Shown here: positions 1-43,446 of the stretch, in pieces | Numbering within the stretch: position 1 is the stretch's first letter | Layout of the letters: each line of letters opens with the position of its first letter | Assembly (NCBI RefSeq): GCF_001194135.2 | Contig: NC_068992.1 | Span: 9,107,519-9,150,964 of the forward strand | Source: Octopus bimaculoides | Taxonomy: Eukaryota | DNA length: 43,446 bases | Direction of reading: 5' to 3' | Notes under the pieces: generated by a model | What the model saw: the letters and a program-made list of their open reading frames with translations, nothing else | What the model was told of the DNA's origin: nothing | Databases searched by the model: none | Translations under genes and position numbers: made by a program

Positions 1-233
1 GGCACATAAAAGACACCATCTCGAGCGTGGCCGTTTTCGTGCGGGTGACACGTAAAAGCACCCACTACACTCTCTGAGTGGTTGGCGTTAGGAAGGGCAT
101 CCAGCTGTAGAAACTCTGCCAAATCAGATTGGAGCCTGGTGTTGCCATCCGGTTTCACCAGTCCTCAGTCAAATCGTCCAACCCATGCTAGTATGGAAGG
201 CGGACGTTAAACGATGATGATGATGATGATGAT
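1..233 (+). mobile_element. 3' UTR/tail of RTE-type LINE (or its SINE partner) ending in (GAT)n
   Basis: Near-identical to 30710-30858 and, reversed, to 36122-36257 and 39730-39790. At 30026 the same tail follows RTE-like coding sequence. Ends gttaaac(gat)n. Confidence 0.8.
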
Positions 234-356
234 TACATATACATTGCATATATAATGTATACACTGCATACATATTACATATATAATGCACATATATATA
301 TATATATTACATATATATATAGATATATATATATATATATATATTACATATATAAT
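234..356. repeat. Degenerate (TA)n microsatellite
   Basis: Visible directly. Confidence 0.9.
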
Positions 357-844
357 GTAAAAGCGTCCTGCTGTCTTTGATAGTCAGTATAATAAAAATA
401 AGATTTATTCTTTCTGTGTAGCCCAGTATCAAATGATCTGCATAGTCGGGGATCCTTGCTTTAATCAATTTCTATGGTGCTTATAATGTCAGTAGCCATA
501 GCTGGTATGATACTGAAAGATATGAGGCTAATTATTTTGATAGATAAGTAGCTCTTATAACGAATGTCTGTCAGCCATAAACATGATCGTAAAGGGAGAA
601 ATATCTAGCCTTTTTAGAATTTGTAATAAAAATTTGATATTCTGATAGCAATGCAAATCACATGAAGAACTGAGTGAGTTAACTTCCACATCCAATATCA
701 GTAAATTGAGTAACAATAACACACAGTGGTTAGTTTTATTTAGTTGTACTTCTCTTTCTCTTACTTCAAAATTGGCTTTGTGCCTAGCCCAAAGATTTAA
801 ATATAAGGAAATTGGAGTTAGCCAATTGGCAGAGAACCAAAACC

Positions 845-1341
<497 letters not shown>

Positions 1342-1343
<2 letters not shown>

Positions 1344-1995
1344 GTGGCAAGCTGGCAGAATCGTTAGCACGCCGGACAAAGTGCTTATTGGCATTTTTTC
1401 CAGCTCTTTACACTTTGTGTCCAAATACTGTCGAAGTCAACTTTGCCTTTCATCTTTCCGGGGTCAATAAAATAAACTATCTGTCAAGTAATGGGAGTTG
1501 CTGTAACTGACTATACCCTTCCACTAAAATTGCTGACCTCGTGTCAAAATTTGGAACAATTATTAAGGCAGTGAGCTGGCAGAATCATTAACACAGCTGT
1601 TAAAATGCCTAGCAGCATTTCTCATGACCCTTTATGCTTTGAAGTTCAAATCCCACTGAGGTCGACTTTACTTTTCATTTTTTTTTTTAGGGCAATAAAG
1701 TCAGGTACTAGTAGTCAAGTACTGGGGTTGATGTAATCAATCAGCCCCTCCCCTTTAAACTTCTGGCCTTGTGCTAAAATTAGAAACCATCATCATCATC
1801 ACTATGGTGGATTGACAATATAATCAGTATCAGAAAAAATGTCTTGCAGTATTTAGTTACAGTCCTTTACATGCTGAGTTCACATTCAACTAAAGTCAAC
1901 TCTGCCTTTCATTCTTCCTGGGTTGATAAAGCACTGAGATTGAGCTAACTGTCCACACTCCTCCTTCAAATACATAACCTTTTGTCTGTTAGAAA
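1342..1995 (+). mobile_element. Three head-to-tail copies of SINE family C (head aaggcggcgagctggcagaa..gttcaaat..)
   Basis: Units begin near 1342, 1565 and 1805 (third is degenerate). They share gctggcagaa, gagttcaaat and gtcgactttgcctttcat, and the first two have ATT/CAT tails. Confidence 0.7.
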
Positions 1996-2031
1996 ATCAG
2001 TGTTGTCTTATATAAGCTTCATGACTTTATA

Positions 2032-2254
2032 CAGGGTTGGTCAAAAGTCACCTGACAGTAAATCAAACCCATTTTAGTTCCAAGATTTATTTATGTTTAA
2101 CAATTGGATGTATTTAATAACAGCGTCTAAATATGAAACTTCATGAAAATTGTTCAAACTGAAGTCCTTCTTGAGTGACACATTTTTCCATTTGAGTCAA
2201 TACAGAATTACAAATAGTATTTATGGAATTTTGAGTGTCATTTGGCCAACCCTG
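2032..2254. mobile_element. Tc1/mariner-type MITE
   Basis: TA target on both sides. TIRs CAGGGTTGGTCAAAAGTCAC and CAGGGTTGGCCAAATGACAC (reverse complement of the right end), 17/20 identical. Confidence 0.8.
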
Positions 2255-4553
2255 TATGATCTTCAATTCTACGAAGGCTGTTTTCTGCTTGCATATGGTT
2301 AGTATTTATAAAATATCAAAATAATAAGATTATGTTGTTCATCAATAGCTTCCAGTTTTATAAACATTTGTGTTGGGTATAGATAAAAAGAATCTTAATT
2401 AGTAATTATTGTCATTTTCTCCCTGACTAGCTCAGTTTTTAAAAAGTTTAGTCACAAATATTCAAGCCATAACATTTTTGACTTCACATATAAATATGAA
2501 CTTCTTTATCTGTGTTATTTAAGGAAATTTGGCTGCTATTTCTAGTATATCAAGTGAGTACATTGACTCCTCATCAGTTTTGAGAGTCCTCATAACATTA
2601 ATTAGTAATCTTAAAGCCAGTTTTGATTTCTATTTTGTATTGCCTCAGAGAAGCATTAATTGAAACTGAAACAATTAAAAAAAAAAGGGACATTCTGTGG
2701 TATTTTGATAAGCTTTTAGTCACCCTTAGAATAAGAAAATATATGGTTTTATGAAATTCATAAGCAGAGAGATGAACAGCTATCACTGAATAAAAGCAAC
2801 TTCATGTCCCCTTGTGGAAATGACAAAACAATTGACATAATGCCATTTGATGTTGCTTGACCACACCAAATTAATATAAGGTATGAATACTAGAATTTGT
2901 TTTCCTAACTTCTAAGTAGGGATTTATCATATGGTATAAAACATGTATAGAGGAGGTAAATTTTTGAAATGTCGTAATTTCTATGTTAAAGGACTTGTCG
3001 TTATTTCATACTTACTAATAAATAAAATTTCTTGAATTTTCTCATAGCCATCCATATCAGCAAATTCATAAAATCTCTTTTTCAGAAGTCATCATGCACC
3101 TTTCTATTTTTGTCAAATGAATTACTCTTAAAACTACACTTTTTTTTTTTTATGGAAAAAAAACTTATTCTGAGGCTAAAGACCTGATCAGAATGCTTGC
3201 AACAGTATGGATTACCCATATATCTATCTGTTTATCTACTAAAGGCACCTATGGACCAAGTGGTTGTGTTAACCTGGACGATGGATTGTGCCTACCACCT
3301 TGTAACAATAATGGCCTCTCCAGTAGGCTGCCATAAAGTTTCTGTTTTTCAAATTCTATTCAAGGCTTTGATTGATCTGGCATTATGGCTGAAGACACTA
3401 GCTGAGTTGCAACACAGTGGGATTGAACCTGAAACTACATGATTGTGAAACAAACACCTTAACCATACAGCCATATTTGCATCCACACTTTGGTCAGCCC
3501 TGGGCTTTAGTAAAATATACTTAACCAAGGTGTCACACAAACTTTTTAATCACTTGTCTATGCCCGTGTCCATAATTCAATAACTAAATCACTATAGCTG
3601 TAAAGATTTTCAATTCATATCTACATAACATTATAATCACTTCATAACTGACATAGATTTATTTACACACTACTATCATTTTTGTCGTGTTCTTTCATGT
3701 GTGTGTGTGAAAGAGAAAGAGAGCAAGAATTGTCATTGGCAATCTCTGAATGGTCTACAGAAATCTTCACATTATCATTTTGCAGGAATCACAATGTGCC
3801 TGGTAGTTACAGTTTTCTCCAAATTACTGTATTTGATGGCATAAAAGATGCATTGGCATACTAGATACACCCCAATTTCAGCAGCACATATTAAGGAAAA
3901 AAAATTTTGATGCATTAAAACACCTGATATTTAAGGTGATCTTGCATATAGGACCTGGGACAAATTCGCAAAACACTTTTTGGGGAGATACAGTGTGTCT
4001 TATATCCCTTCAAATACAGTATGTATAGAAATATATAATATATATATATATTCCCATAATGGTGGGAAGAGAGAAAAGATGTCTTGGTGACATATAAAAC
4101 TGAGTTCATAAAAAAATATTTTAGAAAAACACAATTTTCTCATTTGACATACTTTTATTTGGTGTTTTTGATTTCTACTTTAGTTTTCAGAAATCAAAAC
4201 CTAATTTTTAAATGTTTAATAACTTTTTTAATTAGTTATATAAAATATGCTTTAGGAATCATAATTTACATTGGAAATACAACCAAAACAGTTTGTTTTC
4301 TCGTTCCTCTAAAACTCTTGGGTTTATAACTGAATAAAAAAAATAAAAAAAATACACTACTAACATCATACATTAAGAAAAATGCAGTTGATGTATTTCT
4401 TAGTCATAATCCATGACATTCCATAATTCCAAGATATTGAAACGCTTCTTTGATAGCGATTTTTCAATATTTAGACTATTTTGCTCAAAAAATTTTCACC
4501 AAAATACTCTGTATTTCATCTTTATTCACAAAGAAAATATTTCACATATTTAA

Positions 4554-4749
4554 CCCTTTAGCATTCAGACTATTATGTCAAATGTAATGCTTATTTTTTC
4601 ACATTGTTTTGAAATTAATCATGCATTATTATCTCATATCTTCAAAATTTTAATGATGTAATTATTGCAGGGTGTTTGTGAAAGGCCAGTTTGAACATAA
4701 AACAAGTAGAATTTTTAGGCCAGATGCAGCTGATTTAAATGCTGAAGGG
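4554..4749. mobile_element. TTAA-flanked (piggyBac-like) MITE
   Basis: TTAA|CCCTTTAGCATT ... AATGCTGAAGGG|TTAA. A related end occurs in reverse at ~7570-7615. Confidence 0.7.
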
Positions 4750-7700
4750 TTAAATACAAAATTTCCTGAAATGTTGAGACAACATTGTTTGAAATGTTTA
4801 TCAATTAAAATTGACCCTTTAAATGTTTTGTCTTTTTTCTTGTCAAGGGGTTTGTGTTCATCAAAAAAAAAAAAAACTTACATTTATACAAAATATATTG
4901 ATTTTCTTAATTCAATCTGTTTTCAGTTTTTTTTATTCGATTAAAGATTTTTGTTTTTAAATGTATGTCAGTAATAAAGTGTATTGTAGCCTTAAATTAT
5001 TGGGCCGGCATGGAATACTATATTTTCATACAGTAATTTAATTCAGAGTACCCTTGATGGATTTTGCAAATGTTCTCTCCCTACTACTGCAAAGATGAAA
5101 TAACCCTGCTAGCTAATGTAATACATTTCTCAGGCACTGTGACTCTTGCTGTTTACAGTTAAGGGTGGGAATAACTGTACCTCCCTATCATCCCTTTTTC
5201 AAGATACTTGGACCCATCCATTGAATAAGCTAAGCATATTTATCTAGATTACAGTGCAGTATTGTTACTATTCAGGTAAAAAAACAAACTGTTGACCCAT
5301 CTGACCATTAACAGACATTCTCTCAACCTAACCTGCTGGTCTTATTAACACTAACATGTACTGATCATGTCTAATAATTTTGTGACCTGTCAGCTGACCT
5401 TTTATAAGCACTATAATTTTATTTCACAGATGTGGTGCCTCAGCGTGGCCAGTCTTTTGTTTCTGCTCTAAAACTACATAAAAACACCTTTAAAAAGTGC
5501 CAAAACTATAAAATCTGTTAACTTCAATTCAGTTGAAGTTAACGGAAATTAATTAGTTCAATAATGATTTCGAAAGTTAATTTAAAAGTTAAATCGTTAA
5601 CGAAAATGTTAACTTCGTTAAGTAATGATTTCATGCCCAGGTTTGCAGAATACATATATATACATATTCCTGGAATTAAGTGGTGAAATACAAAGTAATT
5701 TTATAGCCTTATCAAGTTTTAACATCTCCTTTTCACTTTTATATCTAAAACCATAGTAAAATAAAGAAATAAGCTAGCCACACATAAATAAATTCACTTC
5801 GTTTCTGACCACACTTGTGGAAAGACCCTGAAGTAAGGCATAGCAGAATATTGCCAGTTGCATATGTCACTGCACATCCTTTGTGCAGTAGAAACATGTG
5901 TCAGTCATTTCAACCATTTATACTGTGTAATTAACTGTCAGTCCTTTTAAGCAATTACATTGTGCAATTAACTGTTAAAATAAAAAGAAAAATTTGAAGA
6001 TGTACCAGTCTCCATATTCAAAGAATACAGAGACTGGTACACTCTTCTAATTGTTTAAATTATATATATATATATATGCACATATATATATTATTTCAAA
6101 GGTGTATATACCATGCAAGTGATAAAACACAGTATCCTTTCAAAAACACACAAAAGATTCTTAACTTCACTTAAACAGTCATTGTTTGTAATATGGTGTC
6201 AAAATTTTCATTGCTCACAATTGCAACATGGTCTCTGACAATATTACATTGCATCTAACCTTTCACCTTATTAGGTGATACACACACACACACACATATG
6301 TATATATAGTTTGCAAGGTTCTGGGACTATGTTCTCCATTTTTTTTTTTTTTTTTTTTTTTTGCATAGGTCAGTTATTCTGATATATGTGTGGGTCTGTA
6401 TATAATATATGTATATGTATATACACCTGCACATGGTAGCTTCTGTACAATTTGTGTTCACCATCTGTCAATCTGAAGCTATGATAGAAAACAATTGCCC
6501 AAGGTACCAAACACTGATACTAAACTCAGAATTATGTGGTTGTAGAGGGAACTTCTTAACCACACAGCCATGCCTGTGCCCATTATTCGGTAACGCATAT
6601 TACTGGTATTGTTCAATATGTCCCAATGTGTTATTTTAGAAACAAAACTTCAATCTTTTTTCATCTATTTCTATTTCAGTCTGGTGCATTTATATGATTT
6701 AATAATTATGATTATGTCTTTCATTATATACTAAACAAAATAATTTGTCTGGCAATCATGAATGAATGGATACACCTAGCAATACAAATGATGAAACTTC
6801 ATACAAATCTTCTCATACATTTTGTAACGATGAGCAATTTTGTCCATTTTCTTTTTATTTCAAATAAATATTTAAGTAAATATATCTGTGATGCTTTTGT
6901 TGTTGTTCTATAAGTTTAAATGTATTAATACTAATTAATATATTCATCACCCTAATCATTTAACATCCATGGGTTGGACCAGTTTGACTGATTTGTTGGG
7001 TCCAAAGACCGTCTTGTGCTTAAGTATCTACTCTGGCATGGTTTCTATGTTTGGATGCCCTTCCTAATGCCAACCACTTCATGATGTGTACTGCATGCTT
7101 TTCTCATGCCACCAGCACTAAGGAGGTTGCCATGCAGCTCTCAAGCCTGCAAATCCTAAGTGGAGGGGATTTATGCTTGCAGACAAGGGCTAAGACAGAG
7201 CAGGTTCTTGTAAGGGAGCTACATGGCTACTCACACTGATTTCAACTTTGCTGATAGCATCACACTTTTCTCACAATCACAATTGCTCAAACTCTCTTCG
7301 GAAATCTCGAGTCAGCTGCTTTTGAAGTTGGTCTCTCAATAAACTGACTGAAAACAAAAACTATAATCATTGGCGAAAATACTGGTGTAAGTAATCTTAC
7401 ACTTTCATTAAGGGCCCATTGAGTCAGTTGCTGATCTCTACCACTCAGACTGTTGTATTTGCTCTACCAGCATAGACATTAACATTCATTAAGTGATAAC
7501 ATGGTCGGCATCTCACAAGTTATAAAAAATTTGGAAAGCACCACATGCATGTTTAATTCAAAGCAATGTGAATAAGCTTCACATTTAACAGAATAATCTG
7601 AATGCTAAAGAGTTAAGCAATTTTATGCTACAGTTGAAGAAACTTGGTCCAAGTTATGGCATACTGAGATCTGACACAAAACCCTATAGTTACGAAGCAA

Positions 7701-8307
7701 ACTTCTGAACCACAGAGCCATGCATGAACATGTCAGGCTATAGCAGCTGATATGAAATACAGATATTTGTCACAAACTTTGCAATGAGTTGAAATGAAGC
7801 TGTTATCTCTCTTTCTCTTTCCATTCTAAGAACATCACTGTTAATTTTTCATAGCTAAAACTAAAATAAAAAAAAAACTAGTCACCTTCAACCCACTTAA
7901 AAGCAGCATCTTAGACATAGAAGAGAAAAAAAAAACCCAAACTTTGTCATGGTGAATAATGATATGGTAAGTGAAGTAGCATTAATGAGAACCTTCTGAC
8001 CAACTGCTGTGTCTTTTATATTATGACTGACAGAGGAAGAAGGAAGAAAGGAAAAAAAGAAAGAAGGAAAGGAAACTAAGAAAACGTGAGCAAGAGTTGA
8101 GATGTGTCACTAACATAACTGAAAAAAGCAGTATGTCTAAAGAATTTGCATTTAGTAATTGAAATAAGTAGTTCCATATTGGCCAGTCACTAATGTTGCT
8201 ACTCTTGTAATCTTTCATCATAATTGAAGTACTGACCAAGTAAGTGGCTGAGGATGAAATAAGAAATATTTGTTTCAGATATCATCATCATCATCATCAT
8301 TATTATT

Positions 8308-8527
8308 AAGGCAATGAGATGGCAAAATTGTTAGCACGTACAATAAGATGCTTGGCAACATTTCTTGCAGTTTTGCATTCTGTGTTCAAATGACACTATG
8401 TTCAACTTGGCTTTTTTTTATTCTTTTAAAGTTGATGAAATAAGTGCCATTTGAACACTGGAGTCGATGTAATCAACTGACTCCCTTGCCACAAATTTCA
8501 GGTCTTATGTCTATTGTAGAAAGACTC

Positions 8528-8562
<35 letters not shown>

Positions 8563-8790
8563 CATTATTAAGACAGCAACCTGGCAGAATTGTTAGTACA
8601 ATGAACAAAGTGCTTAGCAGCATTTCTTCTAGTTTTATGTTCGGAGTTCATATTCTACCAAGGTTGACTTCACCTTTCTTCCTTTCAGTATTAATAAAAT
8701 AAATACCAGCTGAACACTGAGGTCAATGTGATCCACTAGACCCTCCCCAAAGTATGATCCTTCCTGTCTGTTTGATTCCAGGTTTGTGAA
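8308..8790 (+). mobile_element. Two tandem SINE family C copies separated by (ATT)n
   Basis: Heads at 8308 and ~8569; same internal motifs as 1342-1800. Confidence 0.75.
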
Positions 8791-8794
8791 GAAA

Positions 8795-9030
8795 GCCGAT
8801 GAAAAGTTACAAAACACAACCCTTAAAATTTGAGATTGTAAGGATTTGAGATATGAAATCTGTAAATGATGTAACTGTAATGGCTGATGCATAAGAGACT
8901 GTGAGTAATGACATGGACAAATGGTTAAAGGAGATTGGAATGGAATGTCCTGGAGAGCTTCTACAGAAAGTTTGCCTCTTAGGAATAGGAAAAATCATCA
9001 GCAGAAGGGTTTTGAACACTTGATGGTTTA
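8795..9030 (+). mobile_element. R4/Dong-like non-LTR retrotransposon, degenerate 3' end (RLE domain C-terminus)
   Basis: Translates with stops to KVTKHNPLKFEIVRI*DMKSV..ETVSNDMDKWLKEIGMECPGELLQKVCLLGIGKIISRRVLNT*, matching the typical R4-clade end (K.KY..L..EI.RLW..LQK..LLGT..I.R.VL). Confidence 0.65.
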
Positions 9031-9244
9031 TTGGAATAAAGTGGATATTTAAGGTTACAGGGAGAATTTGAACTCAGAATGTAAAAATGGATGAAATGCC
9101 GCTAAGCATGGTTTGGGGTTCAGTCTCACTGCATGACACCTAGGGCGAGTGTCTTCTATAGCCTCAAGCCAATCAAAGACTTGTGAGTGGATTTGGCAGG
9201 TGGAAGTTAAAAGAAGCATGCGTGTGTGTGTGTGATTATGTTTG

Positions 9245-9832
9245 TGTTTGTAGGGGACGTATGGCCTGTGGTCCCAGCCTTGGATGAACCTTGAAACTAA
9301 TGTTCAGGTCGTTTGGGCAATACTGGTGGTATATTTTCCACATCGTACAGATGATGTACCGCTTGCGGTAGCACTGGAGAGAGTAGAGCTTCAAGGCTTT
9401 AAGGCGGTCCCAGTAATCAAGATCTGTTATGCCTTCAATTCATTTAGTGAGTGCCCTCTGGGGTGATTCAGTTTTCGAGATGTTTTGTTTTGTATGGAGA
9501 GACCACAAGGGGCAGCAGTATTCGAGGTGTGGCCATACAAAGGAGGAGAAAAGCGGAATGATGACACCTTGTTCTCTGGACCGGAAGGTTCTTAAGATCC
9601 AGGAGTTCATCCTACGAGCTATATTGACCTTACTGTTGATGTGGGCTCTCCAATTGAGATTGTTGTCAACAATTACACCCAGATCTCTGATATTATTAGA
9701 TGCTGTGAGCGGTTCCCCTGAAGGAAGAGAGTATGGCTGTTTTAGTATAGACTTTCTTCCAAAATGCATCAGCTCAAATTTTCCCTCATTCAGTTTCATT
9801 TTGTTTCTGTCTGTCCATATACACAAACACAC
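9245..9832 (-). mobile_element. CR1-clade LINE reverse-transcriptase C-terminal fragment
   Basis: Minus ORF 9440..9862 contains NKMKLNEGKFELMHFG, RDLGVIVDNNLNWRAHI and PHLEYCCPLWS, typical CR1/L2 post-RT motifs. Degenerates towards 9245. Confidence 0.88.
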
Positions 9833-9926
9833 ACACACACACACACACACACAGATGTTCAACTATTTATTGNNNNNNNNNNNNNNNNNNNNNNNNNNNN
9901 NNNNNNNNNNNNNNNNNNNNNNNNNN

Positions 9927-10212
9927 TCCACAGACACGTGTACCCTTAACGAAGTTCTCGGGGATATTCAGCGTGAAACAGTGTGACGAGGCTGACCCTT
10001 TGAATTACAGGCACAACAGAAACAGGAAGTAACGGTGAGAGAAAGTTGTGGTGAAAGAGTACAGCAGGGTTCGCCACCATCACCTGCCGGAGCCTCGTGG
10101 AGCTTTTAGGTGTCTTCGCTCAATAAACACTCACAACGCCCAGTCTGGGAATCGAAACCGCGATCCTATGACCGCGAGTCCGCTGCCCTAACCACTGGGC
10201 CATTGCGCCTCC
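9927..10212 (-). mobile_element. tRNA-derived SINE family A copy (3' part lost in assembly gap)
   Basis: Reverse complement of 37749-38040, with A box TGGCCCAGTGG and B box GGTTTCGATTCCC. Confidence 0.88.
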
Positions 10213-10699
10213 ACGCTCAACTATTATCCCCTTCCAATCTTTTTCTTTCATTTTGTTCTCTTCTCAGAAATCTTATCCCATTGCATTTTTTTGTTTGCTT
10301 GTCTTTTTTTTCTCTCTAACCACCTCCCCTGTCATTATGAGACAATTATTAGCAGGAGAATGCGGCAACCATATCTTACTGCCCGACAGACACACTGACG
10401 GACGGACGGACGGACGGACTGAAAGCACAAATACCAAAACTATAGCAACTAGTGACCACTGCCACTTAAACAGCATTAATCACTGACAATAGTAACTTAC
10501 ACAGAAAAAAATTCAGTTGCTTTTTTGGCTTGACAACGCATATCCACGCCCCTTCCACCCCCTTTAACATCATTCACCCTCCTTGCAAATCTCTCGCTTT
10601 TTCTCTCTCACTGTCTTTCTCTCTATCGCCATCTATGTCAACCTCTGTCCTCTCTCTTTCACTCAAACTCTCACTTCCATCCCTCCCTTACCACTTGAT

Positions 10700-10708
10700 C
10701 TCTTAACC

Positions 10709-10758
<50 letters not shown>

Positions 10759-10917
10759 CTTCTGTGTATGTGTCTATACACACACATACTCATAGAGAGA
10801 GGGAGATAAAGAGAGAGAGAGAAAGAGAGAAGTTAAGAGATCGTGTGTGTGTGTGTGTGTGTCTATACACACACATACTCATAGAGAGAAGGAGATAAAG
10901 AGAGAGAGGTTAAGAGA

Positions 10918-10960
<43 letters not shown>
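10700..10960. repeat. Compound (CT)n/(GA)n/(GT)n microsatellite with a duplicated unit tgtctatacacacacatactcatagagaga..gttaagagatcg(tg)n
   Basis: Two copies of the unit visible, starting near 10770 and 10860. Confidence 0.8.
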
Positions 10961-12008
10961 CCTTCTACCCTTGTCTCTACTCTTTCTTTCGCCTCTACTT
11001 CACATATTCTATCTTTCTTTCCCACACTTGATTTGGCAGAACCCTGTCACTCTCTTTCTTTCTCCCTCTCTTTCCCTTTGCCTTGTCTCATAAATTCTTG
11101 CCATGCACATTAATTGAAAGAACTACAATTTTGTTTTTACTTTTTGAATTGTTTTGTATTGTTTCTTCCAAAACAAGCTGAAGTGGTCAGAATTTAATTG
11201 TGTTGAAATTATTCAAGATAGATATTTAAGACAAAAATTAGAAGAAGGAGAAAGAATTTTTTTTTTTACCCCCTAATAACATGTTATTCAAAAATAATGA
11301 TGACACATTTTTGAGTGAACTGGTGGCCAACTTTCAAAAACTTAACGCTTACTACAAACTATCTTTCACGATAATTTCCAAAAACACAGGAACAAACTGG
11401 AAATTACTGCATGTAAGTTCTCAAACTTTTAACATAAATCTTAACCAAGTTTGTAAATATTGTTTTTAAGTTTGTTTCATTTTCACACATTCATTATAAA
11501 CCTTATCTTTGTGGGTGGAGAGGGAGGTGTTGCCTTCTTGCAAATATGAAAACTTTGTGTATGTGTCCAAACTGGTGCATGTGAGAAGGCTAGTGGTTGG
11601 ATTTTGTCTAGAAATCACAGTCGAGAGGAAGAAGCAACTGCTCGGAATGCAGGATGGTTGGGGATCTTGGTATTACATGATTCTGTTTAGGTGGCATTTC
11701 CCACCCTACAGTGGGTATCTCTGTTTTCTTTTGTTATATATTTGTAATGTTTTCCATATTTATATTGTATTTTTGCTCCTTCCATGATTATTGTATATGT
11801 AATGTACACTCCAATGCATTTTGATTATATGCGTGAGGGCTTCTGTAACCAAAGAAGGAGGTATTGCCATAATGTTTTTTTTTTTTTTTTTTGAGCTGGA
11901 CGGATCATTAGTGCATCAGATAAAATGGTAAATAGCATCTCTTTGGTTCTGCCGAGGTCAACTTTGCTTCTTATCCTTGAACAAGATAGGTTCTGGGGTT
12001 GATTTTAT

Positions 12009-12150
12009 CCAGTGGTTCTCAACCATTTTTTTGCCTATGGACACCTTCAGTTCCTCTTTTACTCTGGTGGACCCCCATAGCCAGTCACTAAATGAAAAAA
12101 AAGTCATACTGTATTTTTATAATTAAATATTATTAGGAATTGTGTAAAAG
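12009..12150 (+). mobile_element. hAT-like element end (CAGTGGTTCTCAACC)
   Basis: Terminus typical of hAT/Charlie TIRs. A homologous copy lies at 37583-37700. Confidence 0.5.
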
Positions 12151-12387
12151 AAGATAATCAGTGCTCTTGAAATAAAGTCCTTTACATTGTTTGTTCTGCA
12201 CTGAGTTGCATAGACATTCCCTAGCCAATCCTGCTGTCAGTAATGTAGTAGAGCAGAGATTAGCTCATTGAAAACTTCTAATCTTCAAAACCAATGTTCA
12301 CCAACTGTGATATAAATAAATAAAATGTTAAGGTTCACGAAAATGTAAATATTTGTCTTTCAATAGTTTGTTTGAGGATTCATTGTT

Positions 12388-12529
12388 AAAAAATCCGTAA
12401 GCACATTTGAATTTCCTTCTATTGTATAACTTCTCCTTACTTGAGAGGAATTAACTTTAAAAAATCCGTAAACACATTTAAATTTCCTTCTATTGTATAA
12501 CTTCTCGCTACTTAAGAGGAATTAACTTT
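12388..12529. repeat. 71-bp tandem duplication
   Basis: aaaaaatccgtaaRcacatttRaatttccttctattgtataacttctc..gaggaattaacttt occurs twice with period 71. Confidence 0.9.
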
Positions 12530-12918
12530 GAATTACATTTAAAGCACTTTCATATTAATATTCCTCTTGGAATTGTAATCTATTCATTCAATCAGGTAAC
12601 CGTTGCTTAGAAATAGTCTAGGTGTTATTGATACAAGAAGTAACCAAATTTGAAGTATGGTGTTAATCTTGTAGGTATTAGTGTCAGCAATAGAACTGAT
12701 ATGAGTTGATAGTATAGAGATCTTAGGAATTCCATTCACAGGAGCTGGACTGTATAGTTTTCTTTATAGAAAAATTGGTGCTTCAAGCGTACTTGAAGCA
12801 GTAGACCAAGAAAGTGCAATTAAAATTATGACTTTAATAACATGAATAGTAAATGTATAAATATCTAACTCTGGTAAAAATAAATAAATAAATAAAATGA
12901 TAAAATTCTTTTAAAAAA

Positions 12919-13103
12919 GCAGGTGTGATTAAGAAGCTTGCTTCCCAACCTCATGGTCTTGGGTTCAGTTCCACTGTGTGGCATATTGGGCAAGTGTCTT
13001 CTACTATAGTCCTGGGGAAATCAAAGCCTTGTGAGTGGATTTGGTAGATGAAAACTGAAAGAAGCCTGTCATATAAANNNNNNNNNNNNNNNNNNNNNNN
13101 NNN

Positions 13104-13140
<37 letters not shown>

Positions 13141-13325
13141 ATCCCTCACCACCACCTGACAACCAGTACTGGTTCATTTCCGTCCTTGTAACTTAGCAAT
13201 TCAGCAAAAGAGGATTGATAGAATAAGTACCAGTCTTAAAAATTAAATACTGGGGTTGATCTGTTTGCCTTAACACCTTAAGACAGTACTCCAGCATGGC
13301 CACAGTAAAAGATAAAAGACAAACA
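12919..13325 (+). mobile_element. SINE family B (head-central microsatellite-tail), includes gap 13078-13103
   Basis: Head gcttgcttcccaacc..gggttcagt..gggcaagtgtcttctactatag..gccttgtgagtggatttggtag; tail ends ccagcatggccacag..aaaaga. Many other copies in the window. Confidence 0.8.
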
Positions 13326-13734
13326 AAATAGAATTAAATGAATACGGTGGGAATTGAGAGTTTGCTTCTGATATCCTGAACTAGAAGAATCTAGTTGCTA
13401 GAGCTGAGTCAACAAGGGATCATCTTCGGGGCTGTTTAACTTGCTAGAAGTAGCAACCAAATTATCTCCTATGATGCTTAAAAAAAGAAGAGCCTCTAGA
13501 ACAATGTGTATTAAAAGCTGGCATGGGCATGTTTTGAGTAGCTTTGATCAGAGATTACTTTAATCAGGGCTTACCTGGGACCACATAGCAACAACTTGAT
13601 AACAAATAGAAAGATTAAGGTAAAAAATGATTGAATCTTTCATGGATATTATACATATAAGAGAAATAGCAAAGTACGTAAAATAAAATAGTCCCTCAGT
13701 CATAATAATAATGTTTCAAATTTTGGCACAAAAG

Positions 13735-13826
13735 AAGACACTTGTCCAAGGTGCCATGCAGTGGGATTGAACCTGGAACCTGGTTAGGAAGCAAACTTCT
13801 TACCACATAGCCATGCCTGCACCTAT
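13735..13826 (-). mobile_element. SINE family B head fragment
   Basis: Reverse complement of the 29826 head. Confidence 0.7.
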
Positions 13827-13964
13827 ATATCATTGGCTTTTTTTTTTTCTTTCTAAAACTCAAAGTGTATCATATATGCTGGTTTCTTATAATATCATTT
13901 ACATGAAAATAAAAGAAACATTTCTTTCAAAGGATGGATTATAAATTGGTTGGAAATTATTCTT

Positions 13965-13992
13965 TTTTTTTTCTTTTTCTGTCTTTTCCTAG
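13965..13992 (+). other. Candidate splice acceptor for the 5' UTR portion of fusion-gene exon 1
   Basis: Long pyrimidine tract ttttttttttctttttctgtcttttcctag, 210 nt upstream of the ATG. Confidence 0.55.
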
Positions 13993-14202
13993 CATGGTAA
14001 ACATGAGATATGCAGTGCAAGACTTCCACAGCTTGCTAATGTTAAATGGAATATTCCTGGAATGGATGTCTTATAAATAACTTATGCTGAGCTGATGGTG
14101 AATTCTACACTGGATTATTGTATTGGAAATATGTGATAATGAGGAAATCTTACCTTAAAATATCAGTGATGTGACCAATTTTGGTTTGGCTATATTTGTT
14201 AT

Positions 14203-15138
14203 ATGGAAATGGAAACACACAGAACCAACTTTGCATTCATAACAGTCAACTTCATCTTTTCTTCAATTGGTGCTTTAATGTGTTTTATTTCACTTGTGTA
14301 CAAACTCTGCAAGGGAATATCTTTACCAAAATTGTGGAAATATTCCATTTGTTTACTTGATACTTCAGCATTATTCTTTGGAATTGGTCTGGTGATGCAT
14401 CTGTGTATTTTAGTACTCAATGGTACAACTCCCAAATTCCTTGTGTTGGCATCGTCAAGTTTAATGTTGTTTGGATATATGGATGGTTTGTGCTCTTTTA
14501 TTACATTCCAGACAATTCTATTATTTGTACAGAATCCAAGAAAGATATCCAGTACATCAAGCCACCAGCTTGGTTCCTCAATAATAGTACTCACTGGCAT
14601 AAAACTTGCCTGTCTGCTCCTTTCTATCTTGCCAGTCATCCCTAAACAAGACCAACTCAAACCTTCCAGGGGCAACCTCTTCCCTCTTTATGACCCACAA
14701 GAATCTGGGGGTACATACACTTCTCTGTTGGTAATTTGTTTCTGGATAGTCATCATGACCACGTTTATTTTTAGTATTATTGGATTAGTGAAATCCCAGA
14801 AGAAAAACAGCTTGGTACATGATTCCAGTGAAGACGTGCATGTTTCTGTAATATCGCAGGGACAGATGTTACACAAAATACTCCTGGTCGAACAATGCAT
14901 TTACACAGCTGTTAGCATCATGATAACACGACTACTTTTTCGGCAATCGGTTTCGCAGACGACCAACACCAATCACCACGACACAACAATTATCACAGTT
15001 AGCATTTATCTCACACTCCATGGAATTTTCACAAACCTTGGAAATTTTCTGTGGATGAAGAAAGAATGTTGTGGAAAACCAAATGACATTTCACAGGAAT
15101 CTCGTCATCTAAAACGACTGGAACTCTTACGAACGGAG
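14203..15138 (+). CDS. Fusion gene coding exon 1: seven hydrophobic segments (7TM domain) plus linker, 312 aa
   Basis: ATG at 14203 is preceded by in-frame TGA at 14167. Seven hydrophobic stretches. ECL2-TM5 SRGNLFPLYDPQESGGTYTSLL resembles the RXFP/GRL101 G-x-C-F-P-L..G..YS motif. Donor GAG|gtaaaa after 15138, phase 0. Confidence 0.85.
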
Positions 15139-18100
15139 GTAAAAATGTTACGTTGTTTCTGTTAGAGTTGGTTTTATTTATTTATTTTTTTCTTTAATTA
15201 TAATTGATGCTCCAATTATTATTGGTGCAGTTTTTTAATTTCATGCCCTAATATCCGACTTATTTCAATTTCACTGTGAATCTGTTAGATTGAATTACAA
15301 TCTAATTTACAAGGAAACAAAGAAAAAGAAAAGGGGATGAGATTAAGCAGCAGAAGGGATGGGAGGGAATACACCCCCCAGAACAAATGCCATGGTCAGT
15401 TGCACCCTGTGGACAAGACTGTGATGCTGTTGCCATGGAGAATAGCCTGCAACACTCATGGCAGCAGCCATTCCATCTCGCATAGCCTGTTTCTCAGACA
15501 GGCTGCAGCTATCCCCAATATTTTAGAGGAAATTGGCAGTGCATGGTCCAAAAACACCTGTTGGCTTGATGGTGACCAGCAAAAACTGATAGCAGCCAGT
15601 CAGGCCCCCAAATTTGTTTGTGTTTCTCTCCTCTGTGTTATGGGCAACAATATCTGGGTTTGTGGCTGATGCAACAAGGCTGGAGCCAGAGAATATGTTG
15701 CTGCACATCATATGGGGAAAGAGTTATTCCATCAGAGTGCTTTCCATACCTGCAGTTGAGACCTACTGGCTCCAGTTGAGATGGAAAGCTAGTAACATCA
15801 AGGCCCCTTCTAATTATGTCATTCAGAGCAGCATGTCAAGAGAACCAGTCCACTCTATGTGTTGTTAGCTGCTGTCTCTGTTGGCCATCTCCTACAGTGT
15901 CTGTCAATGCTCTCTCTGCTACATCTCAAAGCTCTCTGTCTACTAGTCACAGAGTGTCAAATTTATACTGATTGATAGGCTCAGAAGGAAGCACACCAAA
16001 AATGAACTAATTGTTGGAGCCCGTTCCACGCAAAGTTGTGATTGGTCAGATTTTGTTGATCATGTAGGCAATATTGTAGCAAATTGCAACATTGGGTGAA
16101 TGCTGAATATTCCCACAACATGCTTCTCAAAATATTTCTTTATCCATTTCTGTTTTTGCAATCTTGTTGAATATTGGTCAAGTGGAGTCTTTTTTTGGCA
16201 ATGTCTTTATTAAACCAAACGTTTTGTAGTCCCATTTTTATTTCAGTTTTTTGTTTTTAATACTTTCTGTAATGATTCACAATTCTCTTTATAGCTGTTA
16301 TTTCGGATAACAGAATTAGGTTACTTTTTTTCTATCTTTCTTCATATTTTATAACTATTTGCATTAGTTCCCATTTGTTATTTACAATATATATTTGTAA
16401 TCCAATAGCAGATATTTTATAATAATTTTATAACTGCAGACAACCTCTGCCTCTTTGTATTTATGGGAATATCCATTACTTCTTAGTGAGATTCTGGGTG
16501 GTGTCTTCTAAATGCATTCATTGTTTTCCTTGTTTTTCAATTTTGATTTGACAATCCACCTGACTTCCTGTTGAAAATATAACTATAACTTATTACGAGG
16601 GTAGTTAAACCATCAATACATAGTATCATAACATTCACTTTCATTTTAAAAGTAATCTACTATGTCCATAACATCCTTTACCAATTGTTTTTTTCCATTT
16701 TTTTAAACTCCATCTGCCACATTTTTCAGTATAGAAGTCACTGAAGTATATAGTGTAAACATGTAAACACCTTCACTATCTTATCAAATCCTTCTGAATT
16801 TCACATGGAAATATTGGTCCTCCAGATTTTAATTTTTTTTGGTTGTAAATTTTGATCTGAAAAATCCAACTTGTATACCAGAAAATAGAGTAGTTCATTA
16901 ATTTCTAAGTGTTTGTTAGAATTTAATTATTTTTACTCCATCTAGTTCATTATTTCTTAAGTATTTGTAAGTTTGTATTTGGCCTAAATTTGTTATCTTA
17001 ATTTCTGAATCTAACGAGGTATTACTAATCATATTAATTCTCCACTTTTTAAAGTAGCTTTCGTTTATTTTCCCAAACTGAATTTCATGCCATTTCCCCT
17101 ACAAAATTTTCTTCATATGTTTGTCATCTGCAGCACACAACTTGAGGCCATCAAGAGACCATTGATTATCTCTACTCCATAGCATTTTTATCCGCTTCCA
17201 CTATAGGTGCATGGCTGAGTGGTGTTTGGCTCACAATCATAAGTTTGTGAGTTTGATATCCGGTAGAGCATTGTGTCCTTGAGCAAGACACTTTATTTCA
17301 CATTGCTCCAGTTCACTCAGCTCGCAAAAATGTAATTCGAAAGGCCAGCTTTGTCATATGCTGTGTTACGCTGAATCTCCCTGAGAACTACACCAAGGGT
17401 ACACATGTCTGTGGAGCGCCTAGTCATATGCACAATAATTTCATAAGTAGGCAGTGCTTTTTACATGCCACCAGCACAGGAGCCAGTCAGTGGGTACTGG
17501 CATCGACCACGTCCAGATTATATATGTATATATATAATTCCTGCAGATTTTGTGGCATGACTACATAACATATTCCTGTACTATCACTAACTTGCACCAA
17601 AATGTAATCATACACTGTTTGTTGAGTAGCCTCCTTGACATATTTTCTGATTAAATTTGGATTTTTATGAGGCATCTTTTTTAAGAAAAACCCATCTTTT
17701 AACAATTCAATTTCAAGTTAAATATATTGATAATAGATTGCTCATAAAAAATACCACTAGATTGAGCTGCAACAAGAATTCTCATGAAGTTTCCACAGGT
17801 AATTCAATGATTTTCGTTATTAATGACAGTAGTAGGTTTAATTCAGAAAAGCAATCAGTATATTTTACTTAATGTGGATATAGTGTAAGAAAGCCACAGC
17901 ACTACAGTATTCGTCTTGAGAAAGCATCTCATTTAGACATATAGGTACAATGTTTTTAACCATAGGTCTGTTCAGTCAGAACTAGTATATGGACAAATAA
18001 CAATTCATACAAACTCATGTTGTGTGAGTGTATGTGTGTGTGAGTGTGTGTTTGTGTCTCCTTGGCTTGGCATCTCATGATAGTCGTAAATGGTTGTCAC

Positions 18101-21100
18101 TGTCATACATGCAGTGTCATTCATTTCCAGCAGATTGCAAGAACATGCCTGGCCACAGGGAAATTATTCTGTTATTTGTTATGGATTTCATTAGAACTAT
18201 TTTTATTCTTGACGTGTGTCTGGAAAAGGTAAGTCCTGATTGATTGAGAGAATAGCTTATATCAGAATATATTTCATTGCTATTTTACAGCACTCTGGTA
18301 AACATCACTTCTTAGCTTCTTGGATCGACAACAAGAAATTCCTTCAAACAGGTCTAATGAAAACCTACAGTCAAAATTGGCAGAAACTGTGGGCACAAGA
18401 AATCATGGTTCTTGGAATGTTACGAAAGGTGAAACACCCAAATCTATTGCAATGTCTTTGGACAAGCAACACTAACCCTTATTATGAAATTGTTTCTTTA
18501 CTCAGTCAAGATACAGTTTCTAGTGATTCAAGGTATTACTGTTTTTATCATTCTACCAAATAACCCCATCAAAGATCCAGGCACATCTATAACACACTAC
18601 TATATACTACATACTTACACCCAGTGCAGTCATGGGTAGACTGCAAGCTGTGGGACTCTCTGAATAGCATGCCAAATGAAACATTACCTTTAATTTATTT
18701 AGTTGTGCAGTCCACCTGATGATGAACCATGTCTCATGTGGTCTGCTTCTCAAAAAAGGTTGCCCATGCCTAACCTAGTGCAACAGTTAATAGACTATCA
18801 TTTACAATACACCACTTCCATTTACAACACTACCAACATAAATACTGCTTTCAAATTTTGGCATAAAGCCAGAAATTTCAGGGAAGGGGTTACGTTGATT
18901 ACATTGACCCCAGTACTGACAGTGCTCAACTGGTACTTATTTTTATCGACCCTGAAAGGATGAAAGGGAAAGTCGACCTTGGCAGAATTTGAACTCAGAA
19001 AGTAAAAATTAACGAAATGCCACTAAGCATTTTTCCCGCCATGCTAACAATTCTGCAAACTCACCACCTTATATCAACATAAATATTACCACGATATACA
19101 GCATGCTATCACTATATGAAATGCACAGGCACAACATCAATTTTCTGCAACCTTTGGTTCCAAAGTCATTCTGAACAACTGATTTTCCCAAACCAAATTT
19201 AATTTACTTAAATAATTAAATGAAATACAGGTACATTATTATAAATAACACAGTTTTATCAATTCAGTACTGTGTAAGGTACCAATAGACTAGTCTGGCA
19301 GCTGCAGGAATCTGAAGTTTCTCTTCATATATTAGTGAAGATTATAAGAGTTTTCAGATTATCAATATCTGGAGAGTCAGTGTTCTATCTGTACTAATAT
19401 ATACAAAATTCTACCATTTACCACAAAATATTACCACCTGATGCAAAACACTACCAGTATGTACAACATTACTATTATGTACGGCACACTAGCACCATAT
19501 ACAACACTTTATTGCTATATATAGATTGCAACCACCACATGCAACATGCTATGTACAACGCCTTACTAACAAATACAATACACAACCATCAAACACAACA
19601 CACTGTTACCTAACTTAGTGTACTACCACCTAATGCAAGACAGTGCCACTATGAACAAATATTTTTATGTGTTGTACTTTAATGGTAGTGTGTTGTATAT
19701 TGTGTATGTTGGTAGTGTACAATTATGTGGTAGTAGTGTGTTGTGTACAGTGATAGTGGTTTGTATATCTCTGCCCTTTTCATAATTTATTGATTGTGTC
19801 ATTATTTAAAAACATTTTTATACAATACTAAACAAAGAATAAAATTTATTCTGTTTTGTTTTTAAGGATTATCTGCATGGAATTTCCTGAATATGGATGT
19901 CTACGGGAATATCTTAAGACTATGGAAACTCCACTGTCTGCAGCAACACAGTGTATGATTATAAGCGATGTATCACAAGGTCTGCAGCAGCTACATCGGC
20001 TCGACATTCTACACAAGCATCTCTCTTCAATCAGAGTTTACCTTCGAGGCAACAATGGGAATGTAAGATGTTTATTATTTTACAGAATTTTTTGCAAAAA
20101 AATGTAAATTTGTTTTATATTTGTCAGACTACCTCAACCTTAATCAAAGAATACATGTTTACATGCAGAAAAAGTTGTAGGTTTAAGAAATTTGCTTTGT
20201 AACCACACGGTTCCAGGTTTCATTCCATGGTGTGGCACTTTGAACAGGTGTCTTCTACCACAACTTTGAGATGATTAAGTACCTGGTGAGCAGAATTTAC
20301 TTTTAATGTTCACCTTTCATACTGGCATGGACTGGAGTTTGATAGGATCTGAATAAATTGTATGATGCTTGTGTGTAAACAGCAATACAACATGGTAGTG
20401 ACATGGAGACCATGACTGTAGAGAACATGTAAAGACTAGAAAGGAATGAAGCTAGCATGCTCTGCTGGATGTGCAAAGTCAGCATGCATGAACGACAAAG
20501 AGCAATTCTGTTGAGCAAAAATTGAGCATAAGAGGAATCAGATGTATTGTGCAAGAGAGATGACTGCAATGTTATGGTCACATAATGTATAAGGTGGATG
20601 AAACTAGTGGACAAAGGATACCCAGAAAGACATGACACAAAGTGGCGAAGGTTGATCTCAGGAGTTTGAGTTTCATGGAGGAGATGATGAAGGGCCAGGG
20701 TGTCTGGCTACATGCTGTGCTTGAGAAGATCTGATCATCCTTGGTCAAGTGAAACTGAAGTTCTGGAAGCAACATGTCTCTATACAACTCTCATCTAATT
20801 TCTTCATTTAATGTTTCCTTCACCCCTTATTCTCTATCACTGATCTCTCCAACACTTGCCAACTACAGTGTTCTGTTGCTGTGATTAAATACAGGTAGAA
20901 CTAAATATTCTGTTATGATTTCTGTGACTCCAGTTACCTTTCTCACTACTTGAAACCACTTCAATTGCCTGCCATCCTTCATTCTTACATCATCCTATTC
21001 ATTCACATTTTACATCGATTACTCCACCTTTTTATGCTATAAAATTTCCTCTCCCTCTACCTTTCCACTGAACCAAATCACTGACTTTAGGAATTTAACT

Positions 21101-24100
21101 CAAATTTCATTATAATTGCTGAAGTATTTCGGATGAAATGTTAATAGCCCTATCCAAATCTCACCCTTTCCTGGATCCTTTAGCACTAGGATGAGTATAC
21201 CTTAGAATATCACAAGCTTTACTACTCCTATTCACACATACAAATGAAGAATACAGTCTCATTCTTGTGTTTCATATGTAAGTGTTTTATGTAGAGATAA
21301 AGAATTTCTGTGTGTAGACATACCCATAATTATTATATGATGATGATTAAGTGTGAAATTATTTCTTTCATTTCAGAATTCGTTGTTTCGTGCTGCTCTT
21401 GGGGATTTTGAATATGTAAGCATATTTGGGTCTCTACTACAAGGAGCAGATAACCCAACATGTAAGAGTCGTCAAACATTCTTCCTTCCAGACATTCGAT
21501 CTTTCGCTCTGATTACTCTAGAAATGATTCTGTCAGTATGCAACAAATTAGTCCAAATGCCAAAAAAGAATCGATATCAAAATGTAAAGACACAGAAGTC
21601 TAATCCACAAAGTATATCTGATGTAATGTTGAACAAAGCAACTCAGTGGCAACCATTAGTTAAACCTGAGAATAAAACTGTTGTAAAGGGTAAATTGGGT
21701 TTTTTTCCTACGGCAAGTGAAGAGAGTTTACATAAGAACTGGAGTGAAATGAATCCAAATTCATTGGATAAAAGTAAAATTCCTCAGACACAGCAAAGAA
21801 TAAAAACAATTTTTGTAGCTCCGGCTAATAATGCAAACATTGTGCCATCAGAGTTTTCTACAGGATATTCAAGGCATTCTTCAGTCTCACCTGAAAATGA
21901 AGATTCTCTCAGCAGCAACATTTCTATGCTTGTAGAAGCTGGAAAGGATAGTGACAGTGAAATCAGTCCAACCGAATTCAATGACTTTATTTCACCATAC
22001 GAAGATAACAAACAAGATGACTTCATCTCAGAAAATAAGTTCATTGATAGGAAAACGTCTGTAGATTCTGATCCTTATAATTATCACTGGAGCTTTTTCA
22101 CAAATAAACATGATTATAGCCCTCACAGCTTCTTTTTCAATGAACAATGCCCTAAAAGCTTTTCCGAAGAAAATAATTTAAACACACCAGAAAATAGTAA
22201 AGATGACACACATATGAATGGCGAAACAGCAGCTTTTCATGAGAAAATTCAGAGTCACACAAGAAAAGATGTTAATAACATAGCTGACGAAGATTATATT
22301 TCAGAAGAAAGTCACTTGAGAAAAGTTCAGAGAAAGAATAAAGCAAGAATGAATTTACAGAAAACTCTGACTTCTCGAGGAATGCCTTTTAATCATGTTT
22401 CATCTCAAAAACCAATAAAAGATACCTTTAAAAAAAAGAAACAATTTAATGATACACAGTCCCAAAAACCATCTCTAACTCATATTAGTTCTTCTAATTC
22501 AGTATTGCCAGGGAATAAAGCCATTCTTTCTAATCCTAATAACCATTGTAAACCTTTTAATAATAAAGTCAACAATGAGTTCAGGGAAAATACAAACGAT
22601 TATCAGTTCAGTTGTTCCAGTAGTTATCAAACCAACAACAGCTCTGATTTGGAATCATCTCAGAATTTTTCTTGTGATTACACTACTGATATATCTTGTC
22701 TTTCTTCAGCAACTGAAGCTTTAACTCGAAAAATTCTAAGGGAAGAAAAGTCATTATTTCAAAGGAATAATTCAGCTGACGACATACACAGAAAAATCAT
22801 TGACAGTGGTTTTGAAACAGAATCTAATCCTTCCAACACTTCTAACCAAATAATATGCCATCACAACTCTGAGAAACAGCAATGGCTGGAGAACTGCTTT
22901 GACATGAAAACAAAAGAGGCGGAATTCTTACCAAGTTCAGATAATTATTTATATCTTTCCAACAATAATTTCAGTATGCAAAAGAAATCATGTTTAATAT
23001 CCAACCAAGATAGTCCCATCTATAGTCCTTCTTCAAATAAGAGCAGATTTGTTTATCCAACATCTAGAAATGGTAATAGTTGTTCAAGAAGGGATGAAGT
23101 ATTTGAGACAAGTTCTTATCGAACCTATGATAATAACAAAGTTAGTAATTCTGAACTTCCGTTAATGAAATCTGAATTACAGAATAGCAACAACGCTTCA
23201 AAACGATACAGAGAACTTAAACGTAAAGGTGTACCACTGAAAATATCGATTGTGTCCTCGAATACTTCTTCGAATTTTAACCATTTCTCAAACTGTTCAC
23301 CCAGTATATCAGCGTGTTCAGAAGTCACAACACCGGACATGGATTCCAAAAACATATTTTTCCCTCCACAAATGTCACCATACCCAACAAAGGAGAATTA
23401 CGAGAGAACATGTGATGATTACCAAAGAAAAAATAGTGCCAGTTTATTTAAACAATCACTTGAAGACAGCCCAGTATTTACAACTAAAGTAATTGGAAGC
23501 CCCTGCCCACCTACACCAACAACTACTATCCCTAACTCCCTATTCATGACATCAGAGAGACCAATCCTTGAATCTCGTATCAGTTGTAGTGACATTCCAG
23601 ATTTTGGTGGGAACTGGAAATTTGGACCGAAAGGGAACAATGTGCAGAATCAAGACACAATTTCAGTTCCGAGTCGGCAATTAAGTCGACTTAACAGTGG
23701 AAGTTTATCTCACTGTTCCTCGTTATCTCACCTCAGTTTGCCAGGGAAAACCATTCAAGGAAAATATAAACTTTTACCTGGAGTAAATGAACATCATCTG
23801 GGTTATTGCATTGATCTAGTGGAAAAGCAATCCTTCCTCTCTATAGATGATTTATTACCTGCTTCACAAAGTGCCTTTAACCATCTTAAAGACAAGCTCA
23901 GTGCAACAGGTGAACTAACAAATGCAGCTAAACAGGTAAGGAACTTTGTAAATCTTACAACTCTTCTAGCATTTATCTTGCTTGTGCAGGGTTCACTTAT
24001 TCTACTGATAGATGTTGGTTCAATCAATGCATCATTCAGTCTGATCTGTGAGGCCTGCCACCATCACTTATGCCTTGTAGGACCCATTTCTCACCATAAG

Positions 24101-25187
24101 GAGGTTACTACTCTGAGACAGATTCTGAACTCGGAATGCAAAGAGCCATTTCAGGAATCACAAGGAATCCTGTTCAATGCTGTAATAATCCCTCCTTCAC
24201 TGCCTTTGTGTTTTATTTATTAACCCCAAACAGATAAAAAGCAAAGTTGATCTCAGTGGAATTAGAACTCAGAGAGCACAGAAATCTGTAACAAATGACC
24301 TCATAGTATTTTGGCTAATGCTGTATGATCTCTGAAAAATCATTACCTTTGATTTATATAAAAATTTAATTTACTTTGATTGTGTCATAAACAGTTGAAG
24401 TTGGCAAAGTAATGTTACCGTAGTGACACACAGAGGCTTAGTGAGGACACACAGAGGCTTAGTAAAGCTGATAATCTGGTTATCTTCAGAGACATGAAGG
24501 ACGAACCCTAATATTCTTGTTTAGCTCCTGATTGATTAGAATATAATGAAAAGCATCCTAGTTATGATGACCATAACTCATCCTTCCCTTTCTTTTTCTT
24601 GATATAAACCTACATTGTCTTATATCTTCTCTTTTTCTTTCCTGGTATGATGGGGATATGACTGATATTTTTAGCAGGTTGAGAGACTGCTTAGAGGCTC
24701 ACTCATTGGCATTGGCATATGGTAGAAATTGATTCCAGTACTACAAGTTAACAATACACTCTCAAGTATAAGCCAATGAGGGAGCATCTCTGCAGTCCCT
24801 CAATTTGCTAGAAATGACACTCAAAATATTCTTCAATTCACACCCTACCTTCTTTAATAAAGAAGTATACAGCAGACTATGCAGTTTCTGGAAAACAAAA
24901 GAATCGGATAATCACAGCTAGAATGCTTTTGATCATAGTTCTGCTTAACTAGAGCTTTAAAAATTGTTAGTTTTATGTCTGCATTAGAAATATGCATCAT
25001 AAATATATTAATATATTCTATGATTGTGTCAGTTTATGAAAATGTTGATATATTCTATATATTCTTTCTGTATTTTTTCCTGCAGTTGATGGATATAGTG
25101 GTATCATGCTGGTATGTTGAATCACCTCCCTTGGCAGCTAAACTATGTGAACAGCTGAAGGATCCAGTTATGGAAACAACTGTTTGA
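14203..25187 (+). CDS. 7TM (LGR/RXFP-like) - pseudokinase fusion protein, join(14203..15138,18291..18532,19867..20062,21377..23935,25086..25187), 1344 aa
   Basis: All four introns are GT..AG with compatible phases (0,2,0,0). Summed length 936+242+196+2559+102=4035 nt is a multiple of 3 and ends at TGA. Kinase subdomains appear in the correct order across exons 2-5. No N-gap in the span. Confidence 0.8.
15395..15900 (-). mobile_element. CRE-like non-LTR retrotransposon fragment (restriction-like endonuclease region), degenerate
   Basis: Minus translation HAALNDIIRRGL..PSQLEPVGLNCRYGKHSDGITLSPY, then after a frameshift EERNTNKFGGLTGCYQFLLVTIKPTGVFGPCTANFL*NIG. This parallels CRE-clade H..LND.IRR.L..EP.GL.R.DGKRPDG.T..P and Y.F.P.A.ET.GV.G. 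Confidence 0.6.
16020..17140 (-). mobile_element. R4/Dong-like LINE reverse-transcriptase fragment, heavily decayed
   Basis: Minus-strand pieces GMKFSLGK.TKATLK.GEL, SLDSEIKITNLGQIQTYKYL.NNELDGV and RRHHPES match the R4-clade GM.FG..KC, YKYLG and HHP motifs. Confidence 0.55.
17210..17450 (+). mobile_element. Degenerate SINE sharing its 3' half with family A
   Basis: ctttgtcatatgctgtgttacgctgaatctccctgagaactacaccaagggtacacatgtctgtggag matches 37970-38035. Confidence 0.6.
18291..18532 (+). CDS. Fusion gene coding exon 2: kinase N-lobe (subdomains I-IV)
   Basis: Acceptor tattttacag|CAC; donor AG|gtatta (phase 2). Encodes GLMK (VAIK-like Lys), WAQE (alphaC Glu) and KHPNLL (HPNIV-like). Confidence 0.85.
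18860..19070 (-). mobile_element. SINE family C copy in intron 2 of the fusion gene
   Basis: Reverse complement of the family C consensus (atcgaccctgaaaggatgaaagg..gaatttgaactcag..ctaagcattt). Confidence 0.8.
19867..20062 (+). CDS. Fusion gene coding exon 3: kinase subdomains V-VIb
   Basis: Acceptor tgtttttaag|G completes the AG+G Arg codon; donor AAT|gtaaga (phase 0). Encodes IICMEFPEYGCLREYL (hinge), DVSQGLQQLH, and ILHKHLSSIR at the HRDLxxxN position. Confidence 0.88.
20285..20780 (+). mobile_element. RTE-clade LINE ORF remnant
   Basis: Translates with frameshifts to LYDACV..HGS..RLERNEASML.WMC.VSMHERQ..L..KLSIRGIRCIVQER.L.CYGH, the RTE post-RT region. Same family as 30026-30102. Confidence 0.7.
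21377..23935 (+). CDS. Fusion gene coding exon 4: kinase VII and IX, ~740-aa low-complexity insert, start of subdomain X (853 aa)
   Basis: Acceptor tttcatttcag|AAT; donor CAG|gtaagg (phase 0). Lies within the 956-codon ORF 21353..24223. AALGDFE is DFG-like; PDIRSFALITLEMI is subdomain IX-like. Confidence 0.88.
25086..25187 (+). CDS. Fusion gene last coding exon: kinase subdomain XI-like and PDZ-binding C-terminus
   Basis: Acceptor ttttttcctgcag|TTG, phase 0. LMDIVVSCWYVESPPLAAKLCEQL resembles the kinase L..LM..CW......F..L..L pattern. Ends ETTV-stop. Confidence 0.8.
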   Translation: MMDIVVSCWYVESPPLAAKLCEQLKDPVMETTV

Positions 25188-26434
25188 TAATCACATCTGT
25201 TTCATTTTGATAATTTTGTCTATTTAATATAATTCATATTGATATTAATATTGATATTTCCTTTCTTGTACTTGTAAAGAAACTCAAGAAATTTCTGGAG
25301 CAAATCTACCATAATAAGACTAAACAGTTAAACAAGGCATCGGCAAACTTTCCATGGCAGTAAGTTTTATGAGAAATTGCTCGTCATAATTAGACTACAC
25401 CACTTTAAAAAAATCTAACAAATATGGCATATAATCCTGGCTATTCTGTATATCATACAAAGCAAATAATACAAAATATGTTAGAATCAGATCTAAAGAT
25501 TTGTTCATTCATTTCGCCTTTGATTGTCCTTGTTAGCAATGGTTAGATGGGGAGATACTTGAGGCAGGATTTTTATAGCTGGATGCTCTTCCAGCCATCA
25601 ACACTTACCTATTTTTCAAATATTTCTCTGACTTCAGAAGAATTCAAAAGTGCAGGGACAGAGGACAATTTCTTGAAAGGAAACGTCAATCAACATCATT
25701 ATTTGTCACCCGGCTACGAATAATGATGTCACCACTTAAAGCCCAGTTATAAATTGTGATGTCACCTCTCATTAGCATAGTTCACTGCAGCTTCTAAATA
25801 TTCACACAGACACCCATATACATACGTGCGCACACACACATACAATAGGGTTTTTGCAGTTTCTGACTACCAAATTACTCTAGGTTGGCCTGAGGGCTAC
25901 AATGGAAAACACATGCCAAAGGTGAACACACGTCCTCTTGCCCACTTCTATTAAGCTTGAAATTATTACATTCATATGAGATTAAAAAACAGAAAGTTTT
26001 AGTGTGTGAACTATCTGCTCCAAATCCAGGTAAATTTACAAATAGATACCACATCATCATCAACATCATCATCATCGTCATCGTTTTAATGCCCACTTTA
26101 TCACGCTCACATGGATTGAATGGAATTTGTGGAGATGAATTTTCTACAACTGGATGCCTCTCCTGTTGCCAACCCTGTCTCCAAGTAAATCAAGTATTTC
26201 CACACAACCAGGCATGTTTTCACAAAAGACAGGAAATGAAGGATGCCACTTGCATGATGGTGACACTTGTTAACAACAATCATCACATGACGTGGAGCCA
26301 GAGGAAATACATAGACAATAGACTTCTTTCAGTTTCTGTCTACCAAATTCACACACTAGGTTTGGTTGGCCCAGAGCTATAGTAGAAGGCCCATGGATTT
26401 AAGAATTCTACTGTTCGAAACTAACTGTAAAAAG

Positions 26435-26560
26435 CTGCCGGAGCCTTGTGGAGCTTAGGTGTTTCGCTCAATAAACACACACAACGCCCGGTCTGGGAAT
26501 CGAAACTGCGATCCTCCGACCGCGAGTCTGCTGCCCTAACCACTGGGCCATTGCGCCTCC
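26435..26560 (-). mobile_element. SINE family A head only
   Basis: Reverse complement of 37749-37875, followed on the plus strand by (TA)n(TATG)n. Confidence 0.85.
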
Positions 26561-26563
26561 TAT

Positions 26564-26630
<67 letters not shown>

Positions 26631-27956
26631 TGTCTATGTGTGTGTGTGTACTTATACCTATTCCACAAAGTTTACATATGCAGTGTAAAAACTGGAAAAC
26701 ATATACAATATATAAGTGTATAACTGTCTCCACTATACAAAGACAATAAATATAAAACATTATTAAGAACAAATAACCTATGCTTTGGTACAAACACATT
26801 CGGTGATATTTGTTCTGCCTGAGTTGCACAGACACTCCCTTATAAATCTTGCGTTCATATACAGTGTGAGCTGATGACACTGTTACTCACAAAATGTAAT
26901 ATAACTGAGTAAAATGTCAAAAGTTTGATATTAAGTTCAATATAATAAAAAATAAGAGAAATCTGTCTGATTCTGTTGTCTTTATGCATTTTATTTAAAC
27001 TCTGTCTTTTATCACTTGCTTGTTTTGGTCATTAGAGAACAGCCACACTGGAACACAGCCTTGAAGAGTTTTAATCAGAGAAATCAACCTTAGTAGTTTA
27101 CTTGCATTTCTTTTCTAAATTTGGTTTTTTATCAATCTGTTTTAGCCAAACCACAAAGCTACTAGGACATAAACAAACCGATACTAGCTGCCAAGACATG
27201 GATGGGAGGACAAACTCAACCGCACACACAGACAGACAGATAGATAGATAGATAGATAGATAGATAGTACTGGCGACGGCCACGCTCGAAATGGTGTATT
27301 TTACGTGCCACTTGCACAGGAGCCAGTCCATCGGCACTGGCAACTATATATTTAATACATAAAGCATTAAATAAGCAAACTAGAAATGGTTGAGAGAAAA
27401 AAAAGGAAAGCAATTATAAACATTTTAATACTAATTCACCTGAATCTGCTACTATTTCTTATTATACAAAATTTGCTATCTCAAACATTCATATTTAAAT
27501 TGAAACATCTCATCAAAATTTTACGTAAGAATCTTTTATTAAGTTATGTTGCAAACAACAGTTCAATATACCAAAATAGAAAAAGCTAGTTATTTTGATA
27601 AAGCTCTTCAAATTTTTCATTATTTTCAAAATTAATTGAACCAACAGGAAGTCGTCATCATCAGCAGCAGCATCATTACCACTTTAGCATCCACTTCTCC
27701 ATGGTTGCATAAGTCAGATGGAATTCATTTAGGTAGATTTTCTATGGCTGGATATTGTTCCTGTTACCATCTCTGACAGAGATGGTAACATTTTTTTCAC
27801 AGCCACGACCAGATATGCTTTCTGTATGGAAGACTGTACACAAGCAACACTACTTTTGTTTATGATGGCACACTATTTACAACTATCACATGATGTCAAG
27901 ACAATGCTACTCACAGACACATATGTACCCATACATAGATACATACACACACACAC

Positions 27957-27988
<32 letters not shown>

Positions 27989-28254
27989 GTCTTTTTAGGT
28001 CTTAATAGACACAAAATGTGATCTATTTCTAGCGCATTAATTGTCCACGTTAGTGGTCGATGTTATTTTTTAAAATGTACCTTAATCCCCTGAGATTGCA
28101 GATAATATTTCTGAATCTCTTTGATTCTTTAAATGTGCTGGCCCCCTGATAATTAATCGATATTAATTAATATATTAATATATGACTAATTACCAGATCT
28201 TATAATATAATTATATATATATATATATATATAGATAGATAGATAGATAGAAAG

Positions 28255-28948
28255 ATTTAACTCAACTGGTATTTAATTTATCGACCCTGAAAGGAATGAA
28301 AGGCGAAGTCAACCTTGGCAGAATTTGAACTCAGATCGTGCAGATGGATGAAATGCCACTAAGCATTTTAATTGCATGCTAACGACTTTGCCAGCTCACC
28401 ACCTTAATAATAATAATAATGATGATGAGGATAATAATAATTAGAATAATAATAATAATAATAATGATGATAATAATAATAATAATAATAATAATTCTTT
28501 CTTATTTCTTTACTGCCCACAAGGGGCAACATACAGAGGGGACAATCATGGACAGACAAACGGATTAAGTCGATTATATCGACCCCAATGCGTAACTGGT
28601 ACTTATTTAATCGACCCCCCACCCCAAAAGACGAAAGGCAAAGTTGACCTCGGTGGAATTTGAACTCAGAACGTAGCGGCAGACGAAATATCACTAAGCA
28701 TTTCGTCCGGCAGCTAACGTTTCTGCCAGCTAATAATTCTTTCTACTATAGGCATAAGGCCTGAAATTTAGGGGAGCGGTAAGTTGAATATATCAACCCC
28801 GGTACTCAACTGGTCCTTAATTTATCAAGTCCAAAAGGATGAAAGGCAAAGTTGATCTCGGTGGAATTTGAACTCAGAACATAGCGACAGACGAAATACC
28901 ACAAAGCATTTTGCCTGGTGTACTACCACTCTGCCAGCTCACCAACTT
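28255..28948 (-). mobile_element. Three tandem SINE family C copies separated by (AAT)n
   Basis: Units ~28255-28405, 28495-28730 and 28731-28948; flanked by (AAT)n arrays. Confidence 0.82.
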
Positions 28949-29261
28949 AATGATAATAATAACAATAACAATAATAATATTAATAATAATAATAATAGAA
29001 GAGTGCCATTTGCTATCTCATGAACAATATTTCGACATCTTGCGTGTCTTCCACTGGTTCAAAAAATAANNNNNNNNNNNNNNNNNNNNNNNNNNNNNNN
29101 NNNNNNNNNNNNNNNNNNNNNNNNNNNNNNNNNNNNNNNNNNNNNNNNNNNNNNNNNNNNNNNNNNNNNNNNNNNNNNNNNNNNNNNNNNNNNNNNNNNA
29201 AAAAAAAAATAATAATAATATTAATAATAATAATAATAATATGCTTTTACAGAAAGAAGAG

Positions 29262-29515
29262 AAGACACAGCATGCCATCAAAGTGACACTGAGGTAAAAT
29301 ATATGGAGTCTAGGATACCCATCTGATAAGGATTATCCAGGCACATGCATCACAACCATATGTGCATGACATGGTGATCTCATATCAAGATAAACAGCGC
29401 ATGACCTCGCAGATGGAGCCCAGTTAGAATTTTCTTCAGGTTGAGTAGCCCATCTCAATCAAAAGGTCCCTGAATAAGGGTTGTTTAAGGATGTTGAACG
29501 AAACACCCATGTTTC
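29262..29515. repeat. Unclassified interspersed repeat fragment between two assembly gaps
   Basis: GC-richer block that I recognise as a common octopus repeat; family not assigned. Confidence 0.35.
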
Positions 29516-29825
29516 NNNNNNNNNNCCCCCCCCCCCCCACACACACGTGAATATACTCCTATACATTGGAGATTCCTTAAGATTTTGATACTATGAAAGT
29601 ACTTTAATTGAAGGATTATTCTTTTCATAAATTATTTTGTTTTCTGATTCCCCCACCCATGGCATACAATAATTAAATATGAAAGCGAAATGTAATTATG
29701 TCTATTAAAAATATTTCTAGCCACACGTTAATATTGCTAGGGAACCAATAATACAAATTAATTTTTATTACAATTATAACCTATATAATTATATATAACC
29801 TTATATAACCTAATAATTATAACAT

Positions 29826-31080
29826 AGGTGCAGGAGTGGTTGTGTGGTAAGTAGCTTGCTTCCCAACCACATGGTTCCGGGTTCAGTCCCACTGTGTGGC
29901 ACCTTGGGCAAGTGTCTTCTACTATAGCCTCGGGCCGACCAAAGCCTTGTGAGTGGATTTGGTAGACGGAAACTGGAAGAAGCCCGTCGTGTATGTATAT
30001 ATATATATATATATGTATGTGTAATGTCAATGTGAATACCCGTCAGAGTGTAAGTATCTTGAGAGAAAAGCTGAACATTAGAAGCATCAGTTGTGGCGTG
30101 CANNNNNNNNNNNNNNNNNNNNNNNNNNNNNNNNNNNNNNNNNNNNNNNNNNNNNNNNNNNNNNNNNNNNNNNNNNNNNNNNNNNNNNNNNNNNNNNNNN
30201 NNNNNNNNNNNNNNNNNNNNNNNNNNNNNNNNNNNNNNNNNNNNNNNNNNNNNNNNNNNNNNNNNNNNNNNNNNNNNNNNNNNNNNNNNNNNNNNNNNNN
30301 NNNNNNNNNNNNNNNNNNNNNNNNNNNNNNNNNNNNNNNNNNNNNNNNNNNNNNNNNNNNNNNNNNNNNNNNNNNNNNNNNNNNNNNNNNNNNNNNNNNN
30401 NNNNNNNNNNNNNNNNNNNNNNNNNNNNNNNNNNNNNNNNNNNNNNNNNNNNNNNNNNNNNNNNNNNNNNNNNNNNNNNNNNNNNNNNNNNNNNNNNNNN
30501 NNNNNNNNNNNNNNNNNNNNNNNNNNNNNNNNNNNNNNNNNNNNNNNNNNNNNNNNNNNNNNNNNNNNNNNNNNNNNNNNNNNNNNNNNNNNNNNNNNNN
30601 NNNNNNNNNNNNNNNNNNNNNNNNNNNNNNNNNNNNNNNNNNNNNNNNNNNNNNNNNNNNNNNNNNNNNNNNNNNNNNNNNNNNNNNNNNNNNNNNNNNN
30701 NNNNNNNNNTTGGCGTTAGGAAGGGCATCCAGCTGTAGAAACTCTGCCAAATCAGACTGGAGCCTGGTGTTGCCATCCGGTTTCACCAGTCCTCAGTCAA
30801 ATCGTCCAACCCATGCTAGCATGGAAAGCGGACGTTAAACGATGATGATGATGATGATGTGTGTGTGTTTGTGTCTGTTTGTCCCCCCAACATCGCTTGA
30901 CAACCGATGCTGGTGTGTTTACGTCCCCGTAACTTAGCGGTTCGGCAAAAAAGACCGATAGAATAAGTACTAGGCTTCTAAAGTATAAGCTCTGGAGTCG
31001 ATTTGCTCGACTATAAAGGCGGTGCTCCAGCATGGCCACAGTCAAATGGCCACTGAAACAAATAAAAGAGTAAAAGAGTA
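29826..31080 (+). mobile_element. SINE family B split by an RTE LINE insertion: head 29826-30012, RTE 30026-30858 (gap 30103-30709), tail 30860-31080
   Basis: Head and tail match the 12919-13325 copy. The insert starts with RTE coding NVNTRQSVSILREKLNIRSISCGV and ends with the (GAT)n tail. Confidence 0.8.
30103..30709. other. Assembly gap (other gaps: 973-1269, 9873-9926, 13078-13103, 29070-29199, 29516-29525)
   Basis: Runs of n. ORFs spanning them are artefacts. Confidence 0.99.
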
Positions 31081-31113
31081 TATTTCCTCATTATCCAAAA
31101 GCAAATGACTTTA

Positions 31114-31132
31114 TGACCACAAGAGGGCGAAA
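31114..31132 (+). promoter_or_regulatory. CTCF-like motif TGACCACAAGAGGGCGAAA upstream of SPRTN
   Basis: Close visual match to the CTCF consensus TGGCCACCAGGGGGCGCTA in AT-rich DNA, ~280 nt before the SPRTN ATG. Not scored with a PWM. Confidence 0.45.
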
Positions 31133-31329
31133 GTCTATGAGCATTCATATTTGATCATGTATTCCTAGATATGCTGTCTCAAAAAATTGTTTCGTCATGA
31201 CCCGAAATATATCTAACATGTACAGACACGTTCTAATTACAGTGCTCTCCCCTTCGCTCTGCTATTTTTACTGCCCTCTTAGAAAAAGGAGTTACATTTA
31301 ACATTTAAGTAATCATATTTCATTCTTGT

Positions 31330-31337
31330 CACTTCCG
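31330..31337 (-). promoter_or_regulatory. ETS-like motif (CGGAAGTG on minus strand) in the SPRTN proximal region
   Basis: CACTTCCG about 75 nt upstream of the ATG. Short motif, weak evidence. Confidence 0.25.
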
Positions 31338-31409
31338 TTCATCTTTAGAATATTTAAACAACGATTTTCGTTGTCGATTTTTTTTTTGTTTCCGCTGAAT
31401 TCTTTGACT

Positions 31410-31576
31410 ATGAGTTGTTATTCTGTCACGAGTGGCTCAAAGTCACTTGTCGATCCTTCATGGGAATATATCGATCCAACACCTGATATCTTCGCAATGT
31501 TTCGGGAATTCGACAGAACCTTCTTTGGAGGAACTTTGTCTCGAGTGGAACTGAAGTGGAGCAAACGAATGACATC
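31410..31576 (+). CDS. SPRTN: SPRTN coding exon 1
   Basis: ATG at 31410; SLVDPSWEYIDPTPDIFAMF..F..TFF..L..VELKWSKRMT; donor TC|gtaagt (phase 2). Confidence 0.93.
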
Positions 31577-34256
31577 GTAAGTTGCCCTCTTGTTATTGTT
31601 TGTCAATCTGTTTCCCCCGCCTCCGTAACTCTGCCCTGACGTTCTTATGATCGTCCCATATTTCTGGATATTCAAGACTACATCGTCTAATTATTTATTT
31701 AATTATTCATTTATTAAAGTTGTAGGGTGTGGTTTGAGGAACCTATTATAAATATAAAGTGAACACACTTCACGGGGAAACCCTGAAAACGAAGTCCCAT
31801 AGCAGTTCAAGTTCGCATAATTATCTCTCTCTCGATGACATGTTATATCTACAGCTGGGGGTGGAGGTACAATGGTCCAGTGGTTAGGGCAGCGGACTCC
31901 CGGTCGTAGGGTCGCGGTTTCGAATCCCAGACCGGTCGTTGTGAGTGTTTATTGAGTGAAAACACCTAAAGCTCCACGATGCTCCGGCAGGGGATGGTGG
32001 CGAACCCTGCTGTATTCTTTCACCACAACTTTCTCTCACTCTTACTACCTGTTTCTGTTGTGCCTGTAATTCGAAGGGTCAGCCTTGTCACACTGTGTCA
32101 TGCTGAATATTCCCGAGAACTACGTTAAGGGTACATGTGTCTGTGGAGTGCTCAGCCACTTGCACGTTAATTTCACGAACAAGCTGTTCCGTTGATCGGA
32201 TCAACTGGAACCCTCGACGTTGTTGTAAACGACAGAATGTCCACGATCTACAGCTGTTATGTTTTAATTCTGTTTATATTTGTGATAGTTTCATTCTGTC
32301 TATATCCAATGTTTTAAATTGTTTTAGCTACGATAATGTATATAATTCGGTTAACAGAGTTTACAGTTGCAATCCGATAATCCATGTCAATGTATAATTC
32401 ATGGTAATTAATCTTAAATAAAGCTCCGTTAAATAGAATGAAACTGACATAAACAAGAAATGTACAGAAATAATTTTGCTGTTCCGACTGACGGAAACGA
32501 ATAAGTAAATGCTTCCGAAAACATAAAAGAAACCCCAGCCTGCTGGATGTTAACAACTGTGGAGAAAACGAATATGAAATAAGAAATCGCGGGGTGGGGA
32601 GAGGACTTTCGGAAAATCCATAAGATCCGATTTTTCCCCTCAACATTCATGAAAATGTACATATATTGAAAAAAAAATCAAAAAAAAAAAAACCAACACC
32701 CTTCCCTCCCAATTCGAGCAAGTTATCCACATGCTAGAAATAACAGCCAAATCTCACAAAACTGCGAATTTTTCATATTCGTTTTCTACAGTTGTTAATA
32801 TCCAGCAGGCTGGGGGTTTTATTGGTTTTTATTAACGGGTGTTCTTTATATTGACCTAATCTTTTAGCTTAGATCAGCTTCACTTTGTGGAACCCACTTA
32901 TTTAATGTTGTTGGTAAAGTTATTGAATACGCTATATAACTTAACTTATATATGCTTCTTAATATGCTATTAAGTTCGTTTATTTTACCTCTCTGAGCGA
33001 GAGATATACAGTAACAATACCTAATCTTATTTAGCCCCAAGAAAACATTATTGCCCTTGTATAGGACTGCCACATTATGCTGGCAAATGAATTTTACTAA
33101 GTTAATTTAATTAGTTTCGGTAATCACCAGCTCCCTCATTAGCTCAAAATACTGTTTACATTGCGTGTGTGGGATTTTTTAATGTCTACAAAACTTCCAA
33201 AATGTGTTTTTTTTGTTTTTTTTTGTTAGACACCCCAAAAGATTATCCACCATCTTTCCAACAACAGCCTCGGGCACCTCTTTTGAATTCCATATGTCAA
33301 ACACTCGTGGACATAATCACAAAATCAAAAAACAACACAGTACACATGACTTCCGGAGACATTCTTTCAGACTCAGAATTGTTGAAGCATAGAATAAACT
33401 CCTTTTATCAGTCATTCGCTGTCGAGACAATACATCCTTTAAAACTTCCAATCCGCCAACTGTACCCCTGACGGCCTCCCCACCGCCTTCTTAGTTGTAG
33501 TGCACCTGAGCACTGTATACAACAGTTTCTTTCATTTCTAAATGAGGACTAAATAGGTAAATTATTCAGTTCAGCAGAACTTTTTTTTTAAGTGCGTGTG
33601 TATGTGGGGGGGGGGGAATCAGTCCCTAATAAAATGACATCCATCCCCGAGTAAATTACTTCGGAAAGCAAACAAAAATACGTTTATTTGTTTGAAAGTT
33701 TTCGGAAGAGAAATTTATGAATGAAGCTGTTTGTCCTGACAACAGTTAATCCTAAGTTACAAGGTCTCATGATAATATATAATAGTGAAGATAAATTTTG
33801 AAAAGATACAGCTTCCTAGATATCGTTTCAGTTCATCACACCACCAAAATTCGAAAATATATACCCGAAGTATTTATTTATTCGTTTCGGTCATACAGGA
33901 TGGCCATGTTAATTTTGCCCATCCTCCATTATTGTTGGTGGTATTGTAATTAACATTGACCTACGCTGTTTGCAATGTCTTAACGATGATGGTTTTAATT
34001 TTATGTGTAACTTTCATGCGTATTTCATCTATATTTACGATGATTTAATTGTGTCTGTGATGTAAGATCCGGAATTCAAGGAAGCTGATATTTGTCCAGC
34101 ATCAGCGAAAGTTTATTCATAAAAATTGCAGTGTTTTCATTGGCATGCATTATAAATATATACAGGGTCCGACAAAATGATCTGACACATTTTTGTAACT
34201 TTAATTTATTTGCCTTTTATTAAACCTACAAATGTGTCAGATCATTTTGCCGGACC

Positions 34257-34318
<62 letters not shown>

Positions 34319-37300
34319 TTATCTTCGAACTTTGACGACTGTCAGTCACCCCACCCATTTATTTTCTTTATGTATTCGGTTTCTTGTGTGTTCAACTGCG
34401 GAAATCACGGTTCTGGGAAGAACTTGCACTTTAAAATTTTAAACCACCTCTAAATTATTATTACGATTATTTGATGGGGGTAACTCTTCGAAACTTTAAT
34501 TAAACGTTTTAAAATATGAAGATTGCAATTTTGAAATAAATAAATTATAAAATATATAAAATTGTTCAAGGTTGAATTTGTTAAATATTCTGCTCCACGA
34601 ATTTTTGGAATAACCATATCACAGAGTTGACTACGAGCGAGGGAGGTTTGGACCAGTTCGCTCGACCTACTTAGAAAAGAGCCAAATTTCCCTTCAAACC
34701 ACATTGAACAATAGTCAAAGATAAACAGAAATATTGCCCACCACCACCACCACCATAAAAAATACAGTTATGATTTAAGACCAAAACATAATTTAGGTTG
34801 TACACCTGTGAATTTCTTAAATTCAATATTACAAAGCTTGGCAGTGAGAGAAACAAGAATATAAGTACATTTGCACTTTCCTTCTATGCTTTTGCTGTGT
34901 GGAATAATAAAGAGAGAGAGAGAGTCTCCTGATGGACTGTTTCATAACCTGGTGTCTTCATGAACCTTTATGGGCTTGCATTTGCTCCCTACACAGACAA
35001 TAAAACATTCCTTAGCAGTTCCTTTAATGGCTCTCACCATAGTCTTATATAAGCCATTCACATCCAAGATCCAGTATATAGATATAGCAAGGGCAGGTAG
35101 CCTTTTCAATACCGAGTGGCAAACTCAAATTGCTTAAGAAACTCTACAATGCTTCTGTGATCACACCAAACAACTTTAATTCGAATATTATAAAGCATTA
35201 ACTGGCCAGATAGTTTTACAATACTTTAACCCTTTTGATACCAACTAACCTGAGACCGTCCCAAGTTCTATGACATAAACTTACTGTTTTAAAGTGGTCT
35301 AAATTATAATCTTCATTCTAAATTTTGGGCTACATTATTCCAGACCCCAGCTTGATAATTAGAAAGTTATTTTGCTAAATCCTTCATTATTTTTAAAATG
35401 AATTTAAAGAAAGGCAGCATATGTTAACAGAAATATAGTCACAAAAGAGTTAAATACTGGAACACCAAAGGTTCCATTGAGTTGAAATTTAATGAGAAAT
35501 TTCAGTGTTCCAAGCAATAATTATCTACGATAACTTAAACAGTATGTAAAATGAAATTTGTTATGGTATTATTTTCCAGGCATAGTGTACCCCGTACTAA
35601 AATATCTCATGTGTCCAGAAACTAAAAGATAATTATTTGATTGCAAAGAAATATCTTGTCTAAAGTATTAATGTCATTAATATATACATTTTTGTTTTAA
35701 TTCTATCAAGCACATGAACTTGTGGTTGGGGTGTTGAGTTCACAATCATAAGGTTGTAGGTTCGATTCCTGGACCAGGTGGTGTGTTGTGCTCTTAGGCA
35801 AAGCACATTACTTCAGGTTACTTGAGTCTGCTCAGCTGAAAATGGGTAGCAGTTGAGTGGTTGTACAACCCTCTTTCCTTCCAGCTAACGTATACCTGAT
35901 GTTCCAATCAGTCAAAGTTGGGAGGGCTGAGAGGTTGTCTATGTCAGCTTGCAGCTATATATAGGTACTCCAAAACTATTAGCAAAAGTTTGGTTCAAGC
36001 TGCTAAGCCATACTTGCCTGTGAGTGACAGCTAAGCATATCTATGATTATGAATTTTTTTCGAAAGTAGGTGAATTTGGAGTAAACACTTGAGTGCTAAT
36101 AATGTTGTACTCAGTCTATGAGTCATCATCATCATCGTTTAACGTCCGCTTTCCATGCTAGCATGGGTTGGACGATTTGACTGAAGACTGGTGAAACCAG
36201 ATGGCTACACCAGGCTCCGATCTGATTTGGCAGAGTTTCTACAGCTGGATGCCCTTATGTAATGTCTCACCAGGCAGTGAAGCAACTCTGTAGATGTTTT
36301 GATCCCTTCAGCCACAATGCCAGAGCTATCCAGGGCCATCCACCAATGCAGGTGGCAAAATTTCCACACAGCAGTACAAGCTTTGTTGAGTTCGGTGTTG
36401 AGACTCTGGGCCTGATGTTCTGCCATCCTCACTGCTAACTCTTCCTGCACCAATCATCTTCTCTCATGAACCAGATGTAACAACTTACTTTCTTAGTAGC
36501 TTCTGACAATTTTCTGGTAACATCTGTTGTCTCCTTTGCAGCTGGTCTCAAGATCCCTGAGCATTGAGTGAACCCTGGTTCCAGCATATCCTCAAACATT
36601 TCTCTCTAAAGAGATGAAGAATATTACCAAAATCTAATTTTCTTCTTCTCCTTTACTAAAATATATCAACACTTTTTCCATCTACAGTGAATAATTCTAA
36701 AGCAAGAACCGGGAAAGTATGATGTAAAAACATTAGTGTTGTTAAAATATTAGATATTTCTAAGTATTCTGTTAATAATAATTATTGTTTTACTTCTTTG
36801 TCAAGGTGTGCTGGTTTGATGGCACCATTAGAAGGTAAAGGTGGAGCCTGTTCAATACGCTTGAGTGAGCCACTTCTCAAATTGAGACCACGAAAAGACT
36901 TGGTGGAAACGTTACTTGTAAGATATTCAGATTTTTTATTTTCATTTCAGTCTAATACTCTAACAAGGGAAAATAATAAATTTCAATATTGAGAGCAAAA
37001 TTTTAGCCAGAAATAGTTAGCCTTTTTAAATTGAGAGAAATTTTGATAATTCTTTAATAGTTATTGCCTGAAGAACATTCTTCTCTTCATGTGCCATGCC
37101 TACAGGTGTTGTTTATATACCTATCATCAAAAACAAACTAGTTATGAACATTCCTTTTTTTTTTTTTAAGGATATCTAGGACTTGGGACTATTTTATATA
37201 ATAAGTCCTTCCATTTTGTTTTTAAATGGGTGTAAATTGAGAGTGATCTGACTACTATTTCAAGCAAGTCAAAAAACTGTAGAAATTCCCTTGTTGACTC

Positions 37301-40300
37301 AGTTTAAGAAAATAGTATTGATTGAAAAGGATTACAGTTAACAGAGGAACTGATCAGATGGGGAATCTGTGTTTTTATGACATTTAAAAACTGCTCAAAT
37401 ATATAATGTGTGTAAATTGAAAAACAAAAATTTATTATTTTCAGCACGAAATGATACATGCCCACCTCCATGTCACCAAATGTCGAGTAAGTATAGTTGG
37501 TTTTTATGTCTTCACTCTTCTCTTGAACCAGACTAGTTCGGTTCAAATAATTTCATGTTAACTTCATTGTTTTGCTTTAAACCAGTGGTTCTGAACCATT
37601 TTTTGTTTATGAACCCCTTTGACTCCTATTTACTCAGTTGGACCCTCATAGCCTATATCTTTATAATTAAGTATTATTAGGAATTGTATAAAAAAAAGAA
37701 AATTGTTAAAATATTTTGGGTATTGTAGAAGTATTACCAAGAGTACGTGGAGGCGCAATGGCCCAGTGGTTAGGGCAGCAGACTCGCAGTCATAGGATCG
37801 CGGTTTCGATTCCCAGACCGGGCATTGTGAGTGTTTATTGAGCGAAAACACCTAAAGCTCCACGAGGCTCCGGCAGGGGATGGTGGCGAACCCTGCTGTA
37901 CTCTTTCATCGCAACTTTCTCTCACTCTTTCTTCTTGTTTCTGTTGTGCCTGGAATTCAAAGGGTCAGCCTTGTCACACTGTGTCATGCTGAATCTCCCC
38001 GAGAACTACGTTAAGGGTACATGTGTCTGTGGAGTGCTCAGCCACTTGCACGTTAATTTCACGAGCAGGCTGCTCTGTTGATCGGATCAACTGGAACCCT
38101 CGACGTCGTAAGCGACGGAGTGCCAACAACGACAACTAAGTGTACATTATTCAATAAATTCTTGTTTTTTATAGACTGGAAGAGTATAGTTTGAAGAAAA
38201 TTTGGCTGCTGTGACGGTGTCTGCTTTTAACGTTGAGGTTCAATCTTGATCACGCTGACTGCCTCTTGTTTTTGTTGCTCTTTAAGCTACTCATTTTGCT
38301 ATTCTCTTTATTTGTATTATTTATTGAAATTATTTTTTCTCATCAGGAAAGTGACCCCCATGGTCCAAAATTCAAGGAACACATGAACCGTATAAACAAA
38401 GCTACCGGTGCCAATATAACTGTGAGTACTTGACTATTCTACCTGTTTTATGTTAGAAACAGCCAGTTCTGCCCCCTTGCACATAATCTACAATGTCATT
38501 CTAAAAATAAACAATCACATCATTAGAATCTCAAAGCTGCAAGCTAAAGCAGGATTTATTCAAAACAAGGGTGAATAAATAAATATTACATTTGGCAGTG
38601 TGATCCGAATACGAAATGGTTAAAAATGTCTGTATTTAGTGGGTGGAAACTAAAGAAGCTTCATGTATGTATGTATGTGTGTGTATATATATATATATGT
38701 GTGTTTGTATCATTGTGTACCCTTGTCTAGATCTCGTATGATGGTTGTAAATGAGGATCACCATCCTACAAGCGGGGTTATTTGTTTCCAGTGTTGTGTT
38801 AAAAACCTGTCTACATATGGGAAAATATTTACCTTGCTTGGAAACTGGAGAAGTGTTAAGGGCATCCAGCTGTAGAAACCAAGCCAAAACGCACTGGAGC
38901 CTGATACAGCCCTCTGGCTTGCCCACGCCAGTCTAACCATCCAACCCATGCCAGCATGGAAAACATACGTTAAATAATGGTGATGAATGTCCTTTGATAT
39001 TTTTGTGTTTAATCAATTGATTTGTTTCTTTTATTTTTATATCTAGGTTTACCACAACTTTGTTGATGAAGTCAACCTTCATAAACAACATTGGTGGCGT
39101 TGTAATGGACCTTGTCAAAACTGGAAACCATTTTATGGCTGGGTGAAACGAGCCATGAATCGAGCGCCTTCCAGAAATGACTTTTGGTGGGAACAGCACC
39201 GTATGACTTGTGGAGGACAGTACATTAAAGTGAAAGAACCAGAAAGTTATGGTAAAAAGAAAGAAAGTAAACTTTCAAAAACAGACAAAAAATGTAGGTT
39301 GCTCCTTAAAATATCTTTAAAATCAAAATGGTTACGGATGTTTGTGGCTTCTTTGTATATTTTATTTTGCAATTAATGAAAATTAGTGATATTGGTTACA
39401 GGTTTTCCAATGGATAAAACATTAGTTTACTGCATTTCTGCTGATGAGTGAAAAGATATTGTCTGTAATTTGGTGTTGAGCAAATATCATAAAGGAATTT
39501 ATTCTTTGAAGACAACTGCTTTTACTGTTTTCTCACTGATGATATACATACAAACATTTATCTATGTATTATGTTTTCATCCATTGATACTGGTTGAAAA
39601 TTCTGCATAAATCTTGTTTCAGTCCCAGTGCATGGTACCATGGGCAAGTGGCTTCTACTATAGCTCTGGGCTGACCAAAGTCTTGCGAGTGGATTTGGTA
39701 GACACAAACTGAAAGAAACCTATTATATATCATCATCGTCATCGTTTAACGTTCGCTTTCCATGCTAGCATGGGTTGGACGATTTGACTGCAATGTTTCA
39801 GACGGCAGTGGGTTGTAGGGCACGATCCACCTGTTGTCAATTTCTGTCCATTGACCATTAACTTTGTGCTTGGTAGTGTTTCCACCATCTTCTGGTTTTC
39901 GGCACCTGTGGAGTGGGTAACCGTCATGTCCCTTACGTATCTCGTGGATAAATTACGTGGGGAGCCGTTTGATGCACTTTTTTGTGCTCCATGCAGGGTG
40001 ATCAAATGAAAATGAATGGGTTATTTTCCCTTGGCTAGGAAAACGAATGAGTTATTTCCCTTGGCTGTTAAAGGAAAATATATATGGGTTATATATGTGG
40101 ACCCCTTCTAGGGGCCCTAGCCATCCAATTATAGATTTTTATTAAACTTCAATGAGCCTAGTAACAAACTGGATGTTACTTTAACATGCTTGCAAAGTTT
40201 CACGAAAATTCGTTAACAGGTGTAGACAGCAACTTAACACAAACAGACAACTCGCATTTATATATGTATAGATGTTTGTATGTATGTATATATATATGTG

Positions 40301-42014
40301 TGTGTGTATGCGTGTGCTTTTGTATCTATGTTTGTCCCCCACTACCACTTGACAACCGGTGTTGGTGTGTTTATGTTCTCATAATTTAGCAGTTTGGCAA
40401 AAGAGACTGACAGAATAAATACCAAACTTTAAAAAATAATAATGGAGTTGATTCATTCAACTAAAATTTCTTCAATGCGATGCCCCAGCATGGCTGTAGT
40501 CTGGGGGTCAATAAACTGCTAGATGTGTAATGTAACTGTCAGTTGGCATTATGATAGCCGAAAAGAAAAATTGGTAGAATTGAATTTTTAGATATCTTCA
40601 ATTGTCAAATTGTTGAAAGCTTCTTTATGATGATAATTAATCCTTTTTTTTTTCTTCTCCACTTTTTCTCTTCAATACAGCTCCTTTGAAGAATGGAAAT
40701 ATTTTGGCAATGATTAAAAAGAAGTATAATTTGAACAAGCCAAAACCAACAGTGATATCATCTAAGACTACAAACAAATCTGAGAAAAGTTCACCCAAAG
40801 GGTCAGGCATCCATTCTCCATTGAAGAAACACAACAATTCAGTTCCTATTAAGAATGCAAGCTCTACCATTTCTTCATGTAATACTCCAGAGTCCTCATC
40901 AAGTTCTTCTAAAGATGTTAAAACAGTTGGTAAAAGTACAAGTCAATCATCCATGAATAACTTTTTGGGACAGCTTCATAAAGATACACTGCAACGGAAG
41001 AACACGTCTCAGACTAATGGATGTAGTTCATTTACAGCAACAAATAAAGATACTATGGAGAAGAAACGTCCAAATGTAAGTGAAAGCCAAGCGAACTACA
41101 ATGCCTCAGTTGTTAAAAAAAGAATGTCAAGCTCTTCTACTTCTACATATGATACCTCAGAATCCTTGCCAAGTTCCTCCAAAGATGCTAAAACTGTTGG
41201 TAGAGGTACAAGTGAGTCAGCTATGAATAACTTTCTGGGACAACTTCATAAAGATAAACTGCAACGTAACTGCATGTCTCAGACCAATGGAAATGGTTCG
41301 TTTACAGGGATAAATAAAAGAGTATCTGAAAAAGATTCTGGTCTTAAATATGTGGAGAAGAAACGCTTAAAAGTAAGAGAAGATGAATCATTCAGATCTT
41401 CAAAAGACACAAACAGAAAGCTTCCTATCGATGAATCCACATTTCTCTCTGAGTTAATTGATGATAAAATAAAGCAAAATATCCCAAACCATCCCAAAAA
41501 TTCTTTAAAAGATGGTAATGAATTACCATCCTCTTCTCAAACACATTTGCTCTTTGATAAGCATCGAAACAATTCATCACCTACCGAAAGGAAAACTAAG
41601 ACTTCTGTACATAAAACCATTAGTTCCTCTGTTAATAAAGAACACAATTTTTTTTCAGATTCACCTCATAATAAACACAAACGTAATAAAGCATCAACAA
41701 CAGTTGGAAAAAGTCCTAAAGTTCGAAACGCTTTCCCAAATTCTGATCTAACATCCGCTGAAAATAAAATGAATACACATTCTACTTCAGAAAGTTTGAA
41801 TTCTGTAAATAACTCTTCTATTAAAAACTATTTTGATTGTAGTACGTCAGACCATTTGGCAGCGAGAGGCAGTAATAATTCCAATCCCATTATTATTGAC
41901 AATTCTGATGATTCCAATTCTGATATCGTAAATGTACCTTGTCCTGTCTGTGAAAAACGTGTGCCTGAAAATCTTATTAATCAACATTTAGATGAGTGCC
42001 TCTCTATGAAATAG
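31410..42014 (+). CDS. SPRTN: SprT-like domain-containing protein Spartan (DNA-dependent metalloprotease), join(31410..31576,36806..36917,37445..37486,38347..38421,39047..39293,40681..42014), 658 aa
   Basis: Spliced product contains SLVDPSWEYIDPTPD, CSIRLSEPLLKLRPRKDLVETLL-HEMIH, HGPKF, HWWRCNGPC, WWEQHRMTCGGQYIKVKEP and C-terminal CPVC..HLDEC, all recognisable from human SPRTN. All introns GT..AG, phases 2,0,0,0,1; total 1977 nt. Confidence 0.96.
31863..32245 (+). mobile_element. tRNA-derived SINE family A, full length, SPRTN intron 1
   Basis: Colinear with 37749-38136; A box TGGTCCAGTGG, B box GGTTTCGAATCCC. Confidence 0.9.
32530..32820. repeat. ~55-bp inverted repeat pair (foldback or MITE-like)
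   Basis: aaaccccagcctgctggatgttaacaactgtggagaaaacgaatatgaaa at 32530 pairs with tttcatattcgttttctacagttgttaatatccagcaggctgggggtttt ending at 32820. Confidence 0.8.
33225..33530 (+). mobile_element. CR1-clade LINE 3' fragment
   Basis: SNTRGHNHKIKKQHSTHDFRRHSFRLRIVEA*NKL matches the CR1 C-terminal TRGH..KL..R..FFS.RVV..WN.LP motif. Confidence 0.8.
34163..34259. mobile_element. 97-bp Tc1/mariner-type MITE
   Basis: TA flanks; 30-bp TIRs CAGGGTCCG(A/G)CAAAATGATCTGACACATTT with one mismatch. Confidence 0.9.
35230..35449. mobile_element. TTAA-flanked (piggyBac-like) MITE
   Basis: TTAA|CCCTTTTGATAC ... GTCACAAAAGAG|TTAA, imperfect TIRs. Confidence 0.6.
36122..36257 (-). mobile_element. RTE tail copy (same family as 1-233)
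   Basis: Reverse complement of 90-230. Confidence 0.85.
36806..36917 (+). CDS. SPRTN: SPRTN coding exon 2
   Basis: Acceptor tttgtcaag|G; CAGLMAPLEGKGGACSIRLSEPLLKLRPRKDLVETLL; donor CTT|gtaaga. Confidence 0.95.
37445..37486 (+). CDS. SPRTN: SPRTN coding exon 3 (HExxH zinc-protease motif)
   Basis: Acceptor attttcag|CAC; HEMIHAHLHVTKCR; donor CGA|gtaagt. Confidence 0.93.
37749..38136 (+). mobile_element. tRNA-derived SINE family A, full length with (CAA)-like tail, SPRTN intron 3
   Basis: A box 37759-37769 and B box 37802-37814; colinear with three other copies; inserted next to the hAT-like end at 37583. Confidence 0.92.
38347..38421 (+). CDS. SPRTN: SPRTN coding exon 4 (third zinc ligand, HGPKF)
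   Basis: Acceptor ttttctcatcag|GAA; ESDPHGPKFKEHMNRINKATGANIT; donor ACT|gtgagt. Confidence 0.94.
38700..38985 (+). mobile_element. Diverged RTE-tail family copy
   Basis: gttaagggcatccagctgtagaaac..ccaacccatgccagcatggaaaacatacgttaaataatggtgatg. Confidence 0.7.
39047..39293 (+). CDS. SPRTN: SPRTN coding exon 5 (zinc-binding subdomain and basic region)
   Basis: Acceptor tttttatatctag|GTT; VYHNFVDEV..HWWRCNGPC..FYGWVKRAMNRAPS.NDFWWEQHRMTCGGQYIKVKEP; donor T|gtaggt (phase 1). Confidence 0.95.
39612..40510 (+). mobile_element. SINE family B split by a nested Helitron fragment and RTE tail
   Basis: Head 39612-39727 and tail 40273-40510 match the other family B copies; insert lies between them. 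Confidence 0.7.
39791..40272 (-). mobile_element. Helitron fragment: 5' terminus plus a piece of the Rep (HUH endonuclease) ORF
   Basis: Minus strand begins A|TCTATACATATATAAA (Helitron 5' TC after A). It later translates KKCIKRLPT*FIHEIRKGHDGYPLHRCRKPEDGG..EIDNRWIVPYNPL, matching the Helitron Rep motif KC.K..P..F...DGYP.YRRR..DNRW.VPYNP. Confidence 0.82.
40681..42014 (+). CDS. SPRTN: SPRTN last coding exon (disordered tail, PIP-like motifs, UBZ zinc finger)
   Basis: Long pyrimidine tract ending caatacag|CT completes the phase-1 codon. Open to TAG at 42012-42014. Ends VPCPVCEKRVPENLINQHLDECLSMK (UBZ4-type). Confidence 0.93.
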
Positions 42015-43446
42015 AAAATGTAATTTATTCGATGTTTAACTTAGAATTGAAAGACATCAACATTTACACAAATAAAAACGTATCTATTTATAATTTTTCA
42101 TGCATTCTTTATCTCCAGAAACTTCACTTGCTTCGAATATAAACATCTATTGTAAAATAAATTTTTTAATATTACTTAAAATCATGATATAAAAAGGCAT
42201 TTGATCTTTATATTTCAAGCAATGTTTCTCAAACATCTTTGATTGCAGAATACAGTTTGTTACAATTATAGTTTTTGTTGTAGATATACTCCTTGCAAAA
42301 TACTTTGCAACAATTTTAATGATATTTCGTTTTTATTAGTATTTTAAAACGTTCAAAAGAAATTTAATGAATATTGCTCTATTGTTTTACAGAATACAGT
42401 TTGTTTCCCAAACTGAATAGAATCTTTTCAAAAAATTGTCAATCTACTTAAATATTTTTTTCAAATCTAATTTGTTTTTACTTAGAGGCCTTTTTATCCT
42501 TTGTATCAAATTTCAATTTGAAATACTCGAATTATTTATGGTAGGATGATTGTTCTGTGATAATCATTTTGTTAAACATTTGAATGAAAATATCAGCTTT
42601 TCCTCATTGTTTTGTATTAAATTTTTTTTCTCCCCTTTTTCATTGAAAATCAAAATACTCAAATTATTTCATTAATTATTTCATTAAACATTTGGTGAAA
42701 GCATTAATTATTCAAGTATAAATTCATAGAAAAATAACCTATATGTTTTATATGCACCCACAGAAGTGTGGGGACATGTGGTATGGTCTTGCCTGATCAT
42801 GATTAAAATATAATTGTTACATTTGAAATCTGTTCCAAACAAAGTGAATGTTTTTATAAATTATAAATTCTCCTTTTCACCTAATTTGTATATATTTCAA
42901 AACTCTCCTTTTTAAAAATTCATTGTAAATATATATAAAGTTTCTGTAATATTTTCATCCTATTTTATCACGAAATTTGTATATATTTCGATACTCGAGT
43001 TGTTTGTAAATCATTTGTAAATATATAAATTATAATTGGCGGAGTTTCAAATCAGGATGCCCACATATGTTGGATTTTCTTCGTTTTGACAGGGATTTTT
43101 CCAATTTGTTTTTCATCACATGGCCTTCAAAATGACGAGGGCGTCTTTTTATGGAAAAAAATTTTTCGAAAATTTCTTTTTTTGTCTTTCTTTTTTGGCC
43201 ACTACACGCTTAAAAACCATTGGTGAAGCTTTTTCTGTTAACAAAAAAAAAAAAAAAATTGTAGATATTTTCAGATGAAAAGATGTGTGACTTAAGGGAG
43301 ATTTTGCTATTGTTTCTAGCACATCCTATGACCACCTTCCTTATTTCTTTGTCACTCGCATGTATTGATGGTTTTCTATTTTTCTATATTTTTCTCCCTG
43401 TGAATACATTTATGCTTTAAAAAAAATTTTTTTATTTGATTTTTTT

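Follow-up and report, generated by a model that had tools for sequence, protein, structure and literature searches.

Results

LOC106876778 encodes a single polypeptide

The 43,446-nucleotide stretch of Octopus bimaculoides DNA analysed here (the window, from whose first letter all positions are counted) contains the gene LOC106876778, all features of which lie on the + strand. Its spliced coding sequence of 4035 nt, distributed over five coding exons, specifies 1344 aa plus the stop codon, and the resulting protein is identical to RefSeq XP_014780971.1, "uncharacterized protein LOC106876778" (UniProt A0A0L8GI26). The gene model is thus already in the databases and not new, and a literature search by accession and by 7TM, pseudokinase and mollusc terms found no papers on a mollusc 7TM-pseudokinase family. 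A 5' UTR exon lies at 11093..11412, to which the X1 transcript contig maps with its first 320 nt before jumping to 13993; position 11093 is the minimum extent of its 5' end, and a GTAAGT donor follows at 11413. The next exon (13993..15138; ORF, splicing, transcripts and model) carries the start codon, ATG 14203, and encodes the 7TM domain in its entirety (residues 1-312). As this exon also contains in-frame stops ahead of the ATG, the N-terminus is complete and lacks an ectodomain. Read through to its own stop, this first coding ORF (14203-15165) would comprise 320 aa. Intron 1 (15139..18290; phase 0, GT..AG, from splice sites and transcripts) separates the 7TM and kinase parts at their boundary. 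It is followed by the kinase N-lobe exon (18291..18532; splicing, motif alignment and Pfam), an exon for the hinge, helix E and the catalytic loop (19867..20062; profile matches and motif alignment), a large exon encoding GDFE, helix F, a disordered insert and the start of a C-terminal module (21377..23935) and the last coding exon with the stop codon (25086..25187), the latter two being defined by transcripts and motif alignment. All four coding introns have GT-AG ends and polypyrimidine tracts, and the 3' UTR extends past 25600.

The initial annotation, made from the sequence alone, had proposed that a 7TM exon and the kinase exons are joined into one 1344-aa polypeptide, and splicing, the identity with the RefSeq protein and transcripts bear this out. 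In Logan transcript contigs from X1 (2962 nt) and X2 (5564 nt), all junctions of the gene model are present. Moreover, in four runs from four studies (X1, X2, X8 and X4) the sole contig reaching the end of the 7TM exon leaves it after 15138, its next bases being CACTCTGGTAAACATC..., the genomic sequence from 18291 onward; this is the phase 0, canonical 15138/18291 junction that had been predicted. Read-through to the stop at 15165, the outcome that would have spoken for a separate 7TM gene, was looked for in the same four runs and not seen, depth being 0 over 15140-15171. Expression of the gene is low in the runs examined, coverage in the raw-read RNA runs X20 and X21 is almost nil, and the junctions are supported by short-read assemblies (Logan contigs), in which chimeras can arise. 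In other species, Logan contigs of 4-7 kb carry uninterrupted ORFs of 1309-1846 aa. We conclude that the 7TM and kinase-like parts are expressed as one mRNA and one polypeptide.

The N-terminal domain has a predicted GPCR fold

Family-averaged hydropathy reveals seven hydrophobic segments, TM1 (~14218-14301), TM2 (~14341-14418), TM3 (~14440-14526), TM4 (~14566-14637), TM5 (~14710-14790), TM6 (~14875-14943) and TM7 (~14974-15054), and the AlphaFold model of this part contains seven helices (pLDDT ~75-93). Both methods thus return the annotated seven segments, and neither gives fewer than six. In a Foldseek search of the 7TM model against the PDB, the best 50 matches listed were all class A GPCRs, with a TM-score per target of 0.57-0.71 for nearly all of them and E-values of ~3e-5 to 2e-4, figures to be read with the reservation that AlphaFold may be inclined to pack any bundle of seven helices like a GPCR. 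The structural comparison that had been suggested therefore points to a class A fold, and the model supports the view that the N-terminal domain is a seven-helix domain of GPCR fold.

Sequence comparisons gave no such match. At E up to 1, no Pfam family, 7tm_1 included, was detected in the 7TM part of nine members, no GPCR appeared in a PDB sequence search, and an hhalign comparison with bovine rhodopsin (manually entered test sequence) was not significant (E 0.2, probability 0.3%). The DRY, CWxP and NPxxY motifs are absent from the family alignment, in which the end of TM3 reads QNP(G/R)K. A canonical class A GPCR was consequently rejected, there being no 7tm_1 match, none of these three motifs and no significant rhodopsin match. 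Within the non-significant rhodopsin alignment, the TM1 Asn, the TM2 Asp, the TM3 Cys and the ECL2 Cys are in register, which we record as a lead only. In the family alignment, the mid-TM2 Asp is conserved and the TM1 Asn is found in most members, and polar residues are conserved inside the membrane (D53, E230, H273, W181 and W284). In addition, 13/13 non-cephalopods have one Cys at the top of TM3 and a second one in ECL2, and 3/3 cephalopods, including the octopus, lack the two; this joint presence and joint loss suggest a TM3-ECL2 disulfide in the non-cephalopod proteins.

The N-out topology had been argued from an NGT sequon in the TM2-TM3 loop (ECL1; 14419..14427). The sequon is present in the sequence, but the family alignment reveals that it is not conserved even within octopods, making it weak evidence for topology. 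In members with a complete N-terminus, the intracellular loops contain 8-12 K+R residues and the outside regions 1-5, and N-terminal sequons occur in gastropod members. For topology, more weight than on the NGT sequon can be put on the positive-inside rule and the extracellular Cys pair, both of which support an N-out/C-in orientation, which would place the kinase-like part in the cytosol as proposed.

The kinase-like domain is a probable pseudokinase

The juxtamembrane linker (15064..15138; family alignment) begins with a Cys cluster, ECCGK in the octopus and CCC in most relatives, placed after TM7 as at GPCR palmitoylation sites. It ends with LKRLELLRTE, a conserved strand, encoded in the 7TM exon, from which the chain enters the kinase N-lobe. 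The N-lobe begins ~17 residues past TM7, and its exons have no start codon of their own; both the strand and the missing start had been noted before and were upheld by our exon and motif analysis. The N-lobe exon encodes HSGKHH, a degenerate glycine loop, followed by the beta3 Lys in GLMK (18351-18368) and the helix C Glu in WAQEI (18390-18404), and also HPNLL and a conserved beta4-beta5 insert. Further downstream are HKH in place of HRD (20012-20020), GDFE (21401-21412) and PDIRSFAL with helix F (21488-21511 onwards).

Pfam PK_Tyr_Ser-Thr matches this region with 31-35 bits against a cut-off of 23.1, so that of the Pfam assignments that had been envisaged a kinase one was obtained and 7tm_1 was not. 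An hhalign comparison with the ABL1 kinase (manually entered test sequence) gave 91% probability over the core, and in a search of the PDB with the family profile the closest kinases were LRRK2 and LIMK1 (7e-8), MLKL also being among the nearest TKL kinases. By these profile comparisons, the kinase part is closest to TKL kinases. The Pfam, hhalign and PDB matches are significant only from helix C to the catalytic loop (~residues 339-455), and deletion of the insert did not extend the Pfam/hhalign kinase alignment past profile position ~150. The annotated succession of subdomains II-XI is therefore confirmed by profile for this core, while the outer subdomains are assigned by conserved motifs and the order of predicted secondary structure. 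Two identities were rejected: an LRRK2 orthologue, as no LRR, Roc or COR Pfam domains occur in any member scanned, and a GPCR-PIPK, as no PIP5K domain match was found in the members scanned by Pfam. The name LRRK2, which some databases give to gastropod orthologues, reflects the best kinase match only.

In all 11 members compared, the HRD Asp is replaced (HKH in octopods, H-x-N elsewhere), the catalytic-loop Asn position is occupied by R, C, S or A, and GxGxxG is lost, with a single Gly left in the loop. The APE motif is likewise missing in every member, while no member departs from the beta3 Lys, the helix C Glu or the DFG Asp. That the catalytic Asp, the catalytic-loop Asn and the glycine loop are lost throughout the family supports the classification as a pseudokinase, one of the two options left open by the earlier term (pseudo)kinase, with the qualification that residue loss does not strictly prove inactivity. 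AlphaFold gives low confidence for this region (N-lobe pLDDT 35-55; mean of 52.7 for a kinase-only model), and with the low-confidence model Foldseek returned kinase matches only at E 0.01 or worse, with a TM-score of ~0.17. The C-terminal module carries LLPG... and CW..PP, which resemble kinase motifs, and its predicted helices come in the expected order. As the pseudokinase is poorly modelled, the putative contact between the 7TM and kinase parts is argued from motif resemblance and secondary-structure order, and so, from motifs and secondary-structure order, is the possible completion of the C-lobe by the C-terminal module.

A long disordered insert and a PDZ-ligand-like tail

A disordered insert of ~730 aa (21560-23746) splits the kinase C-lobe; across the family, its length ranges from 700 to 1250 aa and it contains four conserved short motifs. 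The family alignment places these islands in the octopus protein at KARMNLQKTL (22340-22369), DISCLSSA (22688-22711), DSGFETES (22802-22825) and KRYRELKRKGVPLKISIVSS (23201-23260), and we take the DSGFxS motif to resemble a beta-TrCP degron. The conserved C-terminal module starts at 23771 with LLPGVNEHH, and the last coding exon encodes LMDIVVSCWYVESPP, which resembles kinase subdomain XI. The protein ends in DPVMETTV (25161-25184), a tail that we take to be of PDZ type. All ten full-length members end in ETTV, ETEL or ETEV and thus agree with the class I PDZ ligand pattern [ST]-x-[VL]-COOH, so that the ET[TE][VL] end resembles a class I PDZ ligand.

The fusion is conserved across molluscs

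Orthologues with the same domain order occur in Cephalopoda, Bivalvia and Gastropoda, with orthologous models in at least 10 mollusc species. The recommended search for the fusion in other molluscs has therefore shown it to be conserved in three classes and already annotated as uncharacterized, and in database and literature searches no well-described family lays claim to the protein. Word-indexed homologue searches found only a few exon-level ORFs on unannotated contigs, which revealed neither architecture nor taxonomy, and it was an exhaustive HMMER search that revealed the family. Of 1.84 billion representative proteins searched with a profile of the 7TM domain, built from two cephalopod sequences only, 17 matched, and all named ones are mollusc; the related protein collection draws on EukProt, among other sources. 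The position of intron 1 at the domain boundary is conserved across molluscs, and in first-exon ORFs from seven species Val (GTx) directly follows the ...IE/...VD junction. At a related cephalopod locus (L001), the 10 kb that follow the 7TM exon contain no kinase exon. Transcript-derived ORFs of P0003, a close relative (~93% identical to P0001 over the overlap), carry the fusion, and the L001 intron is therefore probably just longer. Our searches gave no sign of paralogues. LOC106876778 is the octopus member of a mollusc-wide gene family.

Conservation differs between regions of the protein, with values of 0.58-0.67 for the intracellular loops compared with 0.27-0.46 for the extracellular loops, 0.65-0.79 for the N-lobe and 0.84 for the last 8 residues. 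In the aligned sequences, conservation within the 7TM domain is thus highest in the cytoplasmic loops, and over the whole protein it is highest in the pseudokinase.

Discussion

Here we describe a mollusc protein in which a 7TM domain of predicted GPCR fold continues directly into a kinase-like domain. We see an even chance that it is an orphan GPCR-fold receptor whose attached pseudokinase transduces by scaffolding and not by phosphotransfer. A small or lipid-like ligand may bind within the helix bundle, and the pseudokinase, being attached directly, would sense the ensuing change at the cytoplasmic face and act as a conformational switch. The signal could then leave through partners recruited to the pseudokinase, the insert motifs and the PDZ ligand, with no phosphotransfer, in a manner that we liken to the pseudokinase receptors RYK, ROR and PTK7 or to the kinase-homology domain of receptor guanylyl cyclases. 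A more specific proposal, possible but on balance doubtful, is that of a bilaterian GPCR-fold receptor in which G-protein coupling has been replaced by a covalently attached pseudokinase, docked beneath the helix bundle and read directly on agonist-driven rearrangement, with a scaffold output resting on the insert and the PDZ ligand; it would have originated in the mollusc stem and apparently been kept since then as one gene per species. If true, this would constitute a third mode of 7TM signalling beside G proteins and arrestins.

Alternatively, the protein could be a conventional orphan GPCR coupled to G proteins or arrestins, in which pseudokinase, insert and PDZ ligand form a long tail for regulation and localisation, serving trafficking, clustering at PDZ scaffolds and turnover, and not the transducer. 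The predicted fold does match G-protein-bound class A receptors, and the TM2 Asp, the TM1 Asn of most members, the non-cephalopod TM3-ECL2 Cys pair and the Cys cluster after TM7 are consistent with such a receptor, as are the PDZ-type end and the beta-TrCP-degron-like DSGFxS in the tail, if these motif assignments hold. However, DRY, CWxP and NPxxY are all absent, an N-lobe starting ~17 residues after TM7 would crowd the G-protein site, and an N-lobe more conserved than the receptor itself is not expected of a passive tail, which leads us to regard this reading as unlikely, if worth serious attention. We think it quite improbable that the 7TM domain senses no ligand and is a mere membrane anchor or oligomerisation module that places a pseudokinase scaffold: both its extracellular loops and its N-terminus are short and of low conservation (0.27-0.46), cephalopods have lost the extracellular Cys pair and sequence homology to ligand-binding GPCRs is lacking, yet a single helix would suffice for anchoring, and three mollusc classes have kept seven helices, intramembrane polar residues and a GPCR-like fold. 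Slightly less probable still is a kinase that is active by a non-canonical mechanism, which would make the protein a true 7TM receptor kinase. Activity despite the lack of canonical residues is known from kinases such as WNK and CASK, and the invariant beta3 Lys, helix C Glu and DFG Asp would fit such a mechanism, but across mollusc divergence no member retains the HRD Asp, the catalytic-loop Asn, the glycine loop or APE, and no compensating acidic residue is conserved nearby. Finally, an annotation or assembly artefact, such as neighbouring genes joined by read-through or by chimeric short-read Logan contigs, for which the near-zero raw depth in X20 and X21 might be cited, is scarcely credible: one canonical GT-AG junction, never with another continuation, recurs in four runs from four studies, the first kinase strand lies in the 7TM exon ahead of kinase exons that lack a start codon, and at least 10 mollusc species share the architecture and the intron position. 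The readings as two separate genes and as a read-through chimera were accordingly rejected.

With a kinase that is predicted to be dead, is extremely conserved and lies only ~17 residues from TM7, the protein offers a natural test of conformational signalling from a 7TM domain to an attached fold. The hosts include the octopus, oysters, scallops and the schistosome vector snail Biomphalaria and are tractable for neurobiology and genomics. Mollusc GPCR catalogues rely on Pfam 7tm models and would therefore miss the family, which adds an unrecognised orphan receptor to them. Several database entries misname its orthologues LRRK2.

Among known systems, class A GPCRs, notably the lipid/MECA-type receptors S1P1, LPA1, CB2, MC4R and GPR3/6, resemble the 7TM part in predicted fold (TM-score per target up to 0.71), in N-out orientation, in the non-cephalopod TM3-ECL2 Cys pair, in the mid-TM2 Asp and in the Cys cluster after TM7, whereas the mollusc family differs from them in having no 7tm_1 match, no DRY, CWxP or NPxxY and no significant rhodopsin profile match. 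Animal receptors with a kinase-type intracellular domain are single-pass, with few catalogued exceptions. RYK, ROR, PTK7, ErbB3 and the receptor guanylyl cyclases are membrane receptors with a catalytically impaired kinase fold that would signal by conformation and scaffolding, and MLKL has a non-HRD catalytic loop and GFE replacing DFG, where the mollusc counterpart is DFE. To our knowledge, all of these pseudokinase receptors and modules, MLKL included, are single-pass or soluble, and none is attached to a 7TM domain.

The mollusc protein has both components of a GPCR-protein kinase bigram, an N-terminal 7TM domain of predicted GPCR fold and a C-terminal kinase domain in the same chain. Dictyostelium RpkA and Phytophthora GK4, both GPCR-PIPKs and the comparison drawn in the initial annotation, likewise combine a 7TM domain and a C-terminal kinase-type enzyme in one chain, but their accessory domain is a lipid (PIP) kinase (PMC5784254), and the mollusc family has no PIP5K match. 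In the literature, 7TM-kinase fusions are assigned to protists, choanoflagellates and sponges (PMC12716839); a conserved mollusc family would extend this architecture into Bilateria. The initial annotation knew of no characterised metazoan example, and indeed none of the fusions has been functionally studied (PMC12716839), although they are catalogued in sponges and, in small number, in sea urchins (PMC12716839, PMC10463195). Choanoflagellate and sponge GPCR-TK proteins (PMC12716839) and the small number of sea urchin transmembrane kinases of GPCR type (PMC10463195) share a 7TM-kinase fusion within Holozoa/Metazoa, but belong to the tyrosine-kinase clade with strong metazoan TK matches, whereas the mollusc domain is TKL-like and without catalytic residues; no 7TM homology to sponge GPCR-TK was found among the named HMMER matches to the two-sequence cephalopod profile, all of which are mollusc. 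GPCR-kinase fusions of the GPCR-TKL and GPCR-TKL/K types, known from oomycetes, amoebozoans and acanthoecid choanoflagellates (PMC6033456, PMC12716839, PMC10463195), resemble the mollusc protein in having an N-terminal 7TM domain followed by a TKL-type kinase and no need of an ectodomain. These fusions have no 7TM homology to the mollusc family that is detectable by HMMER with the same profile, and the mollusc kinase differs from theirs in being probably dead, split by a giant insert, furnished with a PDZ-type end and hosted by a bilaterian. Such fusions have arisen repeatedly and independently (PMC12716839), and the mollusc family looks like one more independent origin.

Results

The octopus gene LOC106876778 encodes a seven-transmembrane (7TM) domain and a kinase-like domain in one protein, an architecture that we consider to be at the very least close to certain. 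The ORF call on the window yields a 320-aa ORF at 14203-15165, in which codon 312 directly precedes a canonical GT donor at 15139. Splicing of this exon (14203-15138) to four further forward-strand coding exons at 18291-18532, 19867-20062, 21377-23935 and 25086-25187, all five with GT-AG borders and polypyrimidine tracts, produces a CDS of 4035 nt and 1344 aa. The splice model proposed in the initial annotation is thereby exactly the RefSeq model, the sequence being identical to XP_014780971.1 ("uncharacterized protein LOC106876778 [Octopus bimaculoides]"; UniProt A0A0L8GI26, "Protein kinase domain-containing protein"). A 5' UTR exon on the same strand runs from 11093 (or further upstream) to 11412 and ends in a GTAAGT donor. 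The start exon begins at 13993 and, because in-frame stops lie between this position and the ATG at 14203, the octopus protein is essentially without an extracellular N-terminal domain.

All junctions of the model are present in transcript contigs assembled from RNA runs X1 (2962 nt) and X2 (5564 nt). At the end of the 7TM exon (region 14900-15171), one contig in each of four runs from separate studies (X1, X2, X8 and X4) ceases to match at 15138 and continues with CACTCTGGTAAACATCACTTCTTAGCTTCT, the bases starting at 18291, so that RNA across the 15138/18291 junction is seen in all four. Read-through to the stop at 15165, which could have refuted the fusion, was not found, transcript depth over 15140-15171 being zero in the same 4/4 runs. 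In addition, contigs from a second, closely related species (X13, X14) stop at the identical exon boundary. This RNA support consists of short-read assemblies of a gene with low expression, and the raw reads of runs X20 and X21 scarcely cover it.

The gene's introns contain high-copy repeats at 13104-13940, 17270-18110 and 18900-19360, where the word depth in RNA contigs rises to 10^3-10^5 and many chimeric joints connect the blocks (e.g. 13139 to 18021); in this they resemble abundant interspersed elements that are transcribed. Six assembly gaps (973-1269, 9873-9926, 13078-13103, 29070-29199, 29516-29525 and 30103-30709) interrupt the window, one of them in the intron separating the 5' UTR exon from the 7TM exon. 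Upstream of the 5' UTR exon, a string of low-depth, unspliced transcript contigs spans about 5 kb (1678-6882) and could be a neighbouring gene's long 3' UTR or intron, or an unannotated transcript. A 140-aa ORF at 9440-9862 (-) adjoins an assembly gap and a (CA)n tract and gives us the mere impression of a retroelement ORF fragment; a 442-aa Ser/Lys-rich ORF at 40686-42014 (+), probably an exon of the downstream neighbour gene, ends in VPCPVCEKRVPENLINQHLDECLSMK, whose C-x2-C...H-x3-C pattern resembles a UBZ-type zinc finger. Neither ORF has a Pfam match at E up to 0.01, and the window yielded no tRNA-like gene.

The 7TM domain has a predicted GPCR fold, yet is not recognisable as class A or as any Pfam 7TM family. 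In agreement with the initial annotation, family-averaged hydropathy displays seven segments, and an AlphaFold2 model, computed with the insert deleted and 17 aligned sequences, contains seven long helices with a pLDDT of about 75-93. Foldseek searches of this model against the PDB returned class A GPCRs as 50 of the 50 matches listed, including S1P1, LPA1, GPR6, CB2, MC4R, GPR3, A2A and the mu-opioid receptor, with E-values of about 3e-5 to 2e-4 and, for nearly all of these matches, a target-normalised TM-score of 0.57-0.71 in alignments of about 280-300 columns with 9-16% identity. No Pfam match to the domain was obtained in nine members at E up to 1, hhalign against rhodopsin was not significant, and DRY, CWxP and NPxxY motifs are absent from the family alignment; a canonical class A identity was rejected. 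Conserved instead are a TM1 Asn (in most members), a TM2 Asp, PKLWK in ICL1, QNPGK in ICL2, a long ICL3, a His and a Trp in TM7, and a Cys cluster immediately after TM7.

The domain is predicted to lie with its N-terminus outside and its C-terminus inside, as initially proposed, based on three features. First, among members whose N-terminus is complete, the three intracellular loops carry 8-12 Lys and Arg residues, and the N-terminus and extracellular loops together carry 1-5. Second, gastropod members bear N-terminal N-x-S/T sequons. Third, 13/13 non-cephalopod sequences have one Cys atop TM3 and another in ECL2, and 3/3 cephalopods have neither; being kept or lost together, these residues suggest the classic GPCR disulfide in non-cephalopods, consistent with its loss in the cephalopod lineage (the octopus sites lie within 14419-14460, ECL1 and TM3 top, and 14638-14709, ECL2). 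The NGT sequon (14419-14427) first adduced for this topology does fall in the TM2-TM3 loop but is weak evidence, since it is absent even from Argonauta.

The kinase-like domain matches PK_Tyr_Ser-Thr with 31-35 bits in all members tested (gathering cut-off 23.1), in an alignment that spans only profile positions of roughly 44-150, and hhalign pairs it with the ABL1 kinase domain from HPNLL to the catalytic loop (91% probability). We place it in the TKL group because LRRK2 and LIMK1 (7e-8) are closest to the family profile, and PLK4, the TYK2 pseudokinase domain, LIMK2 and MLKL come next. No member of the family alignment deviates at the beta3 Lys (GLMK), the helix C Glu (WAQEI) or the DFG Asp (GDFE). 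Every member lacks the HRD Asp (His in octopods, Asn elsewhere), has a substituted catalytic-loop Asn and retains a single Gly in the glycine loop; as judged from these residues, the domain is a pseudokinase by the usual criteria. Helix F (PDIRSFAL...) is followed by a variable, low-complexity insert that occupies about 730 aa of the octopus protein and as much as about 1250 aa in bivalves. Beyond it, some 90 residues form a conserved module with the pattern LL-x-G-[VM]...H...C...DLLPA...Q-L-[LM]-D-[IV]...CW...PP...QL-x-DPV-x-ET-x-[VL]. Along this module, the motifs and predicted helices succeed one another as helices G to I of a kinase do, and neither Pfam, hhalign, the model nor Foldseek gave statistical or structural support for a kinase C-lobe. 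Thus, of the subdomains II-XI originally read in order, the central core is demonstrated and the remainder is plausible.

Conservation is highest in the last eight residues (0.84), where the ends ETTV, ETEL or ETEV conform to the class I PDZ-ligand pattern, followed by the pseudokinase N-lobe (0.65-0.79), the intracellular loops (0.58-0.67), the TM helices (0.40-0.56) and the extracellular loops (0.27-0.46). Only about 17 residues separate TM7 from the N-lobe. Four insert islands are conserved from octopus to snails: a basic stretch K-A-R-x-x-L-K-x-A-L, an [ST]-L-S-S motif, [IV]-D-S-G-F-[DE]-[ST]-x-S, which fits the DSGxxS consensus of beta-TrCP phosphodegrons, and R-Y-R-E-L-x-K-x-G-V-P-L-[KR]-[IV]-S.

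An exhaustive HMMER search of 1.84 billion representative proteins with the 7TM profile returned 17 matches only, all named ones from molluscs; 10 of the 17 are long proteins (984-1846 aa) with an N-terminal 7TM domain. Members come from cephalopods (Argonauta hians and, in the query's 90%-identity cluster, Octopus sinensis LOC115217889 and O. vulgaris), bivalves (Argopecten irradians, Pinctada imbricata, Solemya velum) and gastropods (Patella caerulea, P. vulgata, Biomphalaria glabrata, B. pfeifferi, Plakobranchus ocellatus, Haliotis asinina). The fusion is therefore both conserved, with orthologues in three mollusc classes, and already annotated through its RefSeq and UniProt entries. Several matches are unbroken ORFs of 1300-1850 aa on Logan contigs of 4-7 kb, too short for the unspliced gene, from which we infer spliced transcripts and hence independent RNA-level support in other species. 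The short matches are first-exon ORFs on genomic contigs, each running on with Val (GTx) right after the conserved ...L-x-x-E/D junction, and in further species the ORFs of exons 2 and 4 begin and end at the octopus borders; the phase-0 intron between the two domains must therefore be ancient. On a contig of a related cephalopod (ENA ERZ21867824), the orthologous 7TM exon (10001-10972) has no kinase exon in the next 10 kb downstream, so intron 1 probably extends much further there than in octopus; an RVT_1 retroelement ORF lies upstream (4744-5103).

Databases name the members "uncharacterized"/"hypothetical", "protein kinase domain-containing" or, wrongly, "LRRK2". Biomphalaria glabrata KAK6999801.1 and Plakobranchus ocellatus GFO27475.1, for example, are entitled 'leucine-rich repeat serine/threonine-protein kinase 2', a mis-annotation from the best kinase match, given that LRR, Roc and COR domains are absent from all members scanned. 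LRRK2 identity was rejected on the same grounds, as was GPCR-PIPK identity for want of a PIP5K domain.

Discussion

In three mollusc classes, a single polypeptide joins a 7TM domain of predicted GPCR fold and N-out/C-in topology to a strongly constrained and, by its residues, dead kinase fold close beneath the membrane, followed by a long disordered region with conserved short motifs and a PDZ-type end. We give roughly even chances to a receptor in which 7TM sensing acts on a pseudokinase scaffold. The absent ectodomain, the short loops and the lipid receptors among the nearest structural neighbours suggest that the 7TM bundle may sense a small or lipid-like ligand; a resulting rearrangement of the conserved cytoplasmic face would be transmitted straight to the attached pseudokinase, whose output would be partner recruitment and scaffolding rather than phosphotransfer. 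PDZ proteins may mediate localisation, and turnover is possibly regulated.

A less favoured but possible alternative is a receptor that couples to G proteins or arrestin in the ordinary way and uses the kinase-like part as a regulatory tail; the predicted GPCR fold speaks for it, and the absence of DRY, CWxP and NPxxY motifs speaks against it. That the 7TM domain merely anchors a pseudokinase scaffold seems unlikely. Activity of the kinase through a non-canonical mechanism, with the beta3 Lys, helix C Glu and DFG Asp invariant and the HRD Asp gone, we consider quite improbable. Finally, a fusion created by annotation is scarcely credible beside the junction-spanning transcripts of four studies.

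Public databases have carried the gene model ever since the octopus genome was annotated, and 7TM-kinase fusions are known as a general idea. GPCR-bigrams with TKL kinases have been described from oomycetes (PMC6033456), while amoebozoan and ciliate examples, together with a few of the TK clade in sea urchins, are given in PMC10463195. Further fusions are catalogued in acanthoecid choanoflagellates and sponges by a study that concluded repeated origins and noted that none is functionally characterised (PMC12716839). Our literature search found no paper citing the members' accession numbers and no published description of a mollusc 7TM-pseudokinase, and a conserved mollusc-wide family of this kind appears undescribed. 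It has the architecture in common with known GPCR-kinase bigrams, whereas homology of the 7TM domains is undetectable by HMMER across 1.84 billion proteins. The kinase of the mollusc family is TKL-like and catalytically dead, its C-lobe is split, and the chain ends in a PDZ-type tail. The family brings the 7TM-kinase architecture into Bilateria.

What the first reader, a model, noticed from the sequence alone, without database searches (positions are those of the whole stretch)
21551..23764. Kinase C-lobe split by an ~740-aa disordered insertion
Seen: the subdomain IX-like DIRSFALITLEMI is followed by ~738 codons of Ser/Asn/Lys-rich low-complexity sequence. Hydrophobic periodicity then resumes (HLGYCIDLVEK..LLP..AAKQ), and the last exon supplies the subdomain XI-like LMDIVVSCWY. 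Known: kinase inserts exist (PDGFR/KIT, SRPK) but usually lie at other positions and are much shorter than this. Inference: a large phosphorylation/docking platform looped out of the alphaF-alphaG region. Automated annotation would call a truncated kinase and miss the distal helices.
Basis: partly seen in the sequence, partly recalled or inferred. Interest (0 to 1): 0.75.

Follow-up and report, generated by a model that had tools for sequence, protein, structure and literature searches.

The report
Receptor pseudokinase split by giant loop
An octopus gene encodes a membrane receptor fused to a catalytically dead kinase-like domain whose last helices lie 738 residues downstream of the rest, past a flexible insert longer than any in a human kinase; the layout is shared by many invertebrates and no study of it was found.

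Summary
Window 21551-23764 is 738 in-frame codons (aa 517-1254) of Ser/Asn/Lys-rich sequence. It sits between an alphaF-like helix (PDIRSFALITLEMI) and a conserved 90-aa C-terminus. My five-exon gene model equals Octopus bimaculoides XP_014780971.1, annotated "uncharacterized".

Once the insert is removed, a 16-species family profile aligns end to end with canonical kinase domains (HHalign probability 99.9). The C-terminal module alone aligns to the final alphaH-alphaI "CW..P" region (P 2.8e-5; shuffles no better than 0.037). AlphaFold2 with a paired family alignment gives one compact kinase fold (pLDDT 86.8, pTM 0.86).

Two bivalve annotations split the gene in two.

- The domain is a predicted pseudokinase (HRD is HKH/HNN, DFG is DFE).
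- It follows a relaxin-receptor-type 7TM domain.
- The insert carries short motifs conserved across molluscs, and the protein ends in a PDZ-ligand-like tail.

The architecture occurs in molluscs, brachiopod, annelid, bryozoan, echinoderms, hemichordates and amphioxus. The insert's role as a docking platform is inferred, not shown.

The parts
14203..15138 (+). Exon 1, aa 1-312. N-terminal 7TM domain of LGR/relaxin-receptor type with almost no ectodomain, followed by a conserved CC after TM7 and a short linker.
   Evidence: An ATG opens the open frame and the donor is GAG|gtaaaa. The family 7TM profile A10, with octopus as first row, hits RXFP1 chain 7tmw_R at E 1.6e-13 over profile positions 18-282. 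The Diadema member hits Pfam 7tm_1.
18291..18532 (+). Exon 2, aa 313-393. Kinase-like N-lobe: degenerate Gly-loop (EHSGKHHF), beta3 Lys336 (18360-18362), alphaC Glu349 (18399-18401).
   Evidence: Acceptor is ttttacag| and the phase-2 donor is AAG|gtatta. K and E are invariant in the 16-species alignment.
19867..20062 (+). Exon 3, aa 393-458. Hinge, alphaD-alphaE and the catalytic-loop equivalent ILHKHLSSIRVYL. HKH at 20012-20020 replaces HRD.
   Evidence: This is the only stretch Pfam and PDB phmmer recognise in the single sequence (PK_Tyr_Ser-Thr positions 62-133 of 258, E 1.3e-8; ITK and MLKL). No family member has the catalytic Asp.
21377..21550 (+). First part of exon 4, aa 459-516. GDFE (DFE at 21404-21412) in place of DFG, a short activation segment, and alphaF (about aa 495-513, 21485-21541).
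   Evidence: Translation. The family profile aligns to PDB kinases up to the end of alphaF. AlphaFold2 gives helix 195-213.
21551..23764 (+). The insert, aa 517-1254 (738 aa). Ser/Asn/Lys-rich and hydrophilic. It sits between alphaF and the F-loop/alphaG.
   Evidence: Composition; hydropathy; no tandem repeats. Identity to Argonauta is 52 %, against 84 % and 80 % in the flanks. dN/dS is 0.28. Insert length in relatives ranges from 367 to 1350 aa.
22331..22369 (+). Conserved island 1 in the insert, aa 777-789: KVQRKNKARMNLQKTL, a basic K(R/K)xKARxxLK(R/K)AL motif.
   Evidence: Conserved in 18 molluscan sequences.
22619..22714 (+). Conserved Ser-rich islands, aa 873-904: SYQTNNSS...DISCLSSATEAL. 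In other molluscs this reads KRYSSFSSNxS...DVSLTSGE.SSLSSQA.
22799..22843 (+). Conserved island, aa 933-947: IIDSGFETESNPSNT. DSGF(D/E)(S/T) is present in all 18 molluscan sequences. It fits the DSGxx(S/T) beta-TrCP phosphodegron pattern (pattern recalled from my own knowledge, not tested).
23195..23254 (+). Conserved island, aa 1065-1084: ASKRYRELKRKGVPLKISIV. Family consensus is (A/S)(S/T)(K/R)RYRELxxKGVPLRVSV.
   Evidence: tblastn hit to the Solemya locus at 53 % identity; alignments.
23396..23764 (+). Last 123 aa of the insert, aa 1132-1254. P/S/T-rich with RxxS repeats (SRQLSRLNSGSLSH). It is the most constrained part of the insert among cephalopods.
   Evidence: dN/dS 0.035, from 3 nonsynonymous and 20 synonymous differences.
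23765..23935 (+). End of exon 4, aa 1255-1311. F-loop-like KLLPG, alphaG (about aa 1263-1275, 23789-23827), an extra helix (about aa 1289-1301, 23867-23905) and the start of alphaH (aa 1307-1311).
   Evidence: AlphaFold2 gives helices 224-236, 250-262 and 268-282 at pLDDT 70-91. HHalign in the context of alphaF. 79-80 % identity among cephalopods. Conserved in the Solemya locus.
25086..25187 (+). Exon 5, aa 1312-1344 plus stop. Rest of alphaH (LMDIVVSCWY), alphaI (about aa 1328-1336, 25134-25160) and the tail ...DPVMETTV (ETTV at 25173-25184), which resembles a class I PDZ ligand.
   Evidence: HHalign of the C-terminal profile alone to canonical positions 225-255 of 256, P 2.8e-5. The Solemya last exon is 47 % identical, with the same phase-0 intron after Q. 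The last 5 residues have pLDDT below 50. Tail motifs across the family.

Best explanation
**What it is.** The region is the middle of one gene, O. bimaculoides LOC106876778. The gene encodes a membrane protein built from four parts:
- a relaxin-receptor/LGR-type seven-helix (7TM) domain with no ectodomain;
- immediately after it, a TKL-like protein-kinase fold that has lost the catalytic Asp and Asn and the DFG glycine, so it is a predicted pseudokinase;
- a 738-aa hydrophilic, fast-evolving insert that leaves the fold directly after helix alphaF;
- the return of the chain as the F-loop, alphaG, one extra helix, alphaH and alphaI, which complete the C-lobe. The last five residues form a free tail resembling a PDZ ligand.

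**What is shown.** The gene structure; the continuity of the reading frame in an mRNA of a relative; the homology of both flanks to one kinase domain; a confident single-domain model; and conservation of this split from molluscs to hemichordates and amphioxus.

**What is inferred.**
- The insert is an intrinsically disordered closed loop, with both ends pinned to the C-lobe.
- The loop displays short conserved motifs: a DSGxxS degron-like site, a basic KxKARxxLK motif, SKRYREL..KGVPLRVS, and Ser-rich and RxxS clusters.
- These motifs bind or are modified by partner proteins, so the protein acts as a membrane-anchored scaffold or switch rather than an enzyme.
For: **Gene model and transcript**
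- The model is identical to RefSeq XP_014780971.1.
- A spliced mRNA contig of a related cephalopod is colinear with the exons and keeps the insert.

**Conservation**
- Flanks are more conserved than the insert: 84 % and 80 % against 52 % identity to Argonauta, and 77 % and 79 % against 37 % to a second cephalopod.
- dN/dS is 0.07 and 0.11 in the flanks against 0.28 in the insert.
- An exhaustive HMM search finds about 20 full or partial orthologues with two matched stretches separated by 367-1350 aa.
- Species are Argonauta, Argopecten, Pinctada, Patella, Biomphalaria, Plakobranchus, Lingula, Owenia, Watersipora, Antedon, Ptychodera, Saccoglossus, Diadema and Branchiostoma.
- The Solemya locus has the same exon structure and the same intron inside alphaH.

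**Homology of the C-terminal module to the kinase C-lobe**
- HHalign of the insert-deleted family against 125 canonical kinase domains: probability 99.9, full length.
- C-terminal module alone: alphaH-alphaI register, P 2.8e-5 against best shuffle 0.037.
- alphaF plus C-terminus: probability 95, runs to the template end.
- Negative control with native insert sequence stops at alphaF.
- Family profile against PDB: ActRIIA is aligned over profile positions 36-287.

**Structure**
- AlphaFold2: pLDDT 86.8, pTM 0.86. The helix order alphaF, alphaG, extra helix, alphaH, alphaI has lengths close to the canonical blocks (block lengths from PMC6930252 Table 2).
- Foldseek best matches are MerTK, RET, ULK2 and JAK2, with alignments spanning about the whole query.

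**Pseudokinase call.** HRD is H(K/N/R/S/G)(H/N/R) and DFG is DFE in nearly all of 16 species, while beta3-Lys and alphaC-Glu are invariant.

**7TM.** The family profile hits RXFP1 at E 1.6e-13.

**Motif islands.**
Against: **Sequence searches that do not see the link**
- Single-sequence HMMER does not extend past the catalytic loop even after the insert is deleted.
- The C-terminal profile alone finds no kinase among PDB sequences; the best hit is uromodulin at E 0.39.
- Independent profile-profile support covers only the last 30 or so residues, at 74 % probability. The alphaG assignment rests on context alignment and on the model.

**Limits of the structure model**
- The model was made on an insert-deleted construct, which forces the two ends together.
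- I could not inspect coordinates or PAE.
- Foldseek TM-scores are moderate (about 0.6, rmsd 5-8 A).
- A first AlphaFold2 run with a 6-row alignment failed (pLDDT 37).

**Function.** Disorder of the insert and any binding or phosphorylation of its motifs are untested. No expression or protein data exist for the octopus gene itself.
Confidence: 0.8

Rival explanations
1. The kinase-like domain really ends after alphaF. The conserved C-terminal 90 aa would then be an independent helical module, for example a partner-binding or dimerisation domain with a PDZ-ligand tail, that only superficially resembles subdomain XI.
For: - Pfam and phmmer see only a truncated kinase.
- The C-terminal profile alone gives no kinase hit among PDB sequences.
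- Independent HHalign support is 74 % probability over about 30 columns only.
Against: - The register of the independent hit is exactly the last 30 positions of the kinase domain, and it beats 30 shuffles by three orders of magnitude in P.
- alphaF plus C-terminus aligns to the template end at 95 %, whereas alphaF plus native insert does not.
- AlphaFold2 gives a single domain with pTM 0.86, which is hard to reach if 28 % of the chain were unplaced.
- The module is as conserved as the kinase core.
- From general knowledge of the kinase fold: a fold lacking the GHI helices would expose the hydrophobic face of alphaE/alphaF.
Confidence: 0.1
2. It is an active kinase with a regulatory insert, as in Greatwall/MASTL, rather than a pseudokinase. 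Catalysis would use a non-canonical arrangement.
For: beta3-Lys, alphaC-Glu and the Asp of DFE are conserved in almost all members. From my own knowledge, some kinases that lack canonical residues still catalyse (WNK, CASK, SelO).
Against: - The catalytic-loop Asp is absent in all 16 species, which have HKH, HNN, HRN, HSR or HGN instead.
- The downstream Asn is absent.
- The Gly-rich loop is reduced to one Gly or none.
- The DFG Gly is Glu.
Confidence: 0.07
3. The long open frame is an annotation or assembly artefact. Candidates are a retained intron, an exonised repeat, or two neighbouring genes read as one.
For: The Solemya and Mytilus annotations do call two genes. The window contains assembly gaps elsewhere.
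Against: - 958 stop-free codons.
- dN/dS of 0.28, with no frame breaks against a relative.
- No tandem repeats.
- Motif islands conserved across molluscan classes.
- A spliced mRNA contig in another cephalopod carries N-lobe, insert and C-terminus in one ORF.
- RefSeq models in Octopus sinensis, Argopecten, Patella, Biomphalaria, Lingula, Ptychodera and others have the same layout.
Confidence: 0.02

Closest known systems
Greatwall/MASTL non-conserved middle region. Also RPS6KC1, SRPK spacer, PDGFR/KIT kinase insert and CDC7 inserts.
   Same: A eukaryotic protein-kinase fold interrupted by a long, poorly conserved and presumably flexible insert. Alignment tools and annotators lose the distal part of the domain. 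PMC6930252 documents exactly this for MASTL, RPS6KC1 and CDC7.
   Different: **Position.** MASTL's 548 aa lie in the activation loop, RPS6KC1's 480 aa between alphaD and alphaE, SRPK2's 298 aa after the catalytic loop, and CDC7's 98-109 aa between alphaG and alphaH. Here the insert follows alphaF. At that position human kinases tolerate at most 13 aa (HF~FL, BMPR2) or 46 aa (FL~HG, MAP2K2), per PMC6930252 Table 2.

**Size.** 738 aa here and up to about 1350 aa in relatives, longer than any human kinase insert.

**Activity.** The host domain here is a predicted pseudokinase.
GPCR-kinase fusions: GPCR-TKL/K of acanthoecid choanoflagellates, oomycetes and amoebozoans; GPCR-TK of choanoflagellates and sponges; GPCR-PIPK.
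   Same: An N-terminal 7TM domain followed by a cytoplasmic kinase-like domain. None has been characterised functionally (PMC12716839).
   Different: - PMC12716839 reports such fusions in holozoans only for choanoflagellates and sponges. This family is in bilaterians: spiralians, ambulacrarians and amphioxus.
- The 7TM here is LGR/relaxin-receptor-like class A.
- The kinase is catalytically degenerate and split by the insert.
- Homology to those families' 7TM or kinase domains was not tested.
Relaxin-family/LGR class A GPCRs (RXFP1, TSHR, FSHR)
   Same: The 7TM domain profile matches RXFP1 over all seven helices (E 1.6e-13). The sea-urchin member matches RXFP1, TSHR, FSHR and beta2AR. The amphioxus member is auto-named RXFP2.
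   Different: There is no LRR/LDLa ectodomain; the model starts about 10 aa before TM1. By inspection of the alignment, the DRY and NPxxY positions are not conserved in octopus. The C-terminal tail is replaced by a pseudokinase.
TKL-group kinases and pseudokinase domains (LIMK1, LRRK2, RAF, ActRIIA/BMPR2, TYK2/JAK JH2, MLKL)
   Same: These are the best sequence-profile matches of the kinase core. The 'CW..P' alphaH motif is typical of TK/TKL kinases. ActRIIA is the PDB hit whose alignment runs furthest into the C-terminal module (profile 36-287; PKR reaches 263).
   Different: Identity is 13-18 % in structural alignments. No orthology to any named subfamily was established.

Membership tests
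Eukaryotic protein-kinase fold (ePK, TK/TKL-like) | N-lobe with beta3 Lys and alphaC Glu | tested here: met
   K336 (GLMK) and E349 (WAQEI) are invariant in 16 species. The AlphaFold2 N-lobe has pLDDT 92-96.
Eukaryotic protein-kinase fold (ePK, TK/TKL-like) | C-lobe core: alphaE, catalytic loop, alphaF | tested here: met
   Pfam PK_Tyr_Ser-Thr E 1.3e-8. The family profile against PDB kinases runs up to alphaF, E down to 5e-19.
Eukaryotic protein-kinase fold (ePK, TK/TKL-like) | GHI subdomain (alphaG, alphaH, alphaI) completing the C-lobe | tested here: met
   It is supplied by aa 1255-1339 after the insert.
- HHalign gives 99.9 % full length, 95 % for alphaF plus C-terminus, and 74 % with P 2.8e-5 for the C-terminus alone, restricted to alphaH-alphaI.
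- AlphaFold2 helices have pLDDT 70-91 and pTM is 0.86.
- Coordinates and PAE were not inspected.
Catalytically active protein kinase | HRD catalytic Asp and downstream Asn | tested here: not met
   ILHKHLSSIRVYL in octopus. Other species have H(N/R/S/G)(N/R) L. There is no Asp or Asn at these positions in any of 16 species.
Catalytically active protein kinase | DFG motif and Gly-rich loop GxGxxG | tested here: not met
   GDFE: the Asp is kept and the Gly is replaced by Glu. The Gly-loop is EHSGKHHF with a single Gly.
Kinases with a known insert position (MASTL, RPS6KC1, SRPK, PDGFR/KIT, CDC7) | Insert located in the activation loop, alphaD-alphaE, after the catalytic loop, or alphaG-alphaH | tested here: not met
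   The insert lies directly after alphaF and before the F-loop/alphaG. Positions for the human kinases are from PMC6930252 Table 2.
Class A GPCR, LGR/relaxin-receptor type | Seven-helix domain homologous to the rhodopsin family | tested here: met
   Family profile A10 against RXFP1, E 1.6e-13, profile positions 18-282. Pfam 7tm_1 in the Diadema member scores 27.8 bits, just under the 30.5 cutoff. Pfam finds nothing in the octopus sequence alone.
Class A GPCR, LGR/relaxin-receptor type | Large LRR (with or without LDLa) ectodomain | tested here: not met
   The model and RefSeq protein start about 10 aa before TM1. Upstream exons cannot be fully excluded but are absent from all orthologue models.
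Class A GPCR, LGR/relaxin-receptor type | E/DRY and NPxxY activation motifs | tested here: inconclusive
   By eye in the alignment and the sequences, octopus has ...LLFVQNP... and ...LHGIFTNLGNF... at these positions. Ptychodera keeps HPILY and Diadema GPVIY. No formal motif scan was done.
GPCR-kinase fusions (GPCR-TKL/K, GPCR-TK) | 7TM domain followed by a kinase domain in one polypeptide | tested here: met
GPCR-kinase fusions (GPCR-TKL/K, GPCR-TK) | Common descent with the choanoflagellate, sponge or oomycete families | not tested
   Those sequences were not retrieved. PMC12716839 argues that such fusions arose repeatedly.
Class I PDZ ligand | C-terminal x-(S/T)-x-hydrophobic-COOH, accessible | tested here: inconclusive
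   The pattern is present: ETTV, ETEL, ETEV, STDI, VTEI, ETPL and SSPV in most members. The tail is low-confidence (pLDDT <50, consistent with disorder) in the model. Binding was not tested, and the consensus is from my own knowledge.

The most novel reading that the evidence does not exclude
This may be an undescribed class of bilaterian receptor: an LGR-type 7TM domain fused directly to a pseudokinase. Completion of the C-lobe across a loop of 370-1350 aa would itself be the signalling step. The alphaG-alphaI module could dock, undock, or swap between protomers (domain-swapped dimers). Phosphorylation or partner binding at the conserved loop motifs would control this, including the DSGxxS degron-like site and the RxxS cluster next to the re-entry point.
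Probability: 0.12. Interest if true: 0.85.

Novelty: new variant of a known kind. Interest (0 to 1): 0.66.

Why it matters
**For kinase structure.** Kinase domains interrupted by long inserts are known. An insert directly after alphaF is not found in the human kinome, where the maximum at that position is 13-46 aa. This one is also longer than the record human insert (548 aa in MASTL). So the kinase fold can tolerate, for several hundred million years, a loop several times its own size at the base of the C-lobe, next to the GHI protein-docking surface.

**For receptor biology.** The host protein links a relaxin-receptor-type 7TM domain to a pseudokinase. It occurs in molluscs, annelid, brachiopod, bryozoan, echinoderms, hemichordates and amphioxus. 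A 2025 survey of GPCR-kinase fusions reported them in holozoans only in choanoflagellates and sponges, and none has been studied functionally. This gives a concrete and widely conserved candidate for how a 7TM receptor might signal through a scaffold rather than through G proteins alone.

**For annotation.** Domain callers truncate this kinase, and gene predictors split the gene, as in Solemya and Mytilus. Kinome and GPCR censuses of invertebrates therefore probably miss or misclassify the family; some members are auto-named LRRK2 or RXFP2.

Tried and rejected
**Dead ends and negative results**
The hit did not extend. Phmmer against PDB covered only the hinge to the catalytic loop.
- Three word-indexed homologue searches returned only four proteins. 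The family appeared only in the exhaustive HMM search.
- The first AlphaFold2 job used a 6-row alignment in which N and C parts were unpaired. It failed (pLDDT 37) and was discarded.
I solved this by aligning whole orthologue proteins to the insert-deleted octopus query, so that N and C flanks stay paired.
- The C-terminal profile against PDB sequences gave no kinase hit, only noise. I report this as evidence against.
- Model coordinates are not exposed, so I could not compute contacts between the C-terminal helices and alphaE/alphaF.

**Alternatives considered and rejected**
- An alternative alphaG at the start of the insert (cephalopod GKLGFFPTASEESLHKNW). It is not conserved outside cephalopods, and HHalign stops at alphaF.
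- The insert as a microsatellite or tandem expansion. There are no tandem repeats.

**Literature.** Searches for the gene identifiers found nothing. A search for mollusc 7TM pseudokinases found nothing relevant.
Full report
**1. What is in the sequence**

The window is AT-rich animal DNA with assembly gaps. Around the finding, the + strand carries five exons with GT-AG borders and matching phases:
- 14203-15138
- 18291-18532
- 19867-20062
- 21377-23935
- 25086-25187

The 1344-aa product is identical to XP_014780971.1 / UniProt A0A0L8GI26, "uncharacterized protein LOC106876778 [Octopus bimaculoides]".

The finding's coordinates are exact. PDIRSFALITLEMI is aa 496-509, and window 21551-23764 is aa 517-1254, which is 738 codons. 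The insert has these properties:
- S 15.7 %, N 10.5 %, K 8.1 %.
- Mean hydropathy -0.98, with no hydrophobic 19-aa window.
- No tandem repeats at DNA level.

The frame then continues through KLLPGVNEHHLGYCIDLVEK...NAAKQ to a gtaagg donor. The last exon supplies LMDIVVSCWYVESPPLAAKLCEQLKDPVMETTV and the stop.

**2. It is real coding sequence in one transcript**

- A 4263-nt contig from another cephalopod (L004) carries an uninterrupted 1309-aa ORF. It aligns to the window only over the exons. The blocks end at 18532, 20062 and about 23935 and restart at about 19864, 21392 and 25083, so it is a spliced mRNA that keeps the insert.
- Against a genomic contig of a close relative (L002), the insert has dN/dS 0.28 with no frame breaks. 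The alphaF flank has 0.07 and the downstream flank 0.11. The last 123 aa of the insert reach 0.035.
- Against Argonauta and a second cephalopod, identity is 84 % and 77 % for the kinase N part, 80 % and 79 % for the C-terminal 90 aa, and only 52 % and 37 % for the insert.

**3. A family with the same split**

Word-indexed searches found little. An exhaustive HMM search with the insert-deleted octopus protein plus the Solemya orthologue found 21 proteins below E 1e-30. Most of the longer ones had two matched stretches: 7TM plus kinase up to alphaF, and a block of about 88 aa at the very C-terminus.

Insert lengths range from 367 to 1350 aa.

Named members come from these species:
- Cephalopods: Argonauta, Octopus sinensis/vulgaris.
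- Bivalves: Argopecten, Pinctada.
- Gastropods: Patella, Biomphalaria, Plakobranchus.
- Other spiralians: Lingula (brachiopod), Owenia (annelid), Watersipora (bryozoan).
- Deuterostomes: Antedon and Diadema (echinoderms), Ptychodera and Saccoglossus (hemichordates), Branchiostoma (amphioxus).

All are "uncharacterized" or auto-named LRRK2 or RXFP2.

In the Solemya velum genome (L001) the exons are arranged as in octopus, including a phase-0 intron after the Gln inside the predicted alphaH. The annotation, however, breaks the gene into two "hypothetical proteins". Mytilus shows the same split.

**4. Is the C-terminal module the rest of the kinase domain?**

Negative results first:
- Pfam on the single sequence matches only profile positions 62-133 of 258, and deleting the insert changes nothing.
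- All relatives tested are likewise called as truncated kinases.
- A 21-sequence profile of the C-terminal module alone finds no kinase among PDB sequences.

Positive results:
- A 16-species insert-deleted alignment (A6) searched against PDB sequences aligns most kinases up to the end of alphaF. ActRIIA, however, aligns over profile positions 36-287.
- I built a reference alignment of 125 complete canonical kinase domains from unrelated hits of the same search. Their domain limits were checked with Pfam.
- HHalign of A6 against this reference gives probability 99.9, with query 26-303 aligned to template 18-255 of 256. "QLLdIv..CW..e.PP....L..QL" lies on "l..li..CW..dP..RPt..ei...L".
- The C-terminal module alone aligns its columns 56-84 to template 225-255 with P 2.8e-5 and probability 74 %. 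Thirty column-shuffled controls gave at best P 0.037, and the reversed alignment gave 0.1.
- alphaF plus the module aligns to template 182-256 at 95 % (P 3.6e-8).
- alphaF plus the first 140 aa of the native insert aligns only to the end of alphaF.

**5. Structure prediction**

A first run with a shallow, unpaired alignment failed (pLDDT 37).

For the second run I aligned whole orthologue proteins to the insert-deleted octopus query. Each row then keeps its own N and C flanks, and I checked the alignment by eye. The result:
- Mean pLDDT 86.8 and pTM 0.86.
- alphaF is model residues 195-213.
- The artificial junction at 216-220 is low confidence.
- Helices follow at 224-236 (alphaG, 13 residues), 250-262 (extra helix), 268-282 (alphaH) and 289-297 (alphaI), with block pLDDT 70-91.
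- The last five residues have pLDDT below 50 (low confidence, consistent with disorder).

Foldseek against the PDB returns only protein kinases at the top: MerTK, RET, ULK2, JAK2, MET, EphA2, EGFR. Alignments are about as long as the query, with TM about 0.6.

Coordinates and PAE were not available to me. The claim that the helices pack on the C-lobe therefore rests on pTM, pLDDT and the helix order, not on measured contacts.

**6. What kind of kinase domain**

Across 16 species:
- The beta3 Lys and alphaC Glu are invariant, and the Asp of DFG is mostly kept.
- HRD is H(K/N/R/S/G)(H/N/R), so no catalytic Asp is present, and the downstream Asn is also missing.
- DFG is DFE.
- The Gly-rich loop is degenerate.

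This is the signature of a pseudokinase that may still bind nucleotide. That last point is inference. The nearest sequence relatives are TKL-group and TK domains: LIMK1, LRRK2, RAF, ActRIIA, TYK2 JH2 and MLKL.

**7. The rest of the protein**

- Exon 1 encodes seven hydrophobic segments.
- A family profile with octopus as first row matches the 7TM domain of relaxin receptor RXFP1 at E 1.6e-13 over all helices.
- The sea-urchin member matches RXFP1, TSHR, FSHR and beta2AR, and Pfam 7tm_1.
- There is no ectodomain.
- A conserved CC or CCC follows TM7.
- The protein ends in ETTV, ETEL, STDI, VTEI or similar in most species, which is a class I PDZ-ligand pattern (the consensus is from my own knowledge).

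**8. The insert is not featureless**

Eighteen molluscan sequences share ordered islands:
- K(R/K)xKARxxLK(R/K)AL, aa 777-789.
- Ser-rich blocks, aa 873-904.
- DSGF(D/E)(S/T)xS, aa 933-947. This fits the beta-TrCP degron pattern DSGxx(S/T), which is a lead from memory and not tested.
- (A/S)SKRYRELxxKGVPL(R/K)(V/I)S, aa 1065-1084.
- (L)ESKGFF, aa 1109-1119.

Cephalopods add a strongly constrained P/S/T- and RxxS-rich stretch just before the chain re-enters the fold.

**9. How it most likely works**

Shown: one polypeptide; a kinase-like fold whose GHI helices are encoded after the insert; both conserved since before the protostome-deuterostome split.

Inferred:
- The insert is a disordered closed loop anchored at both ends to the base of the C-lobe.
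- It presents short linear motifs for binding, phosphorylation and perhaps regulated degradation.
- The pseudokinase and the PDZ-type tail make the protein a membrane scaffold or switch downstream of an orphan LGR-like 7TM domain.

I hold the structural statement at about 0.8 and the docking-platform statement at about 0.5.

**10. Comparison with what is known**

Modi and Dunbrack's alignment of 497 human kinase domains (PMC6930252, Table 2 and text) lists the longest inserts:

| Kinase | Insert length | Position |
|---|---|---|
| MASTL | 548 aa | activation loop |
| RPS6KC1 | 480 aa | alphaD-alphaE |
| SRPK2 | 298 aa | after the catalytic loop |
| EIF2AK3 | 220 aa | beta4-beta5 |
| CDC7 | 98-109 aa | alphaG-alphaH |
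| BMPR2 | 13 aa | between alphaF and the F-loop |
| MAP2K2 | 46 aa | between the F-loop and alphaG |

The same paper notes that earlier alignments lost the distal helices of MASTL, RPS6KC1 and CDC7. The present insert is therefore of a known kind, but at a new position and of unprecedented length.

For the whole protein, the 2025 eLife survey of GPCRs in close relatives of animals (PMC12716839) makes three relevant statements. 7TM-kinase fusions were known from oomycetes and amoebozoans. [quoted passage not shown] None has been functionally characterised.

I found no paper naming this gene or its orthologues. The bilaterian family described here thus appears undescribed within the literature I could search.

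**11. Verdict**

The finding is best filed as a new variant of a known kind: a kinase-fold insert and a GPCR-kinase fusion. Interest is moderately high because of the insert's position and size, its deep conservation, and the unstudied receptor architecture around it.

Noticed in passing
window 31300-42011 (+): The next gene downstream is Spartan/SPRTN-like. SprT-like domain at 36723-36989 (Pfam E 7.5e-5). Spartan zinc-binding domain at 39047-39373 (E 5.9e-26). A long Ser/Lys-rich C-terminal ORF at 40641-42011.
   Followed up: partly
L001 10001-31257 and 31452-34023 (Solemya velum); P0004 (Mytilus galloprovincialis): Public annotations split the orthologous gene in two. The distal half of the insert plus the alphaG-alphaI module is deposited as a separate 'hypothetical protein' with no domain. 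In Solemya the frame changes between 31254 and 31380, which could be a small intron or an assembly frameshift. This is unresolved.
   Followed up: partly
window 14203-15138 (+): The N-terminal exon is a relaxin-receptor/LGR-type class A 7TM domain without any ectodomain. The DRY and NPxxY positions look degenerate in octopus but are partly kept in hemichordate and sea-urchin members. A CC/CCC motif follows TM7, which resembles a palmitoylation site.
   Followed up: partly
window 23396-23764 (+): The last 123 aa of the 'variable' insert are under stronger constraint between two octopus species (dN/dS 0.035) than the kinase flanks. They contain repeated RxxS sites (SRQLSRLNSGSLSH) right before the chain re-enters the fold.
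   Followed up: no
window 23921-23935 / 25086-25115, and L001 about 33107 / 33919: The intron that separates the last exon falls inside the predicted alphaH. It is at the same position and phase (after Gln) in octopus and in the bivalve Solemya.
   Followed up: yes
window about 10172-10483, 26431-26720, 31706-31948 (-), 37633-37851 (-): A dispersed repeat, perhaps SINE-like, recurs. It gives near-identical pseudo-peptides ('CPNHWAIAPP', 'SAALTTGPLRL') in open frames at several places, including introns of the neighbouring gene.
   Followed up: no
window 973-1269, 9873-9926, 13078-13103, 29070-29199, 29516-29525, 30103-30709: There are runs of N (assembly gaps). None lies inside the exons of the gene studied.
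   Followed up: yes
window 9443-9862 (-): By eye this open frame resembles the C-terminal part of a LINE reverse transcriptase (…FELMHFGRK…NLNWRAHI…). Pfam gave no hit at E 0.01 or below.
   Followed up: partly
P0055, P0067: A separate family of single-pass receptor kinases was picked up by the same profile. These have an intact HRDLKxxN and DFG and a contiguous C-lobe. They may be the closest active relatives of the pseudokinase core.
   Followed up: no
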